Positions 1 through 64,000 of a stretch of DNA of 64,000 bases are shown here, piece after piece. Each line of letters opens with the position of its first letter. Positions within the stretch are counted from its first letter, which is position 1. A program made the position numbers and the translations under genes. This stretch comes from Prevotella sp. (lineage in GTDB: Bacteria > Bacteroidota > Bacteroidia > Bacteroidales > Bacteroidaceae): positions 44,484 through 108,483 of the forward strand of contig JBNMLZ010000001.1 in NCBI GenBank assembly GCA_050875085.1, read 5' to 3'. The notes beneath the pieces were generated by a model. That model made no database searches. It was not told the origin of the DNA and worked only from the letters and a program-made list of their open reading frames with translations.

Positions 1-1
1 C

Positions 2-1684
<1,683 letters not shown>

Positions 1685-1690
1685 AACCTC

Positions 1691-1776
1691 TGAAGACAAC
1701 TTCTACTTCTGAAGATAATAGAAGACAACTGAGACAACAAAGGACAACATTTTGGCCGTGCCAACACGGCACGGCT
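1691..1776. repeat. Left arm of inverted repeat pair (family F): GACAAC tandem units plus GCCGTGCC hairpin
   Basis: 1733-1776 is a near-perfect reverse complement of 3212-3256. Confidence 0.85.
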
Positions 1777-1796
1777 GAAATTTGTCTTATCACACC

Positions 1797-3044
1797 CTAC
1801 AGTAGCCACTTCCACACCGGCACCACCTCAATGTTTCTTCCTCCTTCTGATATCGTGCGCTCCTGGTCGTAAGTGACAATCAGCAGGCGGTCGGCACCAA
1901 GGAAATCGGCGGTTTTAAGCAATGCACCGACCTCGCGGTTCAGCGTTTCCTCCGACGACAGATTGTAAGCCACCTGAACAAGCAGATGGTCGGACGGGAC
2001 ACAGAAGTCAACTTCCACATTTTTATTATAGTAGAACAGACGATTGCCATACCTTTTGTAGAGGTTTATAGCTACAATATTCTCAAGCAATTTCGGTTCT
2101 GGTTGGAAAAGGAAAAGATTGAGTATGCCGTTGTCACAGAAGTAATGTTTTTTCACACTCTCGCGCTCGGTCAAGGCCGCCGAGAAATTTCCTATCGAGA
2201 ACATGAGATAGGAGTCGCGCATGTAGTCGATATAGTTGACTATCGTTTCCCATGACACCTTTGTACCATTTCCCTGCAGAATGTTCTGCATACGCTTTAT
2301 CGCCATTGGCTGCATCACGCTGTCGGCAAGCTTGCGGATGAGCATACGCAGACTCGCGTCGTTGCGCACACCCTTGCGGATGACAATATCCGAAAAGAGA
2401 ATTTTCTGATACAGCGACTGTAGCCAACCCTGCTTGTCGGCAATCTGAAATACCTCCGGCAACCCTCCATAATAGAAGTAATCGGGAAACAGCCTCACCA
2501 CGGTATTGCGCACTGGCGAAAACTCCCAGTTGCGGTCAAGGGTAACTCCATGAAACTCCAGATATTCCCGAAACGAGAAAGGATAAATCTCCTTTGTCAG
2601 ATACCTGCCGCCAAGCGTTGAGCTTATCTCGCGGCTAAGCATGTGGGCGTTGCTTCCTGTGATAAGAACGCGCCGCTTCTCGTCGGCAAGCCGACGGGCG
2701 AAGTGTTCCCACCCCGCGACATTCTGTATCTCGTCCAGGAATATTATTGGCTCATGCGGAAACATCTCCGAATAAGCGTCGAGTATCAAGTGCAGGTCAT
2801 CCTTTGTAATCTCCGCAATACGCTCATCCTCAAAATTTATGAAGAGCATCTCCTCCTTGCTGTGCCCCTCGGCTATAAGCTGTTGGATATACTGGTACAA
2901 CGTATACGACTTTCCTGCACGGCGCATACCCACCAACACATAATTGGCGTTCTTCTCCAAACACGCGCTCCGCTTCTGAAGTCTTATACGGCTCACAAAA
3001 TCCTGCTGGCGCAAGATTATCTCCTTTAACGTATTCTTGTCCAT
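1797..3044 (-). CDS. AAA+ ATP-binding protein (AAA_14 with DUF4143-type C-terminus)
   Basis: Walker A GMRRAGKS, Walker B IIFLDEIQ, ITGSNA, GGLPE, KKHYFCDNG, EVDF..LVQV. Start placed at MDKN (3044), downstream of TAAATTTG at 3063-3070. Confidence 0.88.
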   Translation of the reverse strand: MDKNTLKEIILRQQDFVSRIRLQKRSACLEKNANYVLVGMRRAGKSYTLYQYIQQLIAEGHSKEEMLFINFEDERIAEITKDDLHLILDAYSEMFPHEPIIFLDEIQNVAGWEHFARRLADEKRRVLITGSNAHMLSREISSTLGGRYLTKEIYPFSFREYLEFHGVTLDRNWEFSPVRNTVVRLFPDYFYYGGLPEVFQIADKQGWLQSLYQKILFSDIVIRKGVRNDASLRMLIRKLADSVMQPMAIKRMQNILQGNGTKVSWETIVNYIDYMRDSYLMFSIGNFSAALTERESVKKHYFCDNGILNLFLFQPEPKLLENIVAINLYKRYGNRLFYYNKNVEVDFCVPSDHLLVQVAYNLSSEETLNREVGALLKTADFLGADRLLIVTYDQERTISEGGRNIEVVPVWKWLL

Positions 3045-3076
3045 ATCAATGAGTTTATTATGCAAATTTACAAAAT

Positions 3077-3190
3077 ATATCACATATAGACTATATATTT
3101 CATCATATTTATATCACCTATAGACTATATATTTTACCGTATTTATATCACCTATAGACTATATGTTTCACCATATTTATATCACCCATA
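3077..3190. repeat. 34-bp tandem repeat, about 3.3 copies (ATATCACCTATAGACTATATATTTCACCATATTT)
   Basis: Directly visible immediately upstream of the ATPase -7 promoter box. Confidence 0.85.
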
Positions 3191-3211
3191 CATGACAGTC
3201 CTGCGCCCTCA

Positions 3212-3296
3212 AGCCGTGCCGAGTTGGCACGGCTAAAAATGTTGTCCTTTGTTGTCCATGTTGTCTTCAATTGTCTTCAGTTGTCTTCAGTTGTCT
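3212..3296. repeat. Right arm of inverted repeat pair (family F)
   Basis: AGCCGTGCCGAGTTGGCACGGCT hairpin followed by GTTGTC tandem units, mirroring 1691-1776. Confidence 0.85.
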
Positions 3297-3383
3297 TTCC
3301 TCCCCATTTGCAATCGTTTTCACGTTCCATTATTCCTATCAACAGGTCAAAATTTCCTATTTTCAAAAATTGCAGTATAAAAA

Positions 3384-3415
3384 CTTGTCGGGGGGGGAAT
3401 TTTTTTCTATCTTTG
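3384..3415 (+). promoter_or_regulatory. Sigma-A-type promoter of the pilus operon with G8 and T7 tracts in the spacer
   Basis: CTTG (3384-87), 20-bp spacer containing G8 (3390-97) and T7 (3400-06), then TATCTTTG (3408-15), matching TAnnTTTG. Confidence 0.6.
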
Positions 3416-3728
3416 CGAAAAGAACAGATAGTAACACTGATTACAAATTTCATTTGCCTAAAACTTGTATCGTAAGCAAGACTGGTATTTGCGACGACGA
3501 TCTATTTTTACTTTATATTCTTTATTGAGAAGAAATCGGAATTTTCACTGACGACCCGCTACACATCAGATGCTATTAAAAGGAGGATAAAAAAGTTTCA
3601 AGCAGTGGGTCAGGATTGATTGACCGATGAGAATAAGCTAAAAGCAAAAAACAACAACAGTAGACCAATACATTCATCAGGCTCCACTCCACAAGTGGGA
3701 CCAAGGGAATTGTATACCTTTACGAAAT

Positions 3729-4280
3729 ATGAAAAAAGCCCAACAATACATACTCCACATCTGCATGTGGTGCGCCCTTGCCGTATCCTGTCTGAACGCC
3801 TCGGCACAGACAACAGCCGTGAAGACAAACCTTCTCTACCTCGCCACGACAACGCTCAACGCCGCCGTGGAGACATCGCTCGGCAAGCGCACAACGCTCG
3901 AACTGTCGGCTGCCTACAACCCGTGGACGTTCCGCAGCGACAAGAAGATGCACCTCGTGATGCTGCAACCCGAGGTGAAATGGTGGTCGTGTGAGCGCTA
4001 CGAGGGCAGTTTCTTCGGCGTGCACCTCATCGGGGCACAGTTCTACGGCGGCTTCTCAAGCAAGCTCTACGACGGCTACCTCGCCGGAGTGGGAGCAAGC
4101 TACGGCAAGGACTGGATTCTGTCGCCCCACTGGAACCTGGAGGCTGAAATCGGGGCAGGCGTGGCGCGGCTGTGGTACAAGGAAAGCCCCAACGTGCCCT
4201 GCATGAAGTGCCGCGAAAACAAGCACCGCAACTATGTCGGACCAACAAAGGCGGCACTGTCGCTCGTCTACCTGTTCTGA
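3729..4280 (+). CDS. DUF3575 outer-membrane beta-barrel protein
   Basis: Signal peptide ..ASAQ, AVKTNLLY..TTTLN, YNPW, QPEVKWW, GPTKAALSLVYLF with terminal Phe. Confidence 0.88.
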   Translation: MKKAQQYILHICMWCALAVSCLNASAQTTAVKTNLLYLATTTLNAAVETSLGKRTTLELSAAYNPWTFRSDKKMHLVMLQPEVKWWSCERYEGSFFGVHLIGAQFYGGFSSKLYDGYLAGVGASYGKDWILSPHWNLEAEIGAGVARLWYKESPNVPCMKCRENKHRNYVGPTKAALSLVYLF

Positions 4281-4303
4281 CCTCATTTAAACAATCAAGT
4301 GCT

Positions 4304-5722
4304 ATGAACATCAAGAAATTCAACACCGTCGGCATCGCCTGCGTCATGCTCTTCACCATGCAGGGCTGCTCGCAGCATAGGCTTGCCTCCGGCGCGGACC
4401 GCATGACCATAGAGCCGGCTCCCTACACCGTGGCACCCGACAGCACGGGCAACGCCGACATCGACATAAGGCTGCACATACCCCACAACTATTTCAGCAG
4501 CCGCAGCCGCCTGTTCGTCGTGCCTACGCTCGTGGCAGCCGACACCGTGGTGAAAGCCTACCGCCCGCTCGTGCTCGACGCGCCCATATACAGCAAGAAG
4601 ATGCGCCGCCGCGCTGTGCTCAACGGCGAGGCCGACCCCTACGCCGACATCGCCCAGACGCTGCCCACAACAGCGCGCGACTACAGCGCCGACTACAAAG
4701 GCTCTCTGCGCGTGCCTGCCGCTATCGACAGCGCGCGGCTCGTGGCTGTGGCATCAGCCGACGGATGCGGACGCTGCACGGGCATCGACACCGTGGAGAT
4801 AGGCACCATCGTAAGACCAAAGACGGTGAAGCGGCTCAACCTAACGTGGCAGGTGGCGCAGTTTGAGGTGCGCCCGAAGGTGCGCCAGGGCGGTGGCGTG
4901 GCTCACCTGCAGTTTGCCATCAACCGCTACGACATCAACCTCGACATGGGCAACAACCGCGCCGAACTGGCGCACATGCTCAAGGACATCGCCCCGATAC
5001 TCAACGACTCTCTCGCCACGCTCAACTCGCTCAGCATCTACGGCATGGCTTCCGCCGACGGACCGCTCGGCTTCAACACCCAGCTGGCACGCAACCGCGC
5101 CAACGCCGCCCGGCAATGGCTCGACAGCCAGTTGCTCAGCGGCGAGCGCATGGCCGGCATCGCCCACATAGGGTCGCGCCCCGAAGGTTGGCAACCAGTG
5201 CTCGACGCCATGATAAAGGCTGGCGACGCCGACTCGACTGCCCTTAAAGCCATACTCACCAAGTATGCCTCTGCCAACGACGACGTGCAGGAGCGCTACA
5301 TACGCCGCCTGCCGGCATGGCAGCGCATCCGCGACCGCTATCTCGACAAGGACCGCAAGGTGGAGTATGCCTACAGCTACACCATACGCAGCTTCACCAC
5401 CGACAAGGAGATGCTTGCCATGTATGCCACCCGGCCCGACGCCTTCAACGAGGACGAGCTGCTGCACGTGGCTGCCCTCGCCACCGACGACGCCACACGG
5501 GAACAGGTATACCGCACAACGCTGAAGTACTTCCCGCAGTCGGCAATCGCCACCAACAACCTCGCCATCATCCTTGAGCGCAACGGCAAGACAGCCGAAG
5601 CCGAGGCTCTGGCCAAACGCCTGAAGGAACTGCGACAGCAGAAACAGCGCGAGATAAACATCATCGAGCGCTACGAGGATGCCAACAGCGTGAAGAACGA
5701 CCTAAACACATTTAGCCGATGA
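4304..5722 (+). CDS. DUF3868/OmpA-like lipoprotein with C-terminal TPR (pilus-associated)
   Basis: Lipobox MQGC, GMASADG..N..LARNRA OmpA-like motif, YFPQSAIATNNLA TPR. Start at ATG 4304. Confidence 0.75.
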   Translation: MNIKKFNTVGIACVMLFTMQGCSQHRLASGADRMTIEPAPYTVAPDSTGNADIDIRLHIPHNYFSSRSRLFVVPTLVAADTVVKAYRPLVLDAPIYSKKMRRRAVLNGEADPYADIAQTLPTTARDYSADYKGSLRVPAAIDSARLVAVASADGCGRCTGIDTVEIGTIVRPKTVKRLNLTWQVAQFEVRPKVRQGGGVAHLQFAINRYDINLDMGNNRAELAHMLKDIAPILNDSLATLNSLSIYGMASADGPLGFNTQLARNRANAARQWLDSQLLSGERMAGIAHIGSRPEGWQPVLDAMIKAGDADSTALKAILTKYASANDDVQERYIRRLPAWQRIRDRYLDKDRKVEYAYSYTIRSFTTDKEMLAMYATRPDAFNEDELLHVAALATDDATREQVYRTTLKYFPQSAIATNNLAIILERNGKTAEAEALAKRLKELRQQKQREINIIERYEDANSVKNDLNTFSR

Positions 5723-6645
5723 CAAAACTGAAGAATATATGCCTGCATGTGGCTGCCGCCACCGCCGTGGCGCTCACGCTCGCATCGTGCATACGCGACG
5801 ACTTGCAGCCATGTCCGCCACTGACGCTCAGCATCGGGGTGCTCGACAAGAACTACAGCAACGCCGCCGACCTCGTGTTCGACGACGGGGTTGACATCGA
5901 CGAGCGCGTGAGCGAGGACCAGCCCTTCGGCTACTACGTGCCCACGCTCTACTACCGCCTGTCGCGCCTCAACAGCGACGGCTCGCTGACGATGGTCACC
6001 GAGCGCGGCGTGTTCGGAGTGGAGGGCAACGAGAAGACCTACGACATTGACTTCGGCAACGAGCTGCCCTTCGGCAAGTATGTCTTCACCGTGTGGGGCG
6101 GCATGAGCAGCCTCGACGAGTTCAACGCCGACCGCACCGAGGTGTCGTTCCACCCCGACCACGCGCAGGGCGACGACGTGTACATGTCGAGCGACACCAT
6201 CGGCTACGACGCCACACACACCAGCTTCAACAGCCTCATGCGCCGCACCAAGGGCAAGCTCATCATCTATGCCGAGGATCTGCCGCGGCGCGTGCAGTTC
6301 TCGGGCAAGCACGTAGGCGGACTGTACGGCACGGTTGACACGCGGTTCTTCTACGACGACCAGACATCCGTCACCACTCACCAGGCACGACGCGGCGCGG
6401 GAATACTCACCGAGACGTTCCTCACGCCGTCGATAAGCAAGGACGGCTCCATTGTAGACGCCAACTTCTACGACGACAGCGACATCTCGCACCCCGACAT
6501 CTCGCCCAGCGACGTGAGAATAACGATGCGGCGCAACGAGCTGACAATAATGAAATACGTGTACAACCCCGACGACAACACCTTTAAGGTATACATCCGG
6601 GTGAACGACAACTGGGAACAAATGCACGATATGACATTGGAATAA
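5719..6645 (+). CDS. FimB/Mfa2-family anchor pilin lipoprotein
   Basis: Lipobox LASC-IRDDLQPCP, GKYVFTVWG, MRRNELT, C-terminal donor strand IRVNDNWE. Confidence 0.8.
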   Translation: MTKLKNICLHVAAATAVALTLASCIRDDLQPCPPLTLSIGVLDKNYSNAADLVFDDGVDIDERVSEDQPFGYYVPTLYYRLSRLNSDGSLTMVTERGVFGVEGNEKTYDIDFGNELPFGKYVFTVWGGMSSLDEFNADRTEVSFHPDHAQGDDVYMSSDTIGYDATHTSFNSLMRRTKGKLIIYAEDLPRRVQFSGKHVGGLYGTVDTRFFYDDQTSVTTHQARRGAGILTETFLTPSISKDGSIVDANFYDDSDISHPDISPSDVRITMRRNELTIMKYVYNPDDNTFKVYIRVNDNWEQMHDMTLE

Positions 6646-6695
6646 ACATATATTAACCAGGACACGCCAATACGCGTCCATAAATTCAAAGTTCT

Positions 6696-7982
6696 ATGAA
6701 CAAAGTATTTTTCTATGCACTGGCAGCAAGCAGCTTGGCACTGGGTGCATGCACAAACGACAGCAATGTCGACGAGAACGGAAATGAACAGGGCAACGCT
6801 CTGCAGCAAATCACTTTGCAGGTAGCAAGTAGTGGCGATGGAATGACAACACGAGCCGGACGTGAGCTTGAAAGCTCGGAGGCTACACAGGACATCAACA
6901 AGGTGCAGGTGCTCGTATGTACAACCGACGGCACCATAAAATACACCAAGACACTTGACAACTGGAACGGCGACGGCTCTGAAGTATACACCACTGGCGG
7001 ACACGGCAGACAGGCCACATTCACCATTCCAACGGAAAACCATCTGTCAGCCGGCACATACAAGGTCTACGCCATTGGCTACAGTGACGACAGCGACTAT
7101 GACCTATCTGCCATCACTTCAGCCGCAATAGGCGGCACATTCAACGAGAACACCGTGCTTAAGTACAAAGAAGACGGAGGCAAGAAGGCTGAGGAGATAT
7201 TCGCCGGAGAAGCCAGCTATACCGTAGAGGAAGGCGTGAAAGCCACAGGCACAGTGATTCTGAACCGTCAGGTTGCAGGCACATTCGGCTACGTTGAGGA
7301 TATTCCCTACGTTGATGGAGCGACAAAGCTGCAACTCGTGGCATCTACAAGCAACAGCGAACTTGTACTCGGTCAATTCGCCAATTTTGAATTGACAAGC
7401 AACGGAACCAACAACACCCAAAACGTGAAGTATGTTGTCAACGGCAACAACTCCGCCAACAATGTTGTGGTGTACACCATTAACCTCAACGACTGGTTCA
7501 CTGCTCTCAAGGACGAGAAAGACGCAAACGGCAACGACGGAGCCGATGGTCTGATTGACATAGATAACTGGAAGACGGAGGGTCATGACTACTACAAGAA
7601 AGGCTCTGTGTTTGCTGGCAGCTTCATCATTCCGTTCGCAAAGACCGAAGGACAGACATTCACACTGCAGCTTGTCAAAGATGACAACTCCGTAGTGAGA
7701 AGCTGGAACGTTAACCTTCCTGAGGGTGATGGTCAGTTGGCTGAGCACTCGGTATCAACATGGAACGGCACATCGTTCGCAACGACAACAGTCACCGACA
7801 CGAAGAGTGCCTACTCTGTTGTGCGCAACCACCTCTACGGCATCGGCACACGCATGAGCGCAAAGCCTGCCCAACCTGGTACCGACCCTGGCGACAAGCC
7901 TGAGTCATTAAAGAAAGCCCAGAACATCACGCTCCGTGTAAACGACAACTGGGAGGTGATACACAATATGGAATTAGAGTAA
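6696..7982 (+). CDS. Major type V fimbrial stalk pilin
   Basis: Lipobox LGAC, TTR|A maturation site, GTYKVYAIGY, LNRQVAG, VVRNHLY, C-terminal strand LRVNDNWE. Followed by a hairpin repeat. Confidence 0.82.
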   Translation: MNKVFFYALAASSLALGACTNDSNVDENGNEQGNALQQITLQVASSGDGMTTRAGRELESSEATQDINKVQVLVCTTDGTIKYTKTLDNWNGDGSEVYTTGGHGRQATFTIPTENHLSAGTYKVYAIGYSDDSDYDLSAITSAAIGGTFNENTVLKYKEDGGKKAEEIFAGEASYTVEEGVKATGTVILNRQVAGTFGYVEDIPYVDGATKLQLVASTSNSELVLGQFANFELTSNGTNNTQNVKYVVNGNNSANNVVVYTINLNDWFTALKDEKDANGNDGADGLIDIDNWKTEGHDYYKKGSVFAGSFIIPFAKTEGQTFTLQLVKDDNSVVRSWNVNLPEGDGQLAEHSVSTWNGTSFATTTVTDTKSAYSVVRNHLYGIGTRMSAKPAQPGTDPGDKPESLKKAQNITLRVNDNWEVIHNMELE

Positions 7983-7986
7983 CAAT

Positions 7987-8099
7987 GCGGGCTGAAAGCC
8001 CAAACCGCACATAGCCCAGGGCAACGCCCTGGGTTGTAAGCAATACGTGAACCAACGCCCTGAAAGGGCAAAAGTATTGGTTTGCCTTTTCGGGGCGCG
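7987..8099. repeat. REP-like palindromic element (family E: GGGCTGAAAGCCC / CCCAGGGCAACGCCCTGGG / GCCCTGAAAGGGC)
   Basis: Three consecutive hairpins directly after the major pilin stop codon. Confidence 0.75.
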
Positions 8100-8141
8100 T
8101 TATTTGCGTTTTTTTACTCCCCATAATAAATTCAATCCACC

Positions 8142-9221
8142 ATGCATCGTAAGTTAAACACCACCCTATTCTTATCAGCGGCCATCCTCGCCCTCACATC
8201 GTGCACCGGCATGAGCGACGCAACTGACGATGCCACACGCCAAGGCGTGACCATAAGCCTATGCACACAGCCATCGCTCAACACACGCACCACACTGACG
8301 TCCGACCGCAACGTGCAACACGTAAGCCAAGTGCAGCTCTACGTGTTCGACGGAACCAGTGACAACGCCACATGCGTGGCGTCGGAAGACACCGGATGGG
8401 ACCCGACGGGAGCCGCCGGAGGTCTGCCCACACGCGAGCAGACATACAAACTGAAATACACGGGGTTCAAACCCCAGTCAACATACACCCTCATTGCAGT
8501 AGGCAGCGACGACGCGTCGCTACGAACCTACCAACCACTAAGCATAGGCACAACACTGTCGCAGGCACGTGCCACAGCCACAACCATAGCCACACGCCAC
8601 GACATCGCACAAAGCGAGCTGTTTGGCGGTAGCCTCAACATGACCATGAACGACGAGGGCGGATTTGAAGGCACCATTGACCTGTACCGCCGCGTGGCTG
8701 GCGTGCTCGTGTCGCTCGTGAACATTCCAAGCTACATCGAGACCGACGGCACACGCCACACAGTGGCAAAGCTAAGTCTGCAACTCTACACACAGCAGAA
8801 CCGCAGCACCCCACTCGCGTCAAACAACATAACTGCCGACCCGCTGACCAGCACCGACGCCACCGAGAACGAAGCCAACCGCACCGTGCTTGAGATTGCC
8901 CAAAGCGAGGTGCAACGCTCAACCAACCTCACCGAGAAAGGAGCCTACCTCCTGCCGATAGCAGCACCGACCGACAGCGACACCCCTACCCTATCGCTTG
9001 TTTTTGCCGACAGCGACGGCAACACCCTGCGCACCTTGCCCGTGAAACTTGTTGAGACCACCACCGACAGCGACGGCAACAAGACCACCACAAAGCGCAC
9101 CGCCTACCCCATACTTGCCAACCAACTGTACAAGATAGAAGCCAACTTCGACACCGAGACGCAGATAACCATCGAGGTTGAGCCTGCCTTTGAGGGGAGA
9201 CATGAGTTTGATGTCATTTAA
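8142..9221 (+). CDS. Accessory type V pilin lipoprotein
   Basis: Lipobox LTSC, NTR|T, VQLYVFDG, LYRRVAG, ILANQLYKI. Confidence 0.78.
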   Translation: MHRKLNTTLFLSAAILALTSCTGMSDATDDATRQGVTISLCTQPSLNTRTTLTSDRNVQHVSQVQLYVFDGTSDNATCVASEDTGWDPTGAAGGLPTREQTYKLKYTGFKPQSTYTLIAVGSDDASLRTYQPLSIGTTLSQARATATTIATRHDIAQSELFGGSLNMTMNDEGGFEGTIDLYRRVAGVLVSLVNIPSYIETDGTRHTVAKLSLQLYTQQNRSTPLASNNITADPLTSTDATENEANRTVLEIAQSEVQRSTNLTEKGAYLLPIAAPTDSDTPTLSLVFADSDGNTLRTLPVKLVETTTDSDGNKTTTKRTAYPILANQLYKIEANFDTETQITIEVEPAFEGRHEFDVI

Positions 9222-9249
9222 ACGACAAGAATCAGAAGTCACATAAAAT

Positions 9250-10509
9250 ATGAGCAACATAGCAAAAGCATTTGCCACCTTATATATATTATGCATGGCA
9301 ACAACGGCGTGCAACAACGACACCGACACGCCACAACCCGACCGCGAGGGACCAACCACCACCGTGCCAATATCCATTGAGCTTGGCACCGAATGGAACG
9401 TCGACCCCGACGACGGCACTCGCGCCGCACCTCCGGGCAGCGGCACCACCAGCACCAGCGGCTCCGACAGCCAGACCACCGACGACGGATGGGAGGAAAC
9501 CAAGGAGATAAACGAGGTGCGCATCATAGCGTTCCGGCGTGCCGACAACTCCGACGTGGCAACAGCATCCACCAACGCCGACCCCTTTGTGTACGACCCC
9601 AAGAACGACCTGCGCGTGGCAATAAGCGAAGACAAGGACTATCCCGACGGCGACGATGCCTACGCAACGTCGCACAAGCACCGTGTGGCACACGCCACCA
9701 TACGCAAGACCTACGGCTACGAATACCGCATCATTGCGCTTGCCTACAATAAAGACTGCAAAATTCCCTACCCCCTAAACTCGGCACAACCCGAGGGCAT
9801 CGACGCACGCATGACGCTGAACCTGAAAGAAGGGACAACACTCGACGAGTTCAGCGCAACATTCAACGGCTTCAGCCGCAAACTGATAAGCCACTACAGC
9901 GACTACACCAAGATAAGCAACTATGCTATATATATACCACAACTGTTCTACGGCTATTGCCACTCGACAGGATACAACGACACAACAATAAAATACGCAT
10001 ACGGCGACGAGGCTGACGTGCCCATTACAGGTACACTGTATCGCGGCATGGCAGAGGTTGAGCTACAAGTGAAACTGACCGACCATGCCACTTGGGGAAG
10101 CATTGAGCGCAGTATAACATCAGCCGACCTGCTCGCCTACAACATCTTCACCGAGGTATCACTATATGACTACGACTGCTTCAAATCAGGGAAAACACTA
10201 CTTGCCCAAAATTATTACTCGCCCATAGGATACTGCAAGCGTGAAAATAACAGCGATGAAATAACCATATCGGCATGGATTCTGCCATGTAAGACAAAAC
10301 TTGCCATGCGAGCATACATGGAAGGTGCTACAATAGGATATCAGCACGCCATGGGTCAGATTTGCACCGACGATGTTATAGCCGGCGACAACGCCACGGG
10401 CGTGATATCGCCCGATGCCATAGACAACGTGTTCTATCTGCGCCGCAACCACAAGTATGTGTTCAAATGCAGCGACTCGGAAACAATCCTAAAGAACCAC
10501 ACGCTCTAA
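9250..10509 (+). CDS. Putative tip pilin lipoprotein
   Basis: Lipobox TTAC, GTR|A, LYRGMAEV, LRRNHKY; no C-terminal donor strand. Confidence 0.7.
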   Translation: MSNIAKAFATLYILCMATTACNNDTDTPQPDREGPTTTVPISIELGTEWNVDPDDGTRAAPPGSGTTSTSGSDSQTTDDGWEETKEINEVRIIAFRRADNSDVATASTNADPFVYDPKNDLRVAISEDKDYPDGDDAYATSHKHRVAHATIRKTYGYEYRIIALAYNKDCKIPYPLNSAQPEGIDARMTLNLKEGTTLDEFSATFNGFSRKLISHYSDYTKISNYAIYIPQLFYGYCHSTGYNDTTIKYAYGDEADVPITGTLYRGMAEVELQVKLTDHATWGSIERSITSADLLAYNIFTEVSLYDYDCFKSGKTLLAQNYYSPIGYCKRENNSDEITISAWILPCKTKLAMRAYMEGATIGYQHAMGQICTDDVIAGDNATGVISPDAIDNVFYLRRNHKYVFKCSDSETILKNHTL

Positions 10510-10522
10510 AAAGAAACGCATC

Positions 10523-13500
10523 ATGAAACATCTACTCCTCACCATCATATCATTGTTTTGCGCCCTTGCCACCGCATCGGCACAAGACGGCTTCACAAGC
10601 CCCTACTTCGAAAGTGCCGAAGCAAGAGACGCGGCTTGCAAGCACGCCGCGACCATATACACCGAAGACTGGAGCGACATGCCCGACCAGTCGAAAGAAT
10701 ACGAGGACTTCGGCGATGACAACGCCAAATATCCCAACCTCCACTTCCGACGCATGCGCAACCGCCGCGCATTGGTGGGCGAGAACTGCACCGTCAACAA
10801 ACTGATAACCGTGGTGGGCGTGGGCGGATGGAGCAAGACCATGAACGCGCTGACCGACGAAGACCTTGAGGACTATGCCGAGTTCAACAAGGTGGTGAGC
10901 GCCGGCGTAACCGTTGACCCCATCGTGAGCATACGCGACATGAAGAACTACTACGCCAAGGGCACCAAGGCCGGATACTGCATAGTGGCTGGCTCGGGCA
11001 ACGCCGTGCTGACGCTCGACGTGATAAAGGCAATGTCGATAGGCTTCTACCGCGACGGCAAGCTGCTGGGCGTGAAAGCCGTGAAGGAAGGACAGGACGG
11101 CGAGGGCATAACGCTGAAGCTGATACAGATTCCCGGCTCCGACGAGGCGTGCATCATGCTGACAGCCGAGAGCGACTGGCTGTTCGACGAGATTTCGCTC
11201 GACCACTCAGGCGGCGTGCAGGTGGGCGTGGGCGACCTGCTAAAAGTGAAATACGCATTCGTGGGCGACTCCTACGAATACCCAATAACATACGACGGCA
11301 CCGACGACAACGGCGCGACACTGAAGGGCGGCATATCGCAATACAACGACTATCTTGCCGCTGAAGGCAATGCCGATGCCGAAGCCCAACTGGACTACGT
11401 GAAAGGCTGGGACCCAGTGCTGCTCGGACTGCCGTTCCCGTTCACCGACAAGGCAATGCAGAAGTTCACCGACTACGACACGAGCAACTACATTGCCATC
11501 ACGCCAATACTGTCTGTAGGCTACCAGGGCGGCGCCAAGTTCATGATGAAACGCTCTGACGGCAGCGACGGCGAGGTGTTCGGCAAGGGCATGGAGGTTG
11601 GCTTCAACTACAACGTAGGCTCGGGTCTGGCACTCGACGCCGGCGCATGGATACGCCTCATACTGTTCGACCGCAACGGCAACAAGGTGCAGGAGGAGAC
11701 CGTGTCGGCTGGAGTGCTCAACCTGAGTGTCGCCAAAGGCGGCAACGGCACGGCATCGGTAACGGCAGAGCAGCCTTTCTCGGGCTGCGAGATACGCTTC
11801 CACACGGTGCTGAGTGTTGACCTCGGCGCCATAGGCATACACTACGGCTTTGTGAAGAACAAGCCCGAGGTGCCACACCACTGCGCCATCAACCCATCGC
11901 CCGACACCGACCTGTGTCCAGGACAGACATCGTTCCAACTGAGGTCGAACCCCGAGGTGAGCGTCACGTGGACGCTGGAGGAGTCGCAACCCGACGAAGA
12001 ATCAGCCACACTGCCATCTGTAACGCCAACAGGCTACGTCACCAACCTGTCGCCCGGCTACTACAAGTTCCGCGCGACAGCCACCGACGGCTGCTACGAC
12101 GAGATGTGGCTCAGCGTGGGACACTTCGGCAACGAGGACCTGACGTGCACCCGACCGCTGAACAACGGCATGCAGAACGGCACCTACGAGGTGTCTACCG
12201 ACATATACGGCTCGTCGGGCAGCCTCATCTCGGCATCCGACCTGAAGGACACCGAGGCAATAGTGACAAAATCAACCGAGGACTACGCCACATACATAGG
12301 CGGACTGAGCCTTGCCAGCAACCTGCGCATAACAGGCGTGAAGCGCACCGACGGCGGACTGATGTACGACGCCACCGCACGTCACGACGGCGAGACGCAG
12401 GAGGAGGCGGAAGCACGCATGAAGCCTAAGCGCATGGGATTTGTAGTGGCAAACTTCGTGACGGGGCTTGACCTCTCGCTGCTGCAATACCTGCAAGTGC
12501 GCTGCTACCACGCGGGCAAGGAGGTATACCGCCACGTGATATCAGAGTCGAACGGCGTGCAAGCCGGACTGGCAGAACAAGCCGGAGTACAGCGCACACG
12601 CTACAGCATTGAGGTGCCCGAGACCGACAACGACGGACAACCGATGCAGGTGGACGAGATAATGCTGTGGACATCGGGCGTGCTCAACCTGCGCGGCTCT
12701 AACCTGCACATCTACTTCGCCTTCATCGAGGATGCCGACGCCGCGTGCAGCGACCCAATGGGCTGCGGCGTCACCGTGCTGAGCAACGAGAAGACCCACA
12801 CCACCATCAACGCCGAAGGCACCAAGTCGGTTGAGGTGGTGAGCGTGGCAAACACCATCGACGACCTGAGCTACCTAATCGACAACGACATGTCTACCGC
12901 CATGCTCGTGCTGAACACCGTCACCGTGGGCGCGGGTCAGACAGTGGCGGTGAACATAGGCCGCACCATGGACTATCACCACCAGATAGGCATCGTGGTA
13001 GACCAGAAGACCTACGTGGCAAACATCGGCGTGGGCAACTGGCTCACCGTGGAAACCTACTACCGCGGAAAGGCCACCGGCGACAAGAAGTCGGACTGGA
13101 GCGTGCTCGGAGCCGACGTTGCAGGATATGGCGACAAGGACTATCTGTTTGTACAGCCCAAGCACATATACGACGAGGTGCGCATAACCATCGGCGGCGT
13201 TATCGATGCCGCCAAGCCGCAGAAGTTCTACGGACTGTTCCTGCGCGGCGATGTCGACAACGACGGCATTCCCGACTGCAAGGACCCGAACTCGTGCTCG
13301 CAGGAACCACTGAAGGTGGAGGTGAGCCAAGTGTGCGTGGGCGACAAGATAAAGATTAAGGCACAAGGATATGTAGACACCGACTACACCATTGAGTTCG
13401 GCGAACCGGACATCGACGATGTGACGCTGAAGTCGGACGCCACAAACGGCTACATCAACTACGAGTACGTGACGAAGACACCGGGACAATACCAAATGAT

Positions 13501-15274
13501 GTTCTACGACGGAAGCGGCAACTTCATCAACTCTGCCGACTACACCGTTTACCCACGACAGACAACATGGCTCACCAACGCTTCAAACAACGACTGGAAC
13601 AAGTGGGACAACTGGAGCAACGGAGCACCCTACTGCTGCACCAACGCCATCATTCCGTCTGGCGCCAAGCACTATCCAGTGCTGGATGCCAGCGACGTGA
13701 AAACCGGCGACGAGTATTGCTGCAACGACATCTTCTTCGAACCGCAGTCTGCCATCGAGCGCACACAACAGCTCAACTACAGCCGCGCGTGGGTTGAGAC
13801 GGAAATGCTGCCCAACCGCTACTACAATTTCTCGGCACCGCTGAAGCAGATGTACACTGGCGACATGTTCGTAAACACATCCGTAGAGGACACACTACAT
13901 ACATTCTGCCCACTCAACGCCGACACCTATCCCGCACAACGCTTCAACCCAACCATATACCAACGGCTGTGGCTCGCCACGGAGAAGTCGCACAAGTGGA
14001 CCACCGGCAATGCCGACGACGACTACCTGACGGTGGATGTAGACGCCAACAACTGGTCGCACCACTTCAACAACCTCGCCTACAACTATGCCATGGGCAC
14101 AGGCATCGCCGTGTGGGTGGATGAGGGCACATCGGGCAAGAAGTCGTTCCGCTTCAGATTTCCTAAAGAGCACACCGAGTACAGCTACTTCAGCGACTAC
14201 GACCAGCAACCCATCGACGGAGCGAAGGAAACAATAGAACGCGACGACGTGCTGCCACACCGGTTCATCTACGAGGAAGCCAACGACAACAACATCACAA
14301 TGACAACAGCCGACGGTGATAGCCGCACCGTGTACAACGCCCAACAGGAATACGACATAACGCTGAAGGCAGACAAGGCTACAACCACCTTCATGATGGG
14401 CAACCCATTCATGAGCCATATCGACATAGGCCACATGCTCAACTACAACACCAACGTAAAGGGTGCCAAGATTGAACAGAACGGCACACTGCTCACCGTG
14501 ACACGCGACGACGACGGCTCGTTCGTCTACAGCGGCAACGTCTCGACAATAGCACCCATGCAGTCGATATTCCTCGAAACCGACGAACCTGCGACGTCGC
14601 TCAACGTGGTGCTGACACCCGACATGCTGTCGGCAAGCGACAACGACGCCACGGCCGCACTGCCAAGCGCTGCCCCGCAACTGCACATCAGCGCAAACGG
14701 AGCCTCAATGGTGCTCGTCGACTCAAAGAAATACACGTCGGCAACTCTGTTCGACAGCGAGGTGCGCCCCACGCAGAGCGTCTTTGCCATCAACGGCGGC
14801 AACGCCTACGACATAATGCCTATAGCCGACAACGTGAAGCTTGGACTGTGCATGGCGGAGCAGGACACCGTGACATTCTCTTTCCGCACTGCCAACGGTT
14901 TTAGGCGAGACGACTACAGCCTGAAGGACAATCTCACTGGCATGGCATACCCGATAGACGAGGACGTGACAATAGCCGACGCCGGCACGTCGATTGGAAG
15001 ATTTGCAATCGTTAAAAACAGCGCCACCGCAACACCAGCCATAAAGAATTGTGCAGATGACATGATGATAACCCTGTCAGGACGCAAAGCCACCGTGAAA
15101 TCTACAAAGCCAATAAGCAGCATCATCGTCAGCGACGCGGCAGGACACATCGTCACGACAAAGACCAACATCAACAGCAGCATGGCTGAAACGGAAATGA
15201 CAGAAGGCATAAACATCATAAAAACCTACTTTGACGACGGGACAAGCAAGAGCCATAAACTGTGGGTTAAATAA
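10523..15274 (+). CDS. Large secreted adhesin-like protein with putative T9SS C-terminal domain
   Basis: Sec signal ..TASAQ, four degenerate beta-rich repeats, DVDNDGIPDCKD Ca-binding motif, CTD-like end (GINIIK..GTSKSHKLWVK). Confidence 0.72.
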   Translation: MKHLLLTIISLFCALATASAQDGFTSPYFESAEARDAACKHAATIYTEDWSDMPDQSKEYEDFGDDNAKYPNLHFRRMRNRRALVGENCTVNKLITVVGVGGWSKTMNALTDEDLEDYAEFNKVVSAGVTVDPIVSIRDMKNYYAKGTKAGYCIVAGSGNAVLTLDVIKAMSIGFYRDGKLLGVKAVKEGQDGEGITLKLIQIPGSDEACIMLTAESDWLFDEISLDHSGGVQVGVGDLLKVKYAFVGDSYEYPITYDGTDDNGATLKGGISQYNDYLAAEGNADAEAQLDYVKGWDPVLLGLPFPFTDKAMQKFTDYDTSNYIAITPILSVGYQGGAKFMMKRSDGSDGEVFGKGMEVGFNYNVGSGLALDAGAWIRLILFDRNGNKVQEETVSAGVLNLSVAKGGNGTASVTAEQPFSGCEIRFHTVLSVDLGAIGIHYGFVKNKPEVPHHCAINPSPDTDLCPGQTSFQLRSNPEVSVTWTLEESQPDEESATLPSVTPTGYVTNLSPGYYKFRATATDGCYDEMWLSVGHFGNEDLTCTRPLNNGMQNGTYEVSTDIYGSSGSLISASDLKDTEAIVTKSTEDYATYIGGLSLASNLRITGVKRTDGGLMYDATARHDGETQEEAEARMKPKRMGFVVANFVTGLDLSLLQYLQVRCYHAGKEVYRHVISESNGVQAGLAEQAGVQRTRYSIEVPETDNDGQPMQVDEIMLWTSGVLNLRGSNLHIYFAFIEDADAACSDPMGCGVTVLSNEKTHTTINAEGTKSVEVVSVANTIDDLSYLIDNDMSTAMLVLNTVTVGAGQTVAVNIGRTMDYHHQIGIVVDQKTYVANIGVGNWLTVETYYRGKATGDKKSDWSVLGADVAGYGDKDYLFVQPKHIYDEVRITIGGVIDAAKPQKFYGLFLRGDVDNDGIPDCKDPNSCSQEPLKVEVSQVCVGDKIKIKAQGYVDTDYTIEFGEPDIDDVTLKSDATNGYINYEYVTKTPGQYQMMFYDGSGNFINSADYTVYPRQTTWLTNASNNDWNKWDNWSNGAPYCCTNAIIPSGAKHYPVLDASDVKTGDEYCCNDIFFEPQSAIERTQQLNYSRAWVETEMLPNRYYNFSAPLKQMYTGDMFVNTSVEDTLHTFCPLNADTYPAQRFNPTIYQRLWLATEKSHKWTTGNADDDYLTVDVDANNWSHHFNNLAYNYAMGTGIAVWVDEGTSGKKSFRFRFPKEHTEYSYFSDYDQQPIDGAKETIERDDVLPHRFIYEEANDNNITMTTADGDSRTVYNAQQEYDITLKADKATTTFMMGNPFMSHIDIGHMLNYNTNVKGAKIEQNGTLLTVTRDDDGSFVYSGNVSTIAPMQSIFLETDEPATSLNVVLTPDMLSASDNDATAALPSAAPQLHISANGASMVLVDSKKYTSATLFDSEVRPTQSVFAINGGNAYDIMPIADNVKLGLCMAEQDTVTFSFRTANGFRRDDYSLKDNLTGMAYPIDEDVTIADAGTSIGRFAIVKNSATATPAIKNCADDMMITLSGRKATVKSTKPISSIIVSDAAGHIVTTKTNINSSMAETEMTEGINIIKTYFDDGTSKSHKLWVK

Positions 15275-15303
15275 GAAGGTGAGCCATAAAAAACTGTAAC
15301 CTG

Positions 15304-15335
15304 TTTGTGTTTCTCATAAATTTTGCCTAATTTTG
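15304..15335 (+). promoter_or_regulatory. Promoter of gpx-trxB
   Basis: TTTG-N20-TAATTTTG. Confidence 0.65.
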
Positions 15336-15396
15336 TACCTTTAACATTATAAGGTAGAAAGAAACAAAACCACAATAAACAGAGAAAAGGAGAAAA

Positions 15397-15948
15397 ATGA
15401 GAACTGTATACGATTATTCTGTAAAGGACAGAAAAGGTAAGGAAGTATCTCTCAAGGAGTATGCCAATGAAGTGCTGCTCATCGTAAACACAGCTACAAA
15501 GTGCGGATTCACACCGCAGTATGAGGAGTTGGAGAAACTATACGAAAAGTATCACGCACAGGGATTTGAGGTTCTTGATTTCCCTTGCAACCAGTTCGGC
15601 GCACAGGCTCCAGGCACCGACGAGTCGATTCACCAGTTCTGCAAGCTGACCTACGGCACGGAGTTCCCGCGCTTCAAGAAGGTGAAAGTGAACGGCGACG
15701 ATGCCGACCCTCTCTTCAAGTTCCTCAAGGAGCAGAAGACATTCGCCGGCTTCGACCCTGCCAACAAGCTCACACCAGTGCTTGAGGACATCCTCTCGAA
15801 GGAATGTCCCGACTACAAGGAGACAAGCGACATAAAGTGGAACTTCACAAAGTTCCTCACCAACAAGCGCGGTCAGGTGATCGCACGCTTCGAGCCTACC
15901 GAAAGCATCGACAACATCGCCAAGCAAATAGAGGAACTGTTGAAATAA
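15397..15948 (+). CDS. gpx: Glutathione peroxidase (Cys type)
   Basis: VNTATKCGFTPQY, LDFPCNQFG, IKWNFTKFL. Confidence 0.95.
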   Translation: MRTVYDYSVKDRKGKEVSLKEYANEVLLIVNTATKCGFTPQYEELEKLYEKYHAQGFEVLDFPCNQFGAQAPGTDESIHQFCKLTYGTEFPRFKKVKVNGDDADPLFKFLKEQKTFAGFDPANKLTPVLEDILSKECPDYKETSDIKWNFTKFLTNKRGQVIARFEPTESIDNIAKQIEELLK

Positions 15949-15950
15949 CC

Positions 15951-16053
15951 GGAACGGCGGACTCCCGTCCGCCGCACTGCACCCTCCCGGAACGGCGGAC
16001 TCCCGTCCGCCGCAAAACCCCCTCAACAGAACGGCGGACTCCCGTCCGCCGCA
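15951..16053 (+). repeat. Three direct copies of palindrome GGAACGGCGGACTCCCGTCCGCCGCA (family D)
   Basis: Copies at 15951, 15989 and 16029; period about 38-39 bp. Confidence 0.9.
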
Positions 16054-16093
16054 AAACCAATCCCCCAACCCTATAAATATAAAGAAAAAGCAA

Positions 16094-17032
16094 ATGGAAC
16101 AGAGAGAACATGTAAAGTGCCTCATCGTCGGCAGCGGTCCTGCCGGCTATACGGCAGCCATATACGCAGGACGCGCCAACCTCGCCCCGGTGGAGTACTG
16201 CGGCATACAGATGGGCGGACAACTCACCCAGACCACCATCGTAGAGAACTTCCCCGGCTATCCCGAAGGTGTTGACGGCAACCAGATGATGATGGACCTG
16301 CGCAAGCAGGCAGAGCGCTTCGGCGCCGACATCCGCGAGGGCAGCATCGCCAAGGTTGACTTCTCGAAGAAGCCTTACGTGCTCACCACCGACACCGGCA
16401 AGGAGCTGGAGGCCGACACCGTGATAATCGCCACCGGAGCCTCAGCAAAGTATCTCGGCCTTGCCGACGAGAAGAAGTACAACGGACAGGGCGTAAGCGC
16501 ATGTGCCACATGCGACGGTTTCTTCTACCGCAAGCGCACCGTTGCCGTGGTAGGCGGCGGCGACACCGCATGTGAGGAGGCCATCTACCTCGCCGGTCTG
16601 TGCAAGAAGGTCTACATGATTGTGCGCAAGCCTTACCTGCGCGCCTCTGACGTTATGAAGAAGCGTGTAGAGGAGAACGACAAGATTGAAATTCTCTACG
16701 AGCACAACACCGAGGGTCTCTACGGAGAAGACGGCGTTGAGGGCGCACACCTCGTGAAGCGCAAGGGCGAACCCGACGAGCAGCACTACGACCTGCCCAT
16801 CGACGGCTTCTTCCTCGCCATCGGCCACAAGCCCAACACCGGCGTGTTCCGTCCATACATCGAATGTGACGAGACTGGCTACATCAAGACCCGCGGCGCA
16901 TCGCCATGCACAAACGTAGAGGGCGTGTTCGCCGCCGGCGACTGTGCCGACCCGACATACCGCCAGGCTATCGTGGCTGCCGGCTCAGGCTGCAAGGCAG
17001 CACTTGAAGCCGAGCGCTATCTCGCTAAATAA
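16094..17032 (+). CDS. trxB: Thioredoxin-disulfide reductase
   Basis: GSGPAGYTAA, CATCDG, GGGDTA, GVFAAGD, YRQAIVAAGSG. Confidence 0.96.
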   Translation: MEQREHVKCLIVGSGPAGYTAAIYAGRANLAPVEYCGIQMGGQLTQTTIVENFPGYPEGVDGNQMMMDLRKQAERFGADIREGSIAKVDFSKKPYVLTTDTGKELEADTVIIATGASAKYLGLADEKKYNGQGVSACATCDGFFYRKRTVAVVGGGDTACEEAIYLAGLCKKVYMIVRKPYLRASDVMKKRVEENDKIEILYEHNTEGLYGEDGVEGAHLVKRKGEPDEQHYDLPIDGFFLAIGHKPNTGVFRPYIECDETGYIKTRGASPCTNVEGVFAAGDCADPTYRQAIVAAGSGCKAALEAERYLAK

Positions 17033-17039
17033 CGAAAAG

Positions 17040-17111
17040 ATTAACGGATAATTAACGGGCATTAACGACTATATTTTTTAGGTCGTTAATGCCCGCTAAT
17101 TATCCGTTAAT
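17040..17111. terminator. Long hairpin built from ATTAACGG units between convergent genes
   Basis: ATTAACGGATAATTAACGGGCATTAACGAC pairs with GTCGTTAATGCCCGCTAATTATCCGTTAAT. Confidence 0.7.
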
Positions 17112-17136
17112 TATTTTGTTAATTATTAATGTTCTC

Positions 17137-18918
17137 TCATTCATTGAGCAGTTGCTCAAGATTCTTCACCATCCCAGCCGCCATTGCCGACTTCCGCAAA
17201 GGCACATTCTCCGGAGTGAAGCCGCCCACAGCCTTGTTCAGCCGGGCAAGCTTTGCCTTCTGTCCACTCTTCTGGTAAGCCTTGCGCAGCTGAATGATCT
17301 TCTCGCAGTCCTGCAAGCCCTCAACAAGACGCTCGAAGCGTATGCTTGAGCGCGGACCAGGATAGATGCAATAGCAGTCGCCGGCAGCCCAGGTGCGGAA
17401 GCGCGAGTCGCGCAGCGGGTCGCGCGTCCAGCTGTTGTACGACCAGCGCAGATAGCCGTCGTAGTCGCCAGCCACGGCATGTATCGCCATCCATGTGGCA
17501 TCGGCAGGAGCCGAGCATGTGAACGTGTTGGGAAATCCCTCTGTGCAGCATGTATAGTAGGTGCTTATCTTGCCCTCGGCGCGTCGTTTGGCGAGCACGT
17601 CCTTCGGGAAGTCGTTGCCGTAGGCAATGCAGTAGTAGTAGAGGTCGTTCTCTATCTCCTTGTGGTATACTCCGGCAAGCGAGATCTTATAGTCGGGGTC
17701 GGCATCCTTTATCACCTTTATGGCAGCCTGCATAGCCTCCATAGGGCGCTCGTCCATTGCTATGCAAGTCTTGTCGAACCATCCCTTCTGACGCAGGTGG
17801 CGTGCAAAGTCCTTCAAGAAGGAACCCCAGTACTCGGTGTAAGCCTCGTCGCCCGGTTGTGCCTTGACAAACTGCACACGGTTGGTAGCCTCATCATAGT
17901 AGTCGAAGCGCAGGTCCCATGGAATCATTGTGTAGCACGAGATGAGCCGGTTGATGCCAACATCATTCATCATGAAGTCGACATACTTGTCAAACACGGC
18001 ATAGTCGTATGTCCACGAGCCGTCGATATGCTTTATGCGCGTCACCATCGAGTCGAAGTGGTCCTCGGTCTGTCCGTTCCAGGGCTTGTGCATGATGCTC
18101 GTCGTTATGGCATACTGCCCAGCGTCGGCAAGCATCTTCATTATAGGGCGCATGGCGTCGAAGTGGGCCTTGCTCCACAGCGGCACCTGATAGTAGCGCG
18201 CCACGGCATAAGGGTTCTGCCACAGGTCGAGGTTCATGTGCCACTTCTGCGGAGCGGGCAGCGTGCGGTCAATCACCTGCACCTTAATCTGGAGCGTCTG
18301 CGCCTCCATGTTCTTTCCGCTCACGGTGATTTGTCCAGTGTACATGCCAGGCGCGGCATCCGACGGCACACTCACGTTCACCCATATCGGCTGCGTGGAG
18401 TTGCGCTTGACGGGCAACAGGCGGTTGGTGTCGAGTACATCGGCAACCAGCGATGAGTCGAAGTCGACAGCATTGCGGTAGCCACAGCCGCTGCCGTCCT
18501 TGTTAAGCTCGTCGGTCATCACATAGCGCACGAAGTTGGTGCGCACCTTGGAAGCCGGTATCACCGACTTGCCCGAGCGCAGGTCGCCTACGCGTATCTC
18601 GGCATCGTCCACCCCTACCCTTGTCCACAGCAATGCCTGCGCATTGACGCGCTCGCCGCGCCATGCCTTGAGGGAAATGGTGTTGAGCCGCTTCACGGCA
18701 GGAATGTCAAGCCGACGATAGCGCGTGTCGATTGACGCCCAGCTAAGAAGTGTCGGAGCCGACAGCTTCGCCCACTCAGCGTCGGAGGAGTGAGGCTTGG
18801 AGTCGGTAAGTTCCTCGTATTGTGACAATGGAAATGGGTTGGCGGCAGTCTCCGTCTGCGCGCTTGCCGTCAGAGCAAGTGCAAGGAAGAGAGCCGACAG
18901 TTGGATTTTCTTTTTCAT
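17137..18918 (-). CDS. GH123-like (DUF4091) glycoside hydrolase, putative beta-N-acetylgalactosaminidase
   Basis: Signal peptide, AWRGERVNAQ, LDLWQNPYAVAR, IAMDER, GYLRWSYNSW, SSIRFERLVEG. Promoter TAACTTTG at 18968-18975 (-). Confidence 0.8.
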   Translation of the reverse strand: MKKKIQLSALFLALALTASAQTETAANPFPLSQYEELTDSKPHSSDAEWAKLSAPTLLSWASIDTRYRRLDIPAVKRLNTISLKAWRGERVNAQALLWTRVGVDDAEIRVGDLRSGKSVIPASKVRTNFVRYVMTDELNKDGSGCGYRNAVDFDSSLVADVLDTNRLLPVKRNSTQPIWVNVSVPSDAAPGMYTGQITVSGKNMEAQTLQIKVQVIDRTLPAPQKWHMNLDLWQNPYAVARYYQVPLWSKAHFDAMRPIMKMLADAGQYAITTSIMHKPWNGQTEDHFDSMVTRIKHIDGSWTYDYAVFDKYVDFMMNDVGINRLISCYTMIPWDLRFDYYDEATNRVQFVKAQPGDEAYTEYWGSFLKDFARHLRQKGWFDKTCIAMDERPMEAMQAAIKVIKDADPDYKISLAGVYHKEIENDLYYYCIAYGNDFPKDVLAKRRAEGKISTYYTCCTEGFPNTFTCSAPADATWMAIHAVAGDYDGYLRWSYNSWTRDPLRDSRFRTWAAGDCYCIYPGPRSSIRFERLVEGLQDCEKIIQLRKAYQKSGQKAKLARLNKAVGGFTPENVPLRKSAMAAGMVKNLEQLLNE

Positions 18919-19110
18919 TTGGAATGTATTTAGGCGATTAGTTTTTAATATGTCAATAAAACAACTGCAAAGTTAGCTTTTTTTTCACTAATACCGAAGC
19001 AAATACTTAAATGTTGTGATTTTAAGGGTCAATGTCTTGCCTTTAGGGAAAAAGTTTTTATCTTTGTAGGAACAACTTGTAAAAAATAAGAATAACAGAC
19101 AAAAACATTT

Positions 19111-20379
19111 ATGGATAACACTACAAATACGAAAGTACATTCCTGCGCTGAGTCGCAGAATTTCTGGTTGTGGCTCGGCGCTCTTGTCATAGGCGCTGTG
19201 CTCGGCGTGCTCGGCATTGACTGGATAAACACGGCAGCTGGGTTTGTAGCCACGGTATACACACGACTGTTCCAGTTTATCGCCGTGCCAACCATCGCCC
19301 TCGCCGTCTGCATGACGCTTGCCACCTTCGGCACACAGCGCGACACGGGGCGCATATTCCGCCGCACCATCAGCTACACGCTGCTCACCACCATCGCGGC
19401 AGCCGCTGTCGGCATGTTGCTCTACCGCATCATCGGTCCCGACAACCTGCCTGTAGACGTAATACAGAGCAGCAAGGCAACCAACACACTGCCGGAGGAG
19501 ATACAAGGTGCTGCGTCGTATTACGACTATGTGATAGGCATCGTACCGAACAACATCCTGCGGCCGCTCATCGAGGGCAACGTGCTCTCCATACTACTCA
19601 TCGCCGTAGCCGTGGGCATTGCCTTGGCAAAGATGCCCGAGTCGGACAACAAGCAGACACTCATGCGCGGCTTGACAGCCATGCAGGACCTTGTGTCAAC
19701 ACTCATCCACTGGCTCATCCATGCACTGCCACTCGGCATTCTCGCTTTTGCGGCACAGTTGTCGGCTGAGGTGTCGGCAGGAATGGTGATGTCGTCGATA
19801 GGAAAGTATGTGGCAGTGATACTTGGCGGCAACGTGTTGCAGTTCTTCGTCGTGCTGCCACTGTTCCTCCTGTCGCGCGGACTGAACCCGCTGCGCGTAA
19901 TGCGCCGCATGATGCCTGCCGTGCTCATGGCACTGTTCACCAAGAGTTCTGCCGCCACCCTGCCCGTCACCATACAGACAGCCGAGGAACAGCTGGGCGT
20001 GAGCAGCCGTGTGGCACGCTTCGTGTTGCCGATATGCACCACAATCAACATGAACGGATGCGCGGCATTCATCTTCGTGACATCGCTCTTCGTGATGCAG
20101 AACGGAGGTGTTGACATCACGTGGGGCACAATGATCATGTGGCTCTTCATATCTGTCATTGCCGCCATAGGCAACGCAGGAGTGCCGATGGGCTGCTACT
20201 TCCTCACGTTGTCGCTCATGTCGGGCATCGGTGCACCGGTGGCGATAATGGGCATCATCCTGCCGGTGTTCACCGTGCTCGACATGATCGAGACAGCCGA
20301 GAATGTATGGTCGGACTCCTGCGTGGCGTCGATGGTAGACAAGGACATCAAGTCTACAGACCGAGCTTGTATAGCTTAA
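19111..20379 (+). CDS. Dicarboxylate/amino acid:cation symporter (DAACS/SDF)
   Basis: TKSSAATLP, TINMNG, GNAGVP, DMIETAENV; multiple TM segments. Confidence 0.9.
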   Translation: MDNTTNTKVHSCAESQNFWLWLGALVIGAVLGVLGIDWINTAAGFVATVYTRLFQFIAVPTIALAVCMTLATFGTQRDTGRIFRRTISYTLLTTIAAAAVGMLLYRIIGPDNLPVDVIQSSKATNTLPEEIQGAASYYDYVIGIVPNNILRPLIEGNVLSILLIAVAVGIALAKMPESDNKQTLMRGLTAMQDLVSTLIHWLIHALPLGILAFAAQLSAEVSAGMVMSSIGKYVAVILGGNVLQFFVVLPLFLLSRGLNPLRVMRRMMPAVLMALFTKSSAATLPVTIQTAEEQLGVSSRVARFVLPICTTINMNGCAAFIFVTSLFVMQNGGVDITWGTMIMWLFISVIAAIGNAGVPMGCYFLTLSLMSGIGAPVAIMGIILPVFTVLDMIETAENVWSDSCVASMVDKDIKSTDRACIA

Positions 20380-22312
20380 AGTTCTTTACCTCCGCCTTGC
20401 CTCCCTCGGCATACACCTTTATGTTATTATAAGGCATTGTGGGGAACACAAGGTTGGTCATGGCTATGCGTCCGCCATCGACAAACAGCTCAACGGAACA
20501 CTTGTCAACGAAGATGTCGAGGTGGTAGGTCTTCGATGTGGCTGCTGTTCCGGCATTAGCCGCATCCTCAGTCCAGCGGCTGTTGCCGCCTCCGTTGTCG
20601 GAACCGCACAGCGAGAGCGGCGCCCATGTACCGAGCGCGAAGTCGTTGCGGTAGTCAACGGCGAGGTCTTGCGACAGCTTGCCCTTCATCTCGCCTGCGG
20701 CTTCGGCGCGTTTCTCTATGTCGTGGCGTTCGGCAAGTCGGCCGAAATCGGTCAGTCCACTCTCGGCACGATCCATGACTATGCGCTTCTGCTTGAGGTC
20801 GAGGTATACGAGGGTGCGCTCCTCGCGGTCGTTGTAGAGCGAGAGGCCAATCACGTCGGAGTTGCCCGGAGCCACGTCTGCCTCTATCTCGAATGCCCCG
20901 TCGTTGTCGGCGAAGAGCGAGCGCTTGATGTAGGGGTTGGCGTTGTCGACGGTAATGTTGCCGAGCTGCTGCGTTTCCTTGCGCAGGGCGCGTGCCTCAT
21001 CGACCACATTGGCAGACATGTACACCTCGCCGTTGTTGGAGAACAGCTTCAGCTCGCGCGGCAGGGCGTTGGCACCACGATACTGCCGGATAGGAGTGAC
21101 GTTGGCATACTGCCAGTTGCTCATCCATGGCACGGCAACCACGCGGCTTCCGAGGTTGGAGAAGGTAACGGTTGCATAGTGGTCCTTGCCCCAGTCGAGC
21201 CATTTCACGGTCTGCGGTTTCGAGTCGCAATGGAATTCCTTGCCGTCGAACTCGCCGACAAAGTACTGTGTGGCTGATCCGCCATACACAAATCCCGGGT
21301 TAATGTTCACAATCATCACATACTTCTGCTTCGTCTTGTCGCCGTCGACGGGCAGCGGGAAGAAGTCGGGACACTCAAACTGGTTTGGCTGCGCGCCGAA
21401 GCCCTCACCCCACTGGCTCACATACTTCCACTGCTTGAGGTTCTTCGACTGGTAGAAGCGCATGTTCTTGTCGGCAGACACAATCATGTACCACGACTTT
21501 GTAGGCTCATACCAGAATATCTTCGGGTCGCGGAAGTTCTCAAGTCCGTCGAACGGAGTCACCACAGGGTTGCCCTTATACTTGGTGAACGTGCGTCCGT
21601 TGTCCTTGCTGTAGGCCATGCACTGCACCTGCACCTGCTTGCCGTCGCGCATACTATGCGACGTGTAGAAGGCTATGATGGCGTTCTTGCCGAATCCGGC
21701 TGAGTTGCGCGTGTCGACAATGGTGCTGCCAGAGAAGATGTGGCCCATCGGGTCGCGTGCTATGGCAGGGTCGAGATGCTGCCAGTGGACGAGGTCGCGG
21801 CTTACGGAATGTCCCCAGTGCATGTTGCCCCACTTTGAGCCGTAGGGGTTGTATTGGAAGTAGAGATGGTACTCACCATCCTTGTAGGTCAGTCCGTTGG
21901 CGTCGTTCATCCATCCGTAGAGCGGAGTGTGGTGGTAGACGGGGCGGTAATAGTCGGTGTTGCGAGTGTCGAACGTGTCGGAGAGCCGCATCTCCTTCAA
22001 GGCTACGGCGTCTGCGGCCAAGCCCACAATCTTCACGGTTGCCTTCTTGCCCTGCGCGAGGGCAAACGGCACGGAGTAGTCAACCTTCGACTGGGCGAGC
22101 CTTATGTCCATCCAAGTGTCCGACGGCTTGCCCTGGTCGAGCAGCACCTGAGCCTCGGGGCGCGACTCCTCGATGGGGAGGATGAGATATTTCGTCGGGT
22201 TGTTGACGGTGATGATGGTGGTGTCGCCATGCTGTGTTGTCTGCATGGATTGTGCGGTGGCTGCTGCCGAGAATGTGGCGGCAAGAGCAGCGAGACATAG
22301 AGTCTTATTCAT
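20354..22312 (-). CDS. GH32 beta-fructofuranosidase/levanase
   Basis: WMNDANG, MHWGH, FSGS, FRDPK, FECPD; signal peptide. Confidence 0.93.
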   Translation of the reverse strand: MNKTLCLAALAATFSAAATAQSMQTTQHGDTTIITVNNPTKYLILPIEESRPEAQVLLDQGKPSDTWMDIRLAQSKVDYSVPFALAQGKKATVKIVGLAADAVALKEMRLSDTFDTRNTDYYRPVYHHTPLYGWMNDANGLTYKDGEYHLYFQYNPYGSKWGNMHWGHSVSRDLVHWQHLDPAIARDPMGHIFSGSTIVDTRNSAGFGKNAIIAFYTSHSMRDGKQVQVQCMAYSKDNGRTFTKYKGNPVVTPFDGLENFRDPKIFWYEPTKSWYMIVSADKNMRFYQSKNLKQWKYVSQWGEGFGAQPNQFECPDFFPLPVDGDKTKQKYVMIVNINPGFVYGGSATQYFVGEFDGKEFHCDSKPQTVKWLDWGKDHYATVTFSNLGSRVVAVPWMSNWQYANVTPIRQYRGANALPRELKLFSNNGEVYMSANVVDEARALRKETQQLGNITVDNANPYIKRSLFADNDGAFEIEADVAPGNSDVIGLSLYNDREERTLVYLDLKQKRIVMDRAESGLTDFGRLAERHDIEKRAEAAGEMKGKLSQDLAVDYRNDFALGTWAPLSLCGSDNGGGNSRWTEDAANAGTAATSKTYHLDIFVDKCSVELFVDGGRIAMTNLVFPTMPYNNIKVYAEGGKAEVKNFKLYKLGL

Positions 22313-22345
22313 TTGTATTTTGTTTTTAGTTATTATTTATTATTT

Positions 22346-22460
22346 ATCCGTAGCGGAGGTCTCCGGCCTCCGCAGAAAGCAGATATTGGCAATAACATAA
22401 ATTGACATATTGCCAAGTAAATGATGGTTGCAGCGGAGGCCGGAGACCTCCGCCACGGAT
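22346..22460. repeat. REPIN-like inverted pair, family A (CCGTRGCGGAGGTCTCCGGCCTCCGC)
   Basis: Inverted arms around an AT-rich spacer; abuts the TBDR stop codon. Confidence 0.92.
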
Positions 22461-24766
22461 TAGAATTTTAAGCTTGCTGTGAACTCTACGGTGAACGGAC
22501 GCAGATAAGAGCCGGTCATGAGTTGGTTCTTGATGCCTTTGGCCTCGTCCTTGGTGATGAGTTCGGCTCCGGCGATGCTGCCCTTTGCTCCGGTCTGGTT
22601 GAGGAAGTTGACGACGGTGCAGCCGAGAGCGAGCCGTTTGTTTGCCTGCCAGTTGAGTCCGCCGAATGTTTCCCAGTGGCCGTTGAAGTAGTAAGCCTCG
22701 TTGATGTTGGCGTAGGTCTTCGAGAAGTAGCGGAACGATGTCCACAGTTTCAGTGTCGGAGTAATCATGTAGCTCGGGTCAAGCTCGATGAGTACCTGCG
22801 GAATCTCAGCCACGATGTTGCCAGTGGCATTTATCTTGCCCTCGTAGCCGCTTGAGAACTTCACGCTTGTCTCATACTTCTTATAGGTCGGCTTCTGGTA
22901 TGTGAAGAGGAAGTGGAAGTCGAATCCGCGGAACGGGTGAGCCACCACATCGGTTGTCCATCCCCACGTCTGAATGTCGTAGGTCAGCGGAGCCGCCTTT
23001 ATCTCGCCGTCGTGCTGGAGGTTGAGCGTTGAGTTGTTGTTGGTCTTCGATATGTAGGAGAAGAGCGATGTCAGGCTCAGCCACTTGTTATTGTAGTATA
23101 TTCCGGCACGGCCGAGCGGCACGCTAATCTTGTCGGTGTTTGGCATAGATGCCGGGGCGAAAGTCGAGATGTTAGGGTGCTGCACAATGTAGGTGAAGTC
23201 GCCGGTGAATCCGAACTCATTGGTGAGCTTGTAGGTAAGGGCGGCAGTGAAGTCGTAGTTCACCCAGTTGTATGCCATAGGTGTGGGAGCAATCTTTGTG
23301 CCATCGGGAGCCGTCGTGCCGAGATAGTAGTCGGCAAAGCGTCCTACGAACTCGCCGTTCTGGTTCTTCACGGCAGCGTTCTCACCCTTCAGACGCTGCC
23401 ATTCGAGGCGTGCGCCGTAGTAGGCATTGAGTCGTGGGGTGATGTCCCAGTCGTGGGTGAGGTAGAGGGCGAGTTTGTTCTCGTGGCCCTTGTAGTATTC
23501 CGAGGCGTTCTTGTTGAAGTCGTAGAACACACTCTGTGTCTTGTTCGCGTCCCAGAGGCGCACGGCATACGAGCCGTCCTCAGGCACGCTCTGGTCGTAC
23601 ATGGTTGTATTGGAGCAGTAGTCGATGTGGTAGTACCACTCGTTTACGCCTACGCGCAGTGTTGAAGACTTGAAGCTTTTTGATAGTTCGGATGTGAGCA
23701 ACAGCTCGTTGATGGTTCCGGCGTTGAGGCACGACATGCGGGTCTGTACGTAGCGGCCGTCATATTTTTGAGCCGCACCCATGGCGTCGGTCTGCATATA
23801 GTTGTAAGTTGATGCCGCACCGTCCGCCTTGAGGTCGATGAGCTGCATCGGTGTTTGGTAGACAAATGCTCCGCGTGCGTGGTCGAAGCGCACGGATGTC
23901 TTCCAGTTGAAGCCATTGCCGAAACTGAGGTTGTTGAGGAGCGAGAACTCGGAGGAGCGGTTTTCATCGTAGTCGTAGAGCGAAGTTTGCTTCAATTCGC
24001 CGGTGCGCATGTCGCGGTAGGTGATGTTGGCGTCGATGGGCAGGTAGGAAGTGGTGCCAAGCTTGAACTTGCCGAACTCCTTCACTGAGCCGTCGCCCAC
24101 GTAGATGAACGGTGCCGACTGTGTGGCGTAGTTGTATGCGGGGTGTGAGTTGCTGTACTTGTACATGGCGGTTAGTTCGCCGCGCCCCTCGGCGTAGCGT
24201 TTCGTCAGTGCCGCCTTGTATATCTGTGTGCGGTCCTGGTATTGCGAGGAGCGCAGCTTGAACGTTCCCGGGTCGAAGTCCTGGTAGGCGCTGACACTAT
24301 AGAAGAGGTCTTTGGCGAGAGAACCGTTCATGTTGAGTGAGAACTCCTGCAGGCCGAAGTGGTTGGTCTTGTAGTTGAGGGTGCCTTGGAAGCCCTCATT
24401 GCCGAGCTGCGTACGCGAATTGACCGCATAACCTATGTTGCCAGTGGTAATCGCAGTCTCCGAAATCTTGAGCAGTCCCACGTGCGACAGGCTCGCGTCG
24501 GAGCGCCATGTGGCGTTGACGGGGTGCGGATTGGTGGCATATGTGACGGGCAGGCCGTTCTCAAGAACGTTCACGTCGGCAGATGGAAGTCCTATCTGAA
24601 TCTCGCGCGGACCGTTAGCGCTTGCCGCGTTGAGCATCACGTTGCGGTCGCCCTCCTCCTTGGAATTGGAAGACTTGGCATTGCCATCGTTCTGTGCGTT
24701 GGCTGCAACCGCCATGATAGAGGCGAGAGCCATGGCTGAGAGTTTTGTGTAGCTGTTGGAATACAT
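22460..24766 (-). CDS. TonB-dependent receptor (not SusC type) of the fructan locus
   Basis: Signal ..AANAQ, plug-like N-terminus, beta-barrel pattern, terminal Phe. Start at MYSNS (24766); promoter TAATTTTG at 24870-24877 (-). Confidence 0.8.
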   Translation of the reverse strand: MYSNSYTKLSAMALASIMAVAANAQNDGNAKSSNSKEEGDRNVMLNAASANGPREIQIGLPSADVNVLENGLPVTYATNPHPVNATWRSDASLSHVGLLKISETAITTGNIGYAVNSRTQLGNEGFQGTLNYKTNHFGLQEFSLNMNGSLAKDLFYSVSAYQDFDPGTFKLRSSQYQDRTQIYKAALTKRYAEGRGELTAMYKYSNSHPAYNYATQSAPFIYVGDGSVKEFGKFKLGTTSYLPIDANITYRDMRTGELKQTSLYDYDENRSSEFSLLNNLSFGNGFNWKTSVRFDHARGAFVYQTPMQLIDLKADGAASTYNYMQTDAMGAAQKYDGRYVQTRMSCLNAGTINELLLTSELSKSFKSSTLRVGVNEWYYHIDYCSNTTMYDQSVPEDGSYAVRLWDANKTQSVFYDFNKNASEYYKGHENKLALYLTHDWDITPRLNAYYGARLEWQRLKGENAAVKNQNGEFVGRFADYYLGTTAPDGTKIAPTPMAYNWVNYDFTAALTYKLTNEFGFTGDFTYIVQHPNISTFAPASMPNTDKISVPLGRAGIYYNNKWLSLTSLFSYISKTNNNSTLNLQHDGEIKAAPLTYDIQTWGWTTDVVAHPFRGFDFHFLFTYQKPTYKKYETSVKFSSGYEGKINATGNIVAEIPQVLIELDPSYMITPTLKLWTSFRYFSKTYANINEAYYFNGHWETFGGLNWQANKRLALGCTVVNFLNQTGAKGSIAGAELITKDEAKGIKNQLMTGSYLRPFTVEFTASLKF

Positions 24767-25006
24767 AATGTGTGAGGTTTTGTTTTTTGTTTTTTTCGGT
24801 TTAAGTTGTTGTCGGAATTTCAAACGTTCCCATTTCTTGAATGTTGGCGTCGTTGTTGTTTCGACGCTGCAAAATTAGAAATACGGCAAGGGAATGGAGT
24901 TAACATATCGTTCATATGGAGTAAAAATTGTTGCATGAAACATTTGTCTTATCAGATGAACGAAAAGTGAAACACCAGTAAAGGCTTTGTAAAACTTGAG
25001 TTGATC

Positions 25007-25096
25007 CCCGTGGCGGAGGTCTCCGGCCTCCGCAGAAAGCAAATTGGCATATAATAAATATTGGCTGCTGCGGAGGCCGGAGACCTCCGCCACGGG
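25007..25096. repeat. REPIN-like inverted pair, family A
   Basis: Same arms, different spacer; lies within a divergent promoter region. Confidence 0.92.
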
Positions 25097-25247
25097 CGGA
25101 TAGCAATAATCGTTCATGCCAATGAATATTTGTTTCATGTGAGGAATTTGCAAGCCGTGGAAACATTTCTTACATCACGTTTCCCACACAACCCGTAACT
25201 TTGCGGCAGAAATCATTCCTAAGGAACTAAAAACAAATTTCAAAACA

Positions 25248-26465
25248 ATGAACAACTCCAACTCATCCAATTCAAAGCTAACACTCATCCCCGTGATGGC
25301 GGCATTCTTCACCATGGGATTTGTCGACCTCGTGGGCGCAGTGTCAAACAACATGCAGGAAGACTTCGGGCTTAGCGACTCGGCAGCCAACTTCTTCCCC
25401 TCGCTCGTGTTCTTCTGGTTCCTCATTTTCTCCGTGCCCACGGGCATGTTGATGAACCGCATCGGACGCAAGAAGACAGTGCTCCTTTCTATCATCATCA
25501 CCACACTGGCTGTCTTCCTGCCACTCTTCGACAGTTTCATGCCGTCGCAGCAGAGCCAGCTCTGGCTGATGTACATCTCGTTCTCGCTGCTCGGCATCGG
25601 CAACGCCATCATGCAGACCAGCATCAATCCGCTCGTGACGATGATTGTGAAAGGCCATCTCGCCTCGACACTCACCTTCGGACAATTCGTCAAGGCGATA
25701 GCCTCGTTCATCGCTCCACTCATCGCGGCATGGGGCGCCACGACCACCGCTCCCATACTCGGACTCTCATGGCGCATCCTCTTCCTCCTCTTCTTCATCA
25801 TCGGCATGATTGCCACGCTGTGGCTCGGCATGACCCACATCGAGGAGGAGCCTATCGAAGGCAAGGCGTCAGGCTTCATCGACTGCATCAAGATGCTCGG
25901 CTCACCCATCATCCTACTCTCTTTCCTCGGCATCATGTGTCATGTGGGCATCGACGTGGGCACCAATGCCGTGGCTCCCAAGATTCTCCTTGAGCGCATC
26001 GGCGGCGAGGGCGACACACTCAGCATGTTTGAGTATGCCACGAGCATCTACTTCGCCTTCCGCACACTCGGCTGCTTCACTGGCTCAATTATCATGCGCC
26101 GATTAAACATCCGCGTGTTCTTCACCGTCATAGTATTGATGATGGGTCTCGCAATGGTGGGCTTCGTCTTCGGCACCGAGAAGTGGGAACTCTGGGCAGC
26201 CATCGCTCTCGTGGGCTACGGCAACAGCAACGTGTTCTCCATCGTGCTCTCGCAGGCTCTGCTGTCGGCACCTGAGAAGAAGAACGAGGTCAGCGGACTG
26301 ATGATTATGGGACTCTTCGGCGGCACCGTCTTCCCGCTCGTCATGGGATTCGCAAGCGACGCCGCCAAGACTGCCGGTGCACAGTATCCACAGGTGTGGG
26401 CCGCTGTGGTAATGGCAGTGGGAGTGGGCTATTTGCTGACGTATGTAACAAAGGTGAAACAGTAA
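25248..26465 (+). CDS. MFS sugar (fructose) permease
   Basis: FFTMGFVDLVG, LMNRIGRKKT, about 12 TM segments; promoter TAACTTTG at 25196-25203. Confidence 0.88.
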   Translation: MNNSNSSNSKLTLIPVMAAFFTMGFVDLVGAVSNNMQEDFGLSDSAANFFPSLVFFWFLIFSVPTGMLMNRIGRKKTVLLSIIITTLAVFLPLFDSFMPSQQSQLWLMYISFSLLGIGNAIMQTSINPLVTMIVKGHLASTLTFGQFVKAIASFIAPLIAAWGATTTAPILGLSWRILFLLFFIIGMIATLWLGMTHIEEEPIEGKASGFIDCIKMLGSPIILLSFLGIMCHVGIDVGTNAVAPKILLERIGGEGDTLSMFEYATSIYFAFRTLGCFTGSIIMRRLNIRVFFTVIVLMMGLAMVGFVFGTEKWELWAAIALVGYGNSNVFSIVLSQALLSAPEKKNEVSGLMIMGLFGGTVFPLVMGFASDAAKTAGAQYPQVWAAVVMAVGVGYLLTYVTKVKQ

Positions 26466-26742
26466 GCCCCTCCCCCTCGCCGCCTTTGGCGGCTCTTGCC
26501 CCTCCCCTTAGGGAGGGGAGTGAGATGCTTTTACTGGTGACATTTATGGCATCATATATAGATTTATTTATGGCATCATATATAGATTTATTTAAAACAT
26601 TATACATAGCTTTATTTAAGGCATTGTACATAACAATAATATTTTAACAACCCAATAACAAAAAAAAACACCCATCGCCACACATTACTCCCCTCCCTAA
26701 GGGGAGGGGCAGAGCCGCCAACGGCGGCTGGGGGTGGGGCTT
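26464..26742. repeat. Family B inverted pair enclosing four 24-bp tandem repeats
   Basis: Arms 26464-26522 and 26687-26742; ATTTATGGCATCATATATAGATTT units at 26542-26634. Confidence 0.9.
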
Positions 26743-26748
26743 ATAATT

Positions 26749-27630
26749 ATGGAAAATTACGTAGTAGGTCTCGGCGAGGCACTCTGGGATGTGCTTCCCG
26801 AAGGAAAGAAATTAGGTGGCGCTCCGGCTAACTTCGCGTTTCACGCCGGACAGTTCGGACTCAACGCTATCGCTGTGAGCGCTCTTGGCGAGGACAAGCT
26901 TGCAGAAGAAACGATACAGCAACTTGAGGAGAAGCGGCTTCAGTATTGCATGCCGCGCGTGCCATATCCAACCGGCACCGTGCAGGTGACGCTCGACGAC
27001 GAGGGTGTGCCGACATACGACATCAAGGAGAACGTGGCGTGGGACAACATTCCGTTCAACGATGACGTGCGCCGCGTGGCTGAGAACACGCGCGCCGTGT
27101 GCTGGGGTTCGCTGGCACAGCGCAACGTGGTGAGCCGCGAATCAATATACAAGTTCCTCGACGCAACGCCGAATGACTGCATGAAGATTTTCGACATCAA
27201 CCTGCGCCAGAACTTCTACACCAAGGAAGTGATATGCGAGAGCATGAAGCGTTGCAACGTGCTGAAGATTAACGATGAGGAACTGATAATCATCGGACGT
27301 CTGTTCGGCTATCCGGGCCTTGACATCGAGAACAAGTGCTGGCTCATACTCGGCAAGTACGACCTCGACATGCTTGTGCTCACCTGCGGAGTGAACGGCA
27401 GCTATGTGTTCACGCCCGGCTCAATGTCGTTCCAGCCCACGCCGAAGGTGGAAGTGGCTGACACAGTTGGCGCGGGCGACTCATTCACCGGCACATTCTG
27501 CGCCTCAATCCTCGAAGGTATGCCAGTGGCTGACGCACACAAGCGCGCCGTAAACGTAAGCGCATACGTATGCACGCAGAACGGCGCAATGCCGGAACTG
27601 CCTGAGGATGTGAAGAACATGAAGGACTAA
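26749..27630 (+). CDS. Fructokinase (PfkB family)
   Basis: GEALWD, GGAPANFA, FDINLR, KINDEE, DTVGAGDSF. Confidence 0.92.
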   Translation: MENYVVGLGEALWDVLPEGKKLGGAPANFAFHAGQFGLNAIAVSALGEDKLAEETIQQLEEKRLQYCMPRVPYPTGTVQVTLDDEGVPTYDIKENVAWDNIPFNDDVRRVAENTRAVCWGSLAQRNVVSRESIYKFLDATPNDCMKIFDINLRQNFYTKEVICESMKRCNVLKINDEELIIIGRLFGYPGLDIENKCWLILGKYDLDMLVLTCGVNGSYVFTPGSMSFQPTPKVEVADTVGAGDSFTGTFCASILEGMPVADAHKRAVNVSAYVCTQNGAMPELPEDVKNMKD

Positions 27631-27634
27631 CCAC

Positions 27635-27861
27635 AACTGGGAGAGGGGGCGCCTCGCCCCGGCATACTTAACTGGGAAAGGAGGCGCCCTCGCCTCCGGC
27701 ATTATAACTGGGAGCGGAGGCGCCTCGCCTCCGGCATTATAACTGGGAGCGGAGGCGCCCTCGCCTCCGGCATCATAACTGGGAGCGGAGGCGCCTCGCC
27801 TCCGGCATGGCAATAATACAATCTTTGCGTGTCGGGGGCGAGGGCGCCCCCTCTCCCAGTT
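27635..27861. repeat. Family C array: five direct 35-36 bp palindromic units plus one inverted unit
   Basis: AACTGGGAGCGGAGGCGCC(C)TCGCCTCCGGC at 27635, 27670, 27706, 27741, 27777; inverted copy 27833-27861. Confidence 0.92.
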
Positions 27862-28016
27862 ATTTTTTACACACTACTCGATTATATTATTGGCTCTTGG
27901 TTGGATAATGCTCAACATTTTTTTGATTTTTGATTTAGATTTGCCAAAATAGCTGTATATTTGTGGCTAATTATAAACCAATTAGGTGTGTCTAAAAGAA
28001 TATCCAGCCAAACCCG

Positions 28017-30773
28017 ATGAACAAACTTCTACGTATTCTACTAAAGTCAGTGCTTCTGCTATTGTCCGTCATGTTTGTGGCGTGCGGAAGCCACGAGAAA
28101 AAGCGCTATGTCATTGCCGTGTCGCAATGCTCCGAGGACACATGGCGCGAGAAACTCAACGAGGAACTGCGCATCGCAGCACTCTATTATAATGATGTCG
28201 ATTTAAGGATTAAGTCGGCATATGACGATGTGCGCCTGCAAACCGAACAAATCGACCGGTTTGTCGACGAGGGCGTCGACCTGCTCATCGTCGCCCCTGG
28301 CCAGGTCTCAATCTCGCCTGCCATCGACCGCGCCTATGAGAAAGGCATACCCGTCATCATCTTCGACCGCCGCACACGCTCCAACAAGTACACCGCCTAC
28401 ATCGGTGCCGACAACCGCGAGATTGGTTCGGCAATGGGTGAGTATCTTGCCAGCGCACTGCCCCACGGCAACCGCATCATGGAGATGTGCGGACTCTCGT
28501 CGTCATCGCCAGCCATAGAGCGCAGCCGTGGCTTCGACAGCGTTGTGGCGCGCCGCCCGGAAGTAAGCATCGTCAGCCAGACCCATGCCGACTGGACCGA
28601 GCAGGGGGCCTACCGCACCATGGACTCCATTCTCTCGCAACCCCATCCCGCCTTCGACTGTCTCTTTGCCCACAACGACCGCATGGCAATGGGCGCGCGC
28701 CGAGCCGCCGCAAAACACGGGCTCGACGTGCGTCGCATCCGATTCTGCGGCATCGACGCCATGCCCCAGAACGGTGGCGGAATGCAACTCGTGGCTGACG
28801 GCACCCTCTTCGCATCATATATCTACCCGACACGTGGCGACGAGGTGATGCGCCTCGCCATGAACATCCTCACCCGAAAAAAATACAACCGCGAGAACCG
28901 ACTCTCGTCGGCACTTGTCACCAAGGACAACGCCCGTGTGCTGCTCATGCAGAACGACGAGACCGTGCGCCAGCAGGACCACCTCTCCACCCTGCGCTCG
29001 CGTGTCGACAAGGCGTCAGCCGACTTCAACACTCAGCGCGAGTATCTGCTTGTGCTCCTCGTCTTCGTCGTGCTCCTTGTTGTGGCGTGCGCCTACGCCG
29101 TGCGGGCCTATGTCACCAAGGCACGCATCAACCGACAACTGAACGACTCCATGCGCAAGCAACAGTCCATGACCGAACAGATGGAGCGCATGACGCAGAC
29201 GCAGCTCCAGTTCTTCACCAACGTAAGCCACGAACTGCGCACTCCGCTCACGCTCATCGCCGGACCTGCCGAACAATTGCTCGAAGACCCCACCATACGC
29301 GGCAACCACCGCACCATGCTGCAGATGATACAGCGCAACACGCGCATACTTATACAACTCGTCGGCGAGATACTCGATTTCCGTAAGGTGCAGAACGACC
29401 ATGCCGAACTGCGTCTCAACCGCTTCGCCCTGCAAACGGAGATTGCGACATGGGCAGACGACTTCCGTGCCGCTGCCGCACGCCGCCACATCACCATCAA
29501 CGTTGACACGTCGAACGTGGAGAAGGATGCCTTGATCATTGCCGACCGCGACAAACTGGAGCACATCTACTTCAACCTTATGTCCAACGCGCTGAAGTAT
29601 ACACCCGAGGGCGGACGCATCACCACCACCGTGAGCTACGCGCAACAGCGGTTCACCATCTGCGTGAGCGACACGGGACAGGGCATCGCGCCCGAGGAAC
29701 TGCCCCGACTTTTCGAGCGTTTCTATCAGGCCAAGGGTTCCATCGGCGGCACCGGCATCGGGCTGTCGCTCGTCAAGGCATACGTTGACCTGCACAATGG
29801 CGAGGTACATGCCGAGAGTGAACCTGGCAAGGGCACATCGTTCATCGTCACCCTGCCCGACACGCAACCTGGCTACGACCCGTCGAAGGACACACAGCCG
29901 TTGCCCCAGGCTGAACACGGACTCGTTGACGACTCCTACACGCCCACCGACATAAAGGCTGAGGAGTCGGTGGAGCGCATCACCAACGCCGAGGACTTCG
30001 ATGCCGAGCGTCCGCTCGTGCTCATAATCGACGACAACAATGGTATGCGCGCTTATCTGCGGTCTATCCTGAAGGACAAGTACAACGTGTCGGAAGCTGC
30101 TGACGGACAGCAGGGACTGGAGCGCGCGCGGCGCGAGGTGCCAAAGATTGTGGTGTGCGACGTGATGATGCCCGTCATGGACGGACTTGAGTTCACGCGC
30201 CGACTGAAGCAGGACACCGCCACAAGCCACATCCCCGTGATTCTGCTCACCGCCCGCTCGCTCACCGAACAACGCACCGAGGGCTACGACTGCGGTGCCG
30301 ACTCCTACATCACAAAGCCATTCTCCGGCTCCGTGCTGCTCGCCCGCATCGACAACCTGCTGCGCTCTCGCGCCATGTTGCGCTCCCTCTTCTCGGGCAA
30401 CAGCCAGAAGGAGGAGACAGAGGAGCAGGGTCTTGGCACGCAGGACCAGTCGTTCGTCAACCGTCTGCGCGACATCATACGCCGTAACATGGGCGACTCA
30501 GACTTCTCCGTGGAGCGTCTCGGCACCGAGATAGGTCTCTCACGCGTGCAGCTCTACCGCAAGGTGAAGGCCCTCACGGGGCAGACGCCAGTGGAGATAC
30601 TAAGAAAGGCGCGCCTTGAGAAGGCACGCCTTATGATAGAGAAAACCGACAAGTCGATTTCCGAGATTGCTTATGAAGTGGGCTTCACCGCCCCGTCTTA
30701 CTTCAACAAGTGCTTCAAGGACGAGTTTGGAGTGAGTCCGGGAGCAATGAGAGAAAGCCCGAATATTAAGTAG
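28017..30773 (+). CDS. Hybrid two-component sensor/regulator with periplasmic sugar-binding domain (BT1754-like fructose sensor)
   Basis: PBP domain, SHELRTPL H-box, NLMSNALKY, GTGIGL, REC (DVMMPVMDG), AraC HTH. Confidence 0.92.
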   Translation: MNKLLRILLKSVLLLLSVMFVACGSHEKKRYVIAVSQCSEDTWREKLNEELRIAALYYNDVDLRIKSAYDDVRLQTEQIDRFVDEGVDLLIVAPGQVSISPAIDRAYEKGIPVIIFDRRTRSNKYTAYIGADNREIGSAMGEYLASALPHGNRIMEMCGLSSSSPAIERSRGFDSVVARRPEVSIVSQTHADWTEQGAYRTMDSILSQPHPAFDCLFAHNDRMAMGARRAAAKHGLDVRRIRFCGIDAMPQNGGGMQLVADGTLFASYIYPTRGDEVMRLAMNILTRKKYNRENRLSSALVTKDNARVLLMQNDETVRQQDHLSTLRSRVDKASADFNTQREYLLVLLVFVVLLVVACAYAVRAYVTKARINRQLNDSMRKQQSMTEQMERMTQTQLQFFTNVSHELRTPLTLIAGPAEQLLEDPTIRGNHRTMLQMIQRNTRILIQLVGEILDFRKVQNDHAELRLNRFALQTEIATWADDFRAAAARRHITINVDTSNVEKDALIIADRDKLEHIYFNLMSNALKYTPEGGRITTTVSYAQQRFTICVSDTGQGIAPEELPRLFERFYQAKGSIGGTGIGLSLVKAYVDLHNGEVHAESEPGKGTSFIVTLPDTQPGYDPSKDTQPLPQAEHGLVDDSYTPTDIKAEESVERITNAEDFDAERPLVLIIDDNNGMRAYLRSILKDKYNVSEAADGQQGLERARREVPKIVVCDVMMPVMDGLEFTRRLKQDTATSHIPVILLTARSLTEQRTEGYDCGADSYITKPFSGSVLLARIDNLLRSRAMLRSLFSGNSQKEETEEQGLGTQDQSFVNRLRDIIRRNMGDSDFSVERLGTEIGLSRVQLYRKVKALTGQTPVEILRKARLEKARLMIEKTDKSISEIAYEVGFTAPSYFNKCFKDEFGVSPGAMRESPNIK

Positions 30774-30893
30774 CAATTGGCTTATACAAATACTGCTCTC
30801 TATCTATGTACATAAATAAAAATGCCTTATTTTGTTTTGTAAATTCGTAGTAATCGCGTATCTTTGCATAGTAAACATTCAAAAGCAAAATAT

Positions 30894-31115
30894 ATGAGCT
30901 ACACTAACGACAAAATAAGGCATCTTTTACGCAACACCGGCTTTTGGCATGGGTTCTTCTCTGTATTCAATCCGCTTGGCAACAAGGCTTCCTTGAACAG
31001 AATATGTGATGAAGTCTTGTCACAAGATCCTCGTGACGATTGGTATGCTATTGGCAATAACTTAAAGGTTGCTATGGATAAATTTCAGAAATCATCCTTA
31101 TGGCAGAAGAATTAA
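30894..31115 (+). CDS. Small hypothetical protein, partner of the DUF2335-like gene
   Basis: ATG at 30894 after TTTG-N19-TATCTTTG promoter; DWYAIGNNLKVAM motif; overlaps the next gene by 16 bp. Confidence 0.6.
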   Translation: MSYTNDKIRHLLRNTGFWHGFFSVFNPLGNKASLNRICDEVLSQDPRDDWYAIGNNLKVAMDKFQKSSLWQKN

Positions 31116-31552
31116 ATCAGAACACACCACGTAATGTAAATGCAGACGAGGTAGAAAAAATTCTGGATGAAATGCCGAAGGATAAGCGTCAAGTCCTTTA
31201 AACTGCCATATTATCCGTGCATAGGTCTTTTTATGGCCCTCTCCCCGCACCAGAAGATTTTGCTTCTTACGCAAAAGTAATGCCTACTGCGCCTGAGCGC
31301 ATTGTTGCTTTGGCGGAGAAAGAACAGGATATTCGTGAGAGAACTAATAATCTCGTGATTAAAACGAAAGCAAAAGACAGTATATTAGGACAAGTATTGG
31401 CTTTTCTTTCTGTCATAGCCTGTCTTATTGTGGCTTATCTTTGTGCAGACAAAGGGCATGATGCAGTCGCAGGGGCTATTATCACAAGTGCGACTATACT
31501 TGCATCCATCTTTGCTTTAAAGACGTACCCAAAGAAAATAAGTAAAGAATGA
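31100..31552 (+). pseudogene. DUF2335-like membrane protein interrupted by in-frame TAA at 31199-31201
   Basis: MAEELNQ...KRQVL* continues in the same frame into FYGPLPAPEDFASY..PTAPERIVALAEKEQ and two TM segments. Confidence 0.72.
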
Positions 31553-31576
31553 ATATGTTGTGGGAAACACGGAAAT

Positions 31577-31607
31577 AATAGGGAAATTTAAGACAAATTT
31601 CCCTATT
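31577..31607 (+). terminator. Intrinsic terminator hairpin
   Basis: AATAGGGAAATTT-aagac-AAATTTCCCTATT. Confidence 0.7.
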
Positions 31608-31696
31608 TGTGAGTTTTCTTGAAAATAAAGTATAGTTTTTATTTATACCTTAAGCATTTGTTACTACTTTTGCATTGTAATAATAAACTAAATATT

Positions 31697-31991
31697 ATGA
31701 AACTTTATATATCCGCTGTATTAAAAAAGTATGGCAAGAAACAGCAAGAGGTTGCAGATGCTATTGGTCTTTCTCTTCAAACTGTAAAACAAACGATTTG
31801 CAATACCCCCCTCTTTGTCAACGCTTGAAAAATATGCAAGTGCTGTAAGATGTGATGTCCGGGAGTTTTTCTTTGACCCTAATTCTACGCAGCTACCTTT
31901 TAACAATAATACGAAGCCATAGAAAGTTATTTCTACCTTTATTTCATCAGAAACAGGTAAGAAATATAAGATAGTGGAAATCGAAGACTAA
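31697..31991 (+). pseudogene. Xre/Cro HTH regulator with +1 frameshift (C6 at 31806-31811) and TAG at 31920
   Basis: MKLYISAVLKKYGKKQQEVADAIGLS... continues in another frame as PSLSTLEKYASAVRCDVREFF...P*KVISTFISSETGKKYKIVEIED. Confidence 0.72.
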
Positions 31992-32023
31992 GAAAGAAAA
32001 CCTATAACTAAAAAGTAAAAGAT

Positions 32024-32929
32024 ATGATAGATTTGTTTTCTAAGAAAAAAGGAATTGCATTTTTAATGTTATTTCTTTTAATAACACTGACTTTTTCCTG
32101 CACAAGGGATTCCAATCTAAAGGAATGGACTCCGGTCGGTGATGTAATTTCGTATACAGATACAATATATACAGCAAAAGACAGGTTTGGCAATATCGAG
32201 AAAGACGAATTGCTTTCTGTTCAAAAGCATTTCTTGAACGAACAAAACAAGGACACATTATTAATAAAATATGACAATACTGGCAAAGAAGAAGAACGCA
32301 TAAGATATACTTATGACGATAATGAAAATGTTGTAAAGGAGGTGTCATATTCCAAAGAAGAGACTGTTGACGATTTTGGGGAAAAGTCTGTAAGCGAAAC
32401 TACCAGGACTAAATGCTATACATACAAATTAGATGAAGGTGATATTTCTGAAAGGAAGACTGATTTTTATTATAAAAGGTATTATGATGGAATAGACTCT
32501 TGTGTTATTGACGGTGAGATACCTCATGTACAAACTACAGATTATGACACCGCAAAGATAGCGACTCTTTATAAATATGAAATACCTCAAGAAGTGCCTC
32601 CAGCTCCTAATGACAGCACGGATGTTTGTTATATAACTGATGGTAAAATTTCCATCTACACCAGACGACCAAGGAAATATCGTAATTTTTATTGGCTTTA
32701 TGATGAACCAGATAAAGACTTTACTTACAATACATATAATGAGTATGGGCTTTTAAAAGAGGAGAAATATAGGGAACTTGAAAACAAAGGTTTTTATTAT
32801 AGAAGTTATTATGAGTATGAGTATGATGCAAATAGAAATCCAGTAAAAATAAAGATTTATTATAATACTGATACCGATAGAGATAAAAAGCCTTACCAAC
32901 TATGGATAAGGCATTATGAATATAAATAA
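32024..32929 (+). CDS. Low-GC Tyr-rich lipoprotein with YD-like repeats
   Basis: Lipobox TFSC; YTYDDNENV, YNEYGLL, YEYDANRNP. Confidence 0.75.
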   Translation: MIDLFSKKKGIAFLMLFLLITLTFSCTRDSNLKEWTPVGDVISYTDTIYTAKDRFGNIEKDELLSVQKHFLNEQNKDTLLIKYDNTGKEEERIRYTYDDNENVVKEVSYSKEETVDDFGEKSVSETTRTKCYTYKLDEGDISERKTDFYYKRYYDGIDSCVIDGEIPHVQTTDYDTAKIATLYKYEIPQEVPPAPNDSTDVCYITDGKISIYTRRPRKYRNFYWLYDEPDKDFTYNTYNEYGLLKEEKYRELENKGFYYRSYYEYEYDANRNPVKIKIYYNTDTDRDKKPYQLWIRHYEYK

Positions 32930-32954
32930 ACACCTGTTTCGCCCCTACTCTATT

Positions 32955-32993
32955 AGGCTTGAAAGCGTGAATTTTTATCACGTTTTCAAGCCT
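32955..32993. terminator. Intrinsic terminator hairpin
   Basis: AGGCTTGAAAGCGTGA...TCACGTTTTCAAGCCT followed by a T-rich tail. Confidence 0.7.
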
Positions 32994-33088
32994 TTGTTTT
33001 TCTCTTATATCCATCTTTGTAGCTAACTCATTAATTTTTTCAACTTTATTATTGAGTCAAAGTTTTGACACAGCCGCCACGGATGAGA

Positions 33089-35521
33089 TTATTTAGCTAT
33101 GATGTCAATTGTTTTCTTCAGTCCACGCTTGCTGTCGGTGATGGTGAGCGTGGCTTTTCCTTTCTTGCCGTTGCTCTGCACCACAACCACGAGCTGACCG
33201 CTGAACAGCTTCATTTCCGGATTGGTGAACGGTTGGAGCGAGGTGGCGTCGCCGTTGCAGGTGGCGCGGAACGTGGCGGCTCCCGATACGGCAAACGTTA
33301 GGTCGTCGTCCACGGTTGGGCAGAACGTGCCGTTCTTGTCCTGGGTTGAGACGGTGATGAAGGCGAGGTCGTTGCCGTCGGCTGTTATCTCCTTGCGGTC
33401 AGCCTCAACCACGAGAGCCACGGGGTCGGATGCGGTGCGCACTGTCTCGGTGGCTACCGCCTTGCCGTCGTAGTCGTAAGCCACAACCTTCAGTTCACCC
33501 GGCTCATACTTCACGTTGTTCCAGCGTAGGCGGTAGCGGTCGAGTCGCGTGTTGGGATTCTTGATGATGCGTCCCTGGCTCTTGCCGTTTACGAACAGCT
33601 CGGCGCTGGGATAGTTGGTGTAGCAATACACGGGGGTCACCTCGCCCTCGCGTCCAGGGAATGTCCAGTGGGGCAGAAGGTGAAGGGTTGGCGAGTCCTT
33701 GCGCCAGTGCGAGCGGTAGAGCCAGTAGCGGTCTTTGGGCAGTCCGGCAAGGTCGCAGATGCCGAAGTAGCTTGAGCGCGACGGCCAGTACTCGTCGTAG
33801 GGCGTAGGCTCACCGAGGTAGTCGTAGCCAGTCCACACGAACTCGCCGATGGTGTAGTCGCGGTCGTCCTGCATCTGCCAGTCGTCGTCGGGCAGGTTGC
33901 TCCACGAGCAATACTCCACGTCGTACGAGGAGCATTGTCCGTCGGCATATACCTTGGAGTCGCTTGGCTCAACGGGGAACTTGTATACTCCGCGTGAGGA
34001 AACAGTCGATGCCGTCTCTGAACCAAGCAGGAAACCTTGCGGAAGCTGACGTATGTTGTTGTCGTACTTATGCACGCGGTAGTTGAAGCCCGGCACGTCC
34101 ATCACCTGGGCGAAACCCGACTTCAGAGCGTCCTCGGCGCGGTCCATTCCCTGGGTCACGGGGCGTGTGGGGTCAAGGCGGTGGCAGATGTCCTGCAGGT
34201 GCTTGGCGATGTCGCGACCCTCGGTGCTCCACTGTTCCGGAATCTCGTTGCCAATGCTCCACATCACGATAGACGGATGGTTGCGGTGGTTGCGCACGAG
34301 GTTCTCTATGTCCTTGTCGCTCCACTCCTTGAAGTCCTTTGCATAGCCGTTCTTGCATTTTGGGTAAATCCACATGTCGAAGCTCTCCGCCATGACCATC
34401 ATGCCCATCGAGTCGCACACCTCCATCTGCCATGTCGACGGCATGTTGTGCGCCGTGCGTATGGCGTCGCATCCCATCTCCTTCATCGTGCGTATCTGTC
34501 GGATAAGGGCAGCCTTGTTGATGGCAGCACCCAACGGACCGAGGTCGTGGTGCAGGCAAACGCCTTTAATCTTTCTTGAAACGCCATTCAACTGAAAGCC
34601 GTCATACTGCGACACCTTTACGGTGCGTATGCCCACCTTCTGCTGCGTCTCGTCGATGAGTTTGTTGTTGCGGTAGAGACGCGTGACGAGCTTGTATAGA
34701 TAAGGTGACTCGGGCGACCACAGCTGCGGGTTGTCAATGGAGAGTTTTTTGATGGCATTGAAATCCGCGTCGAAGTCGCCGTAGCGGTATTGCGCCACAA
34801 CATTGCCATTGCTGTCGACGAGGCGGTTCTCGATGGAGAGAGTCTTGTCCACGTTGTTCACGTTGGTGCAGATGCTTATCTCCGCCTTGCCGTCGGCTAT
34901 CGACTCTGTGCGGAAATAGCTGCCCCACGGATTAATGGTGGCAACATCGGCATTGGTTACGAGCTGCACGGGGCGGTAGAGACCGCCGCCCGGATACCAG
35001 CGCGAACTCTCCTCGCGGTTGTTGAGGCTCACTGAAATCTCGTTCTGTCCCTTCTTCAGATAAGGCGCGGCGTCAACGCGGAAGGCGTTGTAGCCATACG
35101 CCCAGTGTCCGGCAAGATGACCGTTGACATACACGTGTGGGTCTGCCATGGCGCCGTCGAACTCCAGAATGGCAGTCTTCGGCAATTTGGTTATGTTGAC
35201 CGTGGTCTTATAGAAGCCGCGTCCAATCCAAGGCAGCGCGCCCGAGCGTCCCGACTTCTCCGACTTCTCGGTCTCGCCGTTCTGCTCGATGGCAACATAC
35301 TGCAAGTCCCATTTCTTGTCGAATGGTCCGCTGATGGCCCAGTCGTGGGGAATGACTACAGACTGGTAGTTAAGACTGTCGCGCGAGAACTGCCACTGCT
35401 TGAGGTTGATGGTCTGGCGCTGGGCGGAGGCGGGAAGGAAGAAGAGCCCTACCCCCAGTCCGCACAGCGTGCGGACTATTCCCCTCCCCGGTAGGGAGGG
35501 GAGTAATATGTGGTGTTTCAT
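33089..35521 (-). CDS. GH2 beta-galactosidase
   Basis: PHDWAI, SRWYPGGGLYR, GVCLHHDLG, NHPSIVMWSIGNE, GSET, WTGYDYLGEP. Alternative start at 35527. Confidence 0.93.
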   Translation of the reverse strand: MKHHILLPSLPGRGIVRTLCGLGVGLFFLPASAQRQTINLKQWQFSRDSLNYQSVVIPHDWAISGPFDKKWDLQYVAIEQNGETEKSEKSGRSGALPWIGRGFYKTTVNITKLPKTAILEFDGAMADPHVYVNGHLAGHWAYGYNAFRVDAAPYLKKGQNEISVSLNNREESSRWYPGGGLYRPVQLVTNADVATINPWGSYFRTESIADGKAEISICTNVNNVDKTLSIENRLVDSNGNVVAQYRYGDFDADFNAIKKLSIDNPQLWSPESPYLYKLVTRLYRNNKLIDETQQKVGIRTVKVSQYDGFQLNGVSRKIKGVCLHHDLGPLGAAINKAALIRQIRTMKEMGCDAIRTAHNMPSTWQMEVCDSMGMMVMAESFDMWIYPKCKNGYAKDFKEWSDKDIENLVRNHRNHPSIVMWSIGNEIPEQWSTEGRDIAKHLQDICHRLDPTRPVTQGMDRAEDALKSGFAQVMDVPGFNYRVHKYDNNIRQLPQGFLLGSETASTVSSRGVYKFPVEPSDSKVYADGQCSSYDVEYCSWSNLPDDDWQMQDDRDYTIGEFVWTGYDYLGEPTPYDEYWPSRSSYFGICDLAGLPKDRYWLYRSHWRKDSPTLHLLPHWTFPGREGEVTPVYCYTNYPSAELFVNGKSQGRIIKNPNTRLDRYRLRWNNVKYEPGELKVVAYDYDGKAVATETVRTASDPVALVVEADRKEITADGNDLAFITVSTQDKNGTFCPTVDDDLTFAVSGAATFRATCNGDATSLQPFTNPEMKLFSGQLVVVVQSNGKKGKATLTITDSKRGLKKTIDIIAK
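35445..35505. repeat. Family B arm inside the GH2 signal peptide
   Basis: AGCCCTACCCCCAGTCCGCACAGCGTGCGGACTATTCCCCTCCCCGGTAGGGAGGGGAGT. Confidence 0.85.
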
Positions 35522-35530
35522 ATACATAAT

Positions 35531-35619
35531 ATCCGTGGCGGAGGTCTCCGGCCTCCGCAGTAAGCAAAATCCGTTGTTATAATTGGGTGCAGCGGAGGCC
35601 GGAGACCTCCGCCACGGAT
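35531..35619. repeat. REPIN-like inverted pair, family A
   Basis: Same arms as 22346 and 25007. Confidence 0.92.
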
Positions 35620-35664
35620 GGGGATGTCGTTAGGAAATGAATCCTTTGCTGGGGATCTCTATTT

Positions 35665-35695
35665 GCCGGGGGCGAGGGCGCCCCCGCTCCCAGTT
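35665..35695 (-). repeat. Single family C unit overlapping the GH53 stop codon
   Basis: GCCGGGGGCGAGGGCGCCCCCGCTCCCAGTT. Confidence 0.85.
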
Positions 35696-36830
35696 ATAGG
35701 GCTTCGCTAAAGCATTTCATTGCCTTCGTCACCTTTCCGGTATGGTTGTTGAACAGTCCGCGGTTTATCCAGCTTCCAATCACTTTCTTTCCGCTTTCGT
35801 TCTCTTCGGGGAACCACCAGTAGAGTCCTTTCACCCGTGGGTGACGCTTGAGCATGGTCACGAGTTCGGTGGTGAACTGCGCCTGACCGTCCTCCGATAT
35901 CGGGTAGAGGTCGGAATATTCATCGGCTGACTTCGCCCAGCGGTCGTTGTCGTGCGAATAGTAGAATGCTGTCTCGACAATCATGATGTCCTTCTTCGGA
36001 AAGTCGACGGCGAGAGAGTCGAGCGTGCGCGAGAGGTTGGGGATGTCCTTGTGCCACATGGGATAGTAGGACAGGCCGATGATGTCGTAGTCGACGCCAT
36101 GGGCGGCGAGTCGGCTGTAATAATTCTTCGTGGCGTCCCAGTCGCCGGCGTGCTCGGTGTGGATGATGACGCGCGCCTCGGGGCACACCTCACGGCACGC
36201 GCGCACGCCACTCTTGATGAGGTCGGTCAGCACGTCCCAGCCTTCTTCCTTCATCGGGTCAACCTTTGCCGTGGGCCACAACATGCCGAACGTTATTTCG
36301 TTGCCCACCTGTATGAGGTCGGGCGCGCAGCCATTGGCTTTCAGATGGCGCAAGGCGCGGGCTGTGTGGGCATACACCGAGTCGCAGAGCTGTGCCGGTG
36401 AGCATTTCGCCCAAGCCTTTGGAGTGAACTGCTTGCCGGGGTCTGCCCATGTGTCGGAGTAGTGGAAGTCGAGCATTAGGTTCATGCCTGCCTTCTTTAT
36501 CTGCTTGCATAGAGGCGTGATGTAGCCCAAATCCTGGCATACGCCCTCGTCCTTGTTCTCGCCGGGCGCGTCCTCGGGATTTACAAAGAGACGCACGCGG
36601 GCGGCATTCCAGTTGTTAGCCTTGGCGATGTCGAGGAAGGGGCGAGCCTTGCCACGCTCGTCGAGATACTTGGTGCCACGCTGCTCGTAGGTGGGCAGGA
36701 GGGAGATGTCGCCACCGAGGAGAGATACTTGGGCGGAAGAGGACAGGGAGAAGAGCCCTACCCCCAGTCCGCACAGCGTGCGGACTATTCCCCTACCCAA
36801 GAGGAAGGGGAGTGACATGTGATGTTTCAT
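35694..36830 (-). CDS. GH53 endo-beta-1,4-galactanase
   Basis: GGDISLL, RVRLFVNP, DFHYSDTWADPGKQ, QVGNE, GLSYYP, IVET. Confidence 0.92.
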   Translation of the reverse strand: MKHHMSLPFLLGRGIVRTLCGLGVGLFSLSSSAQVSLLGGDISLLPTYEQRGTKYLDERGKARPFLDIAKANNWNAARVRLFVNPEDAPGENKDEGVCQDLGYITPLCKQIKKAGMNLMLDFHYSDTWADPGKQFTPKAWAKCSPAQLCDSVYAHTARALRHLKANGCAPDLIQVGNEITFGMLWPTAKVDPMKEEGWDVLTDLIKSGVRACREVCPEARVIIHTEHAGDWDATKNYYSRLAAHGVDYDIIGLSYYPMWHKDIPNLSRTLDSLAVDFPKKDIMIVETAFYYSHDNDRWAKSADEYSDLYPISEDGQAQFTTELVTMLKRHPRVKGLYWWFPEENESGKKVIGSWINRGLFNNHTGKVTKAMKCFSEAL

Positions 36831-36972
36831 ACGCTTATTGTTTACACTCTTGGTTGTTGGGTATAATATATTTCCTACAGATTGCTTATATATGTTTTAT
36901 GCAACTTATTACATTTCACTCCCCTCCCCTTTCGGGGAGGGGAAAGCCGCTTTAGCGGCTGGGGGAGAGGCT
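36754..36972. repeat. Family B inverted pair; left arm in one GH53 signal peptide, right arm in the other GH53 C-terminus
   Basis: Arms 36754-36815 and 36917-36972. Confidence 0.88.
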
Positions 36973-38010
36973 ATTGAGCGCTGCGGTCGGTTTCCCGTTT
37001 GCGTCGAACGCGCCCATGCTGTAGCCGTTCCAACCGCCGTAGCACTCCGGCTCCCAGTAGAAGATGCCCAGACACTCCGCCTTAGCCTTGCATCCGTCAA
37101 CCATCTTCTTCATCATGGCTTCGGCATTGTCAGAGTCCCACGACATGCCAATCTCGCAAATCATGACCTTCGTGTTGTAGCGTGAGGCGAGTGTTGAGAT
37201 GTTGTTGAGGCAGTTGTCGGTGGCGGTCTGCCAGTTGTCGTCGTCGGGATAGAGCGACATGCCTATGACGTCCCACTTGGCGCCGTGCGACTTCAGTCCG
37301 TCGAACAGCCATGTGTAGTGGCCGAGGTCGTCGCCCTTGTCGAGGTGGATGATGCACTGCGCGTCGGGGTAAACCGACTTGGCGGCTTCATATCCAGCGT
37401 TGTTGAGCGCCACGTAGTTGTCGATGTTGTTCAGATTGCTGCCCGACACAAGGCCGAGCGGCCACAGTATGCCCGTGTTCGACTCGTTGCCTATCTGCAC
37501 CCACTCCACGTCGATGCCGTTCTGCTTGAGATATGTCAGCACGTCCTTGGTGTGGTCAGCCACGGCAGCCTTCATCTTCGTGAGGTCGTCCTTGAAGTCG
37601 GTCCAGCTTGCGGGGATGTTCTGCTTGCCGGGGTCAGCCCATGAATCGGAGTAGTGGAAGTCGATCATGATGCGCTGACCGAGACTCTTGGCGCGGAACG
37701 CCTTGGCGAGCACGTCCTGCTTGCCGCACCAGCCACCGGCAGGATTCACCCACACGCGCAGACGGATGGCATTTACGCCGAGGTCGCGCAGGAGTGTCAT
37801 GCAGTCCTGCTCGGAACCGTTGGCATTATAGAACTTCTTGCCGCTGGCTTCCATTTCGGTGAGCCAGCTTACGTCGGCACCCTTGGCAAAGCCAGTCATG
37901 TCGTAGGTGGGTTCCTGCTGTGGGGTTGTGTTGTCGTCGTCGCTGCAAGCTGAGAGTGAGAAGAGAGCGAGGGCAGCTATGAGAAGGGGTTTGATGATAT
38001 TTTTTTTCAT
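36952..38010 (-). CDS. GH53 endo-beta-1,4-galactanase, surface lipoprotein
   Basis: Lipobox LSAC, KGADVSW, RLRVWVNP, DFHYSDSWADPGKQ, QIGNE, YWEP. Start at 38010. Confidence 0.92.
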   Translation of the reverse strand: MKKNIIKPLLIAALALFSLSACSDDDNTTPQQEPTYDMTGFAKGADVSWLTEMEASGKKFYNANGSEQDCMTLLRDLGVNAIRLRVWVNPAGGWCGKQDVLAKAFRAKSLGQRIMIDFHYSDSWADPGKQNIPASWTDFKDDLTKMKAAVADHTKDVLTYLKQNGIDVEWVQIGNESNTGILWPLGLVSGSNLNNIDNYVALNNAGYEAAKSVYPDAQCIIHLDKGDDLGHYTWLFDGLKSHGAKWDVIGMSLYPDDDNWQTATDNCLNNISTLASRYNTKVMICEIGMSWDSDNAEAMMKKMVDGCKAKAECLGIFYWEPECYGGWNGYSMGAFDANGKPTAALNSLSPSR

Positions 38011-38020
38011 AATGATAAGA

Positions 38021-38245
38021 AGCCCCACCCCCAGCCGCGGAGCGGCTTTCCCCTCCCCTTAGGGAGGGGAGTGATGTGTGGAGGTGGATTGGGTTTATTG
38101 GTTTAAGTTAATGTTTTCTTATTGTAAAATTAAAATGTGTATATAGGTGTAACAATTTTATGCCTTTATCATATGCAATCTACACATATTACTCCCCTCC
38201 CTAAGGGGAGGGGAAGCCGCGCTACCGCGCGGCGGGGGAGGGGCT
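38021..38245. repeat. Family B inverted pair
   Basis: Arms 38021-38074 and 38191-38245; the right arm overlaps the SusE-like C-terminus. Confidence 0.9.
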
Positions 38246-39634
38246 GTACCCCCATTTCTTCGTCTTCAAATCCACTGTCACCGTGACGGTTTCTCCCGCT
38301 TTCGCACCGTCGTCGAACCAGATGTTCCATGCTCCGACATCGGCGGAGAGTGTGAAGATGTCGCTCGGGTCGGAACCGTAGATGATGGAATTCTCGCGGT
38401 CGGCAATACGGAAGTTCTCCCAGTCGGCGGTGAGCGTGTAGGTGCCGCTGTAGGTGGTGTCGCCTGTCTTGGCGAGGCGTGCAAGTTCCACGGACACGTC
38501 GTCCTTGCTCACCATGAACAGCTCGGCAGGATATTTCGTCTCGGGCTCGTCGGTGGCGTTGAAGTCAACCTTGCCTTCAACGACAGAGTAGTTCAAGTAG
38601 CCACTGCCGTCAGCCTCGACGATGATGGTGTAGGTGCCAGCCTTGGCGATGGTGATGCCCGTTGAGGCTGATGCCTGGGTCAGATGTCCGTTGGCTGCGG
38701 CGAAGAGCAGCGTCTTGTCGTTGGCGTAGTCGGTGCGTGTGGTGGTGTTGTACTCCTTGGCGTCAGCGTCGATGGCGACGGTCTGGTTGTCAGCGGTGGT
38801 GGTGATGTAGTAGCCCCACTGCTGTCGCTTTGAGTAGTAGGTCATGTCGTTGCCGTTAGCCTTGAGCTGCGCGAGCAGCGTGGCGCTCCACTCCAGTTGC
38901 TTTGTGTCCACCTTGACGTACCATGCTCCGGCACCGTCGGCAAACCAGCAGTTCCATGCGTCGGCAGAGTTGGATATGTCGAAGGCGTGGCCGTCGATGG
39001 CGGCGTTGCCCCATGTGTCGCCCGAGTATTCGTAGAACCAGCAGTTGAGCCATGCCGTGGCATTCATGTAGCCGGTGTATACACCGTCGGCTTCGGGCGA
39101 GTGTAGGTAGGCAATAGTGTCGGTCTTGTTGGAGGCGAGCACGGCGAGCTTGGTCATGTCGACGAAATAGGGCTTCACGCTCACGGCGCACACGTTGCTG
39201 TACTGCGGCTCCATGTTGTCGCCAGCCTTGGTCTTGATGCGGAAGTAGATTTTGCCTTCGGTGTTGACGTTGATGCCGAGGGTCTGGGCGAGCGTGTTAA
39301 GCTCTGTTCCGGTGTAGGCTTTTGAGAGCGTTGAGGCTGCCGACTCGGTGGCGCTGGCGAAATTCTCGGATGCAGAAGCCTCAACATAGGTCTTCAGCAT
39401 GTTGTCGGGTACGGGACTGTTCTCGTCGCTCGACAGGAGCGTGGGGTTCTTCCATGCCAGTTCAAGCACCACGGTGGCGCGCTGGCTGATGTCGAGGTCT
39501 ACCTTCGACGCGGTGGCGATGAGGTCGGACGGTGCCATGCCGTCAACGTATACTGTGTCGCCGTCGTTGTTGCAGCTTGCGCATAGAACGGCAAGACAAA
39601 GATACAGAAATATTTGGCTTAAAAGCTTTTTCAT
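38222..39634 (-). CDS. SusE-like surface glycan-binding lipoprotein
   Basis: Lipobox CASC, ELNTLAQTLG..GKIYFRI..YSN SusE N-domain, Trp-rich modules; lies downstream of susD. Confidence 0.8.
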   Translation of the reverse strand: MKKLLSQIFLYLCLAVLCASCNNDGDTVYVDGMAPSDLIATASKVDLDISQRATVVLELAWKNPTLLSSDENSPVPDNMLKTYVEASASENFASATESAASTLSKAYTGTELNTLAQTLGINVNTEGKIYFRIKTKAGDNMEPQYSNVCAVSVKPYFVDMTKLAVLASNKTDTIAYLHSPEADGVYTGYMNATAWLNCWFYEYSGDTWGNAAIDGHAFDISNSADAWNCWFADGAGAWYVKVDTKQLEWSATLLAQLKANGNDMTYYSKRQQWGYYITTTADNQTVAIDADAKEYNTTTRTDYANDKTLLFAAANGHLTQASASTGITIAKAGTYTIIVEADGSGYLNYSVVEGKVDFNATDEPETKYPAELFMVSKDDVSVELARLAKTGDTTYSGTYTLTADWENFRIADRENSIIYGSDPSDIFTLSADVGAWNIWFDDGAKAGETVTVTVDLKTKKWGYSPSPAAR

Positions 39635-39676
39635 ATCGGATTTTATTGATTTAGATTAATGTAAACATTTGCCTTC

Positions 39677-39891
39677 ACTGGGAGCGGGGGCGCCCTCGCC
39701 CCCGAAGAAATATATTAAAGACCGGAGGCGAGGGCGCCTTCTATCCCAGGTAAAGAGCGGGGGCGAGGGCGCCTCCTATCCCAGGTAAAGACCGGGGGCG
39801 AGGGTGCCTTCTATCCCAGGTAAAGACTGGAGGCGAGGGCGCCCCCTATCCCAGGTAAAGGTCGGGGGCGAGGGCGCCCCCGCTCCCAGTT
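39677..39891. repeat. Family C array: one unit plus five inverted 35-bp tandem units
   Basis: 39677-39704, then CGGGGGCGAGGGCGCC..CTATCCCAGGTAAAGA x5 ending on the susD stop codon. Confidence 0.92.
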
Positions 39892-41464
39892 AGTATCCCT
39901 CGTTCTTGAGGTTCGGGTTTGCTGTGAGGTCGGTTGACGGTATTGGGTAGATGTTGTACTTGTTGTCGACAGCCATGCCGTCCTTGGTGCCGCCCTTCCA
40001 TTCCCATATATAGGAAGATGTGGTGAACTCACCAAAGCGTATGAGGTCGGTGCGGCGGTAGCCCTCCATGTAGAGCTCGCGTGCGCGCTCGTCGATGATG
40101 AACTCCTTCGTGAGCTGGCTTTCCTTGATGTTGCCGCTATCGTCGCCGTAGGCACGCTTGCGCAGGTCGTTGATGTAGGCTACAGCCTGGGCGCGCGAGC
40201 CCCCCTCACCGCCGCGAACCACAGCCTCGGCATACATCAGATATACATCGGCAAGGCGGAAGAGCGGGAAGTCGGTGGCTGCTCCGTAGGATGCAGTGTT
40301 GGAAGCTGTCTCGCCGTTGTCCTTCAGATTAGTCCACTTGGTGAATAGATAGCCGTCCTGCTGGTTGGTGAAGTCATCGATATACTGGTTCTGTCCGTCG
40401 GTGAAGAACATGAAGCGGTGGTCCTTGGCAGGGTCGGTGAACTTTGCCGTGAGATTGCCGCGTGAGCGGAAGTTGCCCCAAGGCGACTCCACGCCGATGG
40501 AGTGGCTGTCCTCAGACTTCGATGTGCTGCTTGCGGAACCGCAGATAAGATATGTGGTTGAGCCGTAGGTGATGAGATGCTCGGGATCCTGCGGCAGGGC
40601 GAAGATAATCTCGTTGGTGCGCTTGTCGTTGTCGGCGTTGAAGAGCTGGGCGTAGTCGGCGTTGAGCGTGTAGCCCTCGCTGATGGCGCTGTTGCAAGCC
40701 TTTATGCATTCGGTGTAGTGTGGTGTGCCGGTGTACACCTCGCTGTTGAGGTAGAGCTTGGCGAGCAGCGTGTAGGCGGCGCCGCGCGATGCCTCGCCAT
40801 AAGGACAGTCGGCTTTCGGGGCGAGGTCGGCCACGCAGTCGTTAAGCTCCGACTCTATGAACTCGAAGGTCTGCTGCGGTGTGTAGCGCGGCGGAACGTA
40901 GGAGCCGATGGGGTCGTTCTCGCTGACGAACGGGATGTTGCGGAACAGGTCGAGCGCATGATAATAGAACAGCGCGCGCATGAAACGCGCCTCTGCCTTG
41001 TAGCGGCGCAGCTTCTGCTGGTCGGCGTCGGAGAACGACGAGAGCTTTGAGTCGGAGCAGTTGCGCAGGAACTCGTTGCAGAGCGTGATGTTGTAGTAGA
41101 TGCGGTAGTACATGTCGGACACCCATGTGTCGGTGGCGTCCCACTTCATGAACGACACGTTGCTCAGGTCGTCGCCCGTGAGCCATGTGTAAGCCATCTC
41201 GTCGGTGGGCGCTTCCTGGAGGTTGAGATAGGTGCGCATGTAGTTCTCGCCGTGGTTGGAGGCGTAGTCAACACCCGACGACTCCTGTCCGGTGGCGGTC
41301 ATCGATGCATAAATCTTGCCGAGCACCGACTCATAGTTTTGCAGGGATGTATACACCTGCTCGGATGTTGTCTCGGTATGTGGGTATTGGTTGAGGTCGT
41401 CGGTGCACGCGGTGTTGAGCGTCAGGGCGGTGGCGACGAGGCAACCGAGGAAATATTTGTTCAT
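39890..41464 (-). CDS. susD: SusD/RagB glycan-binding lipoprotein
   Basis: Lipobox NTAC, AEARFMRALFY, FRLADVYLMYAEA, ERARELYMEGYRRTDLIRF, YPIP..NPNL. Confidence 0.95.
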   Translation of the reverse strand: MNKYFLGCLVATALTLNTACTDDLNQYPHTETTSEQVYTSLQNYESVLGKIYASMTATGQESSGVDYASNHGENYMRTYLNLQEAPTDEMAYTWLTGDDLSNVSFMKWDATDTWVSDMYYRIYYNITLCNEFLRNCSDSKLSSFSDADQQKLRRYKAEARFMRALFYYHALDLFRNIPFVSENDPIGSYVPPRYTPQQTFEFIESELNDCVADLAPKADCPYGEASRGAAYTLLAKLYLNSEVYTGTPHYTECIKACNSAISEGYTLNADYAQLFNADNDKRTNEIIFALPQDPEHLITYGSTTYLICGSASSTSKSEDSHSIGVESPWGNFRSRGNLTAKFTDPAKDHRFMFFTDGQNQYIDDFTNQQDGYLFTKWTNLKDNGETASNTASYGAATDFPLFRLADVYLMYAEAVVRGGEGGSRAQAVAYINDLRKRAYGDDSGNIKESQLTKEFIIDERARELYMEGYRRTDLIRFGEFTTSSYIWEWKGGTKDGMAVDNKYNIYPIPSTDLTANPNLKNEGY

Positions 41465-41608
41465 TGTCAGATTTTTTTGTTTGTTGGTTGTTAGTTACTT
41501 TGGTAGGATGTAGTGGGTATGGCAAGGATGCCATACCCTCCTACGTTTCTGCTGCTTATGTTGTGTTACTACTACTTAATTGTCGTGCAATTCAGGCTTC
41601 TCTGCTGT

Positions 41609-41690
41609 CTTACTTCGGTCGGTCAACATGCTTACTTCGGTCGGTCAACATGCTTACTTCGATCGGTCAACGTGTTTACTTCGACCGAAG
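41609..41690. repeat. 22-bp tandem repeat, about 3.7 copies (CTTACTTCGGTCGGTCAACATG)
   Basis: Directly visible in the susC-susD gap; a second 22-bp-period pair at 41719-41758. Confidence 0.85.
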
Positions 41691-41767
41691 CACGACAACA
41701 ACGGAGCTTCTTTTAGAAGACATTAATTGTCCTTTTGGATGACATTCATTGTCCTTTCATCCGACGT

Positions 41768-44740
41768 TTAGAACTGTAATCCAAGACTAAGCGTATATGT
41801 TCTCGGACGCGGATAGAAGCTGCTGTCAACACCGTTGGGCACTTCGGGGTCGGCACCCGAGTAGTTGGTTATGCAGAACACGTTCTGCACCATTGCCGAG
41901 AGCGACAGCGAGCACCACTTTGTTATCTTTCCGAAGTTGTAGCTCAGGTTGATGTTGTCGAGCTTGAGGAACGATGCGTTCTCAACGTAGTAGTCCGACA
42001 GATACTGGCGGGTCTGGAAGCCCGTCTTCATGTAGCTGCGGTTGAGGTTGTTGAGTTGCAGTCCGTCCGACCAAGTCTCAAGTTCCCAAGCCCCGGTGTT
42101 CATCGCCGTGGAGTTGTAGACGTAGTTGCCGATGTTGGCGCGGAAGCTCATGCCGAGCGTCAGTTGCTTGTAGCGGACGGAGGTTGAGAGTCCCATTATG
42201 TAGTCGGGCATCGGCGAGTGGTAGCGGTAGCGGTCGGCGTCGTTGATGATGCCGTCGTGGTTGAGATCGGCGTAGGCTCCTTCAATCGGTTTGCCGCTGC
42301 GGTCGTAGAGCTGCTTGTAGACGTAGAACATGTTGGGCGCGTAGCCCTCGGTGAGCACCTGTATCTGGTTGTTGTCCTTGACGGTCGGGCCTACAATCAT
42401 GTTGGTCTTCTCGTCGGTTTTGACGAGCGAGAGGTTCTTGACGGTCATCTTCTGCCACGTGAAGTTGTAGGAGAGGTTCCACTCCCAGTCCTTGGTCTGT
42501 ATTGGGGTGGCATTAAGCGTAACCTCGATACCCTTGCTGTCGACGTTGCCAACGTTGGTGGTGATGGTCTTGGCGAACTGCGTTCCGGCGGCGGCAGGCA
42601 CGGTGGCGATGAGGTCCTTGGTCTTGCGTGTGTAGAAGTCGAATGAGCCGGAGATGCGGTTCTTCAGGAGACCGAAGTCGAAGCCCACGTTCCACGAGTC
42701 GGTTGTCTCCCACTTGAGGTTGCTGACGTAAGCCTCCGGGCGGTAGGTCTTGACCCACTGTCCGTTGATGTAAGCCTCGGCTCCGGCGGCGCTCGACGTG
42801 TAGACCGGCAGGTAGTTGTAGTTGCCGTTCACCTCCTGCTGTCCGGTCACGCCGTAGGACGCGCGCAGCTTGAGGTTGCTCAGCACGGGGTTGTCCTTGA
42901 GGAACTTCTCGTTGGATATGGTCCAACCGAGACCCACCGACGGGAATGTGCCCCAGCGGTATTTCTCGCCGAAGCGCGACGAGCCGTCGCGTCGCATGGT
43001 GGCGGTGAGGAGGTAGCGTCCGTCGAACGAGTAGTTCACGCGGCCATAATAGGAGAGCAGCACGTGGCGGTAGTCCTCTGCCTTGTGGCTCTTGAGCTGC
43101 GAGCCGGCGACATTGTATTCTATCGTCTCGGGCGACGTGGTCTTCCAGTACTGGTAGTCGTAGCCGATGGTGGCATCGACGTTGCTCTTGGCAGCCTCGA
43201 AGTAGTGGCCGTAGTTGGCGTAGAGCGTGAGCAGATTGTTCTGCTTCTTCTGCGGGCCGTAGTTGTAGCTGTAGCCGCCGTCGAAATAGTTGGATGCGGC
43301 ATAGTCGGGGATATAAGTATGACCTTTGCCCTGGGCGATGTCGGTTCCGACAGTGGCGTGGAGCTTGACGTCGGGGAAGAAGTGGAGCTTGTAGTCAACG
43401 TCGAAGTTGCCGATGAAGCGCTTCACGTTGCTGCCCGCGTCGTACATGTCGACAAGACCGCGCGGGTTGCGTTGCCCGGCAGACGTGTTGATAGGGTTGC
43501 CCTTGGAGTCGAGCGACTCGGTGTAGCCGCCGAGCTTGTCGGAACCGGAGTATACGGGGAGCGTGGGGTTGAACGTGGCGGCGGCCCAGATGGCGTTGCC
43601 GTTGTAGAAAGAGTTCTTGGCTATGGAGCCTTTGGCGTTGAGCGTGAGCTTGAGGTGGTCCTGGAATAGACTCGGGTTGAGCACTATCGAGCCAGTGAAA
43701 CGCTCCGCCTTGTCGCCGCGGATGATGCCGTTCTGGTTGGAGTAGCCCACGGATGCGCGGAACGGCAGACCCTTGACGATGTTGCCCGACAGCGAGAGGT
43801 TGTCGTCGGTGGAGAGCGACGTGCGGTAGACCTGGTCATACCAGTCGGTGTTGGCTGTGCCGAGCAGAGCCTTCTCGGCGTCGGTGCCGTGGGCATTGAT
43901 AACCTGGCGGAACTCGTCGGCACTCAGAATGTCAACCATCTGGGCACGGGTCTGCATGGTGTTGGTCGACGTGAACTGCACGTTGAGCTTGGAGTCGGAG
44001 CCTTTCTTGGTGGTTATGATAATGACGCCGTTGGAAGCGCGCGAACCATAGATAGCGGTTGATGCCGCATCCTTCAAGACAGTCATCGACTCAATGTCCT
44101 GCGGGTTGATCATGCTCAGGAAGTTGTCGGCTCCACTGATGCCGCCCACCTCCAAAGGCACGCCGTCAACGACAATCAGCGGGTCGTTGCTTGCGTTGAG
44201 CGAGGCACCGCCACGCACGCGAATGGTGCTTCCTGCGGTGGCAGAACCCGAGTTCGACATAATCTGCACACCCGATACCTTACCGTTGATGAGCTGTTCG
44301 GGAGAGGAGATGGCACCCTTGTTGAAGTCCTTCGCCTTGACGGTAGACACCGAACCCGTGAGGTCGCTCTTGCGCGTCGTGCCATAGCCTACCACGACCA
44401 CCTCGCCAAGCTGCCGGTCGTTGGAGTCGAGCGCGATGGTCATCACGCCGTTCTTTATCTGCACCGTCTTTGCGATATATCCTATATAAGACACGGAGAT
44501 TTGCTTTGTTCCCTCGGGAACAGAGAGTGAGAAGTTGCCGTCGATGTCGGTCACGGCACCCGTCTTGCCACCGTCAAGCTGTATGGTGGCACCCATAAGA
44601 GGTTCTTGGTTGTTGGCATCCACTACGCTGCCCTTGATGACGCGGTTCTGCGCTATGGCGGAGAGACTCGTTGTGGCAAGCAGTCCGGCGAGAAGCAGCG
44701 AGAAACGCCTTGCGGTTTTGTTTTCGTTAGATTTGTTCAT
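41768..44740 (-). CDS. susC: SusC/RagA TonB-dependent transporter
   Basis: VVVVGYGT, LKDAASTAIYGSRASNGVIIITTK, LKWET, YPRPRTY..LQF. Confidence 0.96.
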   Translation of the reverse strand: MNKSNENKTARRFSLLLAGLLATTSLSAIAQNRVIKGSVVDANNQEPLMGATIQLDGGKTGAVTDIDGNFSLSVPEGTKQISVSYIGYIAKTVQIKNGVMTIALDSNDRQLGEVVVVGYGTTRKSDLTGSVSTVKAKDFNKGAISSPEQLINGKVSGVQIMSNSGSATAGSTIRVRGGASLNASNDPLIVVDGVPLEVGGISGADNFLSMINPQDIESMTVLKDAASTAIYGSRASNGVIIITTKKGSDSKLNVQFTSTNTMQTRAQMVDILSADEFRQVINAHGTDAEKALLGTANTDWYDQVYRTSLSTDDNLSLSGNIVKGLPFRASVGYSNQNGIIRGDKAERFTGSIVLNPSLFQDHLKLTLNAKGSIAKNSFYNGNAIWAAATFNPTLPVYSGSDKLGGYTESLDSKGNPINTSAGQRNPRGLVDMYDAGSNVKRFIGNFDVDYKLHFFPDVKLHATVGTDIAQGKGHTYIPDYAASNYFDGGYSYNYGPQKKQNNLLTLYANYGHYFEAAKSNVDATIGYDYQYWKTTSPETIEYNVAGSQLKSHKAEDYRHVLLSYYGRVNYSFDGRYLLTATMRRDGSSRFGEKYRWGTFPSVGLGWTISNEKFLKDNPVLSNLKLRASYGVTGQQEVNGNYNYLPVYTSSAAGAEAYINGQWVKTYRPEAYVSNLKWETTDSWNVGFDFGLLKNRISGSFDFYTRKTKDLIATVPAAAGTQFAKTITTNVGNVDSKGIEVTLNATPIQTKDWEWNLSYNFTWQKMTVKNLSLVKTDEKTNMIVGPTVKDNNQIQVLTEGYAPNMFYVYKQLYDRSGKPIEGAYADLNHDGIINDADRYRYHSPMPDYIMGLSTSVRYKQLTLGMSFRANIGNYVYNSTAMNTGAWELETWSDGLQLNNLNRSYMKTGFQTRQYLSDYYVENASFLKLDNINLSYNFGKITKWCSLSLSAMVQNVFCITNYSGADPEVPNGVDSSFYPRPRTYTLSLGLQF

Positions 44741-44791
44741 GCTGCGAACGATTTAGAACGATTAGGTAAATTTTGTTTTTTGGTTCGGCTG

Positions 44792-44859
44792 CAAAATTAG
44801 AAGAATTGACGTATATCAAGCAAAACAAATTAGACAAAAGGCACGACAAAATGGACAAA
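44792..44859 (-). promoter_or_regulatory. susC promoter (-7 TAATTTTG) with 21-bp-period direct repeat, candidate AraC/HTCS site
   Basis: ACAAATTAGACAAA (44825) and ACAAAATGGACAAA (44846). Confidence 0.55.
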
Positions 44860-44979
44860 CAGCCCCAAGGATGCCCATAAATAGAGGGTTTGGGAGAAAT
44901 GTAAAGCAATTTGTTTCCGTATGTCGCGGAATATTTGTAATTTAACGGCGTGAAACTGAAACAATAAAAATATACGATT

Positions 44980-45195
44980 ATGGAAGCAACAATTTTTAAT
45001 CCGATACAGGTGCATTTGTTGAAGATGTTTGAAATAGACAAGTCGCAAAAAGGACTTGATGAACTGAAGAACTTGTTGTATAAATACTATTCTTCTAAAA
45101 TGGAAAGTGCTCTTGAGGCTTTATGGGATTCGGGGGACCTGGACCAATCGCGTCTTGATGAGATAAATGAAATGGATTTACATATTGTGCGATAG
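44980..45195 (+). CDS. Small putative antitoxin of the Bacteroidales PIN-toxin-associated type
   Basis: FNPIQVHLLKMF..LDELK..LWDSG pattern; followed by a PIN remnant. Confidence 0.65.
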   Translation: MEATIFNPIQVHLLKMFEIDKSQKGLDELKNLLYKYYSSKMESALEALWDSGDLDQSRLDEINEMDLHIVR

Positions 45196-45305
45196 CGGCA
45201 CAGGCAAAATGCATAATTTCCAACGATCATCATTATGACATTCTGTCTACTATACCATTTCCTAAAGTCGAAGTGTTGAGACTTGTGGATTTTATGGAAA
45301 AATAA
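45186..45305 (+). pseudogene. C-terminal remnant of a PIN-family toxin
   Basis: Start-less frame reads CAIAAQAKCIISNDHHYDILSTIPFPKVEVLRLVDFMEK*. Confidence 0.7.
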
Positions 45306-45339
45306 AGGTAATTTAACGGCGTAAAACATAAACAATATT

Positions 45340-46662
45340 ATGGCAATAAGAAAAATATGTATAGCACTTGTCGCGATATTCTTTACAACAAATCTGTTTG
45401 GACAAGCAAAGAGTATTGACGAGAGAATAGGCGAGGCCATGAACGGCAGTGATTGGGCTGGGCTTAGGGACTTATACCTTTCTGAAGGCAAGGACTTGCA
45501 GACCCCGTTCATGACTCCACTCTCAAAATTCTTCATAAGCCAATTCTATAACAAGCCAGACAGTGCAATCAAGTACGGCAACGAGATTTTGGAGAAGTAT
45601 CAAGACGAGCTAAGTTCGTCGGTGCCTTCAATATTGTATTTTATGGCTGAAGACTATGCGGCATTAAACCATTACGACAAAGCCTCGGCATTGCTGCATA
45701 GTCTCAATGAGGCATATCGGCAAGCCGGGCAACCAGTCAATCCTACCTTTGAGGGTTATGAGGACATATATTCCAAACTTTCAGAGACAGGGGCTTTTAA
45801 TATAAATAAGCCAAATCATGATGTCCACGTTCCTTTGTCAGTCCATAAGAATGAAAAGGGCAGTCCCGAGATGCTGTATATTATGGCAAATATTAACGGA
45901 AAGAATGTGAGATGCACTTATGACACTGGGGCAGGCGTTAATATTATGACTTCTGAATTTGCAAGGAATATAGGTGCTAAAGTCATACCGACAAAGAGTA
46001 TACAGATGTTAGGCATGTCACATGCAACGAGCAAAGGCCTTGTTGTGTTGGATTCCTTAAAACTTGGTGATGCCGTTTATCGGAACGTGCCTTTTATTGT
46101 TGTTGACATAAAAACAGATAATGAATTGGCTAACAAGAAGTTCAAGGAACTTGACTATTCCTGTGTTATAGGCAGTCAGACAATGATACCTTTGAATGAA
46201 ATATGTTTTGATTTTGAGAAAATGCAACTGACAATTCCTGCATCATGTTCCCAGACTCCAGCCTATGCTCCAAACTTTTATCGTTCCGCCCAGCATGGAT
46301 TGCATCTGTTGTTGACTGATGGAATCTCGAATAAACGTATAGAAGGCAATGTGGACACAGGAGCGGCAGGTTCGGTGCTTACATATCGTTATTATAAGAG
46401 AAACGAGGGCTACTTTAAAGGCAAGGCTGCATCCGATTCCCTACGCTCGGCTGGAGTTGGCGGGGTTTCGGTGGTGAAGACGACAAATGTTCCGTGGTCA
46501 TATTCTGTTTCTTGCAAGAAATATGAATTGCCTAATATTCCAGTTGTTGTTTCTCCAGCCCAGAACGAGGATTACGACTGCCTTATAGGTTTGCCACTGT
46601 TGATGTCGCATAAGAAATTGAGCATCAACTTCAAGGATATGTGGATGAGATTTGACGACTGA
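45340..46662 (+). CDS. Secreted retropepsin-like aspartyl protease with two clan AA lobes
   Basis: YDTGAG and VDTGAA catalytic motifs, VIG/LIG flap motifs, signal peptide; low GC. Confidence 0.85.
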   Translation: MAIRKICIALVAIFFTTNLFGQAKSIDERIGEAMNGSDWAGLRDLYLSEGKDLQTPFMTPLSKFFISQFYNKPDSAIKYGNEILEKYQDELSSSVPSILYFMAEDYAALNHYDKASALLHSLNEAYRQAGQPVNPTFEGYEDIYSKLSETGAFNINKPNHDVHVPLSVHKNEKGSPEMLYIMANINGKNVRCTYDTGAGVNIMTSEFARNIGAKVIPTKSIQMLGMSHATSKGLVVLDSLKLGDAVYRNVPFIVVDIKTDNELANKKFKELDYSCVIGSQTMIPLNEICFDFEKMQLTIPASCSQTPAYAPNFYRSAQHGLHLLLTDGISNKRIEGNVDTGAAGSVLTYRYYKRNEGYFKGKAASDSLRSAGVGGVSVVKTTNVPWSYSVSCKKYELPNIPVVVSPAQNEDYDCLIGLPLLMSHKKLSINFKDMWMRFDD

Positions 46663-46690
46663 TAGATTGACATTTACAACAAGAATGATA

Positions 46691-46781
46691 TCCGTAGCGG
46701 AGGTCTCCGGCCTCCGCAGCCAGTAGCATTGATGAAAACGATAAGCATTATGCAGCGGAGGCCGGAGACCTCCGCCACGGA
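46691..46781. repeat. REPIN-like inverted pair, family A
   Basis: Same arms; ends 10 bp before the regulator ATG. Confidence 0.92.
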
Positions 46782-46791
46782 AAAATAAAAA

Positions 46792-49700
46792 ATGTTCAAG
46801 ACAACCCTTAAACCTGTAATATTCCTGATTCTGCTGCTTCTATGCCAGACCACGGCAGCAGCCCAGACCTTCGACAACGTTAGCATTGCCGGAGCGTCAT
46901 CAGTGTGCTCCATTGCGCAGGACGAGCAAGGCATGGTGTGGTTCGGCACGGAACACGGACTCTATGCCTACGACGGCTACCGCACCATCCCCCACAACAC
47001 CACCGCCGGCGGCACCAATGTCAACACGCGCGTACACTCCATGTACATGCGCCACAACATCATATACATGGGCACAGAGGGCGGATTGCTCGTATACGAC
47101 ATACGCCAAGGACGCTACATTTACCCAAAGAACGACAAGACAGCACAGCTTAACACTGGCGACATACGCGCCGTGGCGAAGCACGGCGACCGCCTGTGGC
47201 TCGGCGGGGCAAGGGGACTCTTCAGCCGCAGCATTCAGACAGGCGAGATGCGCACGGAGAACAACCATCTGCACAACATCTACTCACTGCTGTCCACCCC
47301 ACGCGGATTGCTCGTCGGCACAATATCGGGTCTGTGGCTCTTCACGGGCGGCAAGGCGCAGCCCATACGCATCGGCGAGGGCGCGCAGCCTCTCGTCAAC
47401 GCGCTTGCCAAGGATGTCAACGGAATATGGATAGGCACCGAGGGCGCCCTCTACCACTACGACTGGCACACGATGACAGCCGTCATTGGTCTCGCGGGCA
47501 ACTCCATCAAATCGCTCTCGCTCCAAGGCGACAACCTGTATGCAGGAACCGACAACGGACTCTACATATACAACCGCAAGACCAACGCCATTGCCCACGC
47601 CCTGCACGACTCGCGCTCGCCGCGCACCATCGCCAACAACATCGTGTGGGCTGTAGCAGCCGACCGTTGGGGCAACATCTGGGCTGGCACCGACCAAGGC
47701 GTGTCGGGACTGCGCAACCGCAGGTTCTTCACACTGACACCTCTGAGCGACATCACACAGACGGGCGACGGCAACTGCCTGCACCTTATCTACCGCAGCC
47801 GCGGCGACATGCTGTGGCTCGGCGGTACCAACGGACTCATCAGCTACCACGCCTCACACGGACTAATGCCCGACTCGCCTGCCAACATCGCATGGTTCCG
47901 ACAGACATCCACCACACACTACATGTCGCACAACCGCGTGCGCCGCGTCTATGAAGACCGCGACGGCACCATTATCGTGTGCACCGACCACGGACTGAAC
48001 ATCTACAACCCGCTGACGCGGCAGATGCGCAACGTGATCGTCACCGACGCCTCGCGGCGCTACAACACGGCGTGGGCGTATGACATAGTTGACGACGGAC
48101 AAGGCCGTTACTGGATATGCTCGTATATGGGTGGCGTGTTTGTCATATCCAAGGACAAGCTGCTGCGCCCAGCGTCGGCAACCGTCGTGGCAGACCGCCA
48201 TTTCGCCGGTGAGTTGCAGGGCATACACGTGTGGCAACTCGTGGCTGACGGACGGGGCAGGATATGGGCACGCATGTACGACCGCGGACTCGACCGCATA
48301 GACCCGCGCACCATGCGCGTGGAACATGTCGTGGCTGGCGACCGACTCGTCAATGACATCTACGCCGACCACGACGGCAACATCTGGGCGGCAATGGACG
48401 GCGAGATACGCTGCTTCGGAATGAAGAAAGCCGATGACCGCAGTTTCCGCGTGTCGGGCTACAAGGCCGATGACGCCGCGCTGCTGTGTGAGGTGGAGGG
48501 CGACATTTGGGCGATAATAGGTCAGGACTGCTGCATATTCTCACCAAACGGCATGTCGACACGCTTCTCGATGAAGGGATTCCAACCCCTGTCAATTTCC
48601 TACGACAGCACATCAAAGTGCGTGCTGTTTGGCGGCAACGACGCGGTGGCGAGTGTGCCGACAGACAACCTCGTGTTTTTCTACCCGAAACCCAAGCTCA
48701 ACAACAATGCGCGTGGCGGCATGATGATAGCCAATGAGCGCGACTACGGATTACCTGAGTTCAAGAAATTCTTCCTGCTCTCGGGACTGCTCGTGGATGG
48801 CGAGTCGTATGTGCCCGATGATGGCGCACCGACATATCTCTCCGAACTCACGCTCACGGCACGACAGAACAACATCACGTTCCTCTTCACCGACCTGCCA
48901 ATGGCAGGCAAGCAACCATGCGTGTATGCCTACCGACTTGAAGGCATCGACCACGAATGGCAATACATGCACGGCGAACGGCTGGAGATAAGCTACAGCG
49001 CGCTGCCTCCAGGCGAATACACGCTGCGCGTGTGCGAGGTTGACGGACTGGGCAAGACGGAGCATGAGGTCTACTCGCTGCGCGTGACCATACTTCCGCC
49101 ATGGTATTTGTCGGCATGGGCAAAGATGTTCTATCTGCTTGTAGTGGCAGGACTTGTGGCATGGACAATGAAATTTGTAATCATGCGCCGCCGTCTGCGC
49201 GAGGAGCGCGAGGCAAAGGAGCGTGTCATGCAGGAGTTGTCGGCTCGACAGGCGTTCTTCGACAACCTCTCACGCCAACTCAAGCAGCCACTCGGGGCTA
49301 TGTTTTCTTCGGTGCTTGACATGCTGCACAGCGAGAAGGATGCCAGCGAGACGCAACGGTTGGAACATATGCGCCACAGCATCATCAGCCTCAACACCAT
49401 CGCCTACCGAGCCTTCGACATGCAGCAAACCGCCGACAAGCAACACACGGGCGAGAAAATCACCACCGACCTGGTGGACTTCTGCCGACGGGCTGCCGAC
49501 GATGCACGCCGAAAGTACGGCAAGGCGGTGGAGATTGTTTTTCGAACGGATGTGACAGCGGCTTATGCGGCTGTCGACTTGGTGAGAATGCAGCCAATAG
49601 TGGACTCGCTCATCGACTTTGCCGTCAGCCACAACAAGAACGGAGGAAGCATTGCCATCGGCGTGGCGGCAAGCGGCGGCAAGGCTGTGGTGAGCGTGGA

Positions 49701-50295
49701 CGTGCCTGGACTGAGGATAAAGAGCGAGGACATGCCACTTGTGTTCAACCGCTACTTCACACTGACAGATGACGGCACAAAGCATGACGTGGGAGTAAAC
49801 ACACTCGCACTCGTGAAGGAGTTTGCCAGCCAGAACAGCGCCACGGCAAGCATCGGGCAGACTGACGATGCGACACGCGTCAGCATGACATTTGAAACGC
49901 TCAGCACAACCACACCAGCCCACAACTCCACACTCTCCGTCTCACGCCCCACTCCACCCACCACACCCGACAACGCGGAAGCGCGGCTGCTGGCGAGAAT
50001 CACCGACACTGTGGAGGAGCACATCGCCGACTCCGACTTCAACGTGACACGACTGCAGGAGACTCTCGGCATAGGCTCAAAACTGCTCTACCGCAAGGTG
50101 AAGCAGATGACGGGCAAGACACCAGTGGAGTTCATACGCCACATCCGCTTGCAGCGTGCCGCCATGCTGCTGCGCGAGGGAAAGTTCTCGGTGTCGGAGG
50201 TTATGTACATGGTGGGATTCTCCAACTCCAGCTACTTCTCGAAGATGTTCCAGAAGGCGTATGGCATCACGCCAACGGAGTTTGCGCGTGGCTGA
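46792..50295 (+). CDS. HTCS-like regulator: beta-propeller sensor, Y_Y_Y, TM, degenerate kinase, AraC HTH, no receiver domain
   Basis: WFGTEHGL-type repeats, YAYRLEG..LPPGEY, PPWY, FFDNLSRQLKQPL, LYRKVKQMTG..VGFSNSSYFSK. Confidence 0.85.
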   Translation: MFKTTLKPVIFLILLLLCQTTAAAQTFDNVSIAGASSVCSIAQDEQGMVWFGTEHGLYAYDGYRTIPHNTTAGGTNVNTRVHSMYMRHNIIYMGTEGGLLVYDIRQGRYIYPKNDKTAQLNTGDIRAVAKHGDRLWLGGARGLFSRSIQTGEMRTENNHLHNIYSLLSTPRGLLVGTISGLWLFTGGKAQPIRIGEGAQPLVNALAKDVNGIWIGTEGALYHYDWHTMTAVIGLAGNSIKSLSLQGDNLYAGTDNGLYIYNRKTNAIAHALHDSRSPRTIANNIVWAVAADRWGNIWAGTDQGVSGLRNRRFFTLTPLSDITQTGDGNCLHLIYRSRGDMLWLGGTNGLISYHASHGLMPDSPANIAWFRQTSTTHYMSHNRVRRVYEDRDGTIIVCTDHGLNIYNPLTRQMRNVIVTDASRRYNTAWAYDIVDDGQGRYWICSYMGGVFVISKDKLLRPASATVVADRHFAGELQGIHVWQLVADGRGRIWARMYDRGLDRIDPRTMRVEHVVAGDRLVNDIYADHDGNIWAAMDGEIRCFGMKKADDRSFRVSGYKADDAALLCEVEGDIWAIIGQDCCIFSPNGMSTRFSMKGFQPLSISYDSTSKCVLFGGNDAVASVPTDNLVFFYPKPKLNNNARGGMMIANERDYGLPEFKKFFLLSGLLVDGESYVPDDGAPTYLSELTLTARQNNITFLFTDLPMAGKQPCVYAYRLEGIDHEWQYMHGERLEISYSALPPGEYTLRVCEVDGLGKTEHEVYSLRVTILPPWYLSAWAKMFYLLVVAGLVAWTMKFVIMRRRLREEREAKERVMQELSARQAFFDNLSRQLKQPLGAMFSSVLDMLHSEKDASETQRLEHMRHSIISLNTIAYRAFDMQQTADKQHTGEKITTDLVDFCRRAADDARRKYGKAVEIVFRTDVTAAYAAVDLVRMQPIVDSLIDFAVSHNKNGGSIAIGVAASGGKAVVSVDVPGLRIKSEDMPLVFNRYFTLTDDGTKHDVGVNTLALVKEFASQNSATASIGQTDDATRVSMTFETLSTTTPAHNSTLSVSRPTPPTTPDNAEARLLARITDTVEEHIADSDFNVTRLQETLGIGSKLLYRKVKQMTGKTPVEFIRHIRLQRAAMLLREGKFSVSEVMYMVGFSNSSYFSKMFQKAYGITPTEFARG

Positions 50296-50389
50296 CACCT
50301 GAAGTCATTGACAAAACCGCGCCGTTCGTTGAATAAAATTTCGTAATATATAGAATATGTATACATTTGCGCTATCTAATAACTCCAAA

Positions 50390-51526
50390 ATGAACTACCG
50401 CAAGGAACATATTATATACACGCTGATGTGGATAGTGCTCTATCTCGCGCCAGTGATGGGTCTCTATATGCGAATGTCAAACGACCCGCATATAGACTTC
50501 TCATGGATGGAAATACTCAACGCATGGAAGTTCAACACCGTGTGGCTCGCGCTCTTTACGGTACACAACTTCCTGCTCCTGCCCATTCTTCTCGTCAAGC
50601 GGCGCACATTGCTCTACACACTGCTGAGCATGGTGATGATCGGCGCGGCTGTAGTGGTGCTGTTCCTCATACGACCGGCACACCACGACCGCCCACGCCA
50701 TTGGCAACAGCGCATCGAGATGATGAAGCAAGACGGCGACGACATGGCAAAGCACGACTACAAGCCGATGTACAAGCCACCAAGACATCCCGACCGCTTC
50801 GTGGGGCCACTGCCTATACTCGGTCCGGGCGAGATGGTGGCAGCCATAGGCGGGCTGCTGCTCATGGGCATGAACCTCGGCGTGAAGCTGTACTTCAAGT
50901 CGCAGGAAGACTCGAAGGCTCTCGTGCAGATTGAGCGGCAGAACCTTGAGCGCCAGCTGGAATACCTGAAGTATCAGGTGAACCCCCACTTCTTCATGAA
51001 CACGCTCAACAACATCCACGCCCTTGTCGACATCGACCCCGAACGCGCCAAGACAACCATAGTGGAACTGTCGAAGATGATGCGCTACATACTGTATGAA
51101 GGCAACAACCGGCTCATCCCACTTCCGCGCGAGGTGCAGTTCCTGCAAAACTACGTGCAGTTGATGAGCCTGCGCTACACCGACCGCGTGAGCATACACC
51201 TGGATGTGCCGCAAAACCTGCCCGACAAGATGCTGCCGCCGCTGCTGCTCATCATATTCGTGGAGAACGCCTTCAAACACGGCATCAGCTACCGCACGGA
51301 GTCGTTCGTGAACATAAGCATCAGCACCATGGCAGACCAACTGCTGTTCTGCTGCACAAACAGCAAGCCGGCACAACCTGCCACCGACCAGAAAAAGGGA
51401 GGAATGGGACTGCGCAACGTGCGCCGGCGACTCGACCTGCTGTTTCCCAAGAAATACAAACTCGACATAAAGGACGGCGACACGGAATACAACGTAAGAC
51501 TGGAAATTCCACTCACAAAACAGTAG
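50390..51526 (+). CDS. LytS/YehU-family sensor histidine kinase
   Basis: LKYQVNPHFFMNTLNNI, FVENAFKHG, GMGLRNVRRRL. TACATTTG promoter at 50362-50369 favours ATG 50390. Confidence 0.9.
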   Translation: MNYRKEHIIYTLMWIVLYLAPVMGLYMRMSNDPHIDFSWMEILNAWKFNTVWLALFTVHNFLLLPILLVKRRTLLYTLLSMVMIGAAVVVLFLIRPAHHDRPRHWQQRIEMMKQDGDDMAKHDYKPMYKPPRHPDRFVGPLPILGPGEMVAAIGGLLLMGMNLGVKLYFKSQEDSKALVQIERQNLERQLEYLKYQVNPHFFMNTLNNIHALVDIDPERAKTTIVELSKMMRYILYEGNNRLIPLPREVQFLQNYVQLMSLRYTDRVSIHLDVPQNLPDKMLPPLLLIIFVENAFKHGISYRTESFVNISISTMADQLLFCCTNSKPAQPATDQKKGGMGLRNVRRRLDLLFPKKYKLDIKDGDTEYNVRLEIPLTKQ

Positions 51527-51556
51527 TCCGACACCTCCTGCAATAAACCCAAAAAT

Positions 51557-52309
51557 ATGATAAGAACACTCGTTATCGACGACGAGCCACTCGCCCTGCA
51601 GCAGCTCGCCGCATACACCAGAAAGATACCCTTCCTCGAACTTGTAGACCAATGCCAGAGTGCAATCGAGGCGCGTGAGATAATCAACCGCGAAAGGATT
51701 GACGCCATATTCATCGACATCAACATGCCCGACATCAACGGCATGGACTTCGTGCGCTCACTGGCGGCACCGCCTCTCGTGGTGTTCACGACAGCCTACT
51801 CAGAATATGCAGTGGACGGCTACAAGGTGGATGCCGTTGACTACCTGCTGAAACCCTTCGGACTCGACGACTTCAAGCGTGCCGCACAAAGGGTGAAGAA
51901 GCGCTATGAGCTTGAAAATGCCACAGCAATGCCTCAAGCCACACCTTCAACCCTGCCGACAGAACAACAACCCACAAGCTCCAACGACGACCTGTTTCTC
52001 AAGACCGACCACCGCGTGGTGCGCATCGCCATATCCGACATACGCTATGTGGAGGGCATGTCGGAGTATCTTAAGATTTACATTGAGAACCAGCGCCCAC
52101 TGGTCGTGCTCCTGAGCATGAAAAAAATGGAAGAACGGCTTCCCGACAACTTCCTACGGATACACCGTTCATACATCGTGAACATGCGCAAGGTGCGGGA
52201 AGTGACGAAAAGCCGTATCGTTATGGATGCTGACACTTATCTGCCAGTGGGCGACATCTACAAGGAAGCGCTCGGAAAATATCTGGAAGACAAGTATCTG
52301 GGGAGATAA
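51557..52309 (+). CDS. LytTR-family response regulator
   Basis: IDDEPLA, DINMPDING, FTTAYSEYA, YLLKP, FLRIHRSYIVN. Confidence 0.93.
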   Translation: MIRTLVIDDEPLALQQLAAYTRKIPFLELVDQCQSAIEAREIINRERIDAIFIDINMPDINGMDFVRSLAAPPLVVFTTAYSEYAVDGYKVDAVDYLLKPFGLDDFKRAAQRVKKRYELENATAMPQATPSTLPTEQQPTSSNDDLFLKTDHRVVRIAISDIRYVEGMSEYLKIYIENQRPLVVLLSMKKMEERLPDNFLRIHRSYIVNMRKVREVTKSRIVMDADTYLPVGDIYKEALGKYLEDKYLGR

Positions 52310-52339
52310 GAATATATAGAATAATAGAAGTAAGGCAGC

Positions 52340-53140
52340 CTAACGCTGCCTTATTTTTATGTCCGTATATATTGGACGGTGGTCGGATGCCTGAGTGTCT
52401 ACTACCGTGGCGTTCTTTGACTGCACTCGCCTAACGCTGTTCTTATACACTGCAATATAGTCGAGACATTCCGTCGGAGTGTCCGATGGCCACGACAGCG
52501 AGTTGCTGCTGCAAATGGTGAACGACTCCTGCAAAGCCTTCACAAACGGTGAGTCGGGATGCGCGTTCCAGTCACCTGCCAAGATGAAAGGTTTATCATA
52601 GCTTTTTGCTATATCTTCAATTATAGGCAGCGACTGCATACGCTCAGCCTCATCGAGCGACAGATGGGTGCAGGCAAACACATAATCGGCAAACTCGGCA
52701 ACAAGAATGGTGCGAGCCTCGTCCTTGCCTGGCAACGGATACTGGCTTGTGCGCAATGGCTGTTGGCGCGAGAGGATGCCTATGCCGTATTTTCCGCCAT
52801 CATAGTTAATTGTTGGAGCGTAGGTGGCATGATAGTGCATCACGTCGGCTATAGCGCCAAGCGAATAGGTATTGGACGTGCGGTGGGTCATGCTGTCTAC
52901 CTCCTGCACTGCCACCACCTCGGCGTTGATGCCGGTCAGCACACCGGCTGTGCGCGGATAGTTGAGTTTGCCGTCCATGCCCTCGCCACGCTGGATATTA
53001 TACGATGCCACACGCAACTGCAACTCCCGTGCAGACCCTTTTGACTGGGCCGACACGGGAGTTGAAGAAACAAGGATTGCTGACAGCGCCAATGCTGAGA
53101 GCGAACTGTCAAGAATTCTTTTTATTATTGATTTATTCAT
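52340..53140 (-). CDS. Endonuclease/exonuclease/phosphatase family secreted protein
   Basis: SYNI, QEVD, THL, AGDWN, LDYI, SDHRP. Confidence 0.88.
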   Translation of the reverse strand: MNKSIIKRILDSSLSALALSAILVSSTPVSAQSKGSARELQLRVASYNIQRGEGMDGKLNYPRTAGVLTGINAEVVAVQEVDSMTHRTSNTYSLGAIADVMHYHATYAPTINYDGGKYGIGILSRQQPLRTSQYPLPGKDEARTILVAEFADYVFACTHLSLDEAERMQSLPIIEDIAKSYDKPFILAGDWNAHPDSPFVKALQESFTICSSNSLSWPSDTPTECLDYIAVYKNSVRRVQSKNATVVDTQASDHRPIYTDIKIRQR

Positions 53141-53149
53141 TCCTATTTT

Positions 53150-55216
53150 TTACTTCACTACAACTTTCTTGCCATTCACGACATAAATGCCCTTGGCTAC
53201 GCCTTGCAATGCCTCCTGCATGGAAACGGCTGTCGCGAAACGGCGCACTGTCCTGCCGTCGAGCGAGACGACGGTTGTAGGAACAGCCGACTGAATGCCG
53301 CCGGCAACCACACCTGCAATGGCTGTGGGCTGCTCACTGGTGACATCCTTCACGAGATAATGTCCCTGGTCGTCGGTTTCAGGCTGGATTTCAAAGTAAG
53401 AAGTGGCTGTGACACCGCTCACGTTGACAGTCTGCACACCATCCTTCTCGGCAAACACGAAGTTCACGTAGTCGGTAGGAGTGTTGATGTTGAATGTCTT
53501 GGCATACCACTGCTTGCCGTTCTGCGTGGTTGCGGTCGTCACGTTGTCGCCCGGCCACTTAGTGTTTGACGGCTTATGGCTGTCATCACCGCCCCATGTC
53601 CAGAAGTAGGCATTGTTCCAGCCCACCTTTTCTGTATTAACATACACCGACATCGTGTAAGGCTTGAAGCTCTTCACCTCGTAGACGCGGGTCTGCACGC
53701 CACTCACGCTGCCACCTGCAAGCACTCCAACTTTAAGCGTGGTATTGCCGTAAGGGATGGTTATAGCGCCACCATTTGCAACCTTGGCGCTCCCGGCAGT
53801 AGGCTCAGTGCCATCGAGAGTATACACAAGCTGTGCTCCGGAATTGGCAGACACGGCACGCAACGTAACCGACGGCTCGTTGTAGTAGACACCCGACGGC
53901 AGCGACGGCCATGCCGTCTCCTGCGAGGTCTCGATAAAGTAGCGCCAGTGGTAGCCCTCGGCAGCGAGAGCGTAGCCCGACGGGGCGTTGTACTTGTTGG
54001 CTGTTGTGCCCACGGCGGCAAGCAGCTTGCCATTGGTGCCCGTTGAGGTGAACACGAAACGGCCGGTCGTGCTCTCCTCACGCTTGTAGGCACTCTGGTT
54101 GTTGATGCCGACGAGGTTGCGCAAGAGAATCATCTGTTTGATGTCCTGTTTGCAGTCAATCCAATGCTTGTAGAACACGCACGGCGTGCCTGGCATACCG
54201 AGTATGTAGGCGTTGGCGGCGAGGGTGTCCTTGCGTAGCGGGTCCTGCTCGGAGCCTTCGCGCTTCTCGGTGTCGTGGTTCTCAACGAAAGTCACGGCAT
54301 AGCGCTTGTAGGTGTTGTTGGTTGCCAATCCACCGTCGGAGAGTTTTGCCCAATTGCCGTTGTTGGCGGCGTCGCGCACGGTGTAGCGTATGGTGAAGTC
54401 GAATGTGGCAGACTGTATCTTGCCGTCCACCTTGGTAGCCTGCAACCACTCCATGAGAACCGACTTGTTGCCATCCCAATACTCGCCTACAGAGAACTCA
54501 GGCTTGGCATCGGCATTGTACATGCCGGTGAACTTGCCGGCATAGCCCTTCGTCATGTCGTAGCGGAATCCGGCATAGCCAAAATCGTTGAGGAGCATGT
54601 GGAGATAGTCCTTGACCGTGTTCTGCACGTTGGCGGAGTTGTGGTCGAGGTCGCGCATACCGCTCCAGTCCTCACCCGTGTCCTCATTGGCACTGAGGCT
54701 CACACCCTGTTGCTTGGCAGCGGCAGCGGCCTTGCCACCGTCGTCATTGGCGCACACGTCGGCAGCGGTCATGGTGTAGGTCTTGCCATTATAGGTCTCT
54801 ACGGGGAAGTCGAACCAGTCCTTTATGGTACCGCGGTGGTTAATCACCACGTCGGCAATCGTGCCTATGCCTTTCTGCTTGAAAGTGTTAATCATCGAAC
54901 GGAGCTGCTGCTCAGAGCCGAACGACGAGTTGTAGTTGCTGAACCAGTAGAGGTCGTTGTAGCCCATCGACTTGCCGCCGCACGACGCGCTCTGCGGAAT
55001 CCACACGAGCTTGAAGTACGGTGCAAACTCATCTGCCTGTGCCTCAAGCTTTGTCCATGCAGAGGCATCATAGCTGTCCCAGTAGAAACCCTGGAGCATC
55101 ACACCCTGATATTTCTCCGGCCAACCTTGGGCTGAAGCGGGCAGGGCAAGAAGCCCTAACCCAAGTCCGCACAATGAGCGGGCTATAGTTTTATTGAATA
55201 TACGATTTGGTTTCAT
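53150..55216 (-). CDS. GH13 alpha-amylase with starch-binding module and T9SS-like CTD
   Basis: MLQGFYWD, DVVINH, GFRYDMTKG, VGEYWD, FVENHD; C-terminal KGIYVVNGKKVVVK. Confidence 0.9.
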   Translation of the reverse strand: MKPNRIFNKTIARSLCGLGLGLLALPASAQGWPEKYQGVMLQGFYWDSYDASAWTKLEAQADEFAPYFKLVWIPQSASCGGKSMGYNDLYWFSNYNSSFGSEQQLRSMINTFKQKGIGTIADVVINHRGTIKDWFDFPVETYNGKTYTMTAADVCANDDGGKAAAAAKQQGVSLSANEDTGEDWSGMRDLDHNSANVQNTVKDYLHMLLNDFGYAGFRYDMTKGYAGKFTGMYNADAKPEFSVGEYWDGNKSVLMEWLQATKVDGKIQSATFDFTIRYTVRDAANNGNWAKLSDGGLATNNTYKRYAVTFVENHDTEKREGSEQDPLRKDTLAANAYILGMPGTPCVFYKHWIDCKQDIKQMILLRNLVGINNQSAYKREESTTGRFVFTSTGTNGKLLAAVGTTANKYNAPSGYALAAEGYHWRYFIETSQETAWPSLPSGVYYNEPSVTLRAVSANSGAQLVYTLDGTEPTAGSAKVANGGAITIPYGNTTLKVGVLAGGSVSGVQTRVYEVKSFKPYTMSVYVNTEKVGWNNAYFWTWGGDDSHKPSNTKWPGDNVTTATTQNGKQWYAKTFNINTPTDYVNFVFAEKDGVQTVNVSGVTATSYFEIQPETDDQGHYLVKDVTSEQPTAIAGVVAGGIQSAVPTTVVSLDGRTVRRFATAVSMQEALQGVAKGIYVVNGKKVVVK

Positions 55217-55238
55217 AAAGTATATCGGTTTAAAGTTA

Positions 55239-57200
55239 TTAGTTCAGGCTCAACACCATCACGCCACGTGGCTGCAACTTCACGTTCTTCGTCAAGTCTA
55301 TCTTGTGGCCAGTGAGGATGTTGGTTGCCTCGGTGCGGCCGTTGATAATCTCGGCATAACGCTCCACCTGCATCTCGGCAGACTTCGACGTGCCGTTGAT
55401 GACGGTCATCACAGCCTTGCCATCGAGAGTGCGCGCCACTACATACACGCCCTTGACAGGTATAAACTGCGTCTGCTTGCCTTTAGAGATTATGTCGTTG
55501 CCCTGACGCCAGTGGAGCAGACGGCTTGTGAAGCGATACATGTCCTGCTCTGCCTTGGTGCGCTCCGACTTGTTGAAGGCGTTGTGCTTGTCGCCAGGGA
55601 AACCGCCGGGGAAGTCGCGGCGCACGTTGCCGTCGGTCACCTGCTTAGTGCCGTTCATCATTATCTCGGTGCCGTAGTAGAGCTGCGGTATGCGGTTGAC
55701 GGTGAGCAGCAGGGCGAGAGCCTGCTTGAGGGCGAGCGAGTCCTGGCCCTCGCCGAGGAAGCGGTCGGTGTCGTGGTTCTCGATGAACGCCATGACGTTG
55801 CTCGGGTTTACATAGAGATAGTCGTAGCACAGCGAGTTGTAGATGCGGTTGTAGCCTTTCCACCAGTCGTCGGTTTCCTCCGACTTGGCCTGGTTGAGCT
55901 TGTCGAAGAACGAGAAGTCCATGACGGTCTTCAGGTTGGAGTTGATCTTTGCGAGTGGCGAGTCCTTCTGCCATGCGGCTGTGTAAGCAGGCTCAGTCAC
56001 CCACGTCTCGCCAACGGTGTTGAAGTTGGGATATTCGGTGTTGAGCACTTCCATCCAGTGCGCCATGCCACGGCGGTCGGCATAAGGATAGGTGTCCATG
56101 CGTATGCCGTCGATGCCTACGGTCTCAATCCACCACTCAGAGTTCTGGATGAGGTAGGTCATGAGATGCTGGTTGCGCTGGTTGAGGTCGGGCATTGTAG
56201 GCACAAACCAACCATCGACCGTCTCGTGCAGGTCTACCTTAGAGGCGTAGGGGTCGAGCACGGGCGTGAGCTTGTAACTCGTCTGGAGATACTTGTCGTT
56301 GGTCATCTGGTCGCCGTCCATCGTCTTTGTCTTCACGGCTTTGGCTTGGTTTTCGGGAGCGAGCCATTCGGGAGTGTTGAACCAGTCCTTCGTAGGCATG
56401 TCCTTCACCCAAGGATGCTCGAAGCCACAATGGTTGAAAATCATGTCCATCACCACCTTCAAGCCCTTCTTGTGGGCATCCTGCACGAGCTGGCGGTAGT
56501 CGGCGTTGGTGCCGAAACGCGGGTCGACGCGGTAGTAGTCGGTCGTGGCATAGCCGTGGTAGGTGCTGTTCTTGCCGTGGTCGGGCGAGTTGTTCTCAAG
56601 CACTGGGGTGAACCAAAGGGCTGTCACGCCGAGGTCGGTGAAGTAGTCGAGGTGCTGGCGTATGCCCTCAAGGTCGCCGCCATGACGGAGCGACGGCTCA
56701 CTGCGGTTGACTGTGTAGGCGTTCATACCCTTCACGTTGAGGTTCTTGCCACTTGAGGCGAAGCGGTCGGGCATGAGCATGTAGAGCACGTCGGCATTGG
56801 TGAAGCCCTTGTGGTCTTCGCCACGCATGTCGCGCGCCTTGAGCTCATACTTCACGCTGGTCTTGCCCTTCGGTGCGCGGAACTGCAGGTTCATCGTGCC
56901 GGGCTGCGCGTCCTTCACGTTCATGTAGACAAGCAGGTAGTTGGGCGAGTCGAGACGCACGAGCGAGTCGATGCGCACGCCGGGATAGTCGGTCGTGACC
57001 TCGGCAGAACGGATGTCCTTGCCGTAGACCATGAGCTGCACCTGCGGGTTCTTCATGCCAACAAACCAGTTGGCAGGGTCGATGCGGTCGATTTTTTGAG
57101 CTGCGTTCATATTGATGGGAAGTAAAAGCCCCACCCCCAGCCACAAAAGTGGCTTTACCCCTCCCCTTAGGGAGGGGAGTGAAATGTGCTTGAATTTCAT
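55239..57200 (-). CDS. susA: GH13 neopullulanase/cyclomaltodextrinase (SusA-like)
   Basis: IDPANWFVGM, LMPDRF, YHGYATTD, DMIFNH, GIRMDT, GETW, ENHD. Confidence 0.9.
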   Translation of the reverse strand: MKFKHISLPSLRGGVKPLLWLGVGLLLPINMNAAQKIDRIDPANWFVGMKNPQVQLMVYGKDIRSAEVTTDYPGVRIDSLVRLDSPNYLLVYMNVKDAQPGTMNLQFRAPKGKTSVKYELKARDMRGEDHKGFTNADVLYMLMPDRFASSGKNLNVKGMNAYTVNRSEPSLRHGGDLEGIRQHLDYFTDLGVTALWFTPVLENNSPDHGKNSTYHGYATTDYYRVDPRFGTNADYRQLVQDAHKKGLKVVMDMIFNHCGFEHPWVKDMPTKDWFNTPEWLAPENQAKAVKTKTMDGDQMTNDKYLQTSYKLTPVLDPYASKVDLHETVDGWFVPTMPDLNQRNQHLMTYLIQNSEWWIETVGIDGIRMDTYPYADRRGMAHWMEVLNTEYPNFNTVGETWVTEPAYTAAWQKDSPLAKINSNLKTVMDFSFFDKLNQAKSEETDDWWKGYNRIYNSLCYDYLYVNPSNVMAFIENHDTDRFLGEGQDSLALKQALALLLTVNRIPQLYYGTEIMMNGTKQVTDGNVRRDFPGGFPGDKHNAFNKSERTKAEQDMYRFTSRLLHWRQGNDIISKGKQTQFIPVKGVYVVARTLDGKAVMTVINGTSKSAEMQVERYAEIINGRTEATNILTGHKIDLTKNVKLQPRGVMVLSLN

Positions 57201-57312
57201 ATTTTCTCTTATTTTTTATATTATTCCCGTTCCCCCATACCCCACAAAGCATATTACTCACCTCCCTAAGGGGAGGGGAAAGCCGCCTTTGTCGGCGAGG
57301 GGGAGGGGCCTT
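57126..57312. repeat. Family B inverted pair; left arm encodes the SusA signal peptide
   Basis: Arms 57126-57182 and 57255-57312; susA ATG (57200) lies in the spacer. Confidence 0.9.
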
Positions 57313-59234
57313 TAATCATGTACAATCAGTGCCGACTGCGGAGCCACCGTCAGCGTAGTGCCATTGAGCAGTCCGATGCCGTTAGCATTCACCTTGCCGT
57401 TTGCCACAACCATGGTGTAGCTGCCCTCAGGCACATTGACGTTCTGCGGAGTCTTCTGCGAGTTGAGCACAACGATGATGTTCTTCCATGCGTCGCCTCC
57501 GGCGTTGTTCTTCAGTTGGTAAGCCACCACACCATTGGGAGCATTGAGGAACTCAAGATTCTTGCGCACCTCGTCGGCCGCCCCCATACGGAAGGCTGGA
57601 TGCTGCTTGCGGAGGGAGATAAGACCAGTGTAGTAGTCGAACACCTGCGGATAGCGCTTGAGGTTGTTCCAGTCGAGGCGGTTGATTGAGTCGGGCGACT
57701 TGTAGGAGTTGTGAACACCCTTCTTGTCGCGCAGCATCTCCTCGCCCGAGAGAATGAACGGCACACCCTGCGACGTGAGCACGGCGGTCTGCGCGAGCAG
57801 GTCGAGCCGTATCAGTTCGTCGTCGGTGATGTAGGGCACTGTGGCGCGCAGACGGTCGGTGAGGCACATGTCGTCGTGGCAACTCACATAGGCAATCATC
57901 TGCGACGGCTCATTGGTCCATGCCGCCTTGGAGTAGTTCACCTTCGTCATGTCAATCTGCGGATGCTGTATGGCACCCGCGATGCCGAACTTGATGCTCT
58001 CCTCCTGACCCGGCACGCCGACGAGGAAACCACCCTTCGTGTCGTCGGAGAACGGACCGCGCAGCGCGTCGCGCATGTCGTCGCAGAAAGCGCCGATACC
58101 GTTGAGCTGCTTGGTGTTTGCCTTCATCGCAAGCTTCTCCTGCGGATAGGCGCACGAGCCGGCGCTCCATCCCTCACCATATATATATATTGAGGGGTCA
58201 ATCTTGTCGACGGCAGCACGTATGTCGTTCATCGTCTCAATGTCGTGTACGCCCATGAGGTCGAAGCGGAAGCCGTCGATGTGGTACTCGTTAATCCAGT
58301 ACTCCACGCTTTCCTTCATGAACTCGCGCATCAAAGGTTTTTCCGATGCCGTCTCGTTGCCGCAACCGGAGCCGTCGGAGTATTTGCCCTCGGCTGTCTT
58401 GCGGTAGAAATAGTCGGGATATGTCTTCTGGAAGTTGGAGCCGTTGATGTCGAACGTGTGGTTATACACCACGTCGAGGATGACGCGTATGCCAGCCTTG
58501 TGCAAAGCCTGAACCATCTGCTTGAACTCGCGGATGCGCGCCTTGGGATCGGCGGCATTGGTTGAGTAGGAGCCTTCGGGCACGTTGTAGTTCACAGGGT
58601 CGTAGCCCCAGTTGTACTGCGGCACGTCGGGTTTCGACTCGTCAACCGACGCGAAGTCGAACGACGGCAGTATGTGTATGGCGTTCACACCGAGTCGGCG
58701 CAGATAGTCGATGGCGGCAGGCTCTGTGAGGGCGAGAAACTTGCCCTTGTGCTTTATGCCCGACGAGAGGTCAACGGAGAAGTCGCGGTGGTGAAGCTCA
58801 TATATCACGAGGTCGCACGGCGACTTCAGTGCCGGGCGCACATCGTCAGCCCACCCATCAGGGTCGGTGTCGCGCAAGTCGACGATGGCACCGCGCTTGC
58901 CGTTCACGCCTACAGCCTTGGCGAAAACGCCGGGAGTGACATCAGGCTTTGCCTGGTTGTAGACGCTGAACACGTAGAACTTGCCCTTGAGGTCGTTCTT
59001 TACGGTGAGTTTCCACTTGCCTGCGCCGATGCGTTTCATCGACTTCACTAGTTGCTTGGCAGCGTCGCCGTCGGTGTCGGTGAGCACGACATCCACTTTC
59101 TTCACATCGGGAGAAGTAATGAGGTTGAATGTTGTAGCCTTGGGCGAATACTCCACTTCGTTAAAGGTCTGCGCCAGTGCATGGTGGCAGGCGCAGGTGG
59201 TGAGAAGGGAGAGGAATAGGGTTCGGAGATTCAT
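57312..59234 (-). CDS. pulA: Type I pullulanase (GH13)
   Basis: YNWGYDP, DVVYNH, GFRFDLMG, YGEGW, YVSCHDD. Confidence 0.93.
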   Translation of the reverse strand: MNLRTLFLSLLTTCACHHALAQTFNEVEYSPKATTFNLITSPDVKKVDVVLTDTDGDAAKQLVKSMKRIGAGKWKLTVKNDLKGKFYVFSVYNQAKPDVTPGVFAKAVGVNGKRGAIVDLRDTDPDGWADDVRPALKSPCDLVIYELHHRDFSVDLSSGIKHKGKFLALTEPAAIDYLRRLGVNAIHILPSFDFASVDESKPDVPQYNWGYDPVNYNVPEGSYSTNAADPKARIREFKQMVQALHKAGIRVILDVVYNHTFDINGSNFQKTYPDYFYRKTAEGKYSDGSGCGNETASEKPLMREFMKESVEYWINEYHIDGFRFDLMGVHDIETMNDIRAAVDKIDPSIYIYGEGWSAGSCAYPQEKLAMKANTKQLNGIGAFCDDMRDALRGPFSDDTKGGFLVGVPGQEESIKFGIAGAIQHPQIDMTKVNYSKAAWTNEPSQMIAYVSCHDDMCLTDRLRATVPYITDDELIRLDLLAQTAVLTSQGVPFILSGEEMLRDKKGVHNSYKSPDSINRLDWNNLKRYPQVFDYYTGLISLRKQHPAFRMGAADEVRKNLEFLNAPNGVVAYQLKNNAGGDAWKNIIVVLNSQKTPQNVNVPEGSYTMVVANGKVNANGIGLLNGTTLTVAPQSALIVHD

Positions 59235-59252
59235 ATATAAAAAAAGAAGAAG

Positions 59253-59513
59253 AAGCCCCTCCCCCAGCCGCCAAAGGCGGCTTTCCCCTCCCCGTAGGAG
59301 AGGGGAGTGATGTGCGTTGAGGGGCTGAGGGAAGGCTATTGTGGTTTATTAATATTAATTATTGATATTCAATGAGAAATGACACGATATTGAGTGAAAT
59401 AACACTATATTAAGTGAAATGACACAATATTGGATGCCACTATTAGCAGCGCATACCACTCCCCTCTCATACGGGGAGGGGAAAGCCGCCCTTGGCGGCT
59501 GGGGGAGGGGCTT
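59253..59513. repeat. Family B inverted pair enclosing three 20-bp tandem repeats
   Basis: Arms 59253-59310 and 59457-59513; GAAATGACACNATATTRAGT units at 59376-59435. Confidence 0.9.
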
Positions 59514-59530
59514 GGGCTGGTGCCGTGCTT

Positions 59531-62269
59531 TTACTTTCTCCCTGCCTCATCAATCAGCTCCTTCACCTCGTCGTTATAGTCGCGGTCGGCAAGAAGCTTC
59601 TCGATTGTTATGTGCATGCGGTAGCGCCAGTAGTGCTTCGGGTTGGCAGGGATGTTGATGCGCTCGGCATTAGGGTCGGCAAGACGCACGCGCTCGTCGA
59701 TGGCAAACCAGTCCTGTAGGGAGAGGATGCAGAGCATAGAGGGCGACGTGAGCTGTCGCGACACGATGTCGCGTGCGAGCCATCCCGGCAGCGGATGCGG
59801 AGCGGCACCGCCACGATAGAGCATCGTGTTGTAGAACTCCTGCGTGCGGTCGTAGTCCTCGTCCCACCACTGGCGTAGCGTCGGCATGTCGTGAGTTGAC
59901 AGCGTGCATACCGAGCGGTAGGGATTGCGCGACAGATGACCGAACTTCACTGTCGGGTCCTTCGGCATCGACTGAAGCTCAAGGCTGAGTATGCGCAGCT
60001 CGTTCATCACCCACTGCACGCAATCGGGCACCATGCCGAGGTCTTCGGCACACACAAGCATACGTGTGGCCTGCGACAGCAGCGGCAACTTCTTCATTGC
60101 CTCGCGGTACCAGAAATCGTTGTTGCGGCGATAGTAGTAGTCGTTGTAGAGACGGTTGAAGGCATCCTTGTCGTTCTGCCACAAGGCCTCGTACATGAAG
60201 TTGAGCTGAGCCGTGATGCGCGGGTGGAACATGTTGGGGTTCTGGCGGTCGCGCACGAAGAGCACGTCCTCGACGAGACAGTACAAACCGTCGCGCAGCC
60301 AGATGTCCTTGTCGGTTGTCTTGCCCTCGAAGGCTGCCTCTATCTTGCGTTCGGTGTCGTACTCGGGTTTCAGTGAGTAGATGTCGTCGTGCTCATGCTG
60401 CAGGTATTTTTCCTTCACTTCATCGGCATGTTCGCGGAACACGCGGTCGATTACCCAGTCGGCAATGAACGGACGGGTGAACAGTTCCTCCTGGAAGTTG
60501 AGTCCATAGCTCTGTATCTCCTCGCGTGTCATGGCGAGAGCCGGCTGGAACTGTCCGAGCAGACCGTGAACGCAGTCGGTTGGTATCGCCCAGATGCGGA
60601 AGAAGCCGAGCACGTGGTCGATGCGGTAAGCGTCGAAATACTGCGACATGTTCTGGAAGCGGCGCACCCACCACTGGCAGCCGTCGGCAATCATGCGCTC
60701 CCAGTTGTATGTAGGGAAGCCCCAATTCTGACCGTTCACCGAGAAAGCGTCTGGCGGAGCGCCAGCCTGGGAGTCGAGGTGGAAGTACTCTGGCTCATGC
60801 CATACGTCGCAACCGTTGCGGTTGACGCCGATTGGAATGTCGCCCTTGAGAATCACGCCGCGTGCACGGGCATAGTCGTGTGTGGCACGCATCTGACGGT
60901 CGAGGATGAACTGCACATAGTAGAAGAACTCCACGTCCTTGTATGCCTTGTTCTTCGGGTTGGAGAGTGCGGCGCGGTCTTTCTCGTTCCACTGGTTGTG
61001 GTCTTTCCATGTGGAAAACTCGCACGTGCCGTTCTTGTCGCGCAGATAGCAGTACTGGGCGTAAGGCACGAGCCAGTGCTCGGTGCGCTTGAAGAACGCC
61101 TTGAACTCCTCAGAGGCGAGCACCTCCTTGCCATCCTGTGCGAAGATGATGTGCAGGTATTGTGTCTTGGCGTTGTTCACGCGCTCATAGTCGATTTTGG
61201 GCAGGGCGTTAAGCTCTTCGCGGAGCATCTCGAAGCGGTCGGCCTCCACCTTGTCACTGATGGCAGGGAGCTGGCGCAGGTCGCAATACTGCGGATGCAG
61301 GGCGAAGATTGATATGCAGGAGTAAGGATAAGAGTCGGTCCAGGTGTGTGTGCTGGTGGTGTCGTTGATTGGAAGCACCTGAAGCACGCGCTGGTGGGTC
61401 TTTGCCACCCAGTCGACCATCAACTTCAGGTCGCCGAAGTCACCCACGCCGAAGCTGCCCTCCGAACGGAGCGAGAACACCGGGATGAGAGTTCCGGCAA
61501 TCTTCTCGTTGCAGAATGCGAAGAATGCCTGGTCGAGCACCACCACACTCACGTTGCCCTTGTCGATGGGCTTGACGGAGAGCGTGCGGTTCTGGCATGT
61601 CTCCCACTCCACTTCGCCCTTGTCGTCGATGGCGATGAACTTGAACTCAATCTCGGCATCATCACCAGTCTTGCCACCGCGTTTTTTTGATGCAAACAGA
61701 GCAGCAGCGTCAATATCAACAATCCATTCGTTGTGGTTGTGCTCGGTCATGGGGAGCGACTTCACCACGTCCCAGCATCCGAGGGCGGGCTGGGCACCCA
61801 CAACGTGCAGGCGCATACCAGAGCGCAGTTGCGGGGCGCGCACCACAAGGCGCAGCGTGGTGTCGTAGGATGTTGTGGCAACAGATTCCTCAACGCGGCG
61901 GTTCACGCAGTCGGTGAAGGCGGAGCTGTAGAGATAGGTGTCGCCCGGGAAGTCTGCCCAGCGGTCGCTCACGTCATAATGGCGCGCCTTGCCTGCACTG
62001 AGGTCTATGCGGTGCATGATAGTTTTCCACTCAGAGCACTTGATGCCAAGGCATCCGCGCACACTATAGTAATAGTCGTAGCGCGACGACTTGCCAGCGT
62101 CAAGTCTCACATCACAACTCCAGTTCTCGCCGTCAATGGTCGACATGGATACTACCTGCCACTCGCCGCCATCCTTTGCTGCACTGCCGTCGGCAGATGT
62201 GGGAGCGACATTGAGCAACAGTTCCTCGCCATACGCTGTGCGGTATGGTATGTTGAATGTAATGTTCAT
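59531..62269 (-). CDS. malQ: 4-alpha-glucanotransferase (GH77, DPE2 type with N-terminal CBM20)
   Basis: PVFSLRS, GVGDFGDL, KGDIPIG, GQNWGFP, RIDHVLGFFR, AEDLG, THDM. Confidence 0.94.
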   Translation of the reverse strand: MNITFNIPYRTAYGEELLLNVAPTSADGSAAKDGGEWQVVSMSTIDGENWSCDVRLDAGKSSRYDYYYSVRGCLGIKCSEWKTIMHRIDLSAGKARHYDVSDRWADFPGDTYLYSSAFTDCVNRRVEESVATTSYDTTLRLVVRAPQLRSGMRLHVVGAQPALGCWDVVKSLPMTEHNHNEWIVDIDAAALFASKKRGGKTGDDAEIEFKFIAIDDKGEVEWETCQNRTLSVKPIDKGNVSVVVLDQAFFAFCNEKIAGTLIPVFSLRSEGSFGVGDFGDLKLMVDWVAKTHQRVLQVLPINDTTSTHTWTDSYPYSCISIFALHPQYCDLRQLPAISDKVEADRFEMLREELNALPKIDYERVNNAKTQYLHIIFAQDGKEVLASEEFKAFFKRTEHWLVPYAQYCYLRDKNGTCEFSTWKDHNQWNEKDRAALSNPKNKAYKDVEFFYYVQFILDRQMRATHDYARARGVILKGDIPIGVNRNGCDVWHEPEYFHLDSQAGAPPDAFSVNGQNWGFPTYNWERMIADGCQWWVRRFQNMSQYFDAYRIDHVLGFFRIWAIPTDCVHGLLGQFQPALAMTREEIQSYGLNFQEELFTRPFIADWVIDRVFREHADEVKEKYLQHEHDDIYSLKPEYDTERKIEAAFEGKTTDKDIWLRDGLYCLVEDVLFVRDRQNPNMFHPRITAQLNFMYEALWQNDKDAFNRLYNDYYYRRNNDFWYREAMKKLPLLSQATRMLVCAEDLGMVPDCVQWVMNELRILSLELQSMPKDPTVKFGHLSRNPYRSVCTLSTHDMPTLRQWWDEDYDRTQEFYNTMLYRGGAAPHPLPGWLARDIVSRQLTSPSMLCILSLQDWFAIDERVRLADPNAERINIPANPKHYWRYRMHITIEKLLADRDYNDEVKELIDEAGRK

Positions 62270-62365
62270 ATTTGTATTTTATGATTTTGATTGTCAGTAT
62301 TTATATATACCCTAAATAGAGGGGTAATAGATATGTTTAATGGTTTTCAGATACAAAATTAAAAA

Positions 62366-62405
62366 AATGATTGCTTACGTGATATAAATCAAGTAAGCAA
62401 TCATT
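62366..62405. terminator. Hairpin downstream of rodA
   Basis: AATGATTGCTTAC...GTAAGCAATCATT with a T-run on the - strand; malQ -7 box TAATTTTG at 62354-62361. Confidence 0.65.
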
Positions 62406-62414
62406 AAAATTATG

Positions 62415-62430
62415 GTGCAAACGTTTGCAC
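62415..62430. promoter_or_regulatory. Perfect 16-bp palindrome GTGCAAACGTTTGCAC, candidate LacI-family operator
   Basis: Central AAACGTTT core typical of LacI operators; upstream of the malQ-pulA-susA-amylase cluster. Confidence 0.55.
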
Positions 62431-63899
62431 TACCCTTGTACTTGTGCCAGATTACGCCCGGCATCTATTCTCAGGAAGATGAACATGAGTATGGTGAAAC
62501 CCCACAGCGACGAGCCACCGTAACTGAAGAACGGCAGCGGGATGCCGATAACGGGGGTCAATCCGAGCACCATTCCGACGTTGATGAACACGTGGAACAG
62601 AAACACCGACGCCACGCAATAGCCATACACGCGCCCGAAGGTGAACGGTTGTCGCTCCGCCAGCTTCATGAGCCTCAGTATGAGCGCGAGGAACAGCAGC
62701 AGCACGCCTGCCGACCCCACAAAACCCTCTTCCTCGCCGACGGTACAGAAGATGAAGTCGGTGTCTTGCTCAGGCACGAACTTGAGTTTTGTCTGCGTGC
62801 CGTTGAGAAAGCCCTTGCCCTTCAGTCCGCCCGAGCCGATGGCAATCTCGCTCTGGTGGACGTTGTAGCCGGCTCCGGCAAGATCCTCGTCGAGACCGAG
62901 CAACACGTTGATGCGCACGCGCTGGTGAGGCTCCATGACGTTGTTGAGCACGTAGTCGGCGGAATAGAAGAACACCACCGAGCCGACGGCAAACGCCAGT
63001 ATCATGAAGTAATGCGGCAGTCGCGTGCGCAGCCAGTTGAGCAGCAGGTACACGAACATCACAATGCAGGCACCGAGCTGCACCCATGTGATGTCGAACG
63101 GGATTACATACACCGAGAAGAGCATCGCCACGAGTGTCAGTCCGATGCTATAGCCCAGTATGGCTCTGGTCTGGCGTTTCTCGTGCACATAGACATACAC
63201 CATCGAGGCGGTGAATATCTGCACGAGCAGCAGCACGACAAACTTGCCGACCGACGTCGGCGTGTCGAAGAGCATCACATTCTCATACTTGATGCCCACT
63301 ACGAAGTAAACTACCATCGCCACGCCGGTAAACAGAATACTGCCCGGCATACCCTCGCGGTAGAGCACGAGGAAGAACGTCAGGTAGACGAGTGCCGAAC
63401 CAGTCTCCCGCTGCCCGACGATGCACAGCATCGGCACGAATATCACAGCCACGGCAGCGGCGAAGTCCTTCCACCGGTGGATGGAGAATCCGTAGGCGCT
63501 CATCAGCTTGGCAAGGGCGAGCGCCGTGGCGAACTTGCCGAACTCGGCTGGCTGGAGTCGCAGCGGCCCGATGACGAGCCACGAGTGGGAGCCCTTGATG
63601 TCGTGCGGGTTGAAGATGGTGGCAAACAACAGCAAGAGCAGCACTCCGTATATGATATACGAGAAGGTGTCGAAGAACTTCATGTCCATCATAAGGATCA
63701 CGAATCCCAGACAGATACTCGTGCCTATCCATATTATCTGCATACCCGAGCGCGTGCTCAGGCTGAAGATGTCGTTCTCGCCGAATGTGTAGCTGGCTCC
63801 GCAGATGCTCACCCATCCGAATATCATGAGGGCGATATAGATGCCGATTGTTATCCAGTCGACCTGCGACCAAATGCTTTGTGGTTTGTTTGTTGGCAT
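62430..63899 (-). CDS. rodA: Rod shape-determining protein RodA
   Basis: LQPAEFGK, IAIGSGGLKGKG, PEQDTDFIF, GIPLPFFSYGGSS. Confidence 0.95.
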   Translation of the reverse strand: MPTNKPQSIWSQVDWITIGIYIALMIFGWVSICGASYTFGENDIFSLSTRSGMQIIWIGTSICLGFVILMMDMKFFDTFSYIIYGVLLLLLFATIFNPHDIKGSHSWLVIGPLRLQPAEFGKFATALALAKLMSAYGFSIHRWKDFAAAVAVIFVPMLCIVGQRETGSALVYLTFFLVLYREGMPGSILFTGVAMVVYFVVGIKYENVMLFDTPTSVGKFVVLLLVQIFTASMVYVYVHEKRQTRAILGYSIGLTLVAMLFSVYVIPFDITWVQLGACIVMFVYLLLNWLRTRLPHYFMILAFAVGSVVFFYSADYVLNNVMEPHQRVRINVLLGLDEDLAGAGYNVHQSEIAIGSGGLKGKGFLNGTQTKLKFVPEQDTDFIFCTVGEEEGFVGSAGVLLLFLALILRLMKLAERQPFTFGRVYGYCVASVFLFHVFINVGMVLGLTPVIGIPLPFFSYGGSSLWGFTILMFIFLRIDAGRNLAQVQG

Positions 63900-63910
63900 A
63901 ACTTCTTTAT

Positions 63911-64000
63911 TTATTCAGCGGCAGGTTCCTCGGCAGGCTTTGCTATTGCCTCGGGCACTTCCTTGCCTTCCTTGCCTTTCTTGTTTTTCTCAGCCGCGGC
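63911..64000 (-). CDS. C-terminal end of an upstream gene, possibly PBP2/mrdA by synteny
   Basis: Open frame AAAEKNKKGKEGKEVPEAIAKPAEEPAAE*; identity inferred only from position before rodA. Confidence 0.4.
   Translation of the reverse strand, partial: AAAEKNKKGKEGKEVPEAIAKPAEEPAAE

What the first reader, a model, noticed from the sequence alone, without database searches (positions are those of the whole stretch)
35445..36830. Two unrelated galactan enzymes (GH2 and GH53) share a near-identical repeat-derived signal peptide
Seen: MKHHILLPSLPGRGIVRTLCGLGVGLFFLPASAQ (GH2) vs MKHHMSLPFLLGRGIVRTLCGLGVGLFSLSSSAQ (GH53). The DNA is identical over about 44 bp, including the hairpin AGTCCGCAC-agc-GTGCGGACT. 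The GH53 copy is the left arm of an inverted pair (partner 36917-36972) with the ATG in the spacer. Non-homologous genes sharing a 5' cassette implies recent copying or gene conversion of a start-plus-signal module.
Basis: seen in the sequence. Interest (0 to 1): 0.82.

Follow-up and report, generated by a model that had tools for sequence, protein, structure and literature searches.

The report
DNA repeat recycled as export signal
In this Prevotella-group gut bacterium, a hairpin DNA repeat that normally sits at gene boundaries has replaced the front ends of two unrelated neighbouring sugar-cutting enzymes and about a dozen other proteins, where it likely acts as their export signal and was probably copied from one gene to the next.

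Summary
Observation confirmed. The first 102 coding bases of the GH2 and GH53 genes are 88/102 identical, with a 46-nt exact run, while flanks and mature proteins are unrelated. Independent runs hold the same sequence. The shared segment is one member of a 100-copy hairpin repeat family. Its copies point into gene starts or ends, and two pairs enclose a DUF559 nuclease gene, not a RAYT. No GH53 orthologue examined has the repeat signal. A sister species shares the GH2 junction, start and cleavage region but keeps an ordinary GH53 signal, so GH2 is the likely donor. At least 15 likely exported proteins carry the repeat, mostly in one reading frame (11/14 against 1/9 non-exported, p=0.003). Close relatives of two of them have ordinary signals, so the repeat replaced the old signal. 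Export is predicted, not shown. A repeat forming part of a signal peptide has one precedent (Delihas 2007). I found no paper on the scale, the gene-to-gene transfer or the DUF559 link in 10 searches. Verdict: new variant of a known kind.

The parts
33089..35521 (-). GH2 gene (alternative ATG two codons upstream, 35527)
35420..35521 (-). GH2 start-plus-predicted-signal cassette (33 aa, then Q); likely donor copy
35439..35515 (-). repeat arm inside the GH2 cassette, long-hairpin subtype, no partner arm
35440..35485 (-). 46-nt tract identical to 36749-36794
35530..35617 (.). inverted pair of a different repeat family (D7/D9, linked to a Y1 transposase) just upstream of the GH2 ATG; shared with sister locus L194
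35655..35697 (.). arm of a third repeat family (D3, linked to another Y1 transposase) overlapping the GH53 stop codon
35694..36830 (-). GH53 gene ('GH53a')
36729..36830 (-). GH53a start-plus-predicted-signal cassette; likely recipient copy
36750..36824 (-). repeat arm inside the GH53a cassette; first hairpin broken by two changes at one pair, second hairpin perfect
36825..36907 (.). AT-rich spacer holding the GH53a ATG; no similarity to the orthologous intergenic region of L194
36908..36976 (+). partner arm; its reverse strand supplies the last codons and stop of the upstream GH53b gene
36952..38028 (-). upstream GH53b gene (ordinary lipoprotein-type signal; ATG 4 nt after another arm)
38015..38247 (.). 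another outward-facing pair of the family at the next gene junction
55126..55186 (-). third, eroded long-hairpin copy in the predicted signal of a GH13 alpha-amylase
57121..57316 (.). pair whose inner arm (57121-57190) forms the predicted signal of a GH13 neopullulanase-type enzyme
26458..26748 (.). non-coding pair of the family
59248..59513 (.). non-coding pair of the family

Best explanation
Both genes begin with a copy of a genome-wide hairpin repeat that is read in frame and likely serves as the charged and hydrophobic part of a Sec export signal, and the GH53 gene probably gained it by gene conversion from the neighbouring GH2 start. Shown: the family has 100 copies, sits at gene edges and forms outward-facing pairs, and the repeat peptide stands where orthologues have an ordinary signal. 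Inferred steps: (1) the arms are left by a DUF559 nuclease cassette that settles at junctions of co-directional genes and later loses its gene; (2) the junction, including gene ends, is overwritten; (3) in exported proteins selection keeps the frame that reads LPS..R..LGVGL ahead of an A-x-A|Q site; (4) shared arms let one coding copy convert another. GH2 had its start and cleavage region before the split from sister species; GH53a received an arm pair whose inner arm took over the GH2 start, and a 46-nt tract was homogenised last.
For: Repeat family: 100 copies, against 1 hit at the same cut-off in the reversed genome. Derived state: 0 of 21 readable GH53a orthologue starts (of 29 loci) and 0 of 60 readable frames in 80 metagenome loci carry it. 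Donor: L194 shares the GH53a-GH2 junction, the GH2 start and the PASAQ end, yet has an ordinary GH53a signal; the first 21 nt of GH53a match sister GH2 starts at 16 and 15 of 21 but sister GH53a starts at 12 and 11, and 1 of 1006 called starts in the genome reaches 15. Signal role: both end ASA|Q or SSA|Q at the orthologues' site, net charge +3, and no in-frame start lies between codon 12 and codon 60. Frame bias 11/14 against 1/9 (p=0.003); exported carriers 15 of 24 (p=0.001 even at a 30% base rate). Replacement in cluster mates at 90% identity for two other enzymes. A cluster mate of another carrier has a different hairpin variant at the same place, still in frame (P0066). DUF559 between arms: 2 of 2 in this genome, 2 of 2 in sisters, 9 of 30 top genus loci with both arms.
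Against: No RNA or protein data on starts or export. The hydrophobic core is weaker than in orthologues (2.39 and 2.06 against 2.75-2.83), and both starts fold strongly as RNA (z -3.7 and -2.7), which could lower translation. The start motif may come from the repeat's own 5' flank, as other fused copies begin similarly. The family profile does not detect the eroded GH2 starts of L193 and L194 as repeats. Neighbouring copies are slightly more alike in general (p=0.04). Exported and non-exported labels were set by hand from protein families. DUF559 mobility is an association only; 18 of 30 loci have no profile hit near the gene.
Confidence: 0.7

Rival explanations
1. Each gene captured the repeat independently from a once-active subtype; coding copies were then frozen by selection while non-coding copies turned over. 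No transfer from GH2 to GH53 is needed.
For: The subtype occurs in six unlinked or distant coding sites and in no non-coding copy found. Cleavage regions are native in GH2 and in the S41 protease. GH53a has its own partner arm. The same GH2 was captured separately in another lineage (L195-L197).
Against: Only these two adjacent copies share the exact second hairpin and a 46-nt run, while the other four differ; adjacency has a prior of 14 in 4560. The GH53a start resembles the inherited GH2 start.
Confidence: 0.2
2. The repeat is a tolerated or mildly harmful intruder; the genes start elsewhere or are poorly exported, so the 'signal peptides' are an annotation effect.
For: Di Nocera et al. warn that most N-terminal REPs may be misannotated starts (PMC3733652, passage read). 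The h-regions are glycine-rich and weaker. 6 of 27 start-fused copies have a nearby alternative ATG.
Against: No in-frame ATG, GTG or TTG after codon 11 in the first 60 codons, and the old signal is gone, so no other signal is available. Both frames are intact with 86-89% identity to orthologues. Frame bias and enrichment in exported proteins. Eroded but in-frame versions persist across a 93-member GH2 cluster (13 of 15 listed members).
Confidence: 0.08
3. The duplicated cassette is an assembly error of the metagenome-assembled genome.
For: The genome is a 65%-complete draft in 149 contigs, and short-read contigs break at the shared 46-mer.
Against: The copies differ at 14 of 102 sites. Runs from two studies give the same sequence; one contig spans the whole GH53a cassette; the shared 46-mer has about twice the depth of its flanks. 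A second deposit holds the identical GH2 (P0105).
Confidence: 0.02

Closest known systems
Enterobacterial repeat unit RU-2 in Yersinia pestis YPO1552 (Delihas 2007, PMC2759123; passages read)
   Same: [quoted passage not shown]
   Different: One gene of unknown function, prediction only. Here at least 15 likely exported proteins of known families, sister-level before/after states, a frame bias and evidence of transfer between unrelated genes.
REP/REPIN repeats with RAYT (TnpA-REP) in REPtrons (PMC3733652 and PMC6006769, passages read)
   Same: Short GC-rich hairpins in many copies, inverted pairs, a nuclease gene flanked by the repeat, intragenic copies at protein ends.
   Different: The flanked gene is DUF559 (Vsr-like PD-(D/E)XK fold, recalled), not a HUH Y1 enzyme; the three Y1 genes of this genome are flanked by three other repeat families. 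The unit also appears at many different loci, whereas REPtrons are described as not moving as a unit.
Rickettsia palindromic elements and MITE-ORF fusions (reviewed in PMC3184786, passages read; Ogata 2000 recalled)
   Same: Repeat DNA read in frame inside or at the ends of unrelated proteins.
   Different: Those are described as insertions or extensions; here the old signal and junction are replaced, and the repeat takes over a required targeting role.
Signal peptide gain and loss in Enterobacterales (PMC5952966, passages read)
   Same: Whole signal peptides appear and disappear among orthologues.
   Different: That study tested transposable elements as the cause and found none with an IS finder; this case supplies a small-repeat route such a tool would miss.

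Membership tests
Sec/SPI signal peptide (Bacteroidetes) | positively charged n-region | tested here: met
   net +3 in both
Sec/SPI signal peptide (Bacteroidetes) | hydrophobic h-region | tested here: inconclusive
   best 11-residue hydropathy 2.39 and 2.06, against 2.75-2.83 in GH53 orthologues; glycine-rich; no signal predictor available
Sec/SPI signal peptide (Bacteroidetes) | A-x-A cleavage site followed by Q (Q-rule, PMC5837995 abstract) | tested here: met
   ASA|Q and SSA|Q at the position of the orthologues' AQ
Sec/SPI signal peptide (Bacteroidetes) | export and cleavage in the cell | not testable with these tools
   needs proteomics or a reporter
REP/REPIN-RAYT system | many short GC-rich hairpin repeats, often as inverted pairs | tested here: met
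   100 copies; 38 of 38 close pairs outward-facing
REP/REPIN-RAYT system | repeat flanks a cognate Y1 (RAYT) gene | tested here: not met
   0 of 3 Y1_Tnp loci hold this repeat; each is flanked by another family. One copy lies about 1.5 kb from the C53 Y1 gene, just outside the locus; genome is 65% complete
REP/REPIN-RAYT system | conserved GTAG or CGTC foot | tested here: inconclusive
   GTAG occurs in the variable tail of some copies only; judged by eye
MITE | terminal inverted repeats | tested here: met
   arm pairs
MITE | conserved internal sequence and size | tested here: not met
   spacers 30-538 nt; only the two DUF559 spacers and two short patches match one another
MITE | target-site duplication | not tested
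   empty-site relatives are too diverged; the GH53b-GH53a junction looks replaced
Rickettsia-type in-frame palindromic element | in-frame presence in unrelated proteins | tested here: met
   21 fused plus 6 ambiguous carriers; families
Rickettsia-type in-frame palindromic element | sequence homology to RPE | not tested
   no RPE sequence fetched; none expected
Rfam structured RNA family | match at the gathering score | tested here: not met
   0 of 9 matches in 26000-60000 reach it; all are generic hairpin hits

The most novel reading that the evidence does not exclude
DUF559 flanked by hairpin arms is an undescribed mobile element that makes REP-like repeats without a HUH transposase. It overwrites the junctions of co-directional genes, and its arms then act as a genome-wide pool of interchangeable start-plus-signal modules that move between unrelated exported proteins by gene conversion.
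Probability: 0.35. Interest if true: 0.8.

Novelty: new variant of a known kind. Interest (0 to 1): 0.62.

Why it matters
Where new bacterial signal peptides come from is open: a survey of Enterobacterales looked for transposable elements and found none (PMC5952966). Here the source DNA, the before and after states, and a likely gene-to-gene transfer are all visible, in carbohydrate-degrading enzymes of an abundant gut group. The case gives direct tests (swap the signals, measure export) and points to DUF559 as a candidate mobiliser of a widespread repeat family. It also matters for annotation: odd N-termini in Prevotella proteins may be real starts.

Tried and rejected
Rfam: no family at gathering score. 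Profile search of ten signal peptides against 1.84 billion representatives returned 1 uninformative hit; the 41-position profile is too short, so this says nothing on spread. No RNA holder was listed; no evidence either way on expression. One search mislabelled reading frames through a pattern offset; its frame counts are void and were redone from the peptides (its peptides, charge and hydropathy values are unaffected). The tail frame alone is not significant (13/15 against 5/9, p=0.15). The idea that the repeat brings its own ATG was not supported: no fixed upstream ATG in 71 non-fused copies (at most 4 at one distance). A wholly shared cleavage region among subtype members was rejected: it is native in GH2 and S41. 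RAYT as mobiliser was not supported. Trees of mature GH2 and GH53 were midpoint-rooted with several open forks; no one-clade test was run, so they are used only to show P0106 as nearest GH2 relative and the L197-type capture as separate. Three look-ups of earlier findings returned nothing. Ten literature searches found no paper on this repeat, on repeat-derived signals in Prevotella, or on DUF559 flanked by repeats; the library lacks most subscription journals and I opened no supplements.

Full report
Observation. The two minus-strand ORFs are a GH2 (33089-35521) and a GH53 (35694-36830, 'GH53a') in a SusC/SusD locus with a second GH53 upstream. Their first 102 coding bases are 88/102 identical with a 46-nt exact run, and similarity stops at the ATG and at the Q codon (12/40 upstream, 13/48 downstream). 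The mature proteins do not align (best E 0.57). Contigs from runs of two studies reproduce both cassettes without differences; one spans 36300-36960 and the shared 46-mer appears as its own contig at about double depth (one run may be the source sample). The organism is in the Prevotella group: a 90%-identity cluster mate of a window protein is named Leyella stercorea.

The repeat family. A profile built from genome copies finds 100 non-overlapping copies at E<0.02, against 1 hit at that cut-off in the reversed genome. Each arm is a C-run/G-run hairpin, a variable second hairpin and a G-rich tail. With my own rough gene calls (1587 genes), all 99 copies with a neighbour point tail-first at a gene edge: 23 just before a start, 21 fused into the N-terminus, 6 ambiguous, and 49 at the 3' end of an opposite-strand gene. 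All 38 close pairs face outward, and 37 of 38 lie between co-directional genes (67% of junctions are of that type; p=4e-6). Spacers are 30-538 nt and unrelated, except that the two longest both hold a DUF559 gene. The three Y1 transposase genes in the genome are each flanked by a different repeat family. In two sister genomes DUF559 lies between arms at another locus. In the genus, 84 of 201 genomes have DUF559; of the 30 best-scoring loci, 9 have both arms and 12 at least one within 400 nt, against any hit at all in 1 of 29 and 2 of 29 control loci. The 11 stand-alone loci without a profile hit show related hairpins by eye on at least one side. That DUF559 moves the repeat is inference.

The repeat signal is derived. 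No GH53a orthologue has it: 0 of 21 readable starts in 29 genus loci and 0 of 60 readable frames in 80 metagenome loci. At the GH53b-GH53a junction the partner arm supplies the last codons and stop of GH53b, and nothing between there and the mature GH53a aligns with sister locus L194, so the junction was overwritten. The same holds elsewhere: 90%-identity cluster mates of the neopullulanase-type enzyme and of an acetyl xylan esterase have ordinary signals where this genome has the repeat.

Direction. L194 shares the whole GH53a-GH2 junction with this genome, including two other repeat families, the GH2 start and the PASAQ end, but its GH53a signal is ordinary. The first 21 nt of this genome's GH53a match the GH2 starts of L193 and L194 at 16 and 15 positions, and sister GH53a starts at 12 and 11; 1 of 1006 called starts reaches 15. 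So the GH53a start looks like a GH2 start. The caveat is that the repeat's own 5' flank gives similar starts, and the profile does not recognise the middle of the L193 and L194 signals as repeat. The two copies are mutual closest matches among 96, and identity runs 28/36, 46/46, 14/20 along the cassette, which fits an older copy plus a recent conversion tract. Six copies have this long second hairpin, all in predicted signals, five of them with an intact stem despite changes on both sides. GH2 was captured separately in another lineage (L195-L197; 4 of 79 GH2 loci flagged, counting L194).

Signal function (predicted). Both peptides are 33 residues, net +3, and end A-x-A|Q as the Bacteroidetes Q-rule expects (PMC5837995 abstract). 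No in-frame start follows codon 11 in the first 60 codons. Among start-fused copies, 15 of 24 labelled carriers are likely exported, against a crude base rate of 256 of 1480 (p=0.001 at an assumed 30%). Exported carriers read the first hairpin as LPS in 12 of 14, non-exported in 2 of 9 (p=0.007); LPS plus GVGL in 11 of 14 against 1 of 9 (p=0.003); three ambiguous carriers were left out, and adding them gives p=0.001. Labels were assigned by hand from Pfam families and orthologues. A cluster mate of a GH26-like lipoprotein has a different hairpin variant at the same site in the same frame (P0066), so coding copies turn over. Against: weaker hydrophobic cores, strong RNA folding at the starts, and no expression data.

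Comparison with known cases. Delihas 2007 reported one repeat-containing predicted signal peptide (PMC2759123, passages); repeat-ORF fusions are reviewed in PMC3184786 (passages); intragenic REPs and REPtrons in PMC3733652 and PMC6006769 (passages); signal gain without a detected mobile element in PMC5952966 (passages). The family works like a REP/REPIN but fails the RAYT test, and fails the MITE test on internal conservation, so I do not file it under either. Ten searches showed no description of this family, of its DUF559 link or of signal transfer between unrelated genes. Verdict: real, new variant of a known kind, interest 0.62.

Noticed in passing
G000:C8:33450-34133 (L061, L159) and G000:C38:4164-4777 (L158); L156, L157, L163-L192: DUF559 genes sit between outward-facing arms of this repeat at many different loci, like a REPtron with a non-HUH nuclease.
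   Followed up: partly
L172, L174, L180, L185 (around the DUF559 match): DUF559 is inserted in frame, with repeat-like peptides on both sides, inside long proteins that look like leucyl-tRNA synthetase, an ABC-F ATPase and a helicase (identities recalled from motifs, not tested).
   Followed up: no
L160, L161, L162; window 15949-16063, 22345-22458, 27635-27863, 35530-35697, 39681-39893: Three RAYT-like Y1 transposase genes, each flanked by its own repeat family; two of these families have over 100 pattern matches in the genome.
   Followed up: partly
G000:C94:2660-2762 (L103): A second short repeat is nested inside the first hairpin of an arm, still in frame, giving a 50-residue predicted signal on an acetyl xylan esterase.
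   Followed up: no
G000 contigs C5, C20, C35, C36, C53, C72, C101: Arms also extend the N-termini of cytoplasmic proteins (amino-acid kinase, Sir2, RecQ-like, dCMP deaminase, GNAT, ABC ATPase, aminotransferase), mostly in the TPL frame.
   Followed up: partly
P0089-P0102 (GH2 of G000:C98): A repeat-derived signal in a different frame is present in 13 of 15 listed members of a 93-member cluster in various states of erosion.
   Followed up: no
L129 (G103) S41 protease start: The signal looks like an eroded short-type arm, possibly an independent capture at the same gene (by eye).
   Followed up: no
window 10523-15274 and 8142-10509: A 1583-aa ORF without a Pfam match follows an Mfa2-family fimbrial gene.
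   Followed up: no
window 22460-24823: A 787-aa ORF without a Pfam match lies in a fructan-type locus beside a GH32 gene.
   Followed up: no
window 30864-33014: Short genes between the hybrid sensor and GH2 that seem unrelated to the sugar loci on either side.
   Followed up: no

Follow-up and report, generated by a model that had tools for sequence, protein, structure and literature searches.

We report that one arm of a hairpin repeat, the repeat that also flanks DUF559 genes, is probably translated in frame at the head of SusA and of about ten other exported proteins of a Prevotella genome, where it has taken the place of the front part of a pre-existing signal peptide and become a predicted new one, likely after selection for hydrophobicity. 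The analysis is centered on a stretch of 64,000 nucleotides of this genome (hereafter, the window; contig JBNMLZ010000001.1, positions 44,484 to 108,483) and extends to the assembly as a whole (G000; 2.28 Mb, 65% complete) and to related genomes.

Signal peptides turn over quickly between orthologues and the donors of new ones are seldom visible. In the sections of PMC5952966 that treat how signal peptides are gained and lost among orthologues, whole N-terminal regions are swapped and ISEScan detected no transposable elements or insertion sequences nearby; the case presented here differs from that part of the study in having a visible donor, a repeat below the size of an insertion sequence.

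The SusA gene and its translated arm

The product of the gene at 55239-57200 matches the neopullulanase SusA in the PDB (9fyz; E 1.6e-174), and Pfam agrees with the SusA label. The N-terminus encoded by this open reading frame on the minus strand is MKFKHISLPSLRGGVKPLLWLGVGLLLPINMNAAQKID, and the elements that compose the locus are the following (arrows here and below mark the cleavage site):

55239..57200, minus strand: SusA-type neopullulanase/cyclomaltodextrinase (GH13) gene, assigned from Pfam and PDB 9fyz
57099..57123, minus strand: rest of the SusA signal peptide, with the ancestral c-region INMNA↓A common to the empty-site orthologue
57124..57190, minus strand: translated arm (outer hairpin, inner hairpin and G-rich end), coding for SusA residues ~4-26, the predicted n/h-region
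57191..57244, no strand: AT-rich spacer of the doublet, 54 nt
57198..57200, minus strand: predicted SusA ATG, within the A-rich spacer
57245..57313, plus strand: partner arm, complementary to the translated arm and adjoining the pullulanase stop codon

The original prediction, that the SusA N-terminus derives from one arm of an inverted pair with the ATG in the spacer and the partner arm retained, is borne out by the arms at 57124-57190 and 57245-57313. Both face outward with the ATG between them, and translation passes through one arm, a double hairpin of about 65 nt. Read in the same frame, the non-coding arm at 26463-26532 yields SLPSLRGGARAAKGGEGEGL. The compensatory pair reported for the SusA stem is also real: in the 3′ strand, a C-to-T change turns the usual CGG (Arg) into TGG (Trp), and the 5′ partner changes silently from CCG to CCA (Pro).

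Start codons were scored with an initiation-context model trained on 250 genes of G000. The model mainly gauges A-richness, which is consistent with the initiation without Shine-Dalgarno sequences described for Bacteroidetes in the pertinent part of PMC6847099. The SusA ATG scores 16.5, against a genome median of 7.4 and a 95th percentile of 13.4; in-frame alternative starts score -12.1, -12.2 and -0.8, and each of them would leave no h-region. An assembly artefact was ruled out, since contigs from 4/4 runs (2 studies) span the arm-gene junction at 57018-57180 with 0-1 differences.

The repeat family

Arm profiles were seeded on eight window arms, excluding the signal-peptide copies, and then iterated. 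They identify 99 arms in G000 at E<=0.01 and 0 arms at E<=0.1 in the reversed genome, so the repeat family is not a product of chance. Each arm combines an outer C-rich/G-rich hairpin with a G-rich end and, in some copies, an inner hairpin. Most of them (74/99) are contained in 37 outward-facing pairs, or doublets, the two arms of which are inverted copies of each other, as in the terminal inverted repeats of a MITE. The doublet spacers (29-172 nt) are not homologous to one another, apart from chance matches in AT-rich sequence, the DUF559 genes and nested repeats that belong to another family. Direct repeats flanking the 35 of 37 doublets that were scored have a mean length of 1.5 nt, compared to 1.3 nt after shuffling (P=0.16), giving no sign of target-site duplication, and erosion could have erased old duplications. 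The GTAG/CGTC tag is absent from the stem foot, where the 20 most frequent 5′ flanks belong to the AGCATATT/CACATATC type, and Rfam returns 0 matches in the window.

Flanking genes are co-directional at 36/36 doublets with both flanks known (1045/1418 junctions in the background; P=1.7e-5), and the outer ends of the 99 arms nearly always touch gene ends. An automatic sort assigned 50 arms to gene tails, 22 to positions before a start and 26 to the inside of a gene head, with 1 unplaced. Manual re-sorting transferred to the second class three head cases with a native ATG behind the arm, removed two arms for which the next start was 135 and 465 nt away and included one gene missed by the caller, for a final tally of 24 translated heads and 23 uncaptured starts. 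Arm-like DNA is present in 58/401 genomes of the genus, G000 included. Three doublets of the window lie outside any translated head:

26463..26744, no strand: untranslated doublet between MFS and PfkB genes, with arms at 26463-26532 and 26678-26744
38018..38247, no strand: uncaptured doublet upstream of the native ATG of a GH53 lipoprotein
59251..59513, no strand: uncaptured doublet upstream of the native pullulanase ATG, with arms at the same site in genomes G481 and G482

Several additional traits of the repeat landscape were observed. Upstream arms often encode the final codons of the gene before them, along with its stop (36908-36975, 38179-38247 and more than 12 other sites), generating C-termini such as SPSPSR. 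Some arms carry an extra hairpin-like insert in a loop (G000:C94:2659-2759, L128; similarly L261, L278 and L282), and the C94 insert is translated within a signal n-region. Short tandem duplications are frequent in doublet spacers (C27:4325-4568, C39:8806-9113, C115:12-273), which suggests spacers rebuilt locally instead of copied. Two further AT-rich elements, at window positions 3076-3190 and 17026-17125, are unrelated to the arm family: a tandem repeat of 34 nt and an inverted repeat of 44 bp.

Genes headed by translated arms

Three more window genes had been put forward as carrying the repeat in their signal peptides, and two of them, GH2 and GH53, are indeed headed by full arms:

35442..35516, minus strand: translated arm, signal-peptide-specific variant, at the head of the GH2 gene 33089-35527
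36751..36825, minus strand: translated arm, same variant as the GH2 copy, at the head of the GH53 gene 35694-36830
36908..36975, plus strand: partner arm of the GH53 doublet, overlapping the stop of the upstream GH53 lipoprotein gene
55126..55186, minus strand: segment of the amylase signal peptide similar to the 3′ half of the variant

The third gene, the amylase at 55151, shows no match to the arm models at E<=10, and its N-terminus aligns without gaps to four orthologous N-termini; on both counts we did not accept it as a fourth clear case. Its segment matches the GH53 copy at 79% over 61 nt. Given the gap-free alignment and the lack of an arm-model match, the amylase sequence may represent a native signal after partial conversion, or could even have donated the 3′ half of the variant.

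The genome-wide profile scan for in-frame arms at gene heads, suggested as a check on the original prediction, upheld it, with 99 arms, about 24 translated heads and 11 predicted signals. With signal peptides judged by heuristics, and class labels and reading frames assigned by eye, the 24 heads comprise 11 predicted signal n/h-regions, 2 arms just after a native signal, 1 uncertain start and 10 extensions of non-exported proteins. The 11 captures are SusA, two GH2 enzymes, GH53, a TonB receptor, TolC, a PotD-like lipoprotein, an S41 peptidase, an AXE1 esterase, an FMN-binding protein and a lipoprotein without Pfam match; the non-exported proteins include Sir2, RecQ, ArgB and ABC subunits. Arms facing genes with a cleavable signal are captured at 11/13 sites, versus 10/31 for other genes (P=0.002; labels by eye, three special cases omitted).

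Initiation context is poor at native ATGs located behind an arm (median -4.8, n=23). These are also more structured than captured upstream ATGs, the context of which has the same median as normal starts (7.4, n=21). The poor context and the structure together offer a plausible reason for the relocation of the start.

The arm-derived peptides have the makeup of signal peptides. Net charge ranges from +1 to +9 in 10/10 scored peptides (SusA +4), giving a basic n-region, and the best 10-residue hydropathy lies between 1.9 and 2.95 (SusA 2.53), compared with a 5th-95th percentile range of 2.08-3.38 in 65 native-like signals; the h-region of GH53, at 1.9, falls below the native 5th percentile of 2.08. 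The peptides are long, at ~28-50 residues versus a median of 21. Cleavage sites, or the lipobox in the case of PotD, are in register with those of orthologues (MNA↓AQK in SusA; A↓Q in GH2, GH53 and S41; LASC in PotD), and A↓Q cleavage is consistent with the Bacteroidetes Q-rule as given in the relevant passages of PMC5837995. On the basis of these sequence features, the arm peptides are predicted to act as export signals. A 41-position profile of nine arm-derived signals, too short to be informative, obtained only 4 weak matches among 1.84 billion proteins, all of them internal repeats in unrelated repetitive sequences. Among 20 other arm-bearing genomes screened, 11 show the ATG-plus-arm pattern, and the 30 of these loci that were retrieved include one clear cytoplasmic extension and 0 signal-peptide captures. 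Arm-to-signal capture may hence be specific to this lineage.

Empty sites and intermediate states in orthologues

The closest SusA orthologue (L165, genome G481) is 93.9% identical and sister to the G000 gene with support 100/99, in a tree of 34 rows from which two loci were left out. Its site consists of a 19-nt gap without the arm, its signal is the ordinary MKKLLLSAILLGGAINMNA, and its cleavage-region codons are the same as in G000. The arm models place an arm near the start in 0/108 other SusA loci. In P. merdae (L166), SusA has the partner arm together with a decayed short arm that serves as n-region before a native-looking h-region, and several other close SusA rows resemble decayed or contracted captures; in P0006, for which the evidence is from protein only, the arm still stands upstream of the native ATG. 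Capture states are interleaved in the tree and some rows are mosaic, so that recombination blurs the order of events and prevents a choice between the two possible histories, which are either several captures or one capture with reversions. By eye, the diverged signal-coding regions of two further sets of SusA orthologues (L036-L040/L168 and L043-L045/L167) contain 1-2 hairpins that are unlike the arm consensus.

Other captured genes were compared in the same way. Ordinary signals are found for GH53 in both G481 and G482 (2/2), for GH2 in G482, for S41 in G481 and G482, and for the TonB receptor in G481. The arm is decayed in the GH2 gene of G481 and apparently also in the S41 genes of G483 and G484. 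TolC is captured in G000 and G481, each with a different perfect inner stem. A motif screen for the arm signal flagged 0/120 GH53 homologues, and no orthologues of the C94 lipoprotein, the C98 GH2 or the C61 operon were found in the five closest genomes.

The orthologue comparison proposed for the original prediction thus gives the result expected under it, with the arm peptide absent from repeat-free N-termini and ordinary signals in its place for SusA, GH53, S41 and the TonB receptor. Because these close orthologues bear ordinary signals at empty sites, and because SusA keeps the ancestral cleavage region, the repeat replaced existing signals and did not create export. De novo gain of export was rejected, since the orthologues already have signals. 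The view of the palindrome as a repeatedly exapted Sec signal consequently holds as regards its recurrence as the n/h-region of predicted signals with the stem preserved, and fails as regards the origin of export.

Remodelling and possible copying of the captured arms

In the frame that ends in GL, mean hydropathy over the final 12 codons of the arm is 0.65-2.28 in nine signal copies (two others, in another frame, were left out). The 51 non-coding long arms average -0.52 and reach 0.62 at most (P=1e-6). The predicted shift of the coding copy toward hydrophobic residues is seen in 9/9 of these signal copies, each above every one of the 51, and persists when four related copies are merged to leave six lineages (P=4e-5). 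Acidic residues (D/E) occur in 0/9 signal copies, compared to 76% of the non-coding long arms. Hydropathy is unshifted in six long arms that head non-exported proteins (-0.88 to 0.55) and in the arm of lipoprotein C23, whose start is uncertain (-0.6). Reading frames assigned by eye at the 5′ end also differ, at 10/11 for signal and 2/10 for non-exported heads (P=0.002). The hydrophobic shift is likely the outcome of selection after capture.

One version of the arm recurs. The variant I/M-V/A-R-T-L/M-C-x-L-G occurs always in signal peptides of unrelated genes, at 4/4 matches in G000 and 1/1 in G481, with none in 400 other genomes of the genus. The GH2 and GH53 copies are 87% identical along 102 nt that begin at the start and continue through the cleavage site, even though the orthologues of GH53 have a c-region different from that of the G000 gene, which points to a putative copying of the whole signal from one gene to another.

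These data bear on an unlikely alternative, in which the repeat is simply a tolerated invader: arms drift into gene heads, stop-free frames survive, and the hydrophobic appearance reflects a survival filter on chance variants instead of adaptation and spread. Such a process would accommodate the 10 non-exported proteins also headed by an arm, the fact that the 3′ end of the arm reads LGVGL by default and the native h-region retained in decayed short-arm captures (P0005/L166 and the G481 GH2). It does not readily explain why signal copies lie outside the entire range of the 51 non-coding arms, why a single variant appears five times and only in signal peptides of unrelated genes, or the extent of the GH2/GH53 identity through a cleavage site that GH53 orthologues do not share.

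The palindrome itself has been preserved in the captured copies. Inner stems measure 6-9 bp in 10 signal copies versus 4-7 bp in comparison arms, and two inner pairs vary on both sides across seven aligned copies. The seven copies are related sequences, so shuffle counts for their alignment cannot be read as probabilities. Synonymous reshuffling reaches the observed inner stem with frequencies of 0-0.09, highest for SusA. The longer stems, the silent positions that follow amino-acid changes on the opposite strand and the predicted fold of the SusA doublet, a rod (-107.7 kcal/mol, z -7.0) whose loop lies close to the ATG, would all fit hairpins selected as mRNA regulators, either as a long rod formed by the two arms, with the start codon inside its loop, or through local stems that pause ribosomes and aid targeting. 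We consider this reading improbable, given that non-coding arms with varied stem sequences are equally paired, that GH53 and PotD have a broken outer hairpin in which no perfect stem exceeds 4 bp, that pairing is lost in older orthologous captures (L041/L042), and that palindrome correction by template switching yields the same pattern without selection on RNA.

An annotation artefact, with true starts downstream of the arms and arm peptides never made, gains some credence from the ~23 other arms just upstream of a native ATG, where longest-ORF calling would over-extend some genes (e.g. P0006), as the relevant portion of PMC3733652 cautions, but is highly implausible in view of the lack in SusA, GH2, the TonB receptor, TolC and PotD of a downstream ATG that leaves a signal peptide, the normal scores of the upstream ATGs (median 7.4, n=21) and the remodelling of the arm peptides as expected of coding sequence.

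DUF559 and a proposed course of events

Both DUF559 genes of G000 (2/2) lie between outward arm pairs, and the arm-flanked gene is a candidate for the autonomous form of the element. These intact genes (G000:C38:4169-4773 and C8:33454-34130; L031, L032) are co-oriented with their host genes. The only PDB match of the DUF559 protein is 3hrl, 'Endonuclease-Like Protein'. DUF559 is present in 31/81 sampled genomes of the order; from 29 other loci, 27 could be aligned to the query, and 18 of these 27 have, by eye, similar hairpins on both sides. At 10/29 loci (L136, L139, L140, L141, L143, L145, L147, L154, L160, L161) DUF559 lies in frame inside a long ORF and is mostly flanked by hairpin arms; seven of the hosts are class I tRNA synthetases, two are DNA methylases and one is a DUF7149/DUF7814 protein. 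The possibility that the new ATG of SusA is the DUF559 gene's own start was set aside, its sole trace being 14 nt of flank similarity shared by the SusA and C38 spacers. G000 also holds three Y1_Tnp (RAYT-like) genes (L033, L034 and L035, on C110, C18 and C53), each flanked by another REP family (3/3); these three families are likewise found in the window, at 22345-22460, 27635-27863, 39681-39893 and 15949-16063.

We propose that capture proceeds as follows. Outward arm pairs occupy junctions at which the genes are co-directional, abut gene ends with their outer ends, and leave the native ATG behind a G-rich arm, in the poor and structured context recorded above, which would put it at a disadvantage relative to spacer ATGs with normal scores. 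A spacer ATG that came into frame would then take over and the native start would be lost. Cytoplasmic proteins would thereby acquire a Pro/Gly tail, and cleavable signals would withstand deeper erosion provided that the arm supplied a basic n-region and an h-region. Selection would subsequently account for the observed removal of acidic residues and addition of hydrophobic ones. Template switching or recopying can maintain palindromes, and strand-to-strand correction or recopying of this kind may have kept the inner palindrome perfect. Gene conversion between arms could have moved the adapted version to other secreted genes, with DUF559 as the candidate enzyme for nicking or moving the arms.

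A more ambitious version of this proposal is conceivable, though we advance it only tentatively. The DUF559-linked repeat might be a domesticated, portable signal-peptide cassette, with its adapted variant copied among unrelated exported genes by the machinery with which the repeat itself nicks and converts, machinery that would also keep the palindrome. A selfish element would then serve as a dedicated signal-swapping system, and might continually seed, refresh and abandon ordinary-looking signals across Prevotellaceae.

Relation to known systems

The original prediction knew of no palindrome-derived signal peptide. This part of it does not stand, as the precedent is already published: in Delihas 2007 (PMC2759123) and a review (PMC2229807), the RU-2/YPAL repeat of Yersinia is described in YPO1552, a putative protein and the one main example. 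The Prevotella arms differ from RU-2 in that some 11 conserved proteins are involved, orthologues with empty sites exist, a native signal has been replaced, the hydrophobic remodelling is measured and one variant is common to several genes.

Two further repeat systems invite comparison. Like the RPE of Rickettsia, compared here by description from parts of PMC2229807 and PMC10969869, the arms are palindromic repeats that are both intergenic and in frame in conserved genes, being translated at about 24 gene heads. As those parts describe them, RPE add whole hairpins of 105-150 bp to proteins, whereas in Prevotella a single arm of ~65 nt from a pair is read, at gene ends, and displaces native sequence, including start codon and signal. 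With the REPIN/RAYT system, as portrayed in the consulted part of Bertels and Rainey 2011 (PMC3116915), the arms share inverted doublets of short palindromes with a spacer, a long hairpin and repeats flanking a small nuclease-like gene. What the arms flank here, however, is a DUF559 gene instead of one for a Y1 transposase; in addition, the spacers have no relationship to each other and the arms enter genes. A MITE would resemble the doublets in its inverted arms, but neither target-site duplication nor a conserved internal sequence copied as a unit is present. By analogy, the system may be said to work like an RPE/REPIN hybrid; we have kept it out of both families because it shows no cognate RAYT gene, tag or target duplication.

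Literature searches, with most subscription journals and supplements outside their scope, returned nothing on DUF559-flanking repeats or on repeat-derived signals in Prevotella, and the portions of PMC3733652 and PMC3184786 that they covered give no account of either.

Significance

The arms have a practical bearing on annotation. Gene callers over-extend some ORFs at arms and correctly extend others, so Prevotella N-termini near arms need to be checked case by case. The results further point to a repeat-plus-DUF559 system that was not found described in those searches. A single clade displays the donor, the empty site, the intermediate states and the direction of selection, outlining a route, open to testing, by which non-coding selfish DNA becomes a functioning export signal, and suggesting that, in this lineage, repeat DNA is being reshaped into reusable export tags.
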